A DNA stretch of 62,140 bases, the filler included, from Hausera hauseri (Eukaryota): the NCBI GenBank assembly GCA_046269625.1. It is 12 parts of 12 records of this genome, joined end to end, with 100 filler letters (N's around TTAATTAATTAA, not from the genome) between each part and the next. Parts side by side here need not be neighbours in the genome. Positions count along the whole stretch, not along the records: positions 15,911 to 21,093 come from JBJURY010314274.1; 11 more parts are not named here. One strand, 5' to 3'. Of the stretch, positions 1 to 62,140 are shown one piece after another. The first letter of the stretch is position 1, and every line of letters begins with the position of its first letter. The position numbers were made by a program, and so were the translations under genes. The notes beneath the pieces are model-generated. The model was not told the DNA's origin. It made no database searches and saw only the letters and a list, made by a program, of their open reading frames with translations.

Positions 1-1637
1 ACGACCATATGAACGAAAGATCGGGAATAAGTAAGAGAAATGATGGTCATTTGTCACTAAATAAGTAAATGAAGAGATGATTTCGAGCGCCGCGGATATT
101 TTAGATTGTTTTTGTATAATTGTGTAGTTTAATAAATATTTGTCATAATAAATTGAACACTTAGTGAGACTATGATGTTGTCCTCTTATTAAGTGATTGA
201 TTCCCGTGCTGAAGTATATAACAATGGGAAATGAAGTTTTGGGTTGTGTATACGAGGGATATTGATGCAGTTATCGGAGAGGAAGTGCAAAGTTCTCGAA
301 TAATGAGATTACTGTGAAATCAAATGACTAAGAATGAATACGGACGGCAGAGTAATTGATATTTTGTATAAACACATTGCTGGATTTCGTGGACAGAGAT
401 CCATATGGTATCCGAGTAATGGAGAGGCGCCGTGTCCGATTGGGTGAAGTTGACCCGAATTTCTGTGCGAAAAAGGTATTCAGTCATGGCTATTATGCGT
501 GATTTCGGATGGGGAATCCGTGAACGTCAGCATCTTGTTGTTGTTGGTATACGTTGTAGTAATGGGGATTGTTGAAGACGATGAGGGAGACTAGAGGACA
601 ATATGTCAGACCCGTAATCTGTAAAACCCCTAATGTCATTGGTTATTCTAAAGAAAGCGAACTCCTCGACTGTTCCCGTTCGCAGTGACTTAGTGCGTTG
701 TCCATGATTTAGGAAAAAATGACTTCTTGTACTCGAAGATCTTTTTAATCAATAAACCAAGCGTCTGTCGAGTGTTATGGTAATATGTTATCTAATGAAT
801 AATAACAATATCGAAATGTTGATTCTCCACATAATATTACAGGTTAGATATGAAATATTGGGTCCGGGTCAAGAGAGTTATATGTGTTAATATGCCTTCA
901 TTGATTTATTAACATAAACATCTTATAATTATGAACATGTTAGTAGGGTGATTTTGGTCTCCAGTACGTGCGCAATGAATGTTTCGAAATCCTCATTGCT
1001 AATGATGATCGATGGAGTCGAGGGTCATACTGTCGAACATAACCAAGTGATAACCTTGTTTCAGGGCGAATAAAATTTTAAACAAGACGAGCAAAACATG
1101 TTGTGAATCACGATCATATCATCACTATGTGTTGTTTAGTATGATATTGTAATGGGATGGTTTAGCATTTGTTTGTAACGTGTGCAGAGGCGTCAGAATT
1201 GCGTAATTAGTGTTGGTTGCACCTGGTTTGGACTGGTAGTGGACAAGTCATTGATTGCCTTTGGTTCTTGATATTGTCGTTTTGTGGGTGCTAACCTATC
1301 CGGTGAGGTTTAATGTGAGTTGTGTCGATTTACATCGATCAAGTGATTGTTTCATAAAGATCTTTGTTAGTGATGCTTGATGTTGACCTTTTATAATGCG
1401 ATACATATTGTAGAATTGTAAAAATCATTATCTGAATAACGGATGGGGACTGACGGAATTTACTGCTTGCTGACATGTATAACGTGCGTTGTTTAGAAAA
1501 ATTTATAATGTATCCTGTTTGGAGAGCTGTGATCGTCGAGGTGATAGATTGAATTCCCGAATGGTGGTAGTATTGATAGGGTTAGGATAGTGCAAATAGC
1601 CTCTGTGGCATAAAAATTTAATTAAGGAATTACACCA

Positions 1638-1834
1638 TGGATTATACAATATACACATTCACAAGAATACAAGAACGAACTGATTACTTAGAACTTGTAA
1701 ATAGTAGACTTTATTACAAAAGGATTCCTCTAAACGCCCCGTAATCCTTTATATGTGGATACATAATAAGGTTGAAATAATACCCATGTATCCAACATAC
1801 CTAACTCCACTCACGTGGGTATCGGGTAACTTCA
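1638..1834 (-). repeat. Putative 3' LTR of the glycoprotein-bearing Gypsy element
   Basis: On the minus strand, purine-rich GGAAAGGATTATGGGGAAGC is followed by TG, then CATATAAAGG (TATA-like), AATAAA and a CA end. It lies downstream of pol and the accessory ORFs. No second copy is in the window, so the ends are approximate. Confidence 0.45.
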
Positions 1835-1879
1835 GCTTCCCCATAATCCTTTCCACTTGATACCCAACAATTATACTTC

Positions 1880-2676
1880 CGTATAGACAATAGAGCAATT
1901 CTTCACGAACAAGTTCGATGTCTCTTCCATTGATTAAATGCTCCTTAATTCCTGTAACTTCTGAATAAGTTTCGCGTACCCGTTTTCTGGGACTGATGAT
2001 CTTTGTGTAAATTTCGGATCCTATCTCTCGTACTGATACTCCAATTGGAATGTCGTCCTCATCATCTACTTCTCCGTAGTTTACGGATGATTCTAGAGTT
2101 TCTGGCGTCTTGTACTAATCGTAAAGAATACAGATGGTCATCTTGATCTTTCTCAGTGGGCCTCTGATTAAACCGTAAGGGTGGCAATTGAATAAATGGT
2201 GCGTCTTCATAGCATACTTCGATCATAAGCTTAACCGGTAATGCGGCAACTCGAAATTCTATTTCGCAATTATAGTGGTGAAAGTCTGTGCTGTTAATTA
2301 GAAAAGTACTGTATCTGCTCTGTCGTCCTTGTGACGTATCCCAATTTTGATCTTTTAATCTATAGATTTCTCCATCTGCTAGATGAATAAATAATTTGGT
2401 GATAAACCGGTTCATATTGAATGAGTTGTCGCAAGGCGCATGCTCGTATCTTTATCGTCCTTCATTGCGTACAATCGTACTGTTCTATTTTCTTATGTAC
2501 TTCCTTTCAATAGTTTGCTTATATTCTACAAAGTTTCTTCCATGTAATTCATTATTGATTTGTCGAAAGATCGATTTTGACTGAGGGATTAACACCGTTG
2601 CACAGTTCTGCAAGAAGTCATCGATACTACGTCGAACTTTTCCCGAATTCGTTTTCTGGATCTGGATACTTACCAT
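1880..2676 (-). pseudogene. Accessory ORF of unknown function between the second glycoprotein gene and the LTR
   Basis: ORF fragments 2485-2676 and 2062-2415 are co-oriented with pol. The ATG at 2676 directly follows an acceptor-like TTAACCTTTATATTTTAG. Confidence 0.4.
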
Positions 2677-2840
2677 TCTAAAATATAAAGGTTAATCTTA
2701 TGACAAAGTGTCGTTTTGAACCAAAACCAATTCTTTGTTTGATGATAGAATAACCCGATCTGTAATTTTCAAGTTATTTTATCATATACGTATTCTTGGG
2801 GTCCCAATATCTTTAATTCCCGTTCTATGATTTTATAGCG

Positions 2841-3900
2841 TTAAGTTTGGCAATTTATGGTAACTAATTGAAATATCGCGATACACATTACCAGCACAAA
2901 TGTTGACAAGCTTACGATCATTATGAGTAATGTAGTTAACCCTTCGGTTTCGGTAGTCGTTATCTCTAGTGATTTCTTGTCTTGTTTTTGCATGCATGTA
3001 ATGCTATTTGTATTTCTTCTAGGGTTTGTACTGCGAAGGTTCGGCTCTGCAGGTGTTTTGCATGTATTTGTATTATATATTCTGTCTTGGTTACTAATGA
3101 GTTGCATTCGGTGTGGTATGAGCCTTTCAATAAAGTTGTTTTTTTATTTCGACATTATAGTTGAGCTTCTCTTCCACCGAAAATATTTTGCGTTGCTGTA
3201 CCCCGCACTTTACAGGGACATTAAGTAATTTCTTTTTGTTCATTTTCTTTGTCGTAGTAAGCCTAACCGTAGTGCTTACTTTCCTAAATAATTGCTCAAT
3301 CTATTTGTTTGAATTCCAGAGGTCAAAATGAATCCTCTATTCATAACCTTCTAAAATCTTACAACAGATCCTAAGATCTTTGTTTTTGATGCTACAGTAA
3401 TTGGGAGTTGGACTTAACTCGTTTATTTTAGTTAATTGGATTAAGATCTCCCGGTTGTTTGGCAATCTTCCGTTTGTATCTATTTGGATACACTTGTTTT
3501 TGTTATCTTCGGAAATACCAACTGTTTTCATTCAACGCCCATCTAATTGGGTCGGTTGACTGTACTGTCACCGAACTCTGTTGCATTGATCTGTTCTTTG
3601 ACGGGTATTACTAGTTTTACTTGCGGTCTTATTGCTCCTTGTGTACGTTCGTAGTTTTTATAGTACATTCGTATTGTGAAGGTATAAATGTTTCCATAAT
3701 TTATGACACATCTTTCTCGAGCTCCATACGGAAAATCGCAATGGGTCATTACTCGTTTATTGGCGTTTCATAGAACTACTTGGTATTACTGATTTTCTCA
3801 CGGTTCCGTCCGTCTTAAATAGCACACAGTCTCGTCTTGGATCTATACTTTGGACCTTGAATCGATCTAAGGTGCTTAAGTCGTTCCTTTTTGTTCTTAC
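2841..3900 (-). pseudogene. Cys-containing type-I membrane glycoprotein (GP2) downstream of integrase
   Basis: Fragments DCVLFKT, THCDFPYGARERCVINY and KCIQIDTNGRLPNNREILIQLT..PNYCSIKNKDLRICCKILEG, with a C-terminal hydrophobic anchor LTTLLIMIVSLSTFVLVMCIAIFQLV. Aligns with 29580-30365. Confidence 0.65.
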
Positions 3901-3904
3901 TAAT

Positions 3905-5647
3905 TTATCTTTCATCCATTTGTTTAGTTGTTGCATCCATCTTGCTTGAGCCTTGGCTTTCGGAATATATGAAACTATCAGTGATAGTGCTAAGACTATT
4001 TGTATGTAAGACGGGTCTGGTAACTATAGACGAGTTTTTGGTTTTTCTACATTTCGTATCCTTTATACGCAGTTGGTGTCGTTTATCCGGTTTTATCTCC
4101 GCTTTCACTACTCGTTGCACTGACACTACTTTCTTTCCGTTTTTATTGATATATACGGTAGTGGGTGTGATTCTGATAACTTCATTAGGTCCTCTTTCGG
4201 TACGCGTGAGCTTTAATAATGTGCCTTTAGCTACGGGATAGTACACAAACTCAATCTCCGTTCCTTAAATAGTGCGGTTTTGCCTTATCGTATTGCTTCT
4301 TAAATCCTTGGTATTCTAATGATAGTGTCTTTGCTACTTCCCAACACTTTTGTAGTCTGACCTGTAGAACTTCTACAAAATTTGGTTCTAGCTCTTCAAT
4401 GTTTGCTTCATACGGAATCATTCCTAAGTCCGTAGGTAATGCCAATTCATATCCGATACTTTCTTTGCTTACGTCTGTTTTAATAATAAACGGTAAGTTA
4501 AAATCAGGATATCTCAGTACTGGTTTGCTAATTAGTATCTTCATTTTGTCGAACGCCTTTTGTTCAATATCGGTCTATCTCCATTTCGTTCCCTTTTTTA
4601 ATAATCGGTATAATGGCGCATTGATTTTTGAGTTATCCGGTACGTAGGTAGCACAGTATCCACATAGACCTAACCAATGTTTCAGTTCCTTTTGATTCTG
4701 AGGTTCCATACACTCCGAAACTTTATTTAGTAATGATCTATCCGGCTTGGATTCTCCTTCGCCAACTATATGACCAAGATAGCACACGGCGTTTTGAGCC
4801 CATCTACATTTCTTTGAGTTCAGCTTGAACCCGGCCTGTTATAATCTCATAAGAGTGTCCTCAATATCCTTCAGATGCTCTTTTTCGTCTTTTGATGCAA
4901 TCATTACGTCATCTAAGTACGCAAATGCATGTTCAAGTCCCATTAGCATTTTATTCATTCTGGTAAATATGGCTGGGCCAGTGGTAATTCCAAATGGCAT
5001 AATGTTGAATTCGTATACGCCATCATGAGTTTTAAACGCTGTTTTATAACGATCTTCATCCTCAATCTCTACATACCAATATCCGGATTGTAAGTCCAGA
5101 GTGGCGAACCATTTCGCTCCTGAGAGCCTATCTAGAGCCTTTTTCACAGATGGTAAGGGAAAAGAATCTTTCATCATGAGAGTATTCAATGCTCTATAAT
5201 CAATACAGAACCTGTTTCGTGATACCTTTATTTTTGACCATAAGAATAGGTGAATACCATGACTGGAAACTTGGTCGAATTATATCTGCTTTTAACATAC
5301 GTTCTACCTCCTTGGTTATCTCCGGCCTTAGGGAACGCGGTTGCTGATACCATTGTGGCATTTTCTGTTCCTCGATATCAATTTCATCGTTTGAACCAGG
5401 CTTTTTCTTAAGTGGTATAGTTAATTTTAACGTCTTTGCTCGGCCTGTCTTCGTCCTTCGCAATGCTTGATTTATATCGACATAATAATTTGTAAAACTG
5501 GCAATAAGTTTCGGGTGAAAACTTCGTATCAACATGTGGTGGAAATTTAGCGTATTTATACGGTTTCTCTTCAACCGTTATTGCTGATACTTTGTATGTA
5601 TGCCCTAGAGTAGTGTTAGCGTATAATCTTACTGGAATTTGAGCCTT
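3905..5647 (-). mobile_element. Ty3/Gypsy pol remnant (RT, RNase H start, integrase GPY/F tail); most of RNase H and integrase deleted
   Basis: WFATLDLQSGYW, KTAF, MPFGI, AYLDD, YLGHIV, PVLRYPDFNLPFIIKTD and GPNEVIRI. 5560-5647 closely matches 15911-16100, so it is the same family as the contig-4 element. Confidence 0.92.
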
Positions 5648-5747
5648 NNNNNNNNNNNNNNNNNNNNNNNNNNNNNNNNNNNNNNNNNNNNTTAATTAAT
5701 TAANNNNNNNNNNNNNNNNNNNNNNNNNNNNNNNNNNNNNNNNNNNN
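5648..5747. other. Artificial contig spacer (44 N + TTAATTAATTAA six-frame stop linker + 44 N); first of 11
   Basis: Identical 100-nt spacers at 5648-5747, 9993-10092, 15811-15910, 21094-21193, 25154-25253, 30366-30465, 36584-36683, 41115-41214, 45565-45664, 49943-50042 and 55497-55596. Confidence 0.98.
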
Positions 5748-7234
5748 ACTTCGAATCCAACCTGTTTAAAGCTCTTGTCAATCGATTAGGAATTAACGAC
5801 ATTCACACGTCATCATATCATCCTCAATAGATTGGCCTTCTCGAACGCTTTCATTGAAGGATAAAAACGTCTCTTAAAATCCTTGCTGAGTCCAATCGCA
5901 GTTGGACCACACTGCTTCCGTATGTTATGTTTGGCTGGCAGAACACACCATCTACTGCTACAGGTTGTTCAGCTGCAGAAGCATTATTTGTTACTTCTAT
6001 CAGACCATTATTCGAGCTGGCTGAGCTGGACAATATTCCTACGGATGAAACCATACAAGCGGCCCAGAGACACTTCGTTGACATCAGCAAAGACCCACTT
6101 TGTAGACTATTACACGGAAATAAACCTTACATAGCCGACGATTTATACACTGCCAAGTTCGTGTAGCTAAAGAATCAGACGCAGTGTGGTTTTTAGCCTC
6201 AATATGTTGGCCCTTACAAAGTAATTCGTTTACACTCACACAACATCATAATCCTCAAAGACAACAAAGAAGTAACAGTCCACATCAACAACGATAAGCC
6301 GGGTTTTTTCATTGACGATACGTCTCCAATCGAAACCACTTCGCCACCAACATCTTTATACGACGCGCAGCAATCCAGCAATTCACCTTCCATCTCTGCT
6401 CAATTCTTTAACCCACTTTCCCCTACGTTTTCTCTCAAGATTTCTACTTCAATTTTTTCTCACAGTTCATCCCCTTTTTCCTCATCCGATTTTGCACCTT
6501 TAAGCCTTTAACACCTCTTTCATGCCCTGGTGGCAACCTGCTTTATCCTCTTACAATACCTCCTCCGCCAAAGATTATTTCGACTTCACCAATCCCTCCA
6601 TCTACCCCTTTCGTCACTCCAATTTCTTGCATACCACCTTCCAACGACTTTCCTTCGCCTTCTCCATCTTCTTGCTCTTTTCCGCTTTGTCTTTTTTCAC
6701 CGTTCTTGCTCTGTCTTTCTCCTTACACACCTTCCTCATCTTCGGCTTTTTTCTTTCTATCTTTCGCTTTACACATCGTCTTTTACCCCTTTCATGTCCG
6801 CTTCGCAACTTCCTCCTCTCTCTACTTCTATCCCTATCTCTTTTCCTCTCTCTATGACTATCTCTGTTTCATCTTCCACTTCCACTCTGTCGCCTAATGC
6901 AATTCCAATTACCATTTCAAATTTCGTCTCTCCTCCTTCATTCGCTACTACACCTCTTGTTAGTCCCTTGTCTTCAAACACTCTCTTAAACACCTTCAAC
7001 CATCCATCTCCTACAATCTCTCTTCCTACTTCGCCTTCTTCGTCTCCTCTTCTTTCTGACTCGTCTTTGCATGATACAACACTCACAACAAAATCTGACA
7101 ATTTTTTCCCCAACCTCAAACTCTGCAAGCAAACACATCGCATAAAAACAAAACACGCAGTCACATTTAGCAAGTATAACAGGGAAAAATCAGCAGAAGG
7201 CATCCAACGTCTTGTCCACACTAAGACCAACTGA
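5748..7234 (+). mobile_element. Gypsy integrase C-terminal half with a long Ser/Pro/Leu-rich (CT-rich) tail (Ubl-Gag family)
   Basis: FESNLF, SYHPQ.IGLLERFH, GWQNT, YVGPYKV and VHINN.KP. Homologous to 40047-41114 and 44383-45564. Confidence 0.9.
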
Positions 7235-7314
7235 CACACTTTTTCGTTTAGCGATTTTTTCATTCCGTCTGTTTTGATATTTATAGCTATCACTTTGCCA
7301 CGGGAGTGGGGTTT

Positions 7315-7445
7315 TGTGGTGCACACAGCGGCCGGCGCACTTTGGTCCATTTGGTCGGGCACGGTCGGGCGTCCGCCGCCGCCGCATCGGGTCCATAGTT
7401 GGGACAGATTCCCCGCCTCAAAAATTTTCGCGAGCAGAAATCTCA
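7315..7445 (+). repeat. Short GC-rich 3' LTR (~131 bp) preceded by a polypurine tract
   Basis: PPT-like GGGAGTGGGG, then TGTGGTGCAC...AAATCTCA. Homology with 44171-44300 ends at the same CA. Confidence 0.7.
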
Positions 7446-9468
7446 GACCAGTGCTTCTACATTTCGACACGTTTCAGCTAATTTGAAAGTCCAATTCGCC
7501 GGAAGGATATTATCCATATTGCCGATATACTGGAATATAAAGTGCTGGTTGTGTCCGTCAACTGCTGGAACAATAAAAGCGAGTGTTACCGAGTCATAAA
7601 ACCCATCAGACTTCCACAATTGCTAGCGCATGTGTCAAATCAATTTTTTGTCGAATACAAAAGCCCAATTAGGTTTTCAAATCTTTAAGGGAACATCTTT
7701 GTAAGATATTTCCGCATCAGGTCTCATTAAAAAATAAATTTGACCCAGTTTATCCAAATTTCCTCAGCCATACTCGATCAAATCAAATACGACACCCATG
7801 CTACTAGTCCGCGAGCTCATTATTCGGCAATGCTCGAACTTTTCGGTATCGAAATTTCGGAATCTTCCCCTCTAATAAATCTATATCAATATTTGGTAAA
7901 AATGAACGAAATAATCAATACGGAATCGTTGACAGAAATGAAACAAAAACTAAAAGAAAAAGTCGGTGTACTAGTTTGTCGTCTGAGTGTACTTTCGGAT
8001 AAAATGTTAATTTTGTATGGATCATCTGCATCAGAAAAAAAATCGTTTACTGCGAAATATTATGCAAATTTCTTAGTAGTCATTCAAAATATCAGTAGTT
8101 TTCGGTTCATATGGACTGCAGAGATTTTTTGGGCATGAATACAGTGACGGTGATGCAAAAAAATTATAGACAGTTTCTCGGAATGCTTGTTTTGTCCATC
8201 GTCTCTACTTTGTTTGGATCGTCTTGATTGTTTAATTCCTAACTGTGACAGTGAAACTTTAAATGATGCTGATAATTTTCACCTCTCGAGGGTGGATCCG
8301 GTTTCTGAAGGTTTCTTCGAAGATATCAGTAATGTGAATTTGACAAGATAATTGTTATTGTCATTACCAAAAGTTCTAGTACTTTCGGTAGAAGCCAAAT
8401 TAAACTTAATGAATTTTTCGACTTCGTTATTGATGTATCCGTATTTGCAAAGATAACATTGTTTGTCAGCTATTGAATTTGGTAAAGACTCAGACAATAA
8501 CTGTTTGATGAGTGGCAATGATCTTTCAGACTTTAAACAACATTTAATGATTCAATTTAATAATTCGCTTAACGGTTACGGTTGTACCTTTCGTAGAAAT
8601 CAGATTTTACTAAATTTTATAAAAAATCATTAGATGTTAATTTGAATGCCGTGGAAAACTGAGGTGTCGGAATTTGAAGATATACTCAATTCATACACAC
8701 AATAAATTAAGAAAAGCCGATAACTTGATTCCAGAGAAGAAAATTCTGTTTTCAGATCTATATGGCTTAGACGACGCTAAAAAACTCCATGAACTCTTTA
8801 TCTGGTCGTTGAAGTATCAATCGTCATTTTCCAAGTGTCCGATTAAGCTGCACCAAGGTCTTTTGCTTTATGGTTTTCCAGGTTGCGGTAAAAGTCATCT
8901 TGCAATTTCGCTGGCCTTGACAGTATGGGTATTACGGATAGGGTAGTGAATCAGTTACTAACTGAAATCGACGGTATTTCAAGTTTAAAACAGTTGAAAA
9001 TTTTCATAATAGTTTGTTCAAACCGACCAGATCCTATTGATCCAGCTATATTAAGACCAGGAAGAAACAGTTGCAAAGTATATTGTTATCCTCCGACTAA
9101 TGTGATTAAAACAATCGAAGTTCTTGAATTTTTATTGAAGAAATCCTGCTTGTTTTTTTGCAGAAGACTTTGAGGAACTGAACAAATATTAGACTTTAAA
9201 AAAATCAGATGAAAATTGGTTGCAATTTAATTCATACGCTGATTTGCTGACTGTTGTCAATGAGGCGAAAAGGAATTGCATTTTTAAATGTAGCTGAAGT
9301 AAACGGCGTCGTTTTCAAATAGACATCAAGGATTTTATTAAAGCCGTGGATTCATCAAGATACTCACTTAATAAAGCACAGATAGCAGATCATATAATTA
9401 AATATTAAAGTTTTCAAGGTGAAAGAAAAATCGAGAAACAATTTATGTGGAAATCCACATTAGCTTAA
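7446..9468 (+). pseudogene. PEX1: Peroxisomal AAA ATPase PEX1, degraded
   Basis: D2 AAA motifs KCPIKLHQGLLLYGFPGCGKS, GITDRVVNQLLTEIDG, SNRPDPIDPAILRPGR, and a C-terminus KSTLA* like PEX1 KVTLA. The Walker B segment is deleted and there are several stops and frameshifts. Confidence 0.8.
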
Positions 9469-10092
9469 TATTTTAGTGATCTCTTTTTTATTTTCTTCAT
9501 TCACACAGTTGACCTATTATACAAGTTTATGTTTTGGCATTCTAAATTTTTCAATGGTATTTTTGTGTATTGTATGCTAAATGATTTACAAATACAAATT
9601 TTAAAGCAGGTTCATTTTTACGAAACATTAAGGATCGACATAAAGACAGAAACATCCCAGGGTGCTGTGGTTTGCCAGATAACTAAATAGTACAAACTGC
9701 ACAGCAAGAATAGGTCAGAGCAACGTTTTAGTGAAGAAATTCCCATGAACAAAAATTATTATTAGCCCATTCAAAATCAACATTCGGATTCTTAGTATAC
9801 ACCCACATCGAATGTAATACCAAAAGATAACAAAATGGTATGGCATAACCAGAAACTGTAGACTAAACGAATATTTATATCTTGCTGGAACAGCCTACAG
9901 CCCATTGTCTTGTCTTGTCTTTGATTTATAGTCATCAAGCTCTTATTGACTTTGATGCCAATATATGGTACTATGCAGTTTTAATAAGCTGCNNNNNNNN
10001 NNNNNNNNNNNNNNNNNNNNNNNNNNNNNNNNNNNNTTAATTAATTAANNNNNNNNNNNNNNNNNNNNNNNNNNNNNNNNNNNNNNNNNNNN

Positions 10093-11630
10093 TTAAATCA
10101 ACTTTCGCCAGTGAGTGTCAGATTCTCTGCAAGAATATTCAAAATTTATTGATTTATTACCGTTAATTTTGGTGTCTTATGATAGCTCTGTTGAAAAGTT
10201 AGTCCAAATGTTTCAATCTTGTGTGAAAAACCTGATATCAAAGTTGTACAATGATTTTCAGATAATCGCATCAAATCGACAAACATAGGACGTATTATTT
10301 CTATTACTTAGTGACTCAACAGCTCTACAGCTCACAAGTCCTCTTTTGAATGTGAAGCCGAAATGTGAAGATATTGGTGTTTATTTCTTTGAACAGAAAG
10401 TATTTTCTGATTTTCAAAAACTGTTTTCACGTCAATTAATTGAAAGATGCTTCAATGAATTAGTATCTGTTGTTTTGGAAGATAGCAAGTCTAATCTTTG
10501 GAATGAACTTAAAGAATTTCACGAAAATATGAGTTGGTTATCCAATTCAAGCGTGGCATTTATATTTGGAACGACTCTGGCACATACTTAGTATAACTTG
10601 TTCCATTCAAATATCGAGAGATATTTTATATGATGTACTAACGACAAGTTTGGAATTTCTCATTCAGCGTTATGCAGCGGCTAATTCACCAAAAAGAAGA
10701 TATTCAGGCTGCTTTTGTCAAATTTCATTAAACCGGAAAAATAAAAATTTAATTTCGAGTCCAAAAAATATCTGAGGTTGACCCGAGTTTATGTAATCGG
10801 GTCACTTTGGAAATTTTTCTGGAGTCAAAACAGTTTGAAACAGTAAAAATTGTTGAGGTTATTTGCCACAATAAGATGAGTATATCCAGGAAACTTCTTG
10901 TGCATTTGTCTCAGCAACCTGTTCAATATGAATCTCAATATGAAAAGCTTTGCCCAATATTTATAGCATTTTATCGTGTCATGTCATTCATAACAGATCC
11001 ATTCAATTATTTTCATTCCATTCTGATTAATATGATTAACAGCAACAACGCTTGGTGCGAATTTCATCGGGATGAAAAGTCACACTCTGTGGCTTGGTTA
11101 GCATCTTTGTATGAAACATGTTTTCCATATGTCGATTCCATTGTTACTGACATCATTAATTATCAAAATCATACGCAGAAAAGTCACTTGAATTTTAATT
11201 CACTTATATTTCCAGATAATTTATTGCCATGTGGTTGTGAATGTACAAATCTGAAGGTTACGGACATGAAAGATGAAAATTCAGATTTCTTCAAGAAAGC
11301 TGTTCAAGACCAAGTTCTCAACTGGTTTCACATTCTAACAGCGATGAAGGTTCATATTCCGATGAAAGAATTCTTAACAATGTTTGCAATTGGAGTTACA
11401 TGCACACGAGATCCAATACTGCTTGTTGACGGTAGTTCAAGTGAACCAAGTAGACCGTCCCTTAGCCATCAATATGAGTCTGTTTTGTTCTGGTAGTGAT
11501 ACCGGTGGTGGCATTTACCACCCTGAAGTGAATTAGCCCAATGAAATGGATGCTGCTTGCCAATATGGTGGCCATTACGGTGGAGTTAGAGACGAGCACA
11601 GATCAGTACTCAGTTTTGTCCTGCTTGTGC
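10093..11630 (+). pseudogene. KIAA0825-like protein fragment
   Basis: SVVLEDSKSNLWNELKEFHE and ILYDVLTTSLEFLIQRYAAANSPKRR resemble recalled KIAA0825 motifs; frameshifted. Confidence 0.55.
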
Positions 11631-13069
11631 ATGATGATTCAAAATTACATTAATCGGCTTATCAAATATCTACTCGATAAACTCATTAGAAAATATGTTG
11701 AGAATTTTACCAGTGACAATGAGCAAACGGGCTTTCGGCAGGGTAACATCAGATTAGTGAAATTGTCGTTGAAAAGTAATGTGCTCACTGATTTGGCTTA
11801 TTTTCCAATTGTTGTAAAGAAAAGAATTATTGGTAGCGTCACATTGAGAGTTCCCTATACCCAACTTCGGAGTCACGCTTATGCAATAATGTTTAAAGAT
11901 ATCTATATAATTGCCGGAAGAAATGAAAATATGGAGATATCCCGCCACAAAATACCTCAGAACGAAGTCATTCTCAAAAAAACAATCCTCGATACACTTG
12001 AATCGAAATGGATAAAGAAAATGAAACAGCCATCCAATTCGGATAAATCCGATTCTAACACGTGGTCGTCGTATATCGCATCATTGGGTTACCGAATTCT
12101 TCAAAACACACAGATTGAAATTAGAAATATTCACGTTAGATACGAAGCCGAAATTACCATTTCAGATAGAATATTCGCCGTTGGATTTATCACCGATAAA
12201 GTATCGGTCAAGACTGTAAATGTATAAGATTATACGTCGATCTAGATTACATTTGTTGCTCTGAAGTTACCGAATGAGCTGAAATGAGGATTCCGCTAGA
12301 TAATAAGAAAACACCATGGAAAGAAGCTGATTAGATGGTAAGACCAATTTCGTTGAGTGATAAAATGAAGAGACTTAACACTCCATTGCCACTGGTCGAC
12401 AGACCGAGAATTAAACTTCAGGTCGAAACGAAAGAACAGGAATTGGAAATGACACGTTCACAGTACCAAGCAACAATTGTAGCGATTAGTGAATTAAACA
12501 TACTAGAACATCGGCTTTTTAATACAAAACTCCGACCGCACAAGATTATTAAAGAGTTATCTATCGATTGGTGGCGCTTCTCTGTCAATGCAAATATTCG
12601 ACGCACACTTCCAGTTGAACATACGATACGTAGATTTCAAAAGTCAGAAGATATAAAATCTCATGAAGAATATTTGCTTGGATTAACAGTTTTAGATGAA
12701 GCATTAAATGATGAACTTGAAAGTTCTTTAGATATCGATCTCATTATATTTTTACGGGAAGTAACTGTTTATCGAGCAAATTGTAGATTTTCTGACAGTA
12801 CTATTCCATGATTTCTGGGTGCAAAAGTCAGAAGCAACGACACGGTGGTTGTCTTATATTTGGGGATTCAGATAGAACCGACCTCAGCCGATTGTGTCAT
12901 CGATACCATCCAATCCAACGACCATCAGTATCGGTAATCAGGGCGACTTCCTTTTGCAGCAGCAGAAGATTCTCAATTCGATATCACCACGACCGTATGA
13001 CGTTAGTAATTTGTTCTTATTGAATGTCATATCGACAGTCTACGCTAAATTGCTGAAGGGAAATTTGGA
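11631..13069 (+). pseudogene. VPS13: VPS13-family (VPS13D-like) chorein N-terminal fragment
   Basis: KYLLDKLIRKYVENF..GNIRLVKLSLK..FPIVVKKRIIGSVTLRVPY, ILQNTQIEIRNIHVRYE, RPRIKLQV and WWRFSVNA. Truncated by a Gypsy element at about 13070. Confidence 0.82.
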
Positions 13070-15579
13070 TGTCACGCATTTTGCTGCCCGCCCCGCCGAG
13101 GCGGAAATCCCGACCGCCAATTCGGTGCCGGTGGGTCGGGATGCACCTTCGATGTCGGCCTTAAGTCATGCCCCCAGGCGCACCACTGCTCCCATTTCAA
13201 TTCTTTTTTATAATAGCATTCACATATATACCCTCCATACTACATACCCACACATTATAAACCCTTCAGACCCACATTTCTTCTTTCCTTGGTTCTTCAG
13301 ATTTCCATCTCACTCTAAATGGAGCTATTATACACCTAAATGAAACTTTACCTTCCTTTTCCAATCACGCTTGCTTCAACATACATTTCCGTATCCGTAG
13401 TGGAATGAATTCTCCACCAATTACTGACACCACGGATACAACCACCACAAAAAGCCAATGCCCATTCTCTACAACACCAGACCAAATCATCCACTTATTT
13501 TAACCGAATCAAACTCTTCCAATAAAAACCCAGTTCATACTTCTACACATTACACTGACTACTTCATAGATTATGAAAAATTCAGTAAAACGTGGCTTCA
13601 CTTCTACCAACTCTGGCTCCAGTTTAATGGTATTACAGACTCCTTATCTAAAGCCCACAGCTTACTGTATCTTCTCCCCAGCTCAATGAAAGCCTCAATA
13701 CATAACCTTCTTGACATCTTCCAACACCCTTACCTTTATACACAATTATTCTACGCTGTCTTAAAACAGACCGAATTTTCCATTGACTCCATAATGCAAC
13801 ATTTCTTTAACGAAAATGCACTGGGCACAAAAATCCAGTGACTTCTTACGCACCTTGTTAGCACATTTGCGTACTCCTGGCGTCAATAAAGAGCATAACC
13901 CAGACCTACTACGCCACTATTTTTTAACGCACTGCCTGTTCAAATTCGGGCCCTTCTTACCGTGGTGGGTGACTCCACGCCGCTTGATAAATTGGCCGAA
14001 TTGGCCGATAGGACATACGATGTCCTACACACAAATTCCCAACCATTAGTTTCAGCAGCAGTTTGAACTAAAGACATACAATCAAAAACTACATCCATAG
14101 AACAACAACTTACTCAGCTACATGCTGAAAACATAGCATTACATGCAACAATCAACATCAACAATAAGTTAAACGAGTTGTCCCTGTCCCGACGAGGGGG
14201 TTTTGCCGCCGACCGTGCCCGTTCTGTGTCACGAAACCGCTCACCATCGCCTGCGCGTTTGTCGATCTGCTATTACCACAGCAGAATCAACACTAATGCC
14301 CAGAAGTGCTGCCTAGACTGTCAGTTCTATAATAAGAATTTTTCCTCGGACACCGTTATCTGCATTTATCATGCAAGGTTCAAAACTCAGTCCCGTAAAT
14401 GTCTTCCAGATTGCTCCTTCAAATCCAATACGAATGAAGGACGTACTGCCTTTCCTTCTAACAGTCGTCCTCATTCACCTTTTCCAAAAAACTAAGTTCG
14501 CCGCCAGAAGTCACGGCAAACTCTGGCGAAGGCACTCTTTCACATTCTAATTGCCGACACATCTCTTTCGCAGTCTTCACGCTAAAGGCTGCAATCACTG
14601 CTCTTACTACGCAATCTGTTGATTTTCTCATCGATACAGGCGTAGCGATTTCTTTATTACCATAACCCTTTCCTGTACAAAATTCTCCATTCAGAATTAA
14701 GCTCTTATATACTGATTCAGGCTAGCTGCTGCGCATCTCGGGCACGGCTACATTATCTTTAACTTTGCCTGGTTTCTCTGCGCCTTTCCGCTGGACGTTC
14801 ACAGTCGCTAACATCCAGTCGGCAATTCTTGGATCTGAATTTCTTTTACATTACAATCTACTGGTTGACTGCAGTCAAAGATGTTTGAGGAGAGGCACCG
14901 TTGGCGACATTTCTGGACATGTAAATAGCATTTCGACTAGCGCGCGGTCAACCGAAATGCGGAAGTCAATATTAGAAAAGTCTATGAATAATTCAATTTT
15001 TTTAACGATAATTCTATTCGTAAATTTTTAAATAATAATACTGACATTCGATCGAAGTTTAATGTTGACAAGTGTGGTACTGCTACCAACGTTCATTTAT
15101 TCGACGCAAATACTTCAGCCAACACCATTTTCAATTCAACAATTTTGCACCAAATACCAGCTAACTGCACATTATCTAACAACTCAGACATTGCATCTGC
15201 TACTACTCAAGCCGTTTCACCACTTCCACCGAATCTTTCACAGCTACCTACAACTTTACAACAGTTCATCAACATATCTTGCCCACGCGTACTTAAGAAA
15301 ACCGTACTTTTACTCCCGCAAACAGCACCTTACACCACACACAACACCGACGTCCAATACGCCAAACAGTACGGCCTCTGTCATTTCGTCGTAGACAAGC
15401 CGTAGAAGCCGAATTTCTTGAGGGAGAACGTTCCGGCATTGTACGCCGTTCCAAATCTCCTTGGTCATCACCGTTACACGTCATACAAAAGAAGGACGTC
15501 ACCTTTACACCAAGCGGTGACTACCGACAGCTTAATAACTTGACTATTATGGACGCATATCCTTTACCACTAATCAAAG
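13070..15579 (+). mobile_element. Gypsy 5' half: GC-rich leader, Ubl-Gag, frameshift signal, aspartic protease, RT start
   Basis: Ubl end FNIHFRIRSG (to 13404), Gag WLQFNGITD..PY, two CxxH-x8-C-x3-C motifs, AAAAAAC-TAA at 14486, FLIDTG, SPWSSPLHVIQKK and DYRQLN. Confidence 0.9.
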
Positions 15580-15810
15580 AGTAGAGTGAAAATATGCTTT
15601 CGGTCCCACCCCGGGGGAAAACGATAAATCCATTTTGCACGTGTCGATCGATAGTGCACACTGTGCACTATCTATCCAAAAAGTGCCTAGCAACGGTTCC
15701 GCTAGGCGCCGTTGCTAAGGACATTTTTGCACTTTTCACTTATCGATCGCTGCACAGTGCAATATTGATCGAATCGATCGGGACAAAGTGCTAATCGATA
15801 GAGCACATCA
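15580..15810 (+). mobile_element. Palindrome-rich insertion in RT; possible Polinton terminal inverted repeat
   Basis: RT homology stops at 15579 and the new sequence begins AGTAG. Hairpins at 15650-15672 (11-bp arms) and 15688-15717 (9-bp arms). Confidence 0.45.
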
Positions 15811-15910
15811 NNNNNNNNNNNNNNNNNNNNNNNNNNNNNNNNNNNNNNNNNNNNTTAATTAATTAANNNNNNNNNNNNNNNNNNNNNNNNNNNNNNNNNN
15901 NNNNNNNNNN

Positions 15911-16700
15911 TTGTGCGATTATTGAACGGTACTTACATAATAATTCATAGAACTTGCAATATGCTTCAGGAGAAAATTTGGTTTCCACGTAAGGCGGAAA
16001 TTCAGCACACTTGTATGGTTTCTCCTCTATTGTCACTGCTGATACTCGGTAAGTGTGACCTAAAATAGTGTTAGCGTGCAATTTTACGGAAATTGGTGCA
16101 TTATTCACTAATCTGATAGGTATTCGTCCCGTCACTACTCTACACAAAATATTACTAAACATCAGGTTTGGATCAATACTCCCTTGGGGCTCGAAATATA
16201 CTAGTAAATCCTTGTCTTGACGGATTTGTGCGAAAATTATCATCTCGGTTCGGAACGGAATGTCTTCATCTACTGGGATCCATACTTTGCCTGATATTCT
16301 TTCCTTTATTACCTTTGTACCTTTTATTGGTTCAAGTTCAATTAATTTTTTATTATGCACATCGATTGCCATACCTGGTATCTGTTTTAATATATCACAA
16401 CCTAGTACTACATTGCCTGTTAACTGGTTCATCACCGCAAATTCATGTTGAAGTGCTTAGCCCATCATATAAATGGTAGGAGTCCATTTAAATTTTGGCT
16501 TCGATACTTGCGTAAATGCACCTACTCTTCCAGGGTCTGATGATGGTAGTGGGCATAATTGCTCTCTTAGGGTGGTTGGTAACTATTCGTATTTTATAAA
16601 CGACTTCTCTGATCCGGTGTCGATTAATGCATACACTTCCCAATCTTCAATGTGTATTTTAGCGAAAGGTCTCCCTTCTACACTATCTTTGACCGTTTTA
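15911..16700 (-). mobile_element. Gypsy aspartic protease and protease-RT linker
   Basis: VYALIDTGSEKSFI (DTG at 16614-16622), VVLGCDIL and IPFRTEMII..GRIPIRLVN. Confidence 0.88.
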
Positions 16701-16989
16701 TAGTAGAGACCCTATATCCATTTATCGTTATTTCTGGCGATGAAATAATATCTTGCCTTAATTGTCCTAATTCTCCGTTCGGGTACAAGTCGTTATTTGT
16801 TACCTCAGTAACGCGACTGTCAATGAGTGGTTCCTAGGGTAGTGGACTCGAGATCGAACACAGTTTCGGGTTCTCCCAGATCGTTGATTTCGATTCTATG
16901 TGCCGTGGTATCCTTTTTGTGTACAATATTCTATGGTCGTTTTCTGTTGGTACTTGGTGGATAACATTCATTTTTTGTAGTACCCCATA

Positions 16990-19607
16990 TTATTTTGTTT
17001 TTTCATAAGGGTCTTCATAACTGATGGGCTTCTGATAGATTTCGGATTTACATGATACGATTGATTTATGGTCGCAGTCTTCATATATTGGTGCTGTTGG
17101 CGGCATGATGGGTAATGGCGCGTTAATCACTAAATACATCTCGTGCATCTTCATTTTGTAACTTCCTTCTCCTCCCTTAGGCTCGTCATCATCTGAATCA
17201 TCTTTCCGTACTATTGTCTTTTTATTTTTGCGTTTAGTAAGGATCAAGAGTCTGCCTCTTTGTTTACGATTATAATATCCGACATGGCGTTCTACATCAT
17301 TTTTCTATCGATTTTCTTCGTAGGCCTTAAGCATTTTTCCGAAGGACGTAATAATTGCAGTCAAAATTTTGCAGGAAAATCCTGTTAACATAAATATTTT
17401 ATATCCGTTGATAATGGCTTGAATTACAGCCTTAACTAGCTGGACTAAAAAGTAAATGGCTAAAAATCCAGATGCGGCCTGTCCAAAAATCAGAAATCTT
17501 CCCCCAATCTTATACAATATTTCTAAAGTTACTCTTTGATAGTGGTTAGCGCCGAGTAACGACTCCCATTTTGCTTGAAAGCGAGTATCGTCCATTACCA
17601 TGAACATGGCCCGGTTTAGTTCATAAGTTCTTTGGTGCGGAAACGCTAAAAATTGCCTAAAGGCTTCTATGTCCTTTGGTCTATAATTTCTTTTGTTGGC
17701 TGTCTTCAAACTTTTCCTCTGATAATCCTTTGATTAGGTTTGTTCCAGTTAGCTTGCTAGGGGCTGCGATAGCGCCTCCATTAGGTAAGCTTATCCAATC
17801 CGTACTGCTACGTCGAAACATGGGTTCATCTAGGCTTGTTTTGCATTCCTGCAGTATCGTTGGTTCAGTTGAATTTGCCAATAATACTTTAGTGAGTGGC
17901 GTCGTTAGTCCAGGCATGTTGTCATAGATGACTGGTAATTCTTGCATGCACCTTTTCTCTTCTACGTTAATCGGCACGTCTCTTTTTTCGCATTCATAAG
18001 TTAGTAGTACTTCTCCAGTAAATCGTCCAAAGACGCCTTGGTATAATTGGTGATGCCAATTCTGGGTTGGCACAAATTAAAGTCAATTTGGTTCTCATGA
18101 TTTCAGTATCTAATCTGCAGTCATTTGTTATCACTTTGTGATATAGCCCTGCTATTCCGGTTTGTCCTTTGTAATGAAAATAGTCGTCTTGATTTTTGAG
18201 GTAATCCTCAATTCGTATGTCTTGCGTTTTCAAATCATACGTTTTCATGTTAATTTTAGTTTCTGCTACGAAAAATGCCTCATAATTTGTGGCATACATT
18301 ACTACGTCGCACCATGTTATCATATCTTTTCTAATAAACTTCAATCCATGCGTGTCCGATATCAATATCGTTGGTGTAGAATGTTCTATCATGTCTTTCC
18401 TTGATCTCGTATTAGTGTGTAATTTATTTGTATAGCGTTTTCCGGTTGTCTCATTGAATTTCAACTTTTTGATTTTAATGAAGTTGCACTCTCTCTTGGA
18501 AGGTGGACTCAAAACAACAACTTAGCTTCGGCACGTACAAGCGCCATCTTGTATATGACATTTTTAATTTTCAGTAAATAGTTTGGTAACACTATGAAAC
18601 ATTGCCTTTAAGGATCTCAACTCGGTTTCGTAAAAATCTACCACTACTATTTCTCCTTCTTTTCCTTTTCAAGTATCATATTCGGCTCCGACACAATAGT
18701 CCGTGTGCATATTTAGTTTCCCGATTGCCACTTTATAGGCTCTATTAATCTTTCCTTCTTGGGCTTCTAACTCCATACCATCCCAAACCATTTTCCCGGT
18801 CAGCCGGGATACTAAACAGTGTTTTTTAACCACATTCATTGGTATCAATGGTATGGTTGGTTTGATAATTGAAGAATGCCCGTGCATATTACCACAGTGG
18901 AAAACGCTGCGAGATCTCCGTATCACACATTCCGTTGCATCCATTGCAATTAATTCCCGTTGTTGATATAATATATATCCTTTTTCAATGGTCTCAAGCT
19001 TATGAGGTCTTGCATCTTCGCATGTTTCTAAATCCATTAAGGAATATTTTTGACCTACCTTGAATTTATCACAGTCGTATACGGTAACTGCTCCCATTTG
19101 CTTCACTAACATCATTATCGTCAGTAGGTTGATTAACCAATTCGATCTGTTTTCCTTGTTCAAGGAGATGTTTCGCGTCATATCTTCTAATTTGTTAGTC
19201 CCTGTTGCATCTTCCTCTTTTTCGAATAATTTAGCCCATTTTATTTCTTTGGGTATTCTTCTGGCAGCTTTTCTACCTAATCCAATTGTCTTCTCAAATT
19301 TGTTTTCTCGGAGCGGGTTGATCCTTACTGCTAGGTATATCAAGACTTTCCTTAATTCTTCCGTCGTATTGTATATCATAATTCTATCAATTACTGTTTC
19401 GTCAGAAAGGGTGCTTTTAGATAACTTAAATTGTGGAGTCTTCATCGTCCGGGCTATATTATATATTAGTCTTTCTTTCTCAGACAATATGCCGCCTTGA
19501 CGTCCGGTGTAGTTGACTATCCTAATTAAGTCTCGCATTAGCTCAACCAATTCTTTGTTGTCTGAACTCGGGATCGGCACCGATAATTGTCTCAATTCTC
19601 TAATCAA
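16990..19607 (-). pseudogene. Chuvirus-like (class III, gB-type) envelope glycoprotein with N-terminal extension, internal signal peptide, TM region and cytoplasmic tail
   Basis: Signal LLTIMMLVKQMGA/VTVYDC, then YSLMDLETC, ECVIRRSRSVFHCGNMHGHSS (cf. chuviral HCGMHSH.S), YCVGAEY, GEVLLTYEC, RCMQELPVIY..LTTPLTKVL and TM FGQAASGFLAIYF; frameshifted. Confidence 0.85.
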
Positions 19608-19630
19608 GTCTGCATTATAATCGATTTCTT

Positions 19631-20011
19631 TTATTTTCTTGGTCTTCCGACTGGTAGTTTTGGTTTTATTGATGGTAAAGTTTCGCTTAACGGAACTAAA
19701 TTCTTGTCGTATTGCGGATTGTCGTCATCCGTCTGTAAGTATTTAAAGTACATTGCGACATCTTGAATCCCCATAATTTTTCCAACACAATGTTTTGTAT
19801 GCGCCTTCCTTATGGCTTCGTCTTTGGTTTGCTCACTAGTAATTATTGCTATTATTCGATTCGCTTCGAGTGGTATAACCCCTACGTCTATTAAAAATTT
19901 CAACTCATCTAGTTTTCTACCTCTAAAATAGAGTCGATAATTAACTTCTTCCCTACCATTCTTATTCATTATCCGCTGTTTTATGTCTCCAACGGTGGTA
20001 AGGTAGTGCAT
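19631..20011 (-). pseudogene. Ubiquitin-like domain ORF upstream of the glycoprotein ORF
   Basis: TTVGDIKQRIMNKNGREEVNYRLYFRGRKLDELKFLIDVGV aligns with ubiquitin [41 protein letters not shown]; there is no diglycine end. Confidence 0.65.
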
Positions 20012-20604
20012 TCGAATTCCTCGTTATCTATTTCTTTAAATGATACTTTCAGCAGGTCCCTCAAAAATACGCACGAACATTGATTAATTACGCAAGATTT
20101 ATCTTCCGCTTGCAAACCATTTAACACAATAAACCTTTTTATGCCAGGAAGAGGTGTTGATGGGTCGATGCATTTTGCTCCTTGACACTGACGGAATCTT
20201 CTCTTATAACCGACACCGCAAGTCGTTGTACATGGTGACCATTCAGACCATTTAGACCAAACGTTTTGTCCAGCTGATTAAAAATTATCATATAAAGATA
20301 AAAGGTTTCAGGCAATGTAAAATCAACCTTGACATTTAGGACCAGTACAGACCAATTGACCGTTTGTACACACGCTGCAAGCATTATTCATACGGTTTAG
20401 TGTGAAATGAAAATTACCAAGTTTGACAGTCGAAAAATACTGTAGAATTGGCCTTAACATGATTGGCGTCTAATCCGGTTGTTGGTAACGTTCTTGATCT
20501 TGAAAAAGGTACAATGGTAGTAAATCCTTTGCCCGGTATTTGATTTCTGCCTCCACCTGGTGGATAATCTGAACCACGTCCTGGAATCAGGGTATTGGAT
20601 CGGC
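19981..20604 (-). CDS. Partial host gene with VWC-like and thrombospondin type-1 (TSP1) domains (SCO-spondin/mucin-like); three exons visible
   Basis: Removing GT-AG introns 20375-20417 (43 nt) and 20274-20327 (54 nt) gives FDCQTCVCTNGQLVCTGPKCQAGQNVWSKWSEWSPCTTTCGVGYKRRFRQC..EDKSCVINQC. An upstream acceptor lies at 20605. Confidence 0.8.
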
Positions 20605-21275
20605 CTGAAAGTTATAGATATATGATGATTTGCTACACTATATTATTTGAAATTATGTCAGTTTCATAATATAGTTAGTTTGAAGCACATAGTATATCAA
20701 ATTTTATGAAATCGCAATCTATTTATTCAAGGTCATAATTATAATAAACCATGAGTCACATCATTAACAACATGTCTTTCCTAGTATAATTAAACATCAT
20801 TTTATTCAATATTTACAAATCCAGACAATTTTAAATTTTTTTGCGTTCAAGATACTTTCAATTGTACGTTAACAATACGGCAGGTCATATTAAAGTCAAG
20901 TTATGCACAATAGATTGATGGGATATATAAATTCAAACTCGTGCTCTTTTGAAATAAGACAACATGTGGAACATGGCAACATAAAGTTGAAAGCGTAAAA
21001 CGTGCTTCATACAAACAAACAAAAGTCATAGTACGCATCGGTCTGTTGGTGCTTCTTGGGTCACAAAATGCATATTCAGTGCATCTTTGTGTANNNNNNN
21101 NNNNNNNNNNNNNNNNNNNNNNNNNNNNNNNNNNNNNTTAATTAATTAANNNNNNNNNNNNNNNNNNNNNNNNNNNNNNNNNNNNNNNNNNNNAGTGCCC
21201 CGATTTGCTCCACTTCTATCGAGGCTCTGCCTTTTGGGGCAACTGACTCCTGATCGGATTCTGTTTCTTCTTCCT

Positions 21276-22342
21276 CTACGTTTGCGACTTCCCGCGTCTT
21301 CTGTTTACATTATCTCCGTACCTTCTTTTGACTCTGTAGGTATCCCATCCTGGTTTTCTTCTCATCTCCGGCCTGGTGTAGCACTCCTTTTCGGTATATC
21401 CCCTATGGTGACATCTTGCACAGCTAAGGTTAACACAATTTCGTCCGATGTGCCCTAGCTGACTACATCCGTAGCACCTTATTGGTTTTCTTTCGGGACA
21501 CTGTCTGCTTATGTGCCCTTCTTTTAAGCATCCAAGGCATTTAATCGGTTTCTGTGTGGTGCACGTTCTACTTGTATGTCCTTCCTTCTGGCACGTCCAA
21601 CACTTTAATCTACTATTTGGTGGTCTAGTAGGGGTTGTGTTGATTCTAGGAACGGGTTTCCTGATATTTGGTGCTGCCACTTCCTGGTAGCTTCTTCTAC
21701 CGATCTCCGGATATTCCTTAACCTTGTTTACTTCTTCTGTCTTAATCTTTACCTCGTGTAACTTCCGTATTTTCTCCTTTATTGTTTCCGCGTCTCGTTT
21801 GTCACCGAGGCATATTTCTGTCCCAATCTTTCTACTGTTGCAACATTGGAACAATAGTTCCTCTTTCAGAACCTCGCGTGAAAGATTGTGCTTCATTTAT
21901 ACAGAAGTTTCTCGATTGCCTCGAAGTACACCTCCGGTTCCGCCCCATTCATTTTTTACTCGACTGCTTCTTTCAGATCTTCGCACAGCGTTGAGCATCG
22001 GGCGAAAGCCTTCCATGGTCTGTTTTAATATCCACTTATTTTCGCATCTACTGCCTCGTAACTGTCTTGTACTTCTTCCTCCAAGAGGCATTCAACCATG
22101 ATTTCCCGTTTCGCCACCCGAGTGTTCATATATTTGAAGAATTTTTCACATGCTTTAATGAACTTCTTCACGTCGTCGCCTTTCCTGAATTTGTTGAGCA
22201 ACAATTGATTCGCGAAGGTGTCCATTGTGGCATAAGTCGCCATGTTGGCAGCGTGCGCATCCACGCCGTCCACGTCATCGCCCAGCTTGAGTAGGGTTGG
22301 TATGTATGCTGAATCAGAATTGGATCGTTTGAAATTACTCAT
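21276..22342 (-). mobile_element. LTR-retrotransposon gag with four CCHC zinc knuckles
   Basis: KFRKGDDVKKFIKACEKFF capsid-like N-terminus; CWTCQKEGHTSRTC, CLGCLKEGHISRQC, CYGCSQLGHIGRNC and CARCHHRGYTEKEC. Confidence 0.8.
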
Positions 22343-22489
22343 TGAAATTTAAACGTCAGTTGTAGAAAAATTATATTGTAATCCAAAATACTTATTTGGA
22401 AACAAAAATTTAAGTTTAAATTATACTTTTAACAGTACACTTAAATTAAATTTTGTAAAATTTAGAAATGTTTCTAATTTAAATTTAGA

Positions 22490-24760
22490 ATTTTCGTTTT
22501 CGAATGTATCATCACAACCACTGTGTATGTCATGCCCGTCAAACAGGAACTAATATTCACTGATTGGTCAAAAACAGACAGTCCGGCATATGTAGTATAT
22601 GCCGATATCGATGCTGTCTTACCACAGCACAACATATATGACCAAAAACATGTTTCAATCGCCGTCGGTATGTTGGTTGCCCTAATTAAAGCTGCAGGTC
22701 AACCTCAATATTGTTTTCCACTGATGGAATTGTGTACGTCATTTCTTGCTGCAGTTGCAAACCACAGTGGAAACTAAAATCGCACCCTGGTACAGTATAA
22801 ATAGCAATAAACCCTTGACGTGGACAAATGAAGATGAACACCAGACGTTTGAAGTCACAAGTGAATGTTGCCTATGCCAGAAAATATTACCGTTTGACGC
22901 TCTGGAGCGGCTTGTACCGGATCATGATCATTTTACTGGTCGATATCTCGGAGCGGCATGTAATTCATGCAATTTAGCAGGGCTTGTGCAACCATTCTTG
23001 CTGGTGGTATTTCATAACTTCAGGGATTATGATTGCCACCATATTTTGAAATGGGCAATAAACGGATTTCCGCACTGGGAGCTATCCATAATTCCAACTA
23101 CGATGTAGAAATACCTGTAACTCTCTGCTCGTATAAACCGGTTCCAGGTACGCTTCCTTGATTCATAACAATTTCTCAATGAATAATTGGCAAAGCTGGT
23201 AAATGCCTTGCCAATGTGCCGATAGCACTGACAGTTCCCCACACATCGCATGCCGCAAAGGCATATTTCCATATATCTTTGCAACATCATATGCGCGACT
23301 CTGGACAGCAGAGGAATTACCGCCCCGATGGACAGTTATCGCTGAGGATGAATACCGGAAAGCACAGAGGTGTTGGACAGAACTCGGCTGTAGAAACATG
23401 TTGGATTACATGCTCAAGTATCTTAAACTGGAAGTGTACTTATTAGCCGATGTGTTCCAAGCGTTTTGAGCGAAAGCGCTGGCTAAAGATAGGCGGGAGC
23501 CAATCAACTTTTATTTCATACCGGGAATGAGTTAAGCGTCAGCTCTAATGTCATTGGATCGAGACACTGAGCTGCTTTAAGATCCGGAAATGTACTGGCT
23601 GTTCGATGTTGGTATTTGCGATGGCATGATATTTGTCAACAAGCATCAGGTCGGTGCTACAGATACCCCATCACTGACGTATATTGATATTAATAACATG
23701 TACAGCTGGGCGCTTTCGTAACCCTTGCCGTACGGTTCATTCGAATGGGTTGTCGGCAGACAAGATCTGGACGACATAATAATGGTCAACCTACCACGAG
23801 CAGACATGGCAGGTTCAGTCAGATACCTGATGGAGGTTGATCTCGTAGTACCAAATGAGCTGCATGACGTTTTGGACGATTTACCGGTCGCACCATTTAA
23901 CCTATGTCCGCCAGGCTCAAAAGTGAAGAAACTGCTTATGACGCATGAACCGAAGCTGAATTACGTGGTCCATTGGCGTCTGCTACAGTTCTTCATGCAG
24001 CTCGGTGTTCGTGTCACACAGCTACATCATGCAATCCGATTTGCTCAGGCTCCAATATTCAAGGCGTACATAGATGAAAATTCGGAGGAACGAGCTGCAG
24101 CTTGTACAAAGTTCGAAAAGGACTACTACAAGGTGAAAAACAATTCCCTGTACGGAAAGACAGTGGAGAATCTGAAAAGACGGCTCAATGTACGCCTATT
24201 CAATAGCAAAAGCGGTTGGTCACGTACACGAATAAGGCGCAGTTTCGGCGGTCAATGCGCATTGCCAATGGATTGGTTGCCGTGCTCTTAAACAGAGACG
24301 TCGTACTGGACCGGCAAAGTTACATCGGACAAGTGGTATTGGACTTGAGTAAGTTGCGGATGTATGAGCTACAGTATCGCGATATGGCATGTTACCGGCA
24401 AATATTTCACAACTGTGACATTAATATACTTGCCGGTGACGGTTTTTTCCTTCAGCCAAAAACGTTAATTGTGAACAGCTACAGCAGAAAATGCAGTTAG
24501 ATGGATTAATGGACATGTCCAACTATCCACTGGATCATTCGTTGTACAGCAGCGCAATCACCGACAAAATCGGCTGCTCAAAGAATGAAAGTGAAGGAAG
24601 GGAATGAATATTCCTATGCCCAAAGTGCTACAGTCTTCTGCCGGACTGTGGACCAAAAATGCGAGCAAAAGGAGTCCATCTGAGACAGACGAAAATCGAC
24701 CACGGTGACTATCGCCGTATATATGAAGAAAAGCAGCAGCAGGAGGACAATCAGCGGCTG
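22490..24760 (+). pseudogene. Polinton/Maverick protein-primed DNA polymerase B
   Basis: VVYADID, DHDHFTGRYLGAACNSCN, VVFHNFRDYD, RKGIFPY, YIDINNMY, KVKNNSLYGKTVEN and YIGQVVLDLSKLRMY; many stops. Confidence 0.93.
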
Positions 24761-24779
24761 TTGTATTTCAAACGATCAT

Positions 24780-25153
24780 GCGATCAATTGAGCCAACAAT
24801 AGCCCTTTAGATTGCCTGGGCACTTACAACAGACGTAAAAATCAAGGGTCTAAGGAGACGTGTGACATTTCTGGTAGTGTCGGAATTACTCCCAGAAATA
24901 ATAGTTGGTGTGGACCTGAAAAAGGCATTCGGAATAGAACTAGGATGGAAACGGAGACATTACAGCAAGATATATGCAACCTGGAAGCCAAGTTCGGCCA
25001 TAAGGTGACTAACCAAGAACGAGTCAACAGGGCGAAGGAAGCTCTTCAGGTGAGTGACAACAAAGAGCTACTCAATATTATACAGAAATACCCAGAAGTA
25101 TTCATGGCCGACAAGTGGGACATAGGGTGCACATCTCTCATCAAACACCGAAT
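24780..25153 (+). mobile_element. Gypsy pol fragment (pre-RT linker)
   Basis: LLNIIQKYPEVFMADKWDIGCTSLIKHRI. Confidence 0.65.
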
Positions 25154-25253
25154 NNNNNNNNNNNNNNNNNNNNNNNNNNNNNNNNNNNNNNNNNNNNTTA
25201 ATTAATTAANNNNNNNNNNNNNNNNNNNNNNNNNNNNNNNNNNNNNNNNNNNN

Positions 25254-26055
25254 CCGCCATATCCCAAGGAGGAATTTATGCGCAACAGAATTTAAAGGAC
25301 TATCGGCGGATGTTATTGTTTCCTCAGCAGAGACAACGAGTTAACGGAATTAACAAGAAGAGTGATGTGGGACGGAGAAGGATCACCACAATGGGAAAAA
25401 ATAATGGGAAAGGACTACTTAAAGAAAGTAACGAGGAATGTCATGGAAAAGATGTGGGGAAAATTTTTGTGTTTTGGTCAGGCTGCTTCAGGATTTTTAG
25501 CCATATATTTTATCATCAGTGCTTTACGGACAATATTTACTGCACTGGGTAAAGCTTACGGAATACATGCAGCAGTAGGTTGCTCATGGAAAATCCTCCT
25601 AGCAGTAATACCGGCGGTTGCCAGTTGTTTTCTAGCAAACCATGACGCCAAATGGAAAAAAAATTCTTAAAGGAAGGAATAATGATATTGACAAGAATTC
25701 ACCATATAATACCCTAAACGATAAAAATGATGATGATGAAAATAATTCAAATGTTAAATTGAGACGTGGTAGATATTTAACAAAACTTAGAAGATTTTCC
25801 TTAAGATCCCGAAGACAGAAGTATAAACGGAAATTGGTTACTGATTTACCTCAGTTACATCCGACAGACGAATACCACGGACAAATATATAGCAAACAGA
25901 TTCTAAGTCTTTCGGCTCCTCAATATGTGAAACACGGAGGAATGTACCTCACATATCATATATTACGCGTAAAACAAGATTATGAAGAAAAACACGCGTT
26001 ATATGTTCGTGAATCCACATGTAAAACGAATGATAAAAAGGGCCCCAGTCGGTGA
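25254..26055 (+). pseudogene. C-terminal part (TM and cytoplasmic tail) of a chuvirus-like glycoprotein, directly upstream of pol
   Basis: MLLFPQQR..WEKIMG..GKFLCFGQAASGFLAIYF..GCSWKIL aligns with 17305-17709; FGQAASGFLAIYF is identical. Confidence 0.85.
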
Positions 26056-29000
26056 TTAGACCAGAAATAGACACTGAAGTAGATGGACATCCCTTAACAG
26101 CTTTAATAGATACGGAATTTACTACTACAATAATAGGAAAAAGTCAATTGCCTAAAGAATTAGCAAGAAAATTACGAAAGCCAGAAGAAACGTTAATTAA
26201 CGTTGGAGCGTTCGGTATGGAGGAGGAAATAAAGACAGTCTTAGATGCGAAAATTAAAATCCATGACCAGATAATAAACCATACGATAAGAGTGGCCAAG
26301 AACTTAACCAACGAAATATTGATCGGATGTGATGTATTACAGCAACTGGATAACGTGTATATAGATGTCAAAACTGGCCAGCTTAAAACATTCGGAAATC
26401 GATATGAAGGATCAGTCTCATTAACTAAAGATGTTGTGATTCCGCCACGTTCTGAGATAATAGTATGCGGCAAGATAAAATATACATCACCGATGAACTA
26501 CGTACACTTTGAACCATTCCCACAGATAATGGAGAAATACAACATCCTTGTTGCACCACACATAGACAGGATAAGAGACGGAAAAATTCATTTGAGAATT
26601 TGCAACACAGGATCAAAAGCGAAACGGCTGAACAAGAATATGAGACTTGGGCAAGCCATAGGCGTCGAAGAAATATCAAAAGGGACAGTTAACTCAGTAA
26701 TCACGGAAGTGGAAGAGATAGAGAAACTGATGATGAAGAAGTTGAAAGGAAAAATGAATAAGGGTAAAGACGAGAAGGAAATTACCCGCATTGATTGGAA
26801 AGAGAAATTACAAGACTGTAACATATCTAATGAAGAAAGAAGAATGCTCATCCAGCTACTGAAGAAAAATAATAATCGATTCGCCCAGAATGATTACGAT
26901 TTGGGAAAGATGAACGTTATACAACATGTGATTAAGTTGAAGGAAGACCAAAACAAGCCTATAAAGAAGCGACCATATTGACTGGCATATGATAGAAAGG
27001 AAGAAGCTCGTAAAATTATAAACGAAATGAGGGGAAATAAAATAATACGACCTAGTTGGTCCCCATGGACGGCTCCAGTAGTGATGGTGAAAAAGAAGGA
27101 TGGAACTATGAGATTTTGTATAGATTATAGAGTATTAAATTAAATTACGAAAAAAGACACATATCCGTTGCCAATGATCGACGAAATATTAGATAAGTTA
27201 CATGACTCAACTATATTTACCACCATCGACCTACAAAAAGGATATTGGCAAATTGAAGTAAAGGAAGAAGATAAGCCGCAAACAGCTTTTTTGATGGGTG
27301 AAGGGTTATGGGAATTTAATAGAATGCCATTTGGATTAAAGAGTGAGCCCCCAACCTTTCAAAGAGCAACAGAACTACTGCTTTTAGATGCACCACACGC
27401 TATGGTATACATAGATGATATAATTGTAGCATCGTCGGATTTTCAACATCACCTGAAAGATCTGCAGGATCTCTTTGATAGATGTAAAGTAATGGGTTTA
27501 AAAATAAACCCAAAGAATGCTCATTTGCCCAAACCGAAGTCGATTTTCTCGCACATCAAGTTGATAGATATGGTGTGAAACCTTAAGACAGACTACTGAA
27601 CAAAATTCAAGATTTCCCAAAACCTACTACCGTTAACGAACTACGCAGATTCTTAGGACTAACAAATTACTACCGAAGATTTATAAAAAATTTTAGTAAA
27701 ATAGCCAAACCATTGTACGAGTTGTTACGAGAGGATTTGGAAAAGGTGATATGGACCAGTGATTGCCAGAAGGCTTTTGAAGACTTGAAAGAAAGATTAG
27801 TGAGTGCTCCTATTCTGATTTATCCTGATATGACTAAACCATTCATATTAGCTACAGACGCAAGCGACTATGGAATAGGAGCGGTGTTGTCACAAAAAGG
27901 TGAAGATGGTAAAGAACATCCAGTTGCCTATGCGTCGAGAAAACTAAATAAACATCAAAAGAAATACGCCGTCATTGAAAAGGAATTACTAGCAATAATA
28001 TTTGCCTTAGAAGTATTCTCACCGTATATTAGTGAGAATAAACCCTTGATAATATACACAGACCATCGACCACTACAATGGCTGAAGAAACACGAGAATC
28101 CCAATAGCAGACTATTACGATGGGCTTTAAAACTCCAATCTTATACATTAGATTTTCAGTATAAGCCCGGCACGCGAAATGCAAATGCGGATTACTTATC
28201 CAGGTTGCCGCAAAAAGAAGCAGAAAAGAAAGAGGTAATTGCAGAAGTATGGAGCATGGAAGGATCGGTCGAAAAGATAAAAGAGAATCAACGAAAAGAC
28301 GAGGAAATAAAAGCCATTAGAAATTACATACAAAATAAAATTATACCAAAGGATAGAGAATTAACTCGTCATTTAACCAGATTTGGCGATGCGTATGAAG
28401 AAAAAGATGGATTTTTATATTATATTCATCAAAATGGACCTGTGCTAGTAATCCCAAAGAAGAATATGGCAGTATTACTAACCCAATATCATGATGGATT
28501 ACTAGGCGGACATCAGTCAGTAAGAAAAACTGTAAACAAATTGAAAATAAAATATTTCTGGTCTACGATGGCAAAGGATGTACAAGATTGGTGTAACAGC
28601 TGCAATCTCTGTGCCACACGGAAGAATACAGGATCTAAATTTAAAGCCCCCTGAAAGTGTGGGATAATCCATCCGCCCCGTTCGAATTTACTGCAATGGA
28701 CATAACGGGACCTTTACCATTGACAAGAAATGGAAATAAATATATCTTGGTATTTATAGATTATTTCACCCGATGGGTTTTCGCACTGCCCATGTCGGAT
28801 ATGAAAGCGGAAACGATAGCTGAAAAATTCGTAGAAAACATCATATTTAACTATAGAGCTCCTCGAATTTTGCTAACGGACCAAGCATCTAAGTTAAATG
28901 GCCATGTGACGCAAGCAATATACGATATTATGAAAATATTAAAACTGCGGTCCACTCCAGGCCACCCAGAAAATAACGGAATGGTTGAAAGGTACGTAGG

Positions 29001-29560
29001 AGATCTAAAAGAAAAGCTGCAAACGGTAGTTAATGTAAGACAAGATGACTGGGATGAGTACATTAATGCGTGTGTCTTTGTGAATCGAACGTCTGTACAC
29101 GAAGCCACTAAAGAGACACCCTTTTATATGATGTACCTAAGAGATGCCCGGTTACCGATTGATCTGGATTTTAATGTTAGGCCCATATCTCAGTTAATGG
29201 AGGTAGAAGAATATAAACAATTAATGCAGGAACGTCTCCAATTAGCATATAAAGTAATTAAGGATAACCAGAAGGAATATAAAAGGAAGTATAAAAAGTA
29301 TTATGACGAAAAGACGAAACAACCGATAATTAAAGTGGGAGATAAAATGATGTTATACACACCGTTAAATAAGAAATGAAAGACATCCAAGCTAGGTAGA
29401 CCTTATAAGGGACCATACGAAGTATAAAAAGTAGACCTACCGAATGTATTTTTGAAGAAAAATAACACAAAAATTAAAGTACATCTTAACAGGTGCAAAC
29501 AAGCACATAAGGAAAGCGAATTGAGAAATGATGAACAGGAGTTAGTACGGACCATCAGTT
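26052..29560 (+). mobile_element. Near-complete Ty3/Gypsy pol (PR-RT-RNaseH-integrase) with few lesions
   Basis: [90 protein letters not shown] and YKGPYEV. Confidence 0.95.
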
Positions 29561-29579
29561 ATAAAAAGAGAAGTTATAA

Positions 29580-30365
29580 AACTTTAAGTTACGAAGTAAT
29601 TGGGTGGTTCTGTTTTTTGGTCCTCATAGGAATACCTGGCGTATTTGCTCAAACGACAAAATCATTTGATCCATAGATGGAAATATTCCATTTAAGTGAA
29701 ACGTTAGAAAATAGTCTGATGAGAAACATTGATCATGAGATAACCTATACAAGGAAAGGCCAAAAATGTATCAGATTTACAACATTTGAAAGACTACCCA
29801 ACAAATATATGGTAGGAATTCAAGTAATCCATGAGCATAATTACGAATGAAGCTCTAAACAACGAAAGTATGATTGCGGTCTTAATTATTGGAGGAACAT
29901 AAGGGATTGTATAGTAGACAATTCTGGTAATTATCTCATATATTATGCCCTGATCANNNNNNNNNNTAGTTATCAATGGCAATATACCAAGTGTCAAGGT
30001 ATAATACAAGTCCCTAATAGACGAACAATGAACGTAACCAAACTCAACGAGATAATAGTAACTCAAGTCACCGTTAGGCCGATAGAATTTAAAAGCGGAC
30101 GAACTTGTATCGAAGTTAAAACAATGATAGAGTTGCAAGAGAATAGAGTAATAAGTATAACACTTACTAATGTTCAAAAGAAGCAAAAAATACCCACAAA
30201 ATGCCAATTGTCTGATAAACATCTCCGAGTTTGCTGTAACGCCTTACGAGGAAGAACCTACGACTTGAAATTTATGCTATACGCAAGGATTTAGAAAGCA
30301 TCAAAACATTAACTCACCAAGGGCCCAGAACATATGTTCCACTCAAAAATGTTATTGAACACAAA
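29580..30365 (+). pseudogene. Second membrane glycoprotein (GP2), with a signal peptide continuing from the integrase tail
   Basis: VIGWFCFLVLIGIPGVFA/QTT signal, then KCIRFTT, YDCGLNYWRNIRDCIV and TCIEVKT..NRVISITLT..PTKCQLSDKHLRVCCNALRG. Homologous to 2841-3900. Confidence 0.7.
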
Positions 30366-30465
30366 NNNNNNNNNNNNNNNNNNNNNNNNNNNNNNNNNNN
30401 NNNNNNNNNTTAATTAATTAANNNNNNNNNNNNNNNNNNNNNNNNNNNNNNNNNNNNNNNNNNNN

Positions 30466-31260
30466 AGCAAATAATCCTTTTGAGAAAGATTTCTTCAAGT
30501 TGAAGAACAATAGCTTATATGGGAAAAGAGTTAAAAACCTGTGAAAAGGTCAAATTCGAGACTGTATAATAATGCTATAAAGCTAGTTACTAAGGAGGCA
30601 CAGTTTAAAAAGAGCATTATTATAGCCGATGATCTAGTTGCTGTTCTTCTCGATAAAGACATGGTCACCTTAGATGGACCCTCATACATTGGTCAGGCTG
30701 TACTTCATCTTTCTAAGTTGAGAATGTATGAGTTGAATTACATTGAGTTGGAGTCATATAGGCACCAGTTCCAGTGTGAACGTAATGTTGTTGCTGGTGA
30801 CACTGACAGTTTCTTTCTTGAATGTCACGGTGTTGATTTGCGAGCACAGCTCTTACCGGCAATGATAGCTAATGAACATTTGGACACTTCGATCTATGAT
30901 AAGAGTGATCCATTGTACTCGATTCGTTTCCCTCTGTAATTGGCAAATTTAAAGACGAAAGTAAGGTCTGCTTTCAATATGAAGAGGCAATTTTTCTATG
31001 ACCGAAATCCTATGCCCTCAAAACCCAAACTAAACCAGTGCTCAAATGCAAGGGCATTAATCTTGAACAGTCCAATTTGCAGTTCAGCAACTACTTACAA
31101 ACATATGAAACAGGTTGCAGCACCATGGTGGATCAGGAACGAATTGGCACCAAAAACTATCAGCTGATGACAATCCATTCGAGAAAAAAGGCATTGGATC
31201 CATTAGATGACAAACGTCAGTGAATAACAAAGAATAAAATTGTCGCATATGGACATTGTT
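30466..31260 (+). pseudogene. Polinton/Maverick pPolB C-terminal part
   Basis: KLKNNSLYGK, YIGQAVLHLSKLRMY, AGDTDSFF, KCKGI and LDPLDDKR..AYGH. Confidence 0.92.
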
Positions 31261-31523
31261 GTATTCAAACTGTAAACATTTAATTGTGTTGTAACTGTTA
31301 TATTAATAAATCTTTGTTTTATGCTGTTTTTTTGTTAGCAATTTACCAAAATTTAAACAAAAAAAATTTTTGGAGCGAAATTCAAACTTTTAAGTCCGCC
31401 TACAATCCATGCAGTAAGCGTAGTTGCGTGTGTCACATTCACAATTGTGTATCCTATCTGCACCCTATTAAACGTGCATGTATGCATCATATTTTAAAAT
31501 TTTCTGGAATAAGTTGCGGTTAT

Positions 31524-32403
31524 TTAAAAAGATCGGTTTATTTGAAGATTTTTTAATATGGGCTTACGTGTGACTTTTATTTGTGCGACAGCGGATACAC
31601 CATTTCTCTGGCCAATTTGATTCTTTTGGCCATATTTTAAACAAAGTTGTTTACAGTCCACCATAAGATTGTAATGAGATAGAAAATTAGACCCTAGAAA
31701 AGCTGTCTGGACATTTGCAACGGTAAATGTCCAGATAAACTTTGAAGTAAAGTTTGGCAAAGTGAAGGAGAGTCTAGAGGTGCCGGAAACGTGTAACGAT
31801 TGCCCAGAAGCTGTAAAAAGGAATTTTGTTTTAGATGGTACATTTTCGAGTGGATAGGTGAGCGGTAATAACGATATAGCTGCACCTGTGTCGACAAGAA
31901 AGTTTATGTACTGAGATGGTGGTGTTATGGTAGAAGCTTTCAACGTGAATGCCGCAAAAAAAAAGTTTTCGGTTATGTAAATGCGAAGAATGGCCGTCAC
32001 CAGTGCTCGCCGTAAACTCTGGTGGCGGAGTTAGTTTTTTGAAAGAGGGGGACCTGGAAGGCTGTTAAAAGTAAAGCTACATGTTCTTCGTTTGAATGCT
32101 GTGTGTTGTTGTTAAAAGTGCAACCTGTGATATATTTGTATGCATTATGTCTCAATTTTGCACGGTATATGCAAACGATGTCGTTAGTATGGTACTTCTG
32201 GGTGTAAAATTTGCACCCAAAATGGCATTTTTGTGCTTTTTATCGAATCTACCGTGGTAATAGCAAATCAGTGATTGCCCAGGCGAAGGTGTTCGACCTC
32301 TAGGTACAAAACGAGTACGGTTAGAAACAAAACCTCCCCGTCGAGTCAAGGAAATCTCGTTCAGTTTATTGTTGATATTACTTATCGTTGTTTGTAAGAC
32401 CAA
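31524..32403 (-). mobile_element. Gypsy gag C-terminus and protease fragment (Ubl-Gag family)
   Basis: ICYYHGRF, AAAAAAC-TAA at 32040-32031, FLVDTGAAISLLP and AFLGSNFLSHYNL. Confidence 0.9.
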
Positions 32404-32668
32404 CAGTCCAGTGTTATTGCTGTATGTTTGAACGGAAAAACTAAATCAGCTTGGATGGCATCCATCGAGGGTCCTTCGGAATCGGGTTACACTGGTGAGT
32501 TGTCTTACCTCATTGTTAAAATATCGCATGATTTTCCAAAATTATCAAAAATGATACAACGTATCGCACTTCTGTTATAAATAATGAAGCACCAGATGTT
32601 CAAATCAGCAATTAAAACGCAGGGGTTTTGGGCACGACTGCGTCCCCGTAGCGCACTATACCCTTAAC

Positions 32669-35600
32669 ATGACGCACACCCTTTCCTTATCCTTCTTTAT
32701 CTTCAGAATCAACACATCCACGTACATAACACACGCTAAGGCAACAGTTGAAGATTTGTTTGAAGAGCTGACTCATCGAATTAACTTTAAAAACTTTATA
32801 TTAAACATAAAAGGATATCATCTTCATGATTGTGATTTAGTATCATCATTTTTATCTCCACGTTCACCACTAATAATTACGTTATCTCCCCGCCTATTCG
32901 GTGGTTCCGATACCAAATCATCACTAAACTATTCCTATGCACGCACCGATATTCCCACGATGCATATTCCTCTCAAACAGTCTTGTTTAGTCCTACCTGC
33001 AGCATCCTCATTAGTCAATTTCCAATGCGTTGACTATTTTACTGATAAACAACATTACAGTCGTGCATGGCTGGAATTCCATGCACAATGGCTAAAATCA
33101 AATAAAATCACCGACCCTTTCTTCAAGGCAAACAGACTATTAATCCTTTTACCAGCCAGTCTTAAATCACTGCTCCCAAACCTTTCCGAAATTTCTGAAA
33201 CCGCAGACCCATACGAAACACTTTTTAACGCTTCTAAAACTCACCGAGCCTTTTCTGGATAACATTAGCCAGAAATATTTCAACGAGAACACCATAGTCA
33301 CGTTAAAATCCTCAGAATTTCTTCAAACCTCACTAACTCAGTTGAGTATTCTTGGCGTTAATCAAGCAAACAACGCCGATTTAGTACGCAGATATTATCT
33401 GCAGTCTTTATCTAGAGACATAAGTGCACTGTTGACCATAGTAGAGGAAACATTGTCACTACAAAAACTAGCACAATTGGCTGATGAAAGCCACGCGATA
33501 TTACATGCACATGCAGCCGGATTAGTCGCTGCTACGCGACAAACATCAAAAACACAACGGATTAACGACATATCAAAATTGAACTGCCAAATAAATTCTT
33601 TACGTACCGAAAATGCCAACATACACCAAGCAATTTCAGCACTTACAGCGAAAATTGAAACCTTAAAAATGCCTAGACGAAATCGTTTCAATGTGAACCA
33701 TAGCCGCGCTTCGTCTCAAAATTCGAAAAGTGCGATGTCTCCTACACGATCAATGGTGTGTGACTACCACACCAAATTTAAAAATAACGCAATGAAATGC
33801 TGCTTAGGTTGCAGATTTTATTCCGCCATTTCAAACGATCCGATATTATCTGCATATACCATAATAAGTTCAACTCCAAAGCACAGAACTGCGTTACAGG
33901 TTGCACCTTCGTTAACCGATCGAATCCATCACAACTTACACCTTCCAACAACATAAATCCTGTGCCTCCAAACAACTTTTAAAGCCTCCAGGTGTTTCGG
34001 CATATACTGGCACAGGCAAACGTTTTTATCCTGATAGCCGTACTTATGCCGTTTTCACATTGAAAGCCTTCTTAACATCCAAATCCAATCATTCTATCAA
34101 CTTCCTTATTGATTCAGGGGTCGCTGTTTCTTTGTTACCACCATCCATCAAAACACCATCCATCTCACAATCTAAAACCAAATTGTATACAGCTAACGGC
34201 TGAGCATTACGAAGTTTCGGCACGTCCAAGGTTTCATTCACATTACCACCATTCTCCAACATTTTCAATTGGACTTTCATCGTCGCCGACACACAATCCC
34301 CAATACTTGGCTCTGATTTACTATCTTTCTACGACATTCTTGTACACTGTAGACAATGTCGTATCATTAAAAGCAGTTCAACAAAGCCAACCTCCACAAA
34401 TAACCCACCTATCACGCAGCCTATCTTGTCTATAAAATCGATATTAAAGAAACCATCAGCTAACGTGAATAAAAACCTTATTACTACCTATATAAATAGT
34501 CATACGTTTCTGTTGAAGTCCGATTTGGGCGGCCCCATTTCTACCGTTTCTTGCACAAAATCCGATCAGTCCACGGTCATAACAACAACAGCCTTTACTA
34601 AGCTTAATAAAGAATTGCAACAGTATTTAACCCAGTCTTGTTTCCATACAATAAAAAAGATCCAGCATTTTGACCGACTGGCACAACGTTCCATTATATA
34701 ATCAAAGAAAATCCTAGGCCCGTAAGGCAAAAACTCCGCCCACTTTTACCACACCGTCGATTGGCAGTCCATGCGGCATTCTCTGCACTTGAGCAAGCTG
34801 GCATAATAAAACGCTCAAAATCAACGTGGGCATCACCACTCCACCTCGTCCCAAAAAAGGTGACACATTCAATCCATGCGGCGATTATCGCCAACTTAAT
34901 GATGTCATTACCATGGATGCTTATCCTCTACTTTTGATTAAGGATATATTACATTCTTTACACAAGACCACAATTTATTTGACTATAGATCTCGAAAAAG
35001 ACTACCACCAAATACCGGTAGCACCCGAAGACATCCAAAAACGGCCATAATAACTCATTTTGGTCTTTTTGAATATGCATTCATGCCGTTTGGTTTAAAA
35101 AACGCAGCATAAACTTTTCAACGACACATTCTTTCAGTCCTTTCAGGTTTGCCATTTGTATATCCGTACATTGATGATATACTAGTCGCATCGATATCAC
35201 CCAAACAACACGAATAACATCTCCGACTAGTTTTCCAACGCTTACACAACTACAATTTGCAAGTGAACTTTTCTAAGTGTTCCTTCTTTCAAAAAAGGTC
35301 AATTTCCTTGGCCATGTCATCACACATGAAGGTCACAGTCCACAGCCTGATAGAATTCATCAGTTACAATGCATCGAGCTACAAAACACCACTACTGACA
35401 TGCTTAATTTCTTTGGGACTTTACATTTTTTTCATAAATACGTTCCATACTATAGTCAGTTAACTGCTGCTTTCGCCAAACTAGGAGCGCAGCTGAAGAA
35501 AAAATTTGTATATTAAACGCCAGAACTTGTAAACCAGTTTGACGAACTCCGCGTAAAGCTTAAAACAGTTAAAATCTTGGCTTATCCAAAACCTGATGCC

Positions 35601-36583
35601 GACCTCATCCTGACAACCGACGCATCAACCACCACCGTCGAAGCGGTGCTCCATCAAATATCTCAGGGTACAAATGGGCCACTAGAATTCTTTTCACATA
35701 AGCTTCAGCAACAAGAACGCCGTTATTCCACCTTCGATAGAGGCCTCTTGTCAATTGTTTTAGCTCTTAAACATTTTTCACATTTGCTTATCGATTGTTC
35801 CTTTACCATCCAAACGGACCACAAACCTCTCGTTCACGTAATGAACATGAAAAAACCATCACTTGGAAAAGAACGCCATATCTTATATCTGTCAACATTC
35901 AATTTTAAAATTTACCATATTTCTGGCACAGATAATTTAATAGCCGATTTCTTCTCACGGTCGGTCGGTGCAATTAGTGTTACGCCTATATTCTCCAAGG
36001 AACAATTGATCCGAAATTCCCCTTCCACTGAAATTCTGAAACAATACAAATCCCTGCAAATCATCGATGGAGTAGCCATGGACACTTCGACACCTGGGTA
36101 ACATTCGCCAATTTTCGCACCTTTTCTTCAACAAACAGCATTTAACAGTATTCATTCGTTGCATCACCCAGTTTCAAAGGCTACATTCCGCTTTCTCAAA
36201 CGTCACGTAACATGGCCATCGATGCGGTCTGAACTACAGAGCTGGGTTAAACAATGCGTGGCTTCCCAAAGGTTCAAGGTAGCCAAGCATCTTAAACCAC
36301 AATTATTCCATTTTCCCTGCACGTCCCGTTTTGAATCTGTACACCTGATATCGTCGGCCCATTACCTTCTGATAAAGGCCACCAATTTGTTTTAACAATG
36401 ATGGACCGCGCATCTCGTTGGCCTGAAGCTGTTCCTTTGCGCTCCATCAACATCGACTCTATAGCTGATGCCTTTATAAGGGTCTGGATTAGTAGGTTCG
36501 GTTCAACACGTTATATCATCACAGATCAAGGTCCCCAGTTTGAATCGAACCTATTCAAATCATTAGTTAGTCGACTGGGCATA
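32669..36583 (+). mobile_element. Gypsy element: Ubl-Gag, PR, RT, RNase H and integrase start (degraded)
   Basis: 79-aa Ubl ending RLFGG (32669-32905), Gag with two CHCC motifs, FLIDSG, PCGDYRQLN, YIDDIL, LTTDAS, TDHKPL, SRWPEAVP and TDQGPQFES. Confidence 0.93.
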
Positions 36584-36683
36584 NNNNNNNNNNNNNNNNN
36601 NNNNNNNNNNNNNNNNNNNNNNNNNNNTTAATTAATTAANNNNNNNNNNNNNNNNNNNNNNNNNNNNNNNNNNNNNNNNNNNN

Positions 36684-39600
36684 CAACATTACTGATCCCT
36701 CAGCAAAAACTCGTAGTTTACTTAGCCTCTTACCAAACACAGTAAAGACTTCTCTTCACGACATTTTAAATATTTTTCAACAATACGACCCGTACACACA
36801 TCTCTACAACGCAGTCTTAAAACTTACCGAACCGTCTATGAATTCCATAATCCATAGATTCTTCAATGATAACGCAATGGAAACACAAAAGCCTTCTGAG
36901 TTCCTATGTACGTCGTTGGCTCACCTACAAACGCTAGGTGTAACTAGGCAGCATAATTTAGACCTTCTGCGACAATATTTCTTAAACGCGTTGCCTATAC
37001 AAATTAGGGCACTTCTTACCGTTGTCGAAGAATCTACGGCGTTGGATGAATTGGCGGATTTGTCTGATAAAACACATAAAGTGCTAAAATTGAATTCCCA
37101 ACCAATTATATCAGCAGCGGTCACAACAAGCGATAATCAACTCAATACAACAATAGAGCAACGGTTGAGCCAATTACGCGCTGAAAATTTAGCACTACAA
37201 CAGACAATAAATAATATTAATAATAGGTTGAACGATCTTTCATTACCGCGCCGAAGTGTTCCTATTTTTAATCGTACTCGTTCTGTTTCCCGAAACCGGT
37301 CACCATCGCTTACACGATCTTTTGTGTGCTATTATCATAGAAAATTTAATAATAAAGCTAATAAATGCTGTTTAGGGTGTAAATATTACACTCCAAATTT
37401 TCATTCAGACAAGATTGTTTGCATCTATCATGCAAAATTTGGATTTCACGCTCAGAAGTGTCTTTCAGGCTGCACCTATAAGAACAACGCTAACCACCCC
37501 AATGATAGGCGCTTTATTTTCTCTAGTAATAGTCGTCCGATCTCATCGATCCCAAAAGACTAATTTCGCCGCCAGTACTTACGGCAGAGTCACACAAATG
37601 CAACTTCTCTAATACTAACTGACGGCACACTTCTTTTGCAGTTTTTACACTAAAGGCTTCGATAACCACACCAACAACTCAATCCATAGATTTTCTTATT
37701 GACACAGATACTGCGGTTTCTTTGCTACCACTCACTTTCCCTGTACAAAATTCACCATTCCAAGCTAAATCATTATTTACGGCTTCAGGACAACCGCTTG
37801 ACATTTTAGATACCTCTAAATTATCGTTCACCTTACCATAATTCCATTCCCCATTTTATTGGACGTTTACCGTCGCTAATGTCCGCACAGCAATCCTGGG
37901 TTCCGATTTTTTATCCAACTATAATGTTTTAGTTCATTGCAAACAACAATGTCTGAAAAGTAACACTACTGGATACCTTACCAAGCAAATAAATAGTATA
38001 TCTGCTAAGGCGCAAACGATCTTCCCGCGGAAGTCTATACTAAAAAACTCTAACTAATCCAAATTTCTTCAACAAGCATTTTTCATTTCGTAAATTTTTT
38101 AATAATAGTATTGATATTCCGTCGAGATTTAGCTTTGACAACTACGATTTTGTTGGCTTGGTAAATTCACTGGACAAAATTACCTCTTTAAACACTATTT
38201 TTAATACTACTGCCTTACACCAAATTCCCCTTGATTTCAATAACTCGCAAACACCACGCGTCACTGCACATATTGACTAAACTCAACCACCACCCAATCT
38301 CTCCCAATTGCCTGTCAGTCTACGGCAATACATACACACTTCATGTCTCCCCTTAATCCAAAAGGACCGAATCTTCACACCTGCAAACAGCACTTTTCAC
38401 CACATCATAATGCAACACGAAAGACCTATTTGTCAAAAGGTACATCCATTGTAATTCCGTCCTAAGCAAGCTGTTGAAGCGGAATTTCTAGACCTTGAAC
38501 GCTCCGGCATTGTACGCAAATCTAAATCGGCGCGGTCTTCGCCTTTGCTAATTGTCCAAAAAAGGATAGATCTTTTCGATCATGAGGCGATTACCGTAAG
38601 TTAAACACTTTAAGTATTATTTATGCATATCCTTTACCACTAATTAAGGATATCCTGCACTGGCTCAATTCCACTACAAGATATTTAACTACAGACTTAG
38701 TCATGGTATATCATAAAATTCCTGTAGCACCTGACGACATCAAAAAACGGCTGTTACAAGACCTTTCGGCCTGTACGAATACATTTATATGCCTTTTGGT
38801 TTTCGCAGAGCCGCGTAGACCTTCCAACATTACATTGATTCCATTCTTTTGGAATTCACTTTCGCACACCCACATAGGCGATATCTTAATCGCTTCGCCT
38901 TCAGCCAAACAGCACGAAGAACACCTTCGTTCTATTTTCCAACGACCTAACCGTTATAATATACAAATTAATTTTATAAAATGTCACTTCTTCAAAAAGC
39001 GTATTAGCTTTCTCGGACACATCATTTCAGCAAATGGTCATTCTCCTCAGCCAGAACGTGTCGAAGCTCTCAAAAGCATACAACTACCTAGAACCACCAC
39101 AGATATGAGGAGCTTTTAGGGAACTTTACATTTTGTTCACAATATGTTCCATATTGTTCGGAACTCAGGGCGCATTTCGCACATTTGAGCAGTGGAAAAA
39201 AATATCAACCTATCCAATGGACACACGATTTGCTTGATAAGTTTGACAAACTGCTGAACTTATTCTCACCACAAACGCCTCAATCACGGCGGTAGGCGCT
39301 CTGTTACATCAGTTATACAAAGGCAAAAACCAACCACTCGAATTTTTTCTAGAAAATTATCACCACCAGAAACTAAGTATTCTACATTCGATTGAGAACT
39401 ACTGGCGATAGTTTTGGCCTTAAAACATTTCCCTCACTTACTCACAGTTTGCAGTTTTGTTATCCAAACTGACCACAAACCTTTAGTCAATATTATGTCT
39501 ATGAAACATCCGTCTACACGTCAAGAGCGACAAATATCTTACCTGTCAACTTTTAGCTTCAATATCAAATATATCAACGGGATTAATAATTTGGTCGCCT

Positions 39601-41114
39601 ATTTTTTATCTAGGACGGTTTGTTCGATCAATTTTTCACCAATCTTCTCTCAAGTACAACTCCGACAGAACCAGCCACCTCAGAATATACTTAATTTTTT
39701 TAAGTCTTACACAGCTGTTGACCGCGCGGCTCTAGACATTTCCAAACCAGATCATTCTGTAATAATTCTCGCACCACCTTTACAACGGCAAGCGTTTAAC
39801 ATTGTACATTTACTCTACTATACTGGTGCTAAGGCAACTTTTCGCTTACTCCACCGGCAAGTAATATGACCGACTATGCGTTATGATGTACAAGCGTGGG
39901 TTAAGGAATGCGTGGCTTGCCAGAAATTTAAAATCATCAAACATTTTAAGCCACCACTTTATCATTTCCTTTGAACATCACGTTTCGAGTCTGTTCATGT
40001 TGATCTCGTTGGCCCTCTTCCTCCTGACAATGGCCATCAGTTCATTTTGACCACGATAGATCGTTCCTCACGTTGGCCAGAAGCTGTCCCACTACGGAGC
40101 ACTAACACGGACACAGTAGCTGACATTTTCATATGCACGTGGATCAGCAGATTTGGATCCCTTAGATTCCTTATTACGGGCCAAGGTACTCAGTTTGAGT
40201 CCAATTTGTTTAAATCTCTCGTTAACCGATTAGTAATCAGCCATATTCACATATCACCGTATCACCCCCAATCGAATGGTCTTTTAGAGAAATTCCACAG
40301 AACACTAAAAACGTCACTGAAAATACTAGCAGAATCCAATAGCAGTTGGACTACTCTTCTTCCGTTGGTTCTTCTGGGTTGGCGTAACACGTCTTCTACT
40401 TCTACTTGTTGTTCACCTACGGAAGTCCTCTTCGGAACATCTGTACATTCATTATTTGAGTTGACTGACTTGGAAGATGCACCTACAGACAAAGCTATCC
40501 GAACGGTACAGAATCATTTCGTCTCAGTCAGTAAAGATTCATACTGCAGGATTATAAATAACAATAAAACGTACCTACCGGAGGATCTATATTCGGCAAA
40601 GTTCGCCTGGCTGAGAAATCAGACGCCGTGTGGTTTTCAACCACGGTATTTGGCACCTTACAAACTCATTTAATTGCATTCTCATAATGCCATTATCTCC
40701 AAGGATGACCAGGAACTAGCGGTGCATATCAACAACGTCAAGCCCACCTTTTTCGTAGACGATACCACTCAAATTAAATCTTCCACCTCCTTACTGACTT
40801 TTCTGACTTTTCTTCTTCAGTTCTTCCACCACCTGCACGCTTTCAAACGCCGACTACTACTTCCACTCCTTTACCAGAAACTACCTCAAACTTCCTTGCT
40901 ACTAACCTTCCAACCTTTCCTTCCATTCCTCCTACATCCACTTCCCCGGCTACCCTTTTGCCCCAGAACAACACAACACCTCCAACGATGAAATTCGACA
41001 CCGTCCTTCCTCCATCAATCCCACAACCAAATTCGAAAACCTGAAAAAATCGCAAATCTGTCACATTCAGTACTTACAATAAAGTACTAAATACCGAAAG
41101 GAGTACAACGTCTC
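36684..41114 (+). mobile_element. Gypsy gag-pol, near full length, degraded (Ubl-Gag family)
   Basis: Gag 36838-37563 with CYYHRKF..KCCLGC and CIYHAKF..KCLSGC, then FLIDT, HIGDIL, TDHKPL, SRWPEAVP, YHPQSNGLLEKFH and a pyrimidine-rich tail. Confidence 0.93.
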
Positions 41115-41214
41115 NNNNNNNNNNNNNNNNNNNNNNNNNNNNNNNNNNNNNNNNNNNNTTAATTAATTAANNNNNNNNNNNNNNNNNNNNNNNNNNNNNN
41201 NNNNNNNNNNNNNN

Positions 41215-41820
41215 GTGGTAGAAACAAGTCATGCGTCCGCCAGGTGAAATGGACCGAGAAGAGTGCATTGAAGTGCTTCGCTCCCGTGAACATCTGGTTT
41301 CGCTTCATCGAGGCCCATTAAGATTATTTAGTTGGGTAGTAATGGCCAAAACTGATTGTTGTAGCATGTCAAACTGTTGCTGCATCATTTGCAATTGTTG
41401 AGTAATGAATGTTGTATCTGTAGTTGGAGCACATGTGGTTGCAGCAGCAACAGAGTGAAAACTGTTAGTATGAAGAATCTCAAAGGATTTGTCACCCGAG
41501 CAGGATAGATTTGTATCCGATCCACCCCGGAGGCGAAAATGGAGCATAAGGTGGATGACTGGACGTTCTTGGCATACGAAAGACAAGAGTGAGTCTACGG
41601 GATGTACTGTTATACCTCCATGTGTGAAATAGAAATTGGCAGTGTCGAATGAGTAGAATAGAGAGGTGTATAGTAGCTGCGCCGTGAAATTGAGTGGAGT
41701 CTTAATGGTCGTTATGTATTTATTGTTATTGAAGATAAGGAAGGAGAGTTGCAGTGAAGCAATTCCAGGAGAATGGTAAAATGCAAAAGGAACTTGTGCG
41801 GTTTGCTTCCGTGTTACCAA
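41215..41820 (-). mobile_element. Ubl-Gag fragment with an internal deletion of the capsid region
   Basis: VIHLMLHFRLRGG/SDT (GG ends at 41521) is joined to DKSFEILHTNS..VAAA, a coiled coil and RSISP..TCFYH, which are homologous to the Gag C-terminal half. Confidence 0.8.
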
Positions 41821-41993
41821 GAGATATGGACGTGCAGCCGGGATAGCTGTGGTAAGTGATTATTGGAGTAAAGGAGTATCCAAAGACATTAGGCTAACAA
41901 ACCTTTTAACGTAAAAAATGGTGTGAGCTATGAAGGGTTTGCAAATGCAAAGGACATGGTCGCACCGGTGGGAATAAATCAGTAAAAAGAACC

Positions 41994-44170
41994 TCACCCA
42001 CCTGTGTTTGAATATCTGAGTCCTGGATGTCGAATTTGACCACATCTCAAGTGTTTTCTCCAGTGGATCATCCTTGTTGACAAATGGATGCCGGTTTCGT
42101 CGACATCCCTCGAACATTGGTTCTCTCTTTTGGTAAATATATTGTTGTTGAGAGACTTTAAGAGGATATTCTGAAACGTTTTATCGAAAAGCGATCCAAG
42201 CTTTTCACTCAGCAATTCAACAAAACCTAGCTTGTCTTTGACAATTACCATACGATCGGCAAATACTGGGAAATTTTCATGTATCCACAATCTTATCAGA
42301 GAATTTTTTGTGTCGTGATAATTCTTATTTGCTCGAAGCATACCTTGGAATATTTTACTTTTGTCTCGCAAGTTCAATAAATAATGAATTTTCGTTGTGT
42401 CGTCCAAATTACTGCGTTTTTCTTTCGGTTCTTTACAGGCAATTGATTGAGCAAGTTTAGTAATCTCAAACTCTTTTAATTTTTCTTCAATGTTCGAGTC
42501 TGAAATTATTGATAAATTATCATCAGTTTTACTTAATGTTCGAATTTTATAATCATCAGCCATGTTAGCTGATTTCTTCGATTTCTTAGACATTTGCCCC
42601 TTTTTACATTTATTACCATCAAATCCAGGAATATCAACTGGTTCGAAAGTTAAAGAGGCAATCGGTTGATCGCTTTTTTGTACTTTAAAAAACTATTATT
42701 CGAATAATTATTTGGTCGACCTTTCGATTTTTTGGAATTAATCCACTGATTGTTTTTGCTATTATTGTTGTTGTGATTTGGTGGATTATTCTGATTGATA
42801 GTGGATGACATATTTTCTTGGTTACAGCTGAGCTTCTGTTTGTTTGAATTCGAGACATTTCTCGATTGATGTTTTAATATCATTGTCAAATTTCCATTTA
42901 GTAAGATTATTGACCGGTTTTATAATATTTTGAGTTTCCGGTTTACAAATGATTTTGTAATTGGTTTCCAATTTCGGTTTCAGAGATGTTTTGATTTGTA
43001 ATATGATTTACTGATCGGAAAAACCATTGAATTAACATAAAGAGAATGCCACGTTTTCGTTTCTTTTTATGTTGAATACTATTAGATGTAATCGAACAAG
43101 AATCGGTGATACATGCATCACCGGATATGCTTCTACCACAGTAAGATTGTAAAGCGTCATTTTCATCATACTGTTTCTCATCGTGTTTCTTACACGAATT
43201 AAATCGTTTTACCAAAACAGAATCATTGTGACGATTGTAATACGATAAGTAATCAGCATTGAACGTTTTTGTCGTATTATTATTAATGGATTGATTTTGG
43301 GAAAAGAATGGTGATGCTCTATTGAAAAGATTTCTTGAGTCATTGACTCTCTCGTTTGATGAAACTGGATATGTTCCAGCAGCGACAGAACTTAAATGGC
43401 GATATATTACATTGCTCGTAAAAATTCTATCTGCCTCATAATACGACATCAGAATGGTGGCATACATAAAAAATATCAGAACGACAACAAACATGTACCA
43501 AATTAGAATTTCACTGTCAGGATGGGCTAACGATTGGCTACATCTATGTAACATATGTGCGGAAACAGAAGCATGAACTGTTATGTTATATCGTTTTTCA
43601 TTAAGACCAGTGTAAATTTGTGATTGCTGTACGACTTTATGCAAACTGAAGTCAGGTGTAAAAATAATCTCTAACTTCAATGTTTCATTCACTGGCAACT
43701 TATCCGTTACATTCGACTATTTAAAATTTATAGCCGGCACCAAAAATTTTCACCTTTATTTTCAACGTCGGTCTTTACATTTTCAAGAATAATTGGAATA
43801 GATGTATCTTAACGGTTATTCCGAATATTGTTGATATTCAATTGTTGTCGGCGTAACGACTGGACCTAACTGAAATCCTGAAATGAAAACAGGAATTTTT
43901 CCCACCTTTTTTATTACAAAAGGTCATCGAACGGTAAAACTGGGAATTCCTTTTGATTGGGCTATATCACAATTTTTGAGATGTTTTTCGGTCAATTCAA
44001 AATGCAACTCTAATAACTCTTCCTGATTATTACCATTTTGGAATGAAAGTTCACCCAATATGCCTTCGCCTTCTATTAAAATGTTTTTGATACTGGTAAT
44101 ATTGTTTCGCAAAATTAGCAGCGTTTTTAAGGTTTTATTTAAATTTGCATGACTAGGATTAAAATATATT
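41994..44170 (-). pseudogene. TMEM131: TMEM131-like protein, C-terminal part, apparently intronless and degraded
   Basis: ILRNNIT..IEGEG, LHFELTEKHLKNC, PSFTVR, IIFTPDFS..V, ASVSAHMLHRCSQSLAHPDSE, a TM segment, then SYYEADRI. The 3' limit is uncertain. Confidence 0.85.
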
Positions 44171-44300
44171 TGGACTTTACGCTGCTTAAATCCTTGAGTC
44201 GGAAGATCGGGTCCGACTATGGGCCCGACGCGGCGGCAAATGACTCCCGTCCGTGTCCAACCAAATGGGCCAAAGGGCACAGGCCTCTGTGGGCACCACA
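44171..44300 (-). repeat. Short GC-rich 3' LTR (130 bp) after a polypurine tract
   Basis: GGGAGGGGAGTGA, then TGTGGTGCCC...AAAGTCCA; matches 7315-7445. Confidence 0.7.
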
Positions 44301-44382
44301 TCACTCCCCTCCCGTGTCAAAGAGAAAACTATGAAGATTAAAACAGACGGAAAGAAACGCGCTAAACGAAAAAGGGTATGTG

Positions 44383-45564
44383 TCAGTTGGTCTTAGTGTG
44401 AACAAAACGTTGGATGCCTTTTGCTGTTTTTTTTCCTGCTATACTTACTAAATGTGGCTCTGCGTGTTTTGTCTTTATGCAGTGTGTTTGCTTGCAGAGT
44501 TTGAAGTAGGAAAAAAATTGTCGGATTTTGTTGTGAGTATTGTGTCGTGCTAAGATGAGTCAGAATAAATAGAAGAAGAAGGTGAAGGAGGAAGTGAGGT
44601 TGTTCGAGACAGATGGTTAAAGGTGTTCAAGAGAGTGTTGGAAGACAAAGGACTGAAAAGAGGTAGAGTAGCGGATGAAAGAGGAGAGACGACAAGTGGC
44701 GTAGGAATTGAAATGGTATTAGGTGAGAGAGTAGAAGTAGAGGATGAAATAGAGGTAGTAGTAGAGAGAGAAAGAGAGATAGAGATAGGAGTAGAGAGAA
44801 AAGAAAGTTGCGAAGCGGAAATGAAAGGAGTAAAAGACAATGTGCGAGGAGAAAGGGAGGAAGCGAGCGCCGAAGATGAGGAAGGTGTGGAAGGCGAAAG
44901 AGAGAGAGAGAGAAAAGACTGCGAAGAGGGACAAAACAGAAGAGAGCAAGAAGATGGAGAGATTGGCAAAGTCGAAGTGGTGTTTGGCGGAGAAGGTCTT
45001 GTAAAAGGAAAAAGCAGGTTTTCACCAGGAGATGAAGGAGGTGTGAAAAGGCTTGAAGGTGCAAAATCAGATGTAGGAAAAGAGGCTAAACTGTCAGAAA
45101 AAATTGAAGTAGAAGTCTGGGGAGAAAACGTAGGGGCAAGTGGATTAAAGAATTCAGCAGAGATGAAAGGTGAATTGTTGGATTGCTGCGCGTCGTGTAA
45201 AGATGTTGGTGGAGAAGTGGTTTCGATGGGAGACGTGTCGTCAATAAAGAAAGCCGGTTTAGTGTTGTTGATGTGGACTGTTACTTCTTTGTCGTCCTTG
45301 AGGATGATGATGTTGTGGGAGTGTAAACAAACAACTTTGTAAGGACCGACATACGGAGGTTGAAAACCACACGGCGTCTGATTCTTTAGCCATACGAACT
45401 TTGCAGTATATAAATCGTCGGGTATGTAAGGTTTATTTCCGTGTAATAGTCTACAAAATGAGTATTTTCTGATCCCAATGAAGTGTGTCTGTGCCGCTTG
45501 TATGGTTTCGTCTGTAGGAATATTGTACAGCTCAGTGATCTGGAATAATGATCTGATGGAAGTG
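44383..45564 (-). mobile_element. Gypsy integrase C-terminus with a CT-rich tail
   Basis: Close nucleotide homolog of about 5994-7234 (PYVGPYKV, VHINNTKP, GIQRFVHTKTN*). Confidence 0.9.
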
Positions 45565-46285
45565 NNNNNNNNNNNNNNNNNNNNNNNNNNNNNNNNNNNN
45601 NNNNNNNNTTAATTAATTAANNNNNNNNNNNNNNNNNNNNNNNNNNNNNNNNNNNNNNNNNNNNAGCATTGTCTTATTTTTAGCTTTATAGTCTTTTATA
45701 TATCTAGCACGCAAGCCATAGACTCGCCATGGCAAGTACAAATGACGACATTCCACACTGTGTTACAGATTTGTTACCCCATGCCAGTTTTCACTCGCTT
45801 ATTCACGCCTAAATTGAACAACTAATCTGCTTTAAGCTGCCTCAAACGTCTACGGCAGCATGGGAGAAATCTGAAAAGACAAAAGCAGAACAGCGGAAAC
45901 ATGCTAGAGAAGATTATGATGTGAAATCTTCATCTCGGGGGCACAATCCCCTCCCACATTTCCCAAGAAGATTCGAGTCACATTGGACTCACCAGTCATC
46001 TTCATACTCATACAAGTAGATCAGCTTATTACACATTCCTTACCTGGATGGATAGAGAGTAGTATAGGAGGCACAAAATGAGACTTATTTCAGGCGTTAA
46101 ATGGCAGTTGATAAGAAAATATTCAAGTGCAAGATGGCGGCGGGTAAGGGGAGATAAGAAAATATTCAGGTCACGATAGCCGTTTTTATATTTACATTGT
46201 TTTATTTACATTAAAATTTACAAAGCTTTTCAAGTTTAGGTCTATTGTGTTTCTTCTTTTTCTGTAAAGGTTCGGCTTGTGTGGA

Positions 46286-46767
46286 TTAGTCGTGGAGCGG
46301 TGCATGTAACTGTTCATCTGATGTGCTTTGCGCAGATCGATCAAAGGACGATATGAAGTTCTGCAAATAAGTGTTTGATGGGCTTTGCGTAGATTCGTCA
46401 AAGTTCTGTAATGGGTAGGTTTCCCTAGAAGTGTCAACCAACAACATAATGTTCTGTAGAGGTTCGATTTGCGTGGACCTGTCGGTTAAAGGCTCTCGTC
46501 CTGGAACATCCTTTGGTTCTGTCATTATGTACTTGACGGTAGATAAAACGTCACTCTGCAAGGCGACGAGTTGTTCAAATTCTTCACGGGTTAGTGAGAT
46601 GCCGGTTTTTGTTGGGTACTTTTGTCGCTTTCACCAAAGTATCTCCTAATATATATCAACACTGTATTTCTATACAGGGAAACCATAACCAATTTTGCCG
46701 GCCCTATCGATTTTACTAGCACATCATCACTGGTCATGTAAACATAGTTATCAAACCTCGTAAACAT
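46286..46767 (-). pseudogene. PC4/SUB1-like ssDNA-binding protein (frameshifted)
   Basis: SIGPAKLVMVSLYRNTVLIYIRRYFGESDK/KYPTKTGISLTREEFEQL aligns with PC4 [41 protein letters not shown]. Confidence 0.8.
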
Positions 46768-46849
46768 TTTGAAGCAAAAAGACCCCTGGGTGTGTGAGTT
46801 ACTTAGATACCATTATAACCGGTTGAAACTGGTTTTTATTACGTCATAG

Positions 46850-47330
46850 TTATTTATAGAACAAATTCAAACTGTTTTTATGTAGCCAATATTGGACCAG
46901 ACGCCAAACGATTCTGTCGTTGGCGTGCTGTCTCGTAGATGTAAAAGGCATGAGGGCGCATTGCATGGATCCCCCTCTGGTTTTAATCAGGATGAAATAC
47001 ATGATGTAGAGTCCACACATTTTACTGAACATATCTTGTAAGGGTCACGCATTGTAGATGACAGATATATCAGAGTTACATTAAATAAAATATCTGCGTG
47101 CAGCAGTGGAAACCCTAATGAATCAAAATAGTAAATGTTCTGACACCGTCGTAGTACAAAGCTTCCCATTGCGTTTTGGGACGATTGCAGGGATCCGCAT
47201 TTATGAGGAAGGTTGTTGGCTTCTTTGGATCGACGCGTTTAGGTAGCATATCGAAGGGTAAGACTTTGACAAGATGTCATCGAACGAAAATGTCAGATTG
47301 TAAAATGTTACATATTTTTTCAGTGTAATC
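46850..47330 (-). pseudogene. Adenain-like cysteine protease (peptidase C5 type)
   Basis: FLINADPCNRPKTQW (catalytic His lost), YYFDSLG and CGLYIMYF. Confidence 0.8.
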
Positions 47331-48321
47331 CAGTAACATTTCAATTATAGAGTCTTGTTCAGTGTACACCATGACTTGTAAGGGATCCAGTGTTGCGGAG
47401 GAAAATTTAAACTCTAATGAAAGAGGTCCGTTTTTCACGAGTTCAAACTGGTCACCATCTGAAAGACTGGGACTTAAATCGAAAGCATAAAGGACGTAAC
47501 CATTTTTTAAAATTTCTGTAGTCGACATCACAACCAGCATGATTACCAATCAGATGCATAGCTAGATTGGTTCAAAAAATGCTCTGGTGTAATAGTTATA
47601 TTCAGAATCCGCCGTTCACGGTTTCCCCGTGGCCGTTCGCTCATCGATGATAACATTCAAATATGTCAAAAGTTGAACGGATTATTTTTGTAGGTACCGT
47701 TAAAGGCTGAGAAATTAACTATTCCGACCATGATGCGTGTGGGCGTTTGACTGAGGAAAAGGTTATCTTGAATGTGCAACAACATTCCTTTGGGGACAGT
47801 GTCTTTAGTGAAATACGCTATTATGGGATATTTCACATTCACAGTACTTAAGGTCTTTTCATGGGCTAGAGAGATGGCTGGATTTATTTGGCTTTCCTGA
47901 CCACCAGGACGGTGTACATTATAGTTGATTTATAATCGATTGCTGGATCATCGGCTGTAAGGTTGAACACGTTCATGGACAGGGTGAGTTTTATTTTCAC
48001 GTCCACCCCGTTCAGCAAGTATCAGTCTTGAGCAAAAATGTCAGGTAATTCTTGACTGCGGTGACAGCTGCATCATCAGGTATGTTGTTGCCGTCGGCTA
48101 AAACGACTTTGGCTCTCACTTGAAAAATGGTATTAAGCTAATCTAGATAATCTTCGCCGTTTCCAGATATTATAAATTCTATGGGCGCCCTAGATGAGAG
48201 AGAAGCAAAAGGGTAAATTTCCACAAACTGTCCTACCTCTGCAGCTGTTTGTGTCAGGGGTACGCTATATAAATCTAAACCAGAATGAAGGCATTCGCAC
48301 GAGCTGAGGTGAATCAGACAT
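47330..48321 (-). pseudogene. Polinton major capsid protein (double jelly-roll), internally deleted
   Basis: SCECLHSGLDLYSVPLTQ, PIEFIISGNGEDYLD, YLLNGVDVKIKL, AFNGTYKNNPFNF and GYVLYAFDLSP..GPLSLEFKF. Confidence 0.88.
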
Positions 48322-48329
48322 TATTAAAA

Positions 48330-48795
48330 ATAAAGATGTCTGAATACGTCCTTCCTCGGTTTTTCTTGGACTCGGTATGAGAACTACTCGGTGTGACCGC
48401 CAGTTGGTGCGACCTTTTACTAACGGGTTTACCTGGTGAGCGGCTTTTCTTTTACATCAAATGTCACTACTCGATTGGTTGCCAGCCACATGGTCCACCA
48501 CTCCTTTCAGCATTCTCTGTCCCATGGCTTAGGCTTGGTCTCTAAAGGATTCTCCTATATATCCACTGGCTAAAGCGTCCTGGGCAACTTGCAAACCCAT
48601 ACCAATGCCTTCCATGAGTAGGGCTTTGCCTCCAGTCTTTAGCCATGGGTGGACCATTTGGCCCAAGCCGCTAAAGAAACTTCCAATCCATCTCCCACCA
48701 ACAAAAACTGGAATCCCTTCTCCAGCTTGACTGCTGCAAAAGTCTTCATATACCTCGGTGTTTTGATGTACAAGGGTGTGTATGACCATCTTCAT
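48330..48795 (-). pseudogene. Polinton core / pX-like amphipathic protein
   Basis: YEDFCSSQAGEGIPVFVG..IGSFFSGLGQMVHPWLKTGGKALL with a basic tail; lies between penton and MCP. Confidence 0.65.
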
Positions 48796-48799
48796 TGGA

Positions 48800-49510
48800 A
48801 ATCGAAATGTCTCCTTTTTTTGTAATGTCACCACCGATGTTCCGCTCATAAATGAAATACCTTTACCTTGATCGTCGGATAAAAGCACTTCTACCCTATT
48901 GATAGAAAACCTATTCATGGGTAAATAGTGAGGTTTGTCATAAATCCGGATGACGGATGTCAAAGTTCTGTCCAAAACTGGAATCGTCCGTAACAAAGGG
49001 AATATAACATCTCCTACAGGTCTGGCGTCCACTAAATCGCAGTACACGTACCTAGTAGAAGGGGGTCACTGGCCGTTATATGGTATTTTGGCAATCCAAG
49101 TATATGTTTCAACTTTTCTCTAATTCTAATGTCCGTACCCGACTCGAATATTTCCAGTAAAATAGTTTTCTGGAGTTTGCGGTAATGTATTTTTAATGGT
49201 ACCGATTCGTTGCCTGATACAGGTAGCATAAGAAGTCTGTTTAATTCGTCAAAAATACTATCATGGGTATTGTAGAGTCCAGGACGTGATTTTAAACGGT
49301 GGCTTGGTGTTGCTATTGTGTAGAATGTAATTTATCCACACTTCGTCCTTTTAGATATTAAAATATCTGTTTGGGAATTGCATTTCTGCCAAATTCACTT
49401 TGTAATTGGAAGTCTATGGTTTACAGTAGTTTCGCGTAAAAGTGACCAGCTTTGTTATCTGGAAAAGTCGACAAGGATGCATTGCTGGGTAGCATCACAT
49501 AGAAACTCAT
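48800..49510 (-). pseudogene. Polinton minor capsid (penton) protein
   Basis: MSFYVMLPSNAS..FPDN, YCDLVDARPVGDVIFPLLRTIP and PHYLPM..IEV-like LLSDDQG..F..GTSVVTL. Confidence 0.82.
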
Positions 49511-49776
49511 TGTCGCGTCTCTACCTTTGGGTTAAGAAACATGTACCCCAGACAACTCGACAGCATGACAGTCCACAACTTTCCTTCGTGTGCATCTCCA
49601 CTTCCTCTGGTCAGATTGAATAGCAACACTCCGATAAACACGTATATAACCAACATCTGAGAGATGAAGATGACCTCTACCCGAGGGAGTAGTTTACCAA
49701 ACAACAATGAGACTGGTCTCTCTCTTCACTGTTATTCAAAAACTATAGTTTCCACGGTGGCTTCTTCTGCAGACAT
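49507..49776 (-). pseudogene. Small two-TM Polinton membrane protein
   Basis: EVIFISQMLVIYVFIGVLLFNLT..LWTVMLSSCLGYMFLNP; directly upstream of penton. Confidence 0.6.
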
Positions 49777-50042
49777 AGTAGTCTTTATATCTCAAGATGT
49801 GTTTGCCTGAAATCCAACTATTTAATGATGAATTATAACAATAGAATTTCACTAAATATTCGTTACCACACGCCGTTCGCCTTTCTTGTATAATGCTATT
49901 GATTCAATAAACTTGTTTGTCTCCGACTTTCTGCTACTCTTCNNNNNNNNNNNNNNNNNNNNNNNNNNNNNNNNNNNNNNNNNNNNTTAATTAATTAANN
50001 NNNNNNNNNNNNNNNNNNNNNNNNNNNNNNNNNNNNNNNNNN

Positions 50043-53000
50043 GCAAAGATTGACAGACAATTGTTGAAACGAATTGTAGATGATACCTTGAACAATAAAC
50101 AACTTGATACCGTGTTCACAATACTACAAGACGATAAATTAACCCAGAATACGAAACGGGGAATTTTCAAAGTCATCGACAGTGTAGATTCAAAAGTCAA
50201 ATCACTATTTTTGGATTTAATGGACAAAGCGTTTCCAGACTACAAAGACAAAGGTTACGATGGGAAACTTTTTGATAAGAAGACTCCAGATAATAATAAT
50301 ATTATTGCTAAGTTGTTAGCAGATAGATTGTTGTCTGTAGAGGAAAAGGAACGAGTTCTGAGCGAAATGGAAAGTCGAAAACTGAATATTATCGACAGAA
50401 GTATTATAGACAAGATTTTAACAGACCACTTGATGGATGCTAACGTGAAAACTGTTGTTGAACGACTGAAAAGCCGCGATAGATTCGATTCCAGAACGAA
50501 AGTCGACATATTCAAATTATTAGATATGTCTTTGGATCTGGATGAAAAGAAGAATAAAATATCTCTACTCCTTCAAAGTCGCAACGTTGATGATGGAAGT
50601 AAAGATATCATCACGAATTTTTTGATCGATGAATCAAACCGAGCTATTGGCATGGACATAATAGAAAAGAAATTGGAAGACCAGAATTTTGATCGAGAAA
50701 GTGCAGCTGCCATTGTAAAGATTTTGGCAGATGAAGAACTCAACTCATCGGATAAGATAACAGTTATTGAGGTTCTTGGCAGTAATAAGTTGTCGTTAGA
50801 AAACATCAAGGTTATCTCGGATATTGTTAGCTATAACATGCTTAATATAAGTGCCAAGCAAATGGTTCCTAAAATTATTGAACCTACCCTCTTTGAAAAT
50901 GTTGTGGAAGAACAAACAGTCAGGACGTTGGAATTTCTTTTACAAGATATATCATACATAAAGGCTGCTATTGAAGTTATAAAATATACAAGACTAACAC
51001 CGGATCAGCAAATTATGATCGATAAATTAGTGGACGATGAAATGTTGAAGTTGTTTGGCAAAGATATCGTAATAAAAATATTTGAGAAAATGGACATTGA
51101 GGATAAAGCAGAAATTACACATTCATTGCAACAAGATGACGTCCCAAGAATGGCGAGTATTCGAGCACTTTTGGAGAAGATTTCATCCCACAGTTCAATG
51201 TTCGACTATGCGAAATTGATCACAAACATTATTGATAATGACGAATTGGAAAAGATTGGCGAAGAAATCGTCAGGCGAGTTTTAGGGAGTCAGCAATTCG
51301 ACGACGATGGTAAAGAGGTTATTATGAAAGTACTGGAAAACAAGCAGCTGGATTCGTCTGATATCATTTCTGCGGTGCGATTAATTGAAGGTCAGAAATT
51401 CAATGTGGGTGACGTTAAAGATCTCCTAAGTCGACGATTCAGTCTGTTAAGTGATAGCATAAGAGCGGTCAGCGGCTCCCTTACGGATCTGATAACAATC
51501 AAGGATTATGACATTGCAACAGCCGAAAAGGCTGTACACGCTTTGAAGAAAAAATCCCCAACAGCTCAAGATAAAGACGTTGTGTTAGAGGCCGTCGAAA
51601 AGTGTGTGTTGGATGCCACGGATAAAAAAGTTGTTAGTGATTTTGTGAAAACGAATGATCTTAGTCTAATGGGTAAGGAAATAATTGAACAAGTCTTCCA
51701 AGCAGTTGACACAGTATTTAAAAATACGAACCTAGTTCCAAAAATTCTTAATGACGAAAAGTTGGATTCGAACGATCAGGAGAAACTCTATAGTATAATG
51801 ATGGACAAGATTATTGGAGATGGTAGTCAACAGATCACGTCTAAATTGGAAGAATGTGTGATGATTGACGGCAATGGCCGGGAAATTATATCGAGAATTT
51901 GTGAGATCCAAAATATGGATGCCGACAATAAGAAGACGATTTCAGATATTCTACGAAAAGAAAATATCGATAGTCAAGATAAAGAATCTATTTTGCGAAG
52001 AGTTGAAGAATCTAACATGGAGTCGACAAGCAAAAACGCGATCTCCCACATTGTAAAGACTAGCTTGCTTGATGTGGAAAGTAAAGATCTCATGATGAGA
52101 ATGGTTGGTAGTGACAATTTAAAGCAACTCGATACGGATATGATTTTATCTCTATTTGGTATGGAGCTGGAGGATTCCGAGAGTAAATATGCTGCAATGG
52201 AGATGTTGAATGGCCAGAAAACGTATCGAGCAAATAGTTTACTCATATCGGAAATATTCAAAAATGATGGACTAAACTTAACTGGTCAAGAGATCATGAT
52301 GAAAATCGTGGAGAACGAAAATAGAAGAAGTTTATATGAGATTCTGAAAAAGCGAGAACTGAATAAGAAAGATAGAGATTCCGTACTACGAATGGGCGAA
52401 ACCGATTTTGTCGAGCTCAAAGTCCAAAAGGTCCTCAATTTGCTAATAAAAGAAGACATGACTGAAGCAATTGGTAAACAGATACTGGCAATTTTAGCGA
52501 AAAATTTCATTATGGCGAATATAACGAGATAGTTTTAACAAAGATTTTAAATGAAGATGTGCTGAATCCCGATGATAAGAAGCTAGTTCTATCCAATGAT
52601 TCAGAGAATGTAACCAAACTCATTTGTTTGGTACTAGAAAATCAGGGATTAAACAAAACTCTGAAGGAGATAACATCGGATGTTATACAGAATCAAAAGC
52701 CGTATCAAAAATATTCGGAAAAGTTTCTGGATCTCATTGAAAGCTCAGCGAAAGTGATAAAAGACAAACCATTGTTAGTGGATAGAGGAAGTATGCTGCA
52801 CGTATCGAAAACGTTAGATAAATCCCAACTAGGCAAAGAAGAACGACTATCCATGTTGGAGGCAATCGATAAAGAACGAATAAGTGTTACTCAAAAAAGC
52901 CTAATGAACAAATTGCTACATGACGAATTGGTCAACTTAACAGGTAAAGAAGTTGTTCTGAAAGTGTTGGATGAACAGCATTTTCAATCCGGCGAAAGGC

Positions 53001-55496
53001 AAATTGTGTCGAAGATACTGGACAATCAAAAACTTTATATGCAAGAAAAAGGATTGGTTTTAGATGTGATTAAAAGTCAAAAACTCGATTTCGGAAATCA
53101 ACGAACCGCTTTGGAGATTCTGTTAAATCAGTTCCTTAACGTGACGGGACGAGAGATCATTATGAATATTCTGAATAGTGAAGCAGTTCCCCCAGAGATT
53201 CTGCTTAAAATTCGTTCCATCCTCCAACGAAAGACTATTGGGTTTTCCGACAAAGAATTTATTTTAAGTACTGGCGAGGCGCACGTAAAAAATTTGGAAG
53301 TTCGGCGTGCATTGATAAGTATTATTAAAAACAATATGTTTGACATGCTGGGCAAAGATATTGTGTTGGAATTGATGAAGATCCAGAAGATGAAAAAGGG
53401 TAATATTAAAATAATGAACAAAATATTGAACAATGAAAAATTAAGCACGAATGATATGTGAGATTTTTAAAATATTCAAAGGTATCGATGAAGATGTTCT
53501 GGATATCGATGTCATTCGGAGCATTGTTCATATGGAAACCATTAGTAGGAAAGGCACTGAGATAGTTTCAAAGCTGTTAATGAATTCGAGACTCAATCCA
53601 AGGGATAGAGCAATGCTTTTAGAAGCATTAGGCTGCGAAATAGTGAGCACGAAAGATAAAGAATTGATCTTAGAAATTATTGAAGGGCAAGAAATTAGTG
53701 AAGCGGAGAAGAAACTCATATCGGAAATATTACTCAGTGACAATTTCTATTTAAGGTATAAAGGTCTGAGCACCGAAATATTGCATGACTGAAAAATCAA
53801 TTTGCATGATATGGAGTTAATTGGGAAAATTTTGGATAGTCAATTCTTGGATCCACTGGATCGTGACGCAATAATGAGGATAATACAAAGTAAATTAATG
53901 GAAGCCGTGGATATACGAAAAACAAAAGAAAAACCTTGGTGGGGTGATTAAGGAATCTGATGTACGTACCAAATTTGTTAATGAAAAGAAAGAGACTCGA
54001 TTTGGTAGAAAAGCAAGTTTTATCGAAAATTTGTAAAAGTAATTTGCTGAATGCCGAAGATCGAAGATTTATTGAGAAATTAACCGAAAACCAAGTTATT
54101 GATTGGGGCAAACTAAAAATTTCCGAGATACGAAGCGTGTTTAAGGTTGGACCAAAAAATATTGAAAAACTATCAAGGATTATCGAAACGCAACCGCGTG
54201 ATTCGGCTGTTGGATCAATTTTACCGAAATTGTTAACAGAACAAACGATTGATGAAAGTGGTAAAAACATATTTACTCAATTTATCCAAGTAAAGTTGAG
54301 TTCTTGGTAAGCTGAACATATGGTGTCGGAACCCATTACTCCACAGAGAATTTCAAGTGTTAAAACTTGAGACGGGGAACCGGTTTTTCAGTGTGCTGAA
54401 CAGATGTTTCCCACAACCAAAACGACGCAAAATACTCTTAAAAAGCAAATAACCGACAATCTCGAGTCGTTACTGTCGACAATTGAAGACAATGTAGACA
54501 TGATTGCACAAGACAGCGAAGATTTATTTTATCAAATTGTGGATGTGTCGAAAATGCTTTGAATGGTATCAGTGAAAGACGAAAAATTGGAGAGTGCTGC
54601 GGATCAATTCGTTAGAAGAGCTTATGACCAATTGGGACCGAAAATTGAGGCACAAATCCCATAATTGACAAATGTTTACGATAAGGCAGAAACATCGAAA
54701 ATATTGTCGATTATGAAGGTTCTAAATATGTATGCTGTAGAGACTGAAGCATATCATGGGTCAGCGGAATTAGTTAATTTGGACCTCATACGACAGAGAG
54801 ATGAAGTAATTCGTGATTCGGATAAGGTCCTTAGACTTAGCCAGGATGTGTATTTAATAACACAATTACCAACTGTTGATAATCGCTATCTTATGGAAAT
54901 AGTATCCACTGGTGCCTTTTCAGAACTCATTCGTGATTTCCAAAGTCTATCTTCAGCATCATCGGTACAATTTGAAGTCAAACCGTTACTTAGACGATCT
55001 GGCATTAATTTAATACTGTTAAATGCCATTGGAGTATTCGGTTTGGAAGATTTTGAGGAGGAAATTTTGCCGTATAAGAAGGAATATCCTGATGATGTGA
55101 AATTTTCAACAGGTGCAAAAATCGTTGATAAAATGATAGGCACCCCAAAAGGACTAAACAAGTCAAAGTATGATATCAAATTGAAGCCGAAACTGCACCT
55201 ACCGCGAGATGTTGTGACTCTGAAACCATTGTCAAAAGAAAAAGGAATTATGATGATTGAGAAAAATAAAAAAGCTAATGAGTATAGAAATTCAGTTCAA
55301 ACAATTGCCAACTAAAGAAAATGCCAAAATATCAGGTATTGTAAACAACTTCGAGTGGAAATTGAAAATGATTTAACTCAAATCAGATCTATTGTTGAAT
55401 CCGAAAAGTTGACATTGGAACAGGAAAGATTTCGTAAAATTTAGACAGACGTAGAATTGCAACGTCGAAAAGCTGAAGAAGCTGAGTTACTAAGGA
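50043..55496 (+). pseudogene. Large intronless alpha-helical repeat protein (17-aa units grouped in 68-aa blocks) with a coiled-coil C-terminus
   Basis: ORFs of 823, 300, 113, 116 and 216 aa separated by stops and frameshifts, with a recurring xxGKE/D-I-I/V-xK-I/V-L motif. Confidence 0.7.
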
Positions 55497-55596
55497 NNNN
55501 NNNNNNNNNNNNNNNNNNNNNNNNNNNNNNNNNNNNNNNNTTAATTAATTAANNNNNNNNNNNNNNNNNNNNNNNNNNNNNNNNNNNNNNNNNNNN

Positions 55597-55755
55597 CCGG
55601 ACTTTTGTATTGAGCAAACCCAATTGCCTAAAACTGGTAATTTGAAACTAGAAATTAGATTTAGCAAAGCTCTCGATGTTCCAATGACTCTAATTGCATA
55701 TGGTTTATTTGATTCAGAAATTCAAATTAGTAAAATAGGATCAATATTCACATAA
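55597..55755 (+). CDS. Polinton major capsid protein, C-terminal end (partial)
   Basis: KTGNLKLEIRFSKALDVPMTLIAYGLFDSEIQI. Confidence 0.8.
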   Translation, partial: PDFCIEQTQLPKTGNLKLEIRFSKALDVPMTLIAYGLFDSEIQISKIGSIFT

Positions 55756-55772
55756 ACATTTCAGCACTGGCC

Positions 55773-56183
55773 ATGACGACAGCAAAATGAAGTAAATTAT
55801 TTTTATGTATTTCTAATATGAATTAATATAGTACATTTCAGATACATTGCGCATTGAATGAAAAGTTGGGAAATTTTTTCAAAGGTGTTTACTCATTGGA
55901 TAGAGTTCCGGACTTATTAAAACCAGGTGCATATGTAGTCAATACTCAAACTAGTAACTTAGGCGGAGAGCATTGGATAGCTATTGATGTTAGATCGAAT
56001 ATTATCAATGTCTTTGATCCATTAGGGATGTACTATCCGCATGCTTTAGTATCGAAACTAGAAAGAATGTCAATACCGGTGGAATATAACAATATTATGT
56101 ATCAGAACCCTCTTACCACACTATGTGGAAATTATTGTATTGCTTGGCTTATTGACCAATATAAAAATGTAATTGGTTTTTAA
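55773..56183 (+). CDS. Adenain-like maturation protease, probably spliced
   Basis: FKGVYSLD, VVNTQ..GGEHWIA, FDPLG and YQNPLTTLCGNYC, so H, D, Q and C are intact. Candidate intron 55792-55841. Confidence 0.85.
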
Positions 56184-56292
56184 TAAATGTTTGTATATTT
56201 ATGAATGTTTTTGTATTTTTGAAGCATCGTACTTTATTATTTCAAATCAAAACTAAGTATTATAAACAATAATTTATTACTAACAATTTCAT

Positions 56293-56809
56293 ATGAAAAT
56301 GTATTTTATTGATTTTGAAGCATTTATCGGTAATGATGAAGAATATGTATTGAAGGAGTTATGCATAATGGATGTGGATAATATGTTCAATCCATTACAT
56401 TATGTTTTTAAGTAGCATTTTATTATTCAAATAATTTTAATAGTAATGTAGAACGTATGAACACTGCTGCAGTTCAAAGACAAAGCGAATAAACAAATAC
56501 TTGACAAAAAACCACCATAAACTATTATGGAATGATGGGAATACTATTTGTTGTAAAGAATGCATAATGAATGATATTCGAAGAATGTGTAAAATCAATG
56601 AAGCGATGTTTTACGTTAAAGATGCTTTAGACGGAAGAAAAATTGATTGTCTACGACAAATGTTTCCTTATTTAAGGATTACGTCTTATCATTGTGATAA
56701 ATTAAAAAAAATTCCTACAAATATTTCATGCCCATATAAGAATCATGGTGATTATTGTGCTTATAAAAAATGCCTTGCCTTATGTCAGAATTATGTTGCT
56801 ATGAAATAA
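56293..56809 (+). pseudogene. DEDD-like (RNase H fold) nuclease, Polinton accessory gene
   Basis: YFIDFEAF..YVLKELCI..HYVFK, then YLTKNHHKLLWNDG, FYVK and CPYKNH..CA; interrupted at about 56413-56500. Confidence 0.6.
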
Positions 56810-57026
56810 ATTGTTTTCTTAAACTAATTGTTATTTTTTTGCTACAAACAACGTATTATTTTATCAAACCGTGTTATAAAATATGGAAGTAATCATAAAA
56901 AGCATAACTTTAAAATTCCATTAAAAACCATTAAAGAAACCATTAATAAATACAAAAAACTTATAAAAAGAACACAAAATATCATAGAATAAACGAAACA
57001 ATTTTTTTAGTAATATTTATTTGAAA

Positions 57027-57330
57027 CTATAATTCTTCGCTGTCTGAATCATAGTTCATCCAAGGGTCTTCTTCCATTTTCCTGAGGTTGGGAATTAGGG
57101 CAACAGATACCATTTTCCCGTCAGCGTTGTAAATTACAACCTTCTCATTCACTGCACCACATTCGCAACACTCGTTTCTGCATATTGGGCAAGATTTTTC
57201 TGCCTTGTCCAATCCACAAAGCAGTTTAAGCAATGGTAGTAGTAATAAAATGGCGGTTCTGCTCCAGCCCCCGAGGGGGAGGGAGTAATCGTTAAATCGA
57301 ATTTGCACATGTGCCGATCGATTCCCCTTT
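57027..57330 (-). pseudogene. Degenerate RING-finger protein
   Basis: Across frameshifts: HCLNCFVDWTRQK/KSCPICRNE. Confidence 0.55.
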
Positions 57331-57889
57331 TTAAATCTTGATAAGAATTTCAGGTAAATTCGTTTCTCAATCTTTAGGTTAGAGGTTTATTATAGTGTGT
57401 GAACCTTTGGATAACTTGAATATGCTTAATAAAATTAAGATATTTTTATTTGGATTTCTCTTAATAAAATGAGTAAAATAAACTATATAGTTTGTCATTG
57501 AGTAAAGTGGAATTGAATATTTTTAATGTCAAATGAAATTTATGTTATTATCTGAATCAAATTTTAGTAATAAATTACTTGAAAATGTTGATTATTTATT
57601 ATAAAATAAGAATGTTTTTCGAAATAAGTTATACTTGTTTGTGATATCAATTGGTTTAATGGAAATTGCCATTCGTTATTATAGTTTTAGTATTTGTAAT
57701 TTATTATTACAAGTGGAACATGGAAGTTAATTGTAGAATATAAATAAAATACATTCTAACGAACCCGACCTGATCGGTCATCTTGATATGCATTTTTCAT
57801 TGGCTGGCTTAAAGAAGAGAGGCTGTCTGTGACCAGTGGCGTAGCAAGGGGACGGACCACCTCAGGAAACACTTGTGAGATGGAAAATT

Positions 57890-58075
57890 GATGCAATGAA
57901 CAAAATTTGCGATGCTGAATTATTTACCAAGAATGAATTTATAAAGAAGCAAAGTGAGGAAATAGCCTCAGGACGCCAGAATAGGGCGGCAAAATGATGC
58001 GTTGAACAAAATTTACGATGCTAGATTATTTATCCAGGACTGGATTTATTAAAAAGCAAAATAAGGAAATAGCAC
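57890..58075. repeat. Imperfect tandem duplication (period about 106 bp) downstream of a hAT-like end CAGTGGCGTAGC
   Basis: GATGC..TGAACAAAATTT.CGATGCT..ATTATTTA..AAGCAAA..AGGAAATAGC starts at 57890 and again at 57996. Confidence 0.7.
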
Positions 58076-58149
58076 CATAGTCGGGCGAAACATTCGGGTG
58101 GGAAACATTCTGGAGTTCGGCGACGTATGCAGGAAATAAATCTAAAGAC

Positions 58150-59050
58150 CATTTTCATCCGGTACAATAATCACAATCGTAATCTAACTGGCATCCATGC
58201 AGCAGGAGCGGAAGTCATTCAATTACTTTCTTCAGAAGTGTAGAACAAATATTTACCTTCTCAGCATCCACACATTTTGGTAGACTTTGTTCCAGTAACT
58301 GTCAAAAGTTGTGGAAACTTTCTGCAGTGCTAGGCATGCTGTTGTGATTGTTATTAGCAGTTGCGTGCGCAGGGGGGATTTTGGGGATAAATCTCCCCGA
58401 AATATGAAAAATACCAAACATATACATGGTGAGAAGTATAATTAAATAATTGTTGGTATTTTAACTATATAGTAATAATATTAACTATGCAGCATAGTAA
58501 ATTATAATCATTCAACAGCTCGATATTGGTTAGAAATTATAATTTGAAAAATATCCACTCCTGAAATATTTTTCTGCGTGCACTACTGGTTAATATGTGC
58601 CACTATTGTTGGAATAGGGTATGGGCGGTTGCTATATATAGGATCCACCAACATATAAAGATCATATCATAGCTTCGTGAGTCCGTTAGTGGTTCGAAAA
58701 TCATGTTGCCTGCGCCTTTAGGGGTTAGCCATTAGTTGGTAAAACTCGGTATGGGCATTTGGTATATGAACCTTTTGTGTTTTATATAACTCCTGTGAAT
58801 TGATTTGGTAAATTCATTAAAAGAATGGGGTTTCAACATTCAGTAACCATGACTAGTTCCCCAGGTTTGAATAAAAAGATTCATAATTTCCGATAATAAT
58901 GTTATTATAACTAAAATTTGCAATGATTGTTCATCAACGAGGCAATGGATATAAAAGTTAATTTTTAACCAATTTACTAGTTGCTCGTTAACCTAATGAT
59001 GTCTGGATTACGTTTTCCATTAAGGGCTTGACAACTTTGTAATAACATTC
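58150..59050 (-). mobile_element. Very degraded LINE (CR1/L2-like) ORF2 3' remnant, interrupted by the MITE
   Basis: Weak fragments YKVVKPLME, RRRQHD and YWNK..KCVDAEKVNI resemble a LINE ORF2 C-terminus. Confidence 0.3.
58358..58588. mobile_element. hAT-type MITE
   Basis: Imperfect TIRs CAGTTGCGTGCGCAG / CTGCGTGCACTACTG (11/15), with 8-bp flanks GTTATTAG / GTTAATAT (6/8) as the TSD. Confidence 0.65.
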
Positions 59051-62000
59051 ATTGAAGGTACTAATTAAGTGATACACAACGTCTGTGGTTAAAATTATAA
59101 AACATCAACTAAATTTTAAACGGGTAACTAGTTTGTATTCACCACGTTTCAAGTGTTCGTTACACCGAATTAATTATCTCCGCTGCTCACTACAAACCGT
59201 TAATAACGATGGGACCACAAATCTAGACAGACAAAATTAGTAAACCCAAAACCTCAAACTCCACGCACGAGTCAACACACACTGTCGATCTCTACACAGC
59301 TAAATTGATTGCTGATCTTATCAACAACCGGTAAGAAACTCCATTACCAATAATTTCATCATTGATAAGGGAAAATATAGTTCACCGTTTTCCATCATTC
59401 CTGTTCTCGTCTGGCAGGCATATACTGTTTACGCCTTTTCATCGGTTAGATTGCTGTCCTGCTAATTTCCGAATACTGGGAACGAGACTCTGCTGATCGT
59501 AGTAATTGGGTTGCGCCGAGTGTAGTATCGTCATTCGCCATCGTTCCGTTGATCTTCAATCAGTGACAAATCATCCCGGTGTATATAATTCATTGTAAGC
59601 GGAATCTCGTTCATGCTGCTACCAACGGATCGATATCGGCAGTTAACAAAAGGGGGCAGATTCAATATCACTATATACATTTTATTGAATACAAAATTAA
59701 ATTTCAAGATCGGATTTAAAGTAATACAAAGTACAATTAGTACAAACTATTACAAAAATATCACCACTCCACCTCAGTCGGTTACCTTGTCAAAGCAGAA
59801 GAGCGAGATCTTTCCACACACATTAATACGAGGTGGGCTTATACAAAACACTCCATGGTTCTTAAGGCGTCGCTGGGCATAAAGAGTGCCAGTTGTAAGT
59901 GCAGCGGGCAGAGCAGGTGGCACCACAATGGTCACAATATCTAGAGCCCGTATAATCAGCTCCTCCCAAGTACTCTAATGACACAGTAAGATACAAGGTT
60001 TAAATGACAATAATAATGAATTATAATGATTCGATAGGGGCATCAAGGATTGCGACGTTGAGTTAGTGCTTGAAACATGTGAGTAGTGTTGATTGCTTGA
60101 TCAGATGGTGATCTTAAAGGTGGATGTGATACCTTGTTATTCTTTCAATGGAGCTATCAAAGACAATTACTGGCAACGCTTAGCGGATTCCGACTACGGC
60201 TCTGAGGAGGAATGATTATGGAAAGGCTGGGTCCTACTCGAATTCTTTACCTGAATTCCATTTAACGAGAAGAAGGAACACATAAATGAATGAGGAAATA
60301 ATAGGACGTTTTGATTGACGATTGAAATGGAGAGCGTTACAGTAAATTTATTGATTTATTTTCGATATAAACCGATTGATTACAATGAGTTCGTGACTAA
60401 TTATTAAAAGTTTTAAAGAAAATTTAGTGAATGAGCCCGCATCATAAGGGACATGCGACACGGGTGAATATTGTTACGACGCGAATACATAGTGAAGAGA
60501 AAAGGATAATTTTGATGTTATACCCCGTGTTTGGAGATTTCGTATCATCCGTGGATGATAGTGTTCATATGATGTTTGTTATGCCTATGATAAGATTAAT
60601 AATAATAAAGATGCATACCGTGTCGAATTCACTTATGATGGAAACATTTCTAGGGCCGACCGAAGTAAAGATAATAGTAATGTAAATGAGGCGTATAAAT
60701 CGGATAAACTCGGGATAGATTGAGTTAACTTTGTAAAGCCTCGGTGGGACGAAATACTATTCTGAACTACATATTGTCATACTTTAATAATTAGAATCAG
60801 GGAGATGTGAATAAAACATTTGAAATCTATATTGGGCTTCCGCTCTCAACCCAAGGTTAGAGACTAACATGATGAACGATTTATGAATTTTATTGATTAA
60901 TTGTGTTAAAAGATGTTATATAGATACAAATAAAATATTGTGATTAAATACAAATGTTTTAGATTGGTAACTATAAAATCGGTTGTTTAGAAATATAGAA
61001 TAGACGTTGATAGTTTGGAATGATGCATTATTCCAGAGACCTTTATTTATAATGTCACCGTTGTTAAATATTATTGTAAATCTATAAATGTATATGATTA
61101 AGATAAGTCCTGTGATCTGCGGGAAATAATCATTATTCTAGATGTGTAGAGCGATGGATGATGACCTAACCAATAAATCCGTATTGAGTGCTAAAAGGAC
61201 CTTCGAAGTATAAGACACTGCATAGAGGGATCGTTACAGGTGCAATATGAGTATAATACCATCACCTCTTCTACTACGACCATACGGAGAATGGTAGATA
61301 TAGATCGATGAATGAAATGAGGAAAAAGAAAGGCATTGTAAATTATATCTGTATCAAAGCCCTAAGGATAATAACATTGTATCACTATGTTAAATACTAA
61401 GGTTCAAATGTTCGAAATATGAAGGATTTAAACAATGGTGAATATTCAGAGAGTAATCGTATTAAAATTCGCTCTTATCGCGGTCCGCAGGAAAATCCTA
61501 AACCTATCTATTGAACTATACATGCAGTGCCATTACATTGTTCCAAGAAAAACAAAGTTTTAGATCATAATTCGACACATAAATACATATCCTTGATTAG
61601 ATTGAAATATATGCCATACGTTGTTCAAAGATTATTATATATATGAAGAATATGGAATTGTAGAATATACAGTACCTGTATATATATACATATCGAGAAC
61701 ATGCATAACCATCAGGACCATATAGCCTCTTATCACGTCTCCAATAACCAAAGGCGCAGGTATTTTATATACCGAACCGCCCTCGAACTTCCCCTTCAGA
61801 TTAGTCAAAAGCATTTATATGTTATTGCAAATTAACAAAGTATCTGAGTAAATAGTTGTCATCACCAATAATGCAGTAACAAAACCATCACCGGAATCAC
61901 CAGATCCATCTCAATCAAACACTCCAGTGACAAAGGGAAATCTAATCGGTGGTTCCAATTCGTCACTCTTCGTAAGTTCAGATTCGCAGTTTTACACGGT

Positions 62001-62140
62001 ATCAATTCAGATATAGCTTCTACTTCCCCGTCCATTCTCGAAAGTTTCTATTATCTCAATTCACAGGGTGCCATTTCCGTCGGGCATCAATACGATCAGA
62101 GCATCAATCAACAAGCAAACAACAACGGTGTCTCATCATA

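What the first reader, a model, noticed from the sequence alone, without database searches (positions are those of the whole stretch)
15911..20011. 'Env-first' Gypsy retrovirus-like element: chuvirus-type fusogen gene upstream of protease-pol
Seen: in two divergent elements on separate contigs (minus 19607->15911 and plus 25254->29560), a glycoprotein with the same TM motif FGQAASGFLAIYF runs through a cytoplasmic tail directly into the aspartic protease, with no gag between them. The ectodomain has chuviral G hallmarks (xYDC, YSL..C, HCG.HGHSS, CxxELPV). 5560-5647 matches 15911-16100, which links contig 1 to the same family. The composite order is Ubl/helical leader - G - PR - RT - RH - IN - GP2 - ORFx - LTR. 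Known: env normally lies 3' of pol, and chuvirus-like G capture is described for BEL/Pao elements. Inference: this is an enveloped Metaviridae lineage with an atypical gene order, possibly expressed as a G-Pol polyprotein. The position of gag is unresolved.
Basis: partly seen in the sequence, partly recalled or inferred. Interest (0 to 1): 0.92.

Follow-up and report, generated by a model that had tools for sequence, protein, structure and literature searches.

The report
Decayed Burro-type gag-env-pol retrotransposon copies
These are broken pieces of a retrovirus-like jumping gene whose membrane-fusion gene lies before its enzyme genes; intact relatives put gag first in one long reading frame, a layout already described for planarian Burro elements, and also carry a likely second surface protein at the far end.

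Summary
The glycoprotein-before-protease order is real. Pfam Monjiviricetes_fusion covers profile positions 6-609 of 653 at 19140-17300 (minus), the protease follows, and a relative's model matches herpesvirus gB (E 2.7e-14). But the element is not 'env-first'. Intact relatives have ONE open frame: gag, Zn knuckles, ubiquitin-like, Bcl-2-like, signal peptide, G, TM, PR, dUTPase-like, RT, RH, IN. This is the order published for planarian Burro/GYPSM1 in 2019, and GAG-ENV-POL elements are catalogued in flatworms, nematodes and bryozoans (eLife 2026). Gag is absent here because the copy is cut at about 20060, where it meets a host TSP1 gene with two introns. No LTR could be shown. Two features were not in the texts I could read. 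First, after integrase the same frame goes on into a second signal peptide, FN3-like modules and a TM helix (7 of 7 frames that run past IN have two or more hydrophobic stretches there). Second, a downstream DEDD exonuclease ORF starts behind a splice-acceptor-like site. Verdict: new, decayed member of a known kind; host taxon not determined.

The parts
20070..20604 (-). Host gene exons (Cys-rich module plus TSP1 domain) with two GT-AG introns, 20417-20375 (43 nt) and 20327-20274 (54 nt); not part of the element
   Evidence: Pfam TSP_1 E 2.6e-6; spliced frame has no stop; X1 depth 0-3 against thousands in the element
19826..20060 (-). Ubiquitin-like domain; the first surviving piece of the element (5'-truncated, frameshifted)
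   Evidence: Pfam ubiquitin E 4.1e-4, below the curated cut-off; profile of 7 relatives' Ubl domains hits 20020-19826 at iE 8.6e-6
19634..19648 (-). GRPRK AT-hook-like motif (label recalled), also upstream of G in several relatives
19245..19490 (-). Helical leader, probably a degenerate Bcl-2-like domain lacking the GGW helix
   Evidence: Best window hit of the relatives' profile but weak, iE 0.035; hhalign E 0.0033, probability 9.8%; pairwise scores not above shuffles; same position as in relatives
19083..19150 (-). Predicted internal signal peptide before G
   Evidence: Hydrophobic stretch seen; aligns with the same stretch of P0009
17300..19082 (-). Class III fusion glycoprotein G with TM region from 17487; broken by stops and frameshifts
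   Evidence: PF24664 in three frames; 85 relatives at E<=0.001; relative P0001 folds like herpesvirus gB
16379..16675 (-). Aspartic protease (LIDTG at 16627), with stops
   Evidence: Pfam RVP E 1.2e-4
16001..16291 (-). dUTPase-like domain; contig ends at 15911
   Evidence: Profile of 5 spacers including this one: 16 of 17 PDB hits are dUTPases, best E 0.001
25254..25670 (+). Second copy: end of G with the same TM motif
   Evidence: PF24664 E 2.4e-13
26058..29560 (+). Second copy pol: PR 26058-26351, dUTPase-like 26406-26696, RT 27087-27515, RH 27752-28144, IN 28451-28968 and its C-tail
   Evidence: Pfam; RT nearest to Ty3 RT in the PDB, E 2.9e-32
29600..30365 (+). Predicted second signal peptide and GP2 ectodomain, in frame with IN; cut by the contig end
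   Evidence: Hydropathy; short tblastx match to contig 1, E 0.005; FN3-like profile hit only at iE 1.5
4440..5647 (-). Third copy: end of dUTPase-like region, RT 5213-4764, start of RH; rest of RH and the IN core are deleted
2860..3960 (-). Third copy GP2: FN3-like module at 3142-3059 and TM helix at about 2935-2865
   Evidence: Family profile iE 0.0013; hydropathy; repeated in X1, depth 139-428
1788..2676 (-). Accessory ORF (ATG at 2676 behind a T-rich AG) ending in a decayed, truncated DEDD-exonuclease-like domain at 2063-1788
   Evidence: Profile from L001/L002 exonucleases iE 2.4e-4; Pfam RNase_T on those relatives, E 1.4e-5 and 1.1e-3; acceptor-like context

Best explanation
The window holds three decayed fragments of a Burro-type Ty3/gypsy element whose intact relatives encode gag, accessory domains, a class III fusogen and pol in one reading frame, which is likely cut into parts at the ER membrane. 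Shown: the domain order in relatives, the window's match to it from the Ubl domain onward, and the loss of gag by truncation of this copy against a host gene. Inferred from hydropathy and from known signal-peptidase and retroviral-protease biology: the long protein would start in the cytosol (Gag, Ubl, Bcl-2-like). An internal signal peptide would send G into the ER lumen, G's TM helix would return PR-dUTPase-RT-RH-IN to the cytosol, and a second signal peptide after IN would send an FN3-like ectodomain (GP2) out, anchored by a last TM helix. Signal peptidase would free G and GP2, and the aspartic protease would free Gag and Pol. Gag, Env and Pol would thus be made 1:1:1 on one membrane, which would favour budding of enveloped particles that fuse by the gB-like G. 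Bcl-2-like and Ubl cargo would act on host cell death and ubiquitin pathways, as proposed for Burro. The exonuclease ORF would be made from a spliced RNA. The copies in the window are dead.
For: Of 85 phmmer relatives, 17 are 700 aa or longer. Of these 17, 11 have a protease after G in the same protein and 5 run on through RT; 6 have a CCHC knuckle before G and 0 have one between G and PR. Of 4 metagenome loci, L002 (3703 codons) and L004 (2693) run gag to IN without a stop. L001 (3426) does so from a Ubl at its contig edge, and L003 has gag-Ubl-Bcl-2-like, one stop, then G. AF2 model of P0001 (pLDDT 78.6): all listed Foldseek hits are herpesvirus gB, best E 2.7e-14. Relatives' leader: a 7-sequence profile hits Bcl-2/Bcl-xL in the PDB (E 1e-3 to 7e-3; 58 of 60 rows shown, the other two designed repeat proteins). 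Its AF2 model (pLDDT 80.8) returns only Bcl-2-family chains among the listed rows (best E 0.01). Arkhipova and Yushenova describe the same order for Burro. Schmidtea GAG-ENV-POL env sequences in the eLife supplement share the window's G motifs, compared by eye. In run X1, depth is in the thousands from 15911 to about 20060 with no gap across G-PR, and 0-3 beyond it. All 7 frames that run past IN have two or more hydrophobic stretches after it.
Against: No copy in the window is intact, and none holds gag or an LTR; no LTR pair was found in L001-L004 either (only 15,514 of 16,645 bases of L002's contig are held). The window's own Bcl-2-like domain is only weakly supported. No listed X1 piece bridges the 20060 junction, so it could be an assembly join. 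X1 may be the source sample, and its depth is not a copy number. The fold tests were run on relatives about 30% identical to the window's G, not on the window's own protein. The hydropathy scan missed the pre-G signal peptide in 1 of 8 and the G TM in 3 of 9 intact frames at its threshold. Topology, cleavage, particles and splicing are untested. No RT tree against reference families was built.
Confidence: 0.88

Rival explanations
1. A truly gag-less or env-first subfamily: this organism's abundant family has lost gag, or starts at the Ubl, and borrows Gag from another element.
For: No gag in any of the window's contigs by a 7-sequence profile. The repeat signal in X1 ends at about 20060, right at the Ubl. 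P0003 and P0086 start only 150-210 residues before G.
Against: The window's Ubl is homologous to the Ubl that follows gag in L002, L003, P0006 and P0020. The boundary abuts a spliced host exon with no LTR between them, as expected of a truncation. A drop in depth at the edge of one truncated copy says nothing about other copies. P0003 and P0086 may be called from an internal start.
Confidence: 0.07
2. G is a separate chuvirus-like endogenous viral element, or the 3' env of an upstream element, lying next to a Gypsy pol by chance or nesting.
For: G and PR are in different frames in both window copies; G-only relatives exist (P0036, P0064).
Against: The same junction occurs in two divergent copies; 11 of 17 long relatives and 3 of 4 loci have G and PR in one frame; X1 depth is continuous across the junction.
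Confidence: 0.02
3. A BEL/Pao element like the mosquito chuvirus-G carriers.
For: The G family is shared with mosquito BEL elements.
Against: RT is nearest to Ty3 in the PDB. Pfam gives the Ty3/gypsy-type RT_RNaseH, Integrase_H2C2 and rve set; the BEL-type families I recall (DUF1758, Peptidase_A17) did not appear.
Confidence: 0.02

Closest known systems
Burro / GYPSM1 giant gypsy-like elements of planarians (Arkhipova & Yushenova 2019, PMC6431247, section read whole, figure not seen; Grohme 2018 and Jurka 2007 not read)
   Same: One polyprotein: Gag with CCHC knuckles, Ubi2/SUMO-like, BCL2-like, mononegavirus-like env, PR, dUTPase-like, RT, RH, IN; env in frame between gag and pol; accessory ORFs; decayed copies also reported. 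Relative P0086 (4844 aa) also has ankyrin repeats.
   Different: No BIR or MATH domain in the pieces held; relatives' frames are 2.6-4.8 thousand codons; size with LTRs unknown. The section does not mention a second membrane protein after IN or an exonuclease ORF.
GAG-ENV-POL errantiviruses with HSV/gB-type ENV in Platyhelminthes, Nematoda and Bryozoa (Chary & Hayashi, eLife 2026, PMC13524379: abstract, section 14, part 1 of section 5, passages, searches and two parts of supplements)
   Same: Order, gB-type fold, multi-copy state. The six Schmidtea env rows share the window's G motifs by eye; the bryozoan rows look like a different G subtype.
   Different: The main text has 0 occurrences of Bcl-2, polyprotein, Burro, fibronectin or exonuclease. 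Host of the window not determined.
Non-canonical nematode ERVs (Sacco et al. 2022; not held, seen only as cited in the eLife paper; a continuous gag-env-pro-pol ORF is my recollection)
   Same: env before pol in a metavirus
   Different: Host and G subtype could not be compared
ENV-GAG-POL elements of oribatid mites (same eLife paper)
   Same: env 5' of pol
   Different: F-type env and a short gag between env and pol; neither holds here
Bdelloid rotifer Juno/Vesta elements with DEDDy exonuclease ORF3 (Rodriguez et al. 2017, PMC5408684: abstract and section 3.3)
   Same: DEDD-family exonuclease as a downstream accessory ORF of an LTR element
   Different: Those lack a true env; relation of the exonucleases not tested

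Membership tests
Metaviridae (Ty3/gypsy) | PR-RT-RH-IN order with gypsy-type domains | tested here: met
   Contig 6, Pfam
Metaviridae (Ty3/gypsy) | RT groups with Ty3/gypsy | tested here: met
   Best PDB hits are Ty3 RT, E 2.9e-32, ahead of caulimovirus-type and foamy RTs; a similarity ranking within the PDB, not a tree
Metaviridae (Ty3/gypsy) | gag present | tested here: inconclusive
   Absent from the truncated window copies; present in frame in relatives
Metaviridae (Ty3/gypsy) | Flanking LTRs, PBS and PPT | tested here: inconclusive
   No repeat pair in window contigs or L001-L004; all are fragments
Burro/GYPSM1 | env in frame between gag and pol | tested here: met
   L002, L004, P0014 and P0002; the window copies keep the order but are broken
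Burro/GYPSM1 | Ubiquitin/SUMO-like domain upstream of the BCL2-like domain | tested here: met
   Window 20020-19826, iE 8.6e-6; Pfam E 4.1e-4
Burro/GYPSM1 | BCL2-like domain just before env | tested here: inconclusive
   Met in relatives; weak in the window
Burro/GYPSM1 | dUTPase-like domain between PR and RT | tested here: met
Burro/GYPSM1 | Giant size (over 30 kb with LTRs), BIR and MATH cargo | not testable with these tools
Burro/GYPSM1 | Planarian host | tested here: inconclusive
   A search with a host VPS13 piece found nothing; run label is coded; G resembles Schmidtea envs by eye
Class III viral fusogens (gB type) | gB-like fold | tested here: met
   On relative P0001; window G matches PF24664 over 6-609 of 653
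Mite ENV-GAG-POL elements | F-type env and gag between env and pol | tested here: not met
BEL/Pao chuvirus-G elements | BEL-type pol | tested here: not met

The most novel reading that the evidence does not exclude
Burro-type elements are two-glycoprotein viruses. One multi-pass polyprotein yields both a gB-like fusogen and, after integrase, an FN3-like membrane protein that serves as the attachment or activating partner, as herpesviruses pair gB with separate binding proteins. The spliced slot that carries env in ordinary errantiviruses carries a DEDD exonuclease instead. Support: GP2 in 7 of 7 long frames; all 5 weak PDB hits of the module profile are FN3 proteins (E 1-1.6); Atlas leads to fn3 clusters at 0.86, lead only; 4 of 4 accessory ORF starts follow a T-rich AG against 14 of 1032 ATGs overall, with the pattern set after seeing the sites.
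Probability: 0.3. Interest if true: 0.62.

Novelty: new member of a known kind. Interest (0 to 1): 0.3.

Why it matters
The headline (env before pol) is published, so its value is as a further, apparently abundant and decayed family of Burro-type elements, with intact relatives in unnamed metagenome contigs. What could matter is the rest of the anatomy. A second membrane protein inside the same polyprotein and a likely spliced exonuclease ORF suggest how these elements make and target enveloped particles. That bears on the open question whether Burro-like elements are infectious. I did not find these two features in the texts I could read, but Grohme 2018, Sacco 2022, Lee 2026, the Burro figure and RepBase entries were not available and may describe them.

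Tried and rejected
No whole genome is held for the window. Word-based homolog searches with a G piece and a host VPS13 piece found nothing; the search with the Bcl-2-like profile returned only three proteins already in hand. Scans of viral contigs (139 stretches) and genome contigs (115 stretches) gave no relative. A sequence profile of G found no fusogen in the PDB; only the fold comparison did. The Atlas gave only sub-0.9 helix-turn-helix and hypothetical leads for the window leader. Pairwise scores of the window leader against four Bcl-2-like domains were not above 1000 shuffles. Profiles of the helical domain before the Ubl and of the exonuclease ORF's N-terminal domain found no hit in the window, so that part of ORFx is unassigned. 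Pfam found nothing in GP2 modules. No RNA holder was listed. Three look-ups of earlier findings were empty. I first took the Bcl-2-like cargo as new and dropped this on reading. The TSP1 domain as element cargo was rejected because of its introns and low depth. Gag hidden between G and PR, or after IN, was rejected. Literature searches; 'gag-env-pol' with 'retrotransposon' gave only the eLife paper, and the Burro-name search listed two papers.
Full report
1. Observation. The window is 12 contigs joined by N spacers; no whole genome is held. On contig 15911-21093 (minus), Pfam Monjiviricetes_fusion hits three frames in order, covering profile 6-358, 367-457 and 479-609 of 653, and a retroviral protease follows. 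The copies are broken by stops and frameshifts, so 'directly' holds for order, not for frame. Contig 1 links by a 168-nt match at 74%. The LTR could not be shown: bases 1-2100 match nothing in the window or in the loci.

2. Does G belong to the element? A phmmer search with the leader and G ectodomain gave 85 relatives. Of the 17 that are 700 aa or longer, 11 have a protease after G in the same protein and 5 run on through RT. Three end in or just after G, two are G alone and one is G plus an RNase H piece. L001, L002 and L004 hold G, PR, RT, RH and IN in single frames of 3426, 3703 and 2693 codons. In run X1, which may be the window's own source, depth stays in the thousands across the leader, G and PR. 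So G and pol are one element and, when intact, one protein.

3. Where is gag? It lies upstream. Six of the 17 long proteins have a CCHC knuckle before G and none has one between G and PR. L002, L003 and L004 begin with a capsid-like region and knuckles. A gag profile from 7 relatives finds nothing in the window. The reason is visible: upstream of about 20060 lies a host gene with a TSP1 domain and two GT-AG introns of 43 and 54 nt whose spliced frame has no stop, and X1 depth there is 0-3. The copy is therefore 5'-truncated, or joined there by the assembler; no listed piece bridges the junction. The window's Ubl is homologous to the Ubl domains that follow gag in relatives (iE 8.6e-6).

4. Domains. 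An AF2 model of relative P0001 (62-sequence alignment, pLDDT 78.6) matches herpesvirus gB in all listed rows, best E 2.7e-14. The helical domain before the signal peptide in relatives is Bcl-2-like by profile and by fold (E about 0.01, none under 0.001). The window's version sits in the same place but scores weakly (iE 0.035; hhalign probability 9.8%; not above shuffles pairwise). The spacer between PR and RT is dUTPase-like (16 of 17 PDB hits). RT is nearest to Ty3 among solved structures. After IN, all 7 frames that extend past it have two or more hydrophobic stretches, which flank modules with weak FN3 leads (no Pfam hit). The window has this GP2 in contigs 1 and 6. Downstream, L001 and L002 have a separate ORF with an RNase_T-family exonuclease, whose profile hits window 2063-1788 (iE 2.4e-4). 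Contig 1's repeated part ends there, at about 1700. All 4 accessory ORF starts follow a T-rich AG, against 14 of 1032 ATGs overall; the pattern was chosen after seeing the sites.

5. How it likely works. Shown: one frame with alternating soluble and membrane-flanked blocks. Inferred: co-translational insertion at the ER puts Gag and its cargo and Pol in the cytosol, and G and GP2 in the lumen. Signal peptidase and the element's protease would release the parts, and particles would bud with a gB-like fusogen. The exonuclease would come from a spliced RNA. None of this was tested, and no RNA run was listed.

6. What is known. Arkhipova and Yushenova 2019 (PMC6431247; section read whole, figure not seen) describe Burro/GYPSM1 of planarians as Gag, knuckles, Ubi2/SUMO-like, BCL2-like, mononegavirus-like env, PR, dUTPase-like, RT. 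[quoted passage not shown] Chary and Hayashi 2026 (PMC13524379) report GAG-ENV-POL elements with gB-type env in Nematoda, Bryozoa and Platyhelminthes and ENV-GAG-POL in two mites. Their table has about 36, 10 and 9 such rows, counted from term occurrences, with up to 215 copies among the Schmidtea rows shown. The Schmidtea env sequences share the window's motifs by eye. A DEDD exonuclease ORF is known from rotifer LTR elements. An anti-apoptotic role for Burro1's IAP region is reported second-hand in PMC13465017 (passages). Sacco 2022, Grohme 2018 and Lee 2026 were not held, and figure files could not be read; they may already describe GP2.

7. Verdict. It works like, and very likely is, a Burro-type GAG-ENV-POL Metaviridae element. 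Strict filing under Burro awaits a tree and a full-length copy. The second membrane protein and the likely spliced exonuclease are the parts worth following. Interest 0.3.

Noticed in passing
L001:4754-5310; P0086 near residue 2095: L001 has an extra signal-peptide, FN3-like module and TM cassette between protease-like domains, upstream of RT; P0086 has one more hydrophobic stretch there. The membrane cassette seems to be mobile within the polyprotein.
   Followed up: partly
P0003, P0004, P0006, P0008, P0021, P0025, P0086, L001, L002: Two to seven aspartic-protease-like motifs per polyprotein, some after IN.
   Followed up: no
window about 2768 (bin 2647-2835): A short piece at the end of the long frame, before the accessory ORF, has X1 depth of about 59,000 against 100-400 around it; possibly a cis-element shared with a more abundant subfamily.
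   Followed up: no
P0002: An intact 2627-aa polyprotein of this kind is filed at NCBI as a hypothetical protein of a Flavobacteriaceae MAG; most likely eukaryotic contamination of that bin.
   Followed up: no
L002:11375-12040: A 222-codon ORF with no Pfam hit lies between the polyprotein and the exonuclease ORF, also behind an acceptor-like site.
   Followed up: partly
window 22725-24291, 30535-30939, 55827-56183: Pieces with endonuclease VII, protein-primed-type DNA polymerase B and adenain-like protease hits, suggesting decayed Polinton-like elements.
   Followed up: no
window 50043-53461: Long frames (829 and 327 codons) of a repetitive helical protein with no convincing Pfam hit.
   Followed up: no
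window 21279-22300 (-), 34875-36569, 36685-40991, 13737-15580: Other decayed Gypsy-type pieces, including a gag-like frame with several CCHC knuckles, not linked to the G-bearing family.
   Followed up: partly
P0070: A chuvirus-type G followed directly by a gypsy RNase H piece in one predicted protein.
   Followed up: no

Follow-up and report, generated by a model that had tools for sequence, protein, structure and literature searches.

A candidate second membrane protein at the Pol end of a Ty3/gypsy element carrying a gB-type envelope gene

Retroviruses and env-bearing retrotransposons are usually pictured with one envelope gene. The placement of env before pol is already known from Burro (PMC6431247) and from flatworm, nematode and bryozoan errantiviruses; the mechanism of transmission is described as elusive for most elements (PMC13524379). 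The planarian giants Burro and GYPSM1, of over 30 kb, carry Env between gag and pol, a dUTPase-like spacer between protease and reverse transcriptase, and one long polyprotein with accessory domains (PMC6431247). The element described here may resemble them in these respects, its env standing before pol in broken frames and its dUTPase-like match being weak, and two of its relatives (L001 and L003) share their ankyrin repeats, L001 also carrying a weak SUMO-like ORF. It differs in that ankyrin repeats are absent from the 62 residues that separate integrase from signal in the window copy, and in that the available portion of PMC6431247, compared by description only, names no membrane protein after the integrase. 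The HSV/gB-type errantiviruses, of GAG-ENV-POL order, likewise combine a Ty3/gypsy pol with a chuvirus/gB-type env on its 5′ side, but the accessible parts of their description present one env per element and a chromodomain as the only post-integrase domain, and the words "fibronectin" and "attachment" occur nowhere in its main text (PMC13524379). Atlas virus of hookworm is also a retroelement with a two-part glycoprotein; its Gn-Gc is one captured phlebovirus-like module (PMC9094657), whereas here two unrelated proteins flank pol. LTR elements of bdelloid rotifers share DEDD exonucleases, a dUTPase and small TM proteins after pol, called ORF3, while the sections available to us mention no FN3 or Pol-fused receptor-like protein (PMC5408684). 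The portions consulted of PMC12440569 and PMC8532177 yielded nothing further. In these texts, and among the titles and abstract openings given by literature searches, we found no published description of an FN3 or PDZ-tailed protein after an integrase, and supplements, figures and subscription literature could hold one.

The window analysed here is a stretch of 62,140 nucleotides of Hausera hauseri DNA, in which 12 unrelated contigs of 4-6.5 kb each are concatenated through 11 identical N44-TTAATTAATTAA-N44 joins; neighbours across these spacers carry no meaning. The contig at 25254-30365 opens inside a fusion glycoprotein gene (G) and closes inside the protein of interest, which we call GP2. 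Its plus strand carries, in order, G, protease (PR), reverse transcriptase (RT), RNase H (RH), integrase (IN) and GP2, with G to IN assigned by Pfam (Table 1). The PR-RT-RH-IN domain order is that of Ty3/gypsy (Metaviridae) elements, and the element is a decayed member of this group. Its dUTPase match, found in one of the four PR-RT spacers scanned, lies below the cut-off (E 0.069).

As in gB-type errantiviruses, a chuvirus/gB-type env lies immediately 5′ of pol on two contigs of the window (PF24664, Table 1). The order of G then pol is right in both G-bearing copies, and the frames are broken in both. By its sequence, the element on contig 15911-21093 is a related copy, different from the one on contig 1 (positions 1-5647), whose start its end overlaps at 74% over 168 nt. 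No gag family match was found in Pfam for the ORF 5′ of G on this contig. Just upstream of the same element lies a thrombospondin type 1 piece (19981-20283, minus strand, E 5.5e-8); this could be host DNA, either taken up by the element or lying beside it. Elsewhere in the window are VPS13 and TMEM131-like pieces of host-like appearance and part of a type B DNA polymerase (10753-12811, 42943-43716 and 23722-24291), and the host is likely an animal. Long repetitive Asp/Lys/Leu-rich ORFs of >800 and 327 aa are also present (49995-53461, plus strand).

One reading frame holds the integrase core, its GPY motif, a basic stretch (29563-29580), a hydrophobic stretch (from 29605) and a GVFA site (29638-29649). 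The two C-[IV]-x-[FIV]-x-T motifs, at 29767 and 30106, follow in the same frame. The original prediction had placed a signal and a Cys-patterned ectodomain in the integrase frame; the shared frame was confirmed, but it is interrupted by stops at 29377, 29425, 29674, 29848, 30292 and 30310 and by a 10-N gap (29957-29966). The signal-like stretch was judged by the -3/-1 rule. From the GPY motif to the cleavage site, the window copy contains no Met. By eye, a Gln directly follows the likely signal cleavage site in four sequences (position 29650 and positions 3946-3948 of the window, L002 and L001). The ectodomain comprises 214 codons with 8 Cys and one sequon, and the contig stops 5′ of any TM anchor or tail. 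In Pfam, GP2 had no match to fusion-protein families and reached only DUF7480, below the cut-off (E 0.0014), which argues that it is not a fragment of a known F-type or gB-type env.

In three public runs, which carry the codes of three organisms, read depth covers 30 of 30 bins of the GP2 contig; one of these runs may be the window's own source. One 351-base read piece from public runs spans 30018-30350 with 30 differences. No piece in the three runs bridges G and GP2, which occur together on one contig only.

A homolog of GP2 is found on a separate contig, on the minus strand of contig 1. The significant alignment of the two regions that the original prediction called for was obtained (tblastn E 1e-7 within the window, 21/59 identical; z 15.5, 0/1000 shuffles). 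Its further description, a clear homolog ending in a TM anchor, stands as to the match and the anchor, but the alignment covers module 2 only, and three parts of the homolog lie in different frames: its signal-like stretch at about 4008-3946, its TM at about 2930-2862 and, between them, module 2 with its motif at 3492. Two tandem modules had been proposed for each copy. GP2 does show two motifs, but the homolog seems to carry a third module. Within GP2, modules 1 and 2 are not significantly similar (114/1000 shuffles); GP2 module 1 aligns significantly with module 2 of the homolog (3/1000) and not with two pieces of its module 1 (178 and 146/1000). Most of the integrase core is missing from the contig 1 element (4254-4448, minus strand), where matches to the L001 Pol skip from residue 705 to 1093. 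An exonuclease-like ORF, itself without a Pfam match, lies downstream, as in the intact relatives.

Table 1. Features of the GP2-bearing element, of its homolog and of the related G-bearing element, in window coordinates.
Feature	Positions	Strand	Evidence and remarks
G, C-terminal part, chuvirus/gB-type fusion glycoprotein	25254..25667	+	Pfam PF24664 Monjiviricetes_fusion, E 2e-14; one internal stop
Linker joining G to protease; its frame differs in the decayed copy	25636..26052	+	No family match
Aspartic protease, weak dUTPase-like spacer, reverse transcriptase	26037..27578	+	RVP E 3.6e-7, RVT_1 E 2.5e-25; two stops
RNase H and integrase zinc finger	27587..28651	+	RT_RNaseH E 1.1e-41, Integrase_H2C2 E 3.6e-18
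Integrase core and tail	28645..29583	+	rve E 1.5e-11; GPY motif 29398-29418; stops 29377, 29425
Internal signal-peptide-like stretch (basic, hydrophobic, V-x-A site)	29563..29649	+	Sequence, integrase frame
GP2 N-terminal region and module 1	29650..30006	+	No profile support; stops 29674, 29848; N gap 29957-29966
GP2 module 2, FN3-like by homology	30064..30291	+	Fold via homolog; break at 30292
Homolog, signal-peptide-like stretch	3946..4008	-	After integrase-tail remnant
Homolog, module 2	3244..3525	-	FN3 sandwich of seven strands (predicted), with X in place of two stops
Homolog, likely third module, second half	2969..3154	-	10.7 bits, 0/500 shuffles
Homolog, TM anchor and decayed tail	2775..2930	-	Tyrosine motif at 2795
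Exonuclease-like accessory ORF 3′ of homolog	1749..2114	-	tblastn E 2e-4 to L002, 4e-4 to L001 RNase_T ORF
Related element: G, linker, protease	15911..19724	-	PF24664 E 2.7e-21

The integrase led to intact relatives. Its search returned 81 matches, three of them standing apart at 47-48% identity, with the next at 39%. Two of the 25 matches with more than 100 residues past the integrase match (P0007 and P0008) have a hydrophobic signal inside the chain and a TM at the C-terminus. Among 20 metagenome loci, the layout is present in three (L001-L003, 48-49% identity, all from one assembly) and not seen in the remaining 17, most of which are at 27-38% and several truncated. L001 and P0007 are one element (99.8% identical), which gives four distinct intact relatives: P0008, L001/P0007, L002 and L003. 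In each, a single ORF runs through integrase, signal, modules (two in L002, three in the others), stalk, TM and tail. The best layout match to the window is L002 (integrase, short linker, signal, two modules, stalk, TM, tail), which shares its short integrase-signal junction.

In a quick tree of 94 integrases, from which rows with <190 aligned residues were excluded, the window element falls within a clade of 7 rows (SH-aLRT 96). This clade contains all 6 rows with the integrase-GP2 layout, two of which are the same element; contig 1 was left out because its integrase core is missing. P0006 belongs to the clade, and its ORF closes without signal or TM. The clade, the layout and the intact ORFs of the relatives therefore indicate that GP2 is a trait of the lineage, neither a host gene that strayed in nor a piece of env. 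The homolog on a second contig, the four intact relatives and the three runs with depth likewise bear out that it is not a one-off host gene. As originally proposed, GP2 is a second membrane protein apart from the fusogen; it is best described as type I, the anchor being C-terminal in the homolog and the relatives. An architecture in which integrase is followed in frame by the GP2 membrane protein is very probable.

Further domains were seen in this group. Pfam places a second aspartic-protease-like domain 3′ of the integrase in the same ORF in L001 (3-7109), L003 (1-6663), P0006 and P0008; ankyrin repeats come next after it in L001/P0007 and, by eye, in L003, and L002 and the window are without the domain. 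Accessory ORFs follow the polyprotein in L001 (7268-11517), L002 (2684-6448) and L003 (6861-9923), among them an RNase_T exonuclease (E 1.5e-11) and further ones resembling exonucleases. L002 also has a RING finger there, and L001 a weak SUMO-like ORF. In a distant element, L008 (981-8866), pol is followed by an unassigned 337-aa ORF and after that by a G of chuvirus type (E 2.7e-39).

Between the ectodomains, the links in sequence are moderate. Compared pairwise with four relatives, the GP2 ectodomain gave no significant similarity (z 0.4-1.7). When the window was searched in six frames with a profile built from all 11 modules of the relatives, the GP2 region was missed (iE 3.9). The modules of the relatives recognise each other when left out (0-1/300 shuffles). 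With a five-module profile, which was picked after the alignments had been seen and was one of three applied to seven pieces, GP2 module 2, homolog module 2 and the third piece of the homolog exceeded 500/500 shuffles, and four other pieces, including module 1, failed to exceed all of them. Because of these scores, the same position and the same clade, homology between the GP2 ectodomain and those of the relatives is likely.

When GP2 itself was the query, no true homolog turned up, and no host homolog at the sequence level. A word-indexed search with lengths of 129-413 gave 0/50 candidates. The four matches of a full phmmer search were all bacterial cadherin-like repeat proteins, and they were rejected as a repeat artefact made of 5-8 summed weak stretches. 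Residues 400-1260 of P0008, used as a query, retrieved only P0008 and P0007 among 4670 candidates, and an Atlas search with the P0008 ectodomain gave no usable match. In scans of viral contigs with the integrase, GP2 module 2 and G, 0/202, 0/96 and 0/2 stretches were confirmed.

Module 2 of the homolog is predicted to form a seven-strand FN3 sandwich (pLDDT 77.7), in a model built with stops as X from a five-row alignment whose three relative modules may have steered it. Nearly all 46 Foldseek rows shown were FN3 domains, monobodies or cytokine-receptor FN3, the top ones being FN3 at a probability of about 1.0 and a TM score of 0.60-0.66 at best; the best E was 0.013, with none below 0.001. 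By VIA-align, the IL-20 receptor complex matched at a Z of 9.3 (rmsd 2.2, 83 aligned), in a tie with many FN3 rows and some others of the Ig-like kind. The same fold is predicted for GP2 module 2 because of its 36% identity to homolog module 2. The tandem beta-sandwiches expected beforehand gain support from the FN3 fold predicted through homolog module 2; GP2 module 1 lacks profile support. Weak independent hints at FN3 come from Pfam Fn3_Dep-1 in a module of L003 (E 0.0015) and from Tencon rows for the P0008 model; none of the 12 modules passed the curated cut-off of a Pfam FN3 family, the best reaching E 0.0014 on L003. Folded as a single sequence, the P0008 ectodomain gave a poor model (pLDDT 37.6) and an unclear VIA result (best Z 6.3, FN3 rows at 4-4.5), and the viral structure library gave generic FN3/Ig rows with no match at E 0.001.

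The cytoplasmic tails are known from the relatives alone, as the window tail lies beyond the contig and that of the homolog is decayed. All four intact relatives have tails of 46-60 residues that finish in T-x-V, which we take to be a class I PDZ ligand ([ST]-x-[VIL]). This C-terminal pattern was found in 1/79 other Pol proteins and in 0/6 other ORFs of L001-L003. All four tails also contain YxN, presumably a Grb2-type SH2 ligand, against a background of 13-20% of same-length windows, and a TYEDI motif was noted. These counts are not independent, because the four relatives are kin and L001-L003 come from one assembly. Such a conserved tail points to a job inside the producing cell, nearer to a receptor mimic than to paramyxovirus H/G. 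The docking motifs in 4/4 tails thus favour the host-modulating option that the original prediction had offered beside attachment.

Based on these findings, we propose that GP2 is a receptor mimic that anchors the products of the element at PDZ-organised membrane sites of the host, a reading in which our confidence is evenly balanced. The gene order on one contig and the continuous integrase-to-tail ORF of the four relatives form its starting point. The cytosolic Pol chain would re-enter the ER through the internal signal, and signal peptidase would release GP2 as a type I protein. Since no Met stands between GPY and the cleavage site in the window copy and the relatives have a single ORF, cleavage at the end of Pol by way of the internal signal is the likely origin of GP2; a spliced message may be an alternative source. 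The ectodomain would present two to three predicted FN3 domains upon a stalk, and the T-x-V and YxN tails would bind PDZ scaffolds and SH2 adaptors. GP2 would then collect at cell contacts, where its ectodomain could bind matrix or an adjacent cell; particles bearing G would bud or pass at these sites, some GP2 perhaps joining them.

The H, HN and G proteins of paramyxoviruses are type II beta-propellers, and herpesvirus gD has a V-type Ig core. GP2 resembles both groups as a second surface protein beside a fusogen and differs from them as a type I protein with predicted FN3 domains. The likeness to paramyxovirus H/G suggested beforehand therefore fits poorly, given the C-terminal anchor of the homolog and the relatives and the predicted sandwich fold. 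GP2 might still be a dedicated virion attachment protein that binds a receptor on the target cell while G fuses, the two forming an entry machine as gD does with gB in herpesviruses or H/G with F in paramyxoviruses. We consider this unlikely, although GP2 shares a contig with a gB-type fusogen, FN3 is a binding scaffold, the relatives have a type I layout with a stalk, and a shared polyprotein would yield G and GP2 together. The conserved cytosolic docking motifs point instead to the producing cell, the module count varies among relatives, and the pairing with G is seen on that single contig, the contigs of L001-L003 stopping short of where an upstream G would lie. Moreover, the part of the source available describes many gB-type errantiviruses as having a single env (PMC13524379).

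Somewhat less likely again is a signalling decoy or host manipulator, captured from a cytokine-receptor or receptor-phosphatase-like protein, that would alter survival or immune signalling and take no part in assembly or entry. Cytokine receptor FN3 domains are among the best fold matches, a weak profile match to IL-2 receptor beta was obtained (E 0.28), and the tail motifs YxN and TYEDI would suit such a role, as would the regulatory cargo nearby (ankyrin, RING, exonuclease, SUMO-like), which recalls Burro (PMC6431247). However, the FN3 matches tie over many families and say nothing of function, and the searches gave no host homolog at the sequence level. That GP2 is a misassembly, or host DNA inserted by chance, and without function, as the broken copy, the N gap, the fragmented assembly and host pieces in other elements here (TSP1 at about 20250) might suggest, is very improbable and largely refuted already by the diverged homolog at the same position on another contig, the intact GP2 within the Pol ORF of four relatives and the full-bin depth in three runs.

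GP2 as a receptor mimic thus remains our preferred reading, and the protein itself is real, found across the lineage and apparently undescribed. A two-glycoprotein envelope is live but unproven. More tentatively, and with some doubt, an invertebrate retrovirus-like lineage may have built a two-protein entry machine from one polyprotein, in which a chuvirus-derived class III fusogen would be joined by a host-derived FN3 mimic that picks the target cell and, via its PDZ tail, the site of passage. A protein in this position would escape surveys that seek env as a separate, known ORF. The small ectodomain and the short tail of the intact relatives can be tested separately. A lineage-wide second membrane protein on the end of Pol would offer a concrete candidate for how gB-type errantiviruses recognise cells and spread.
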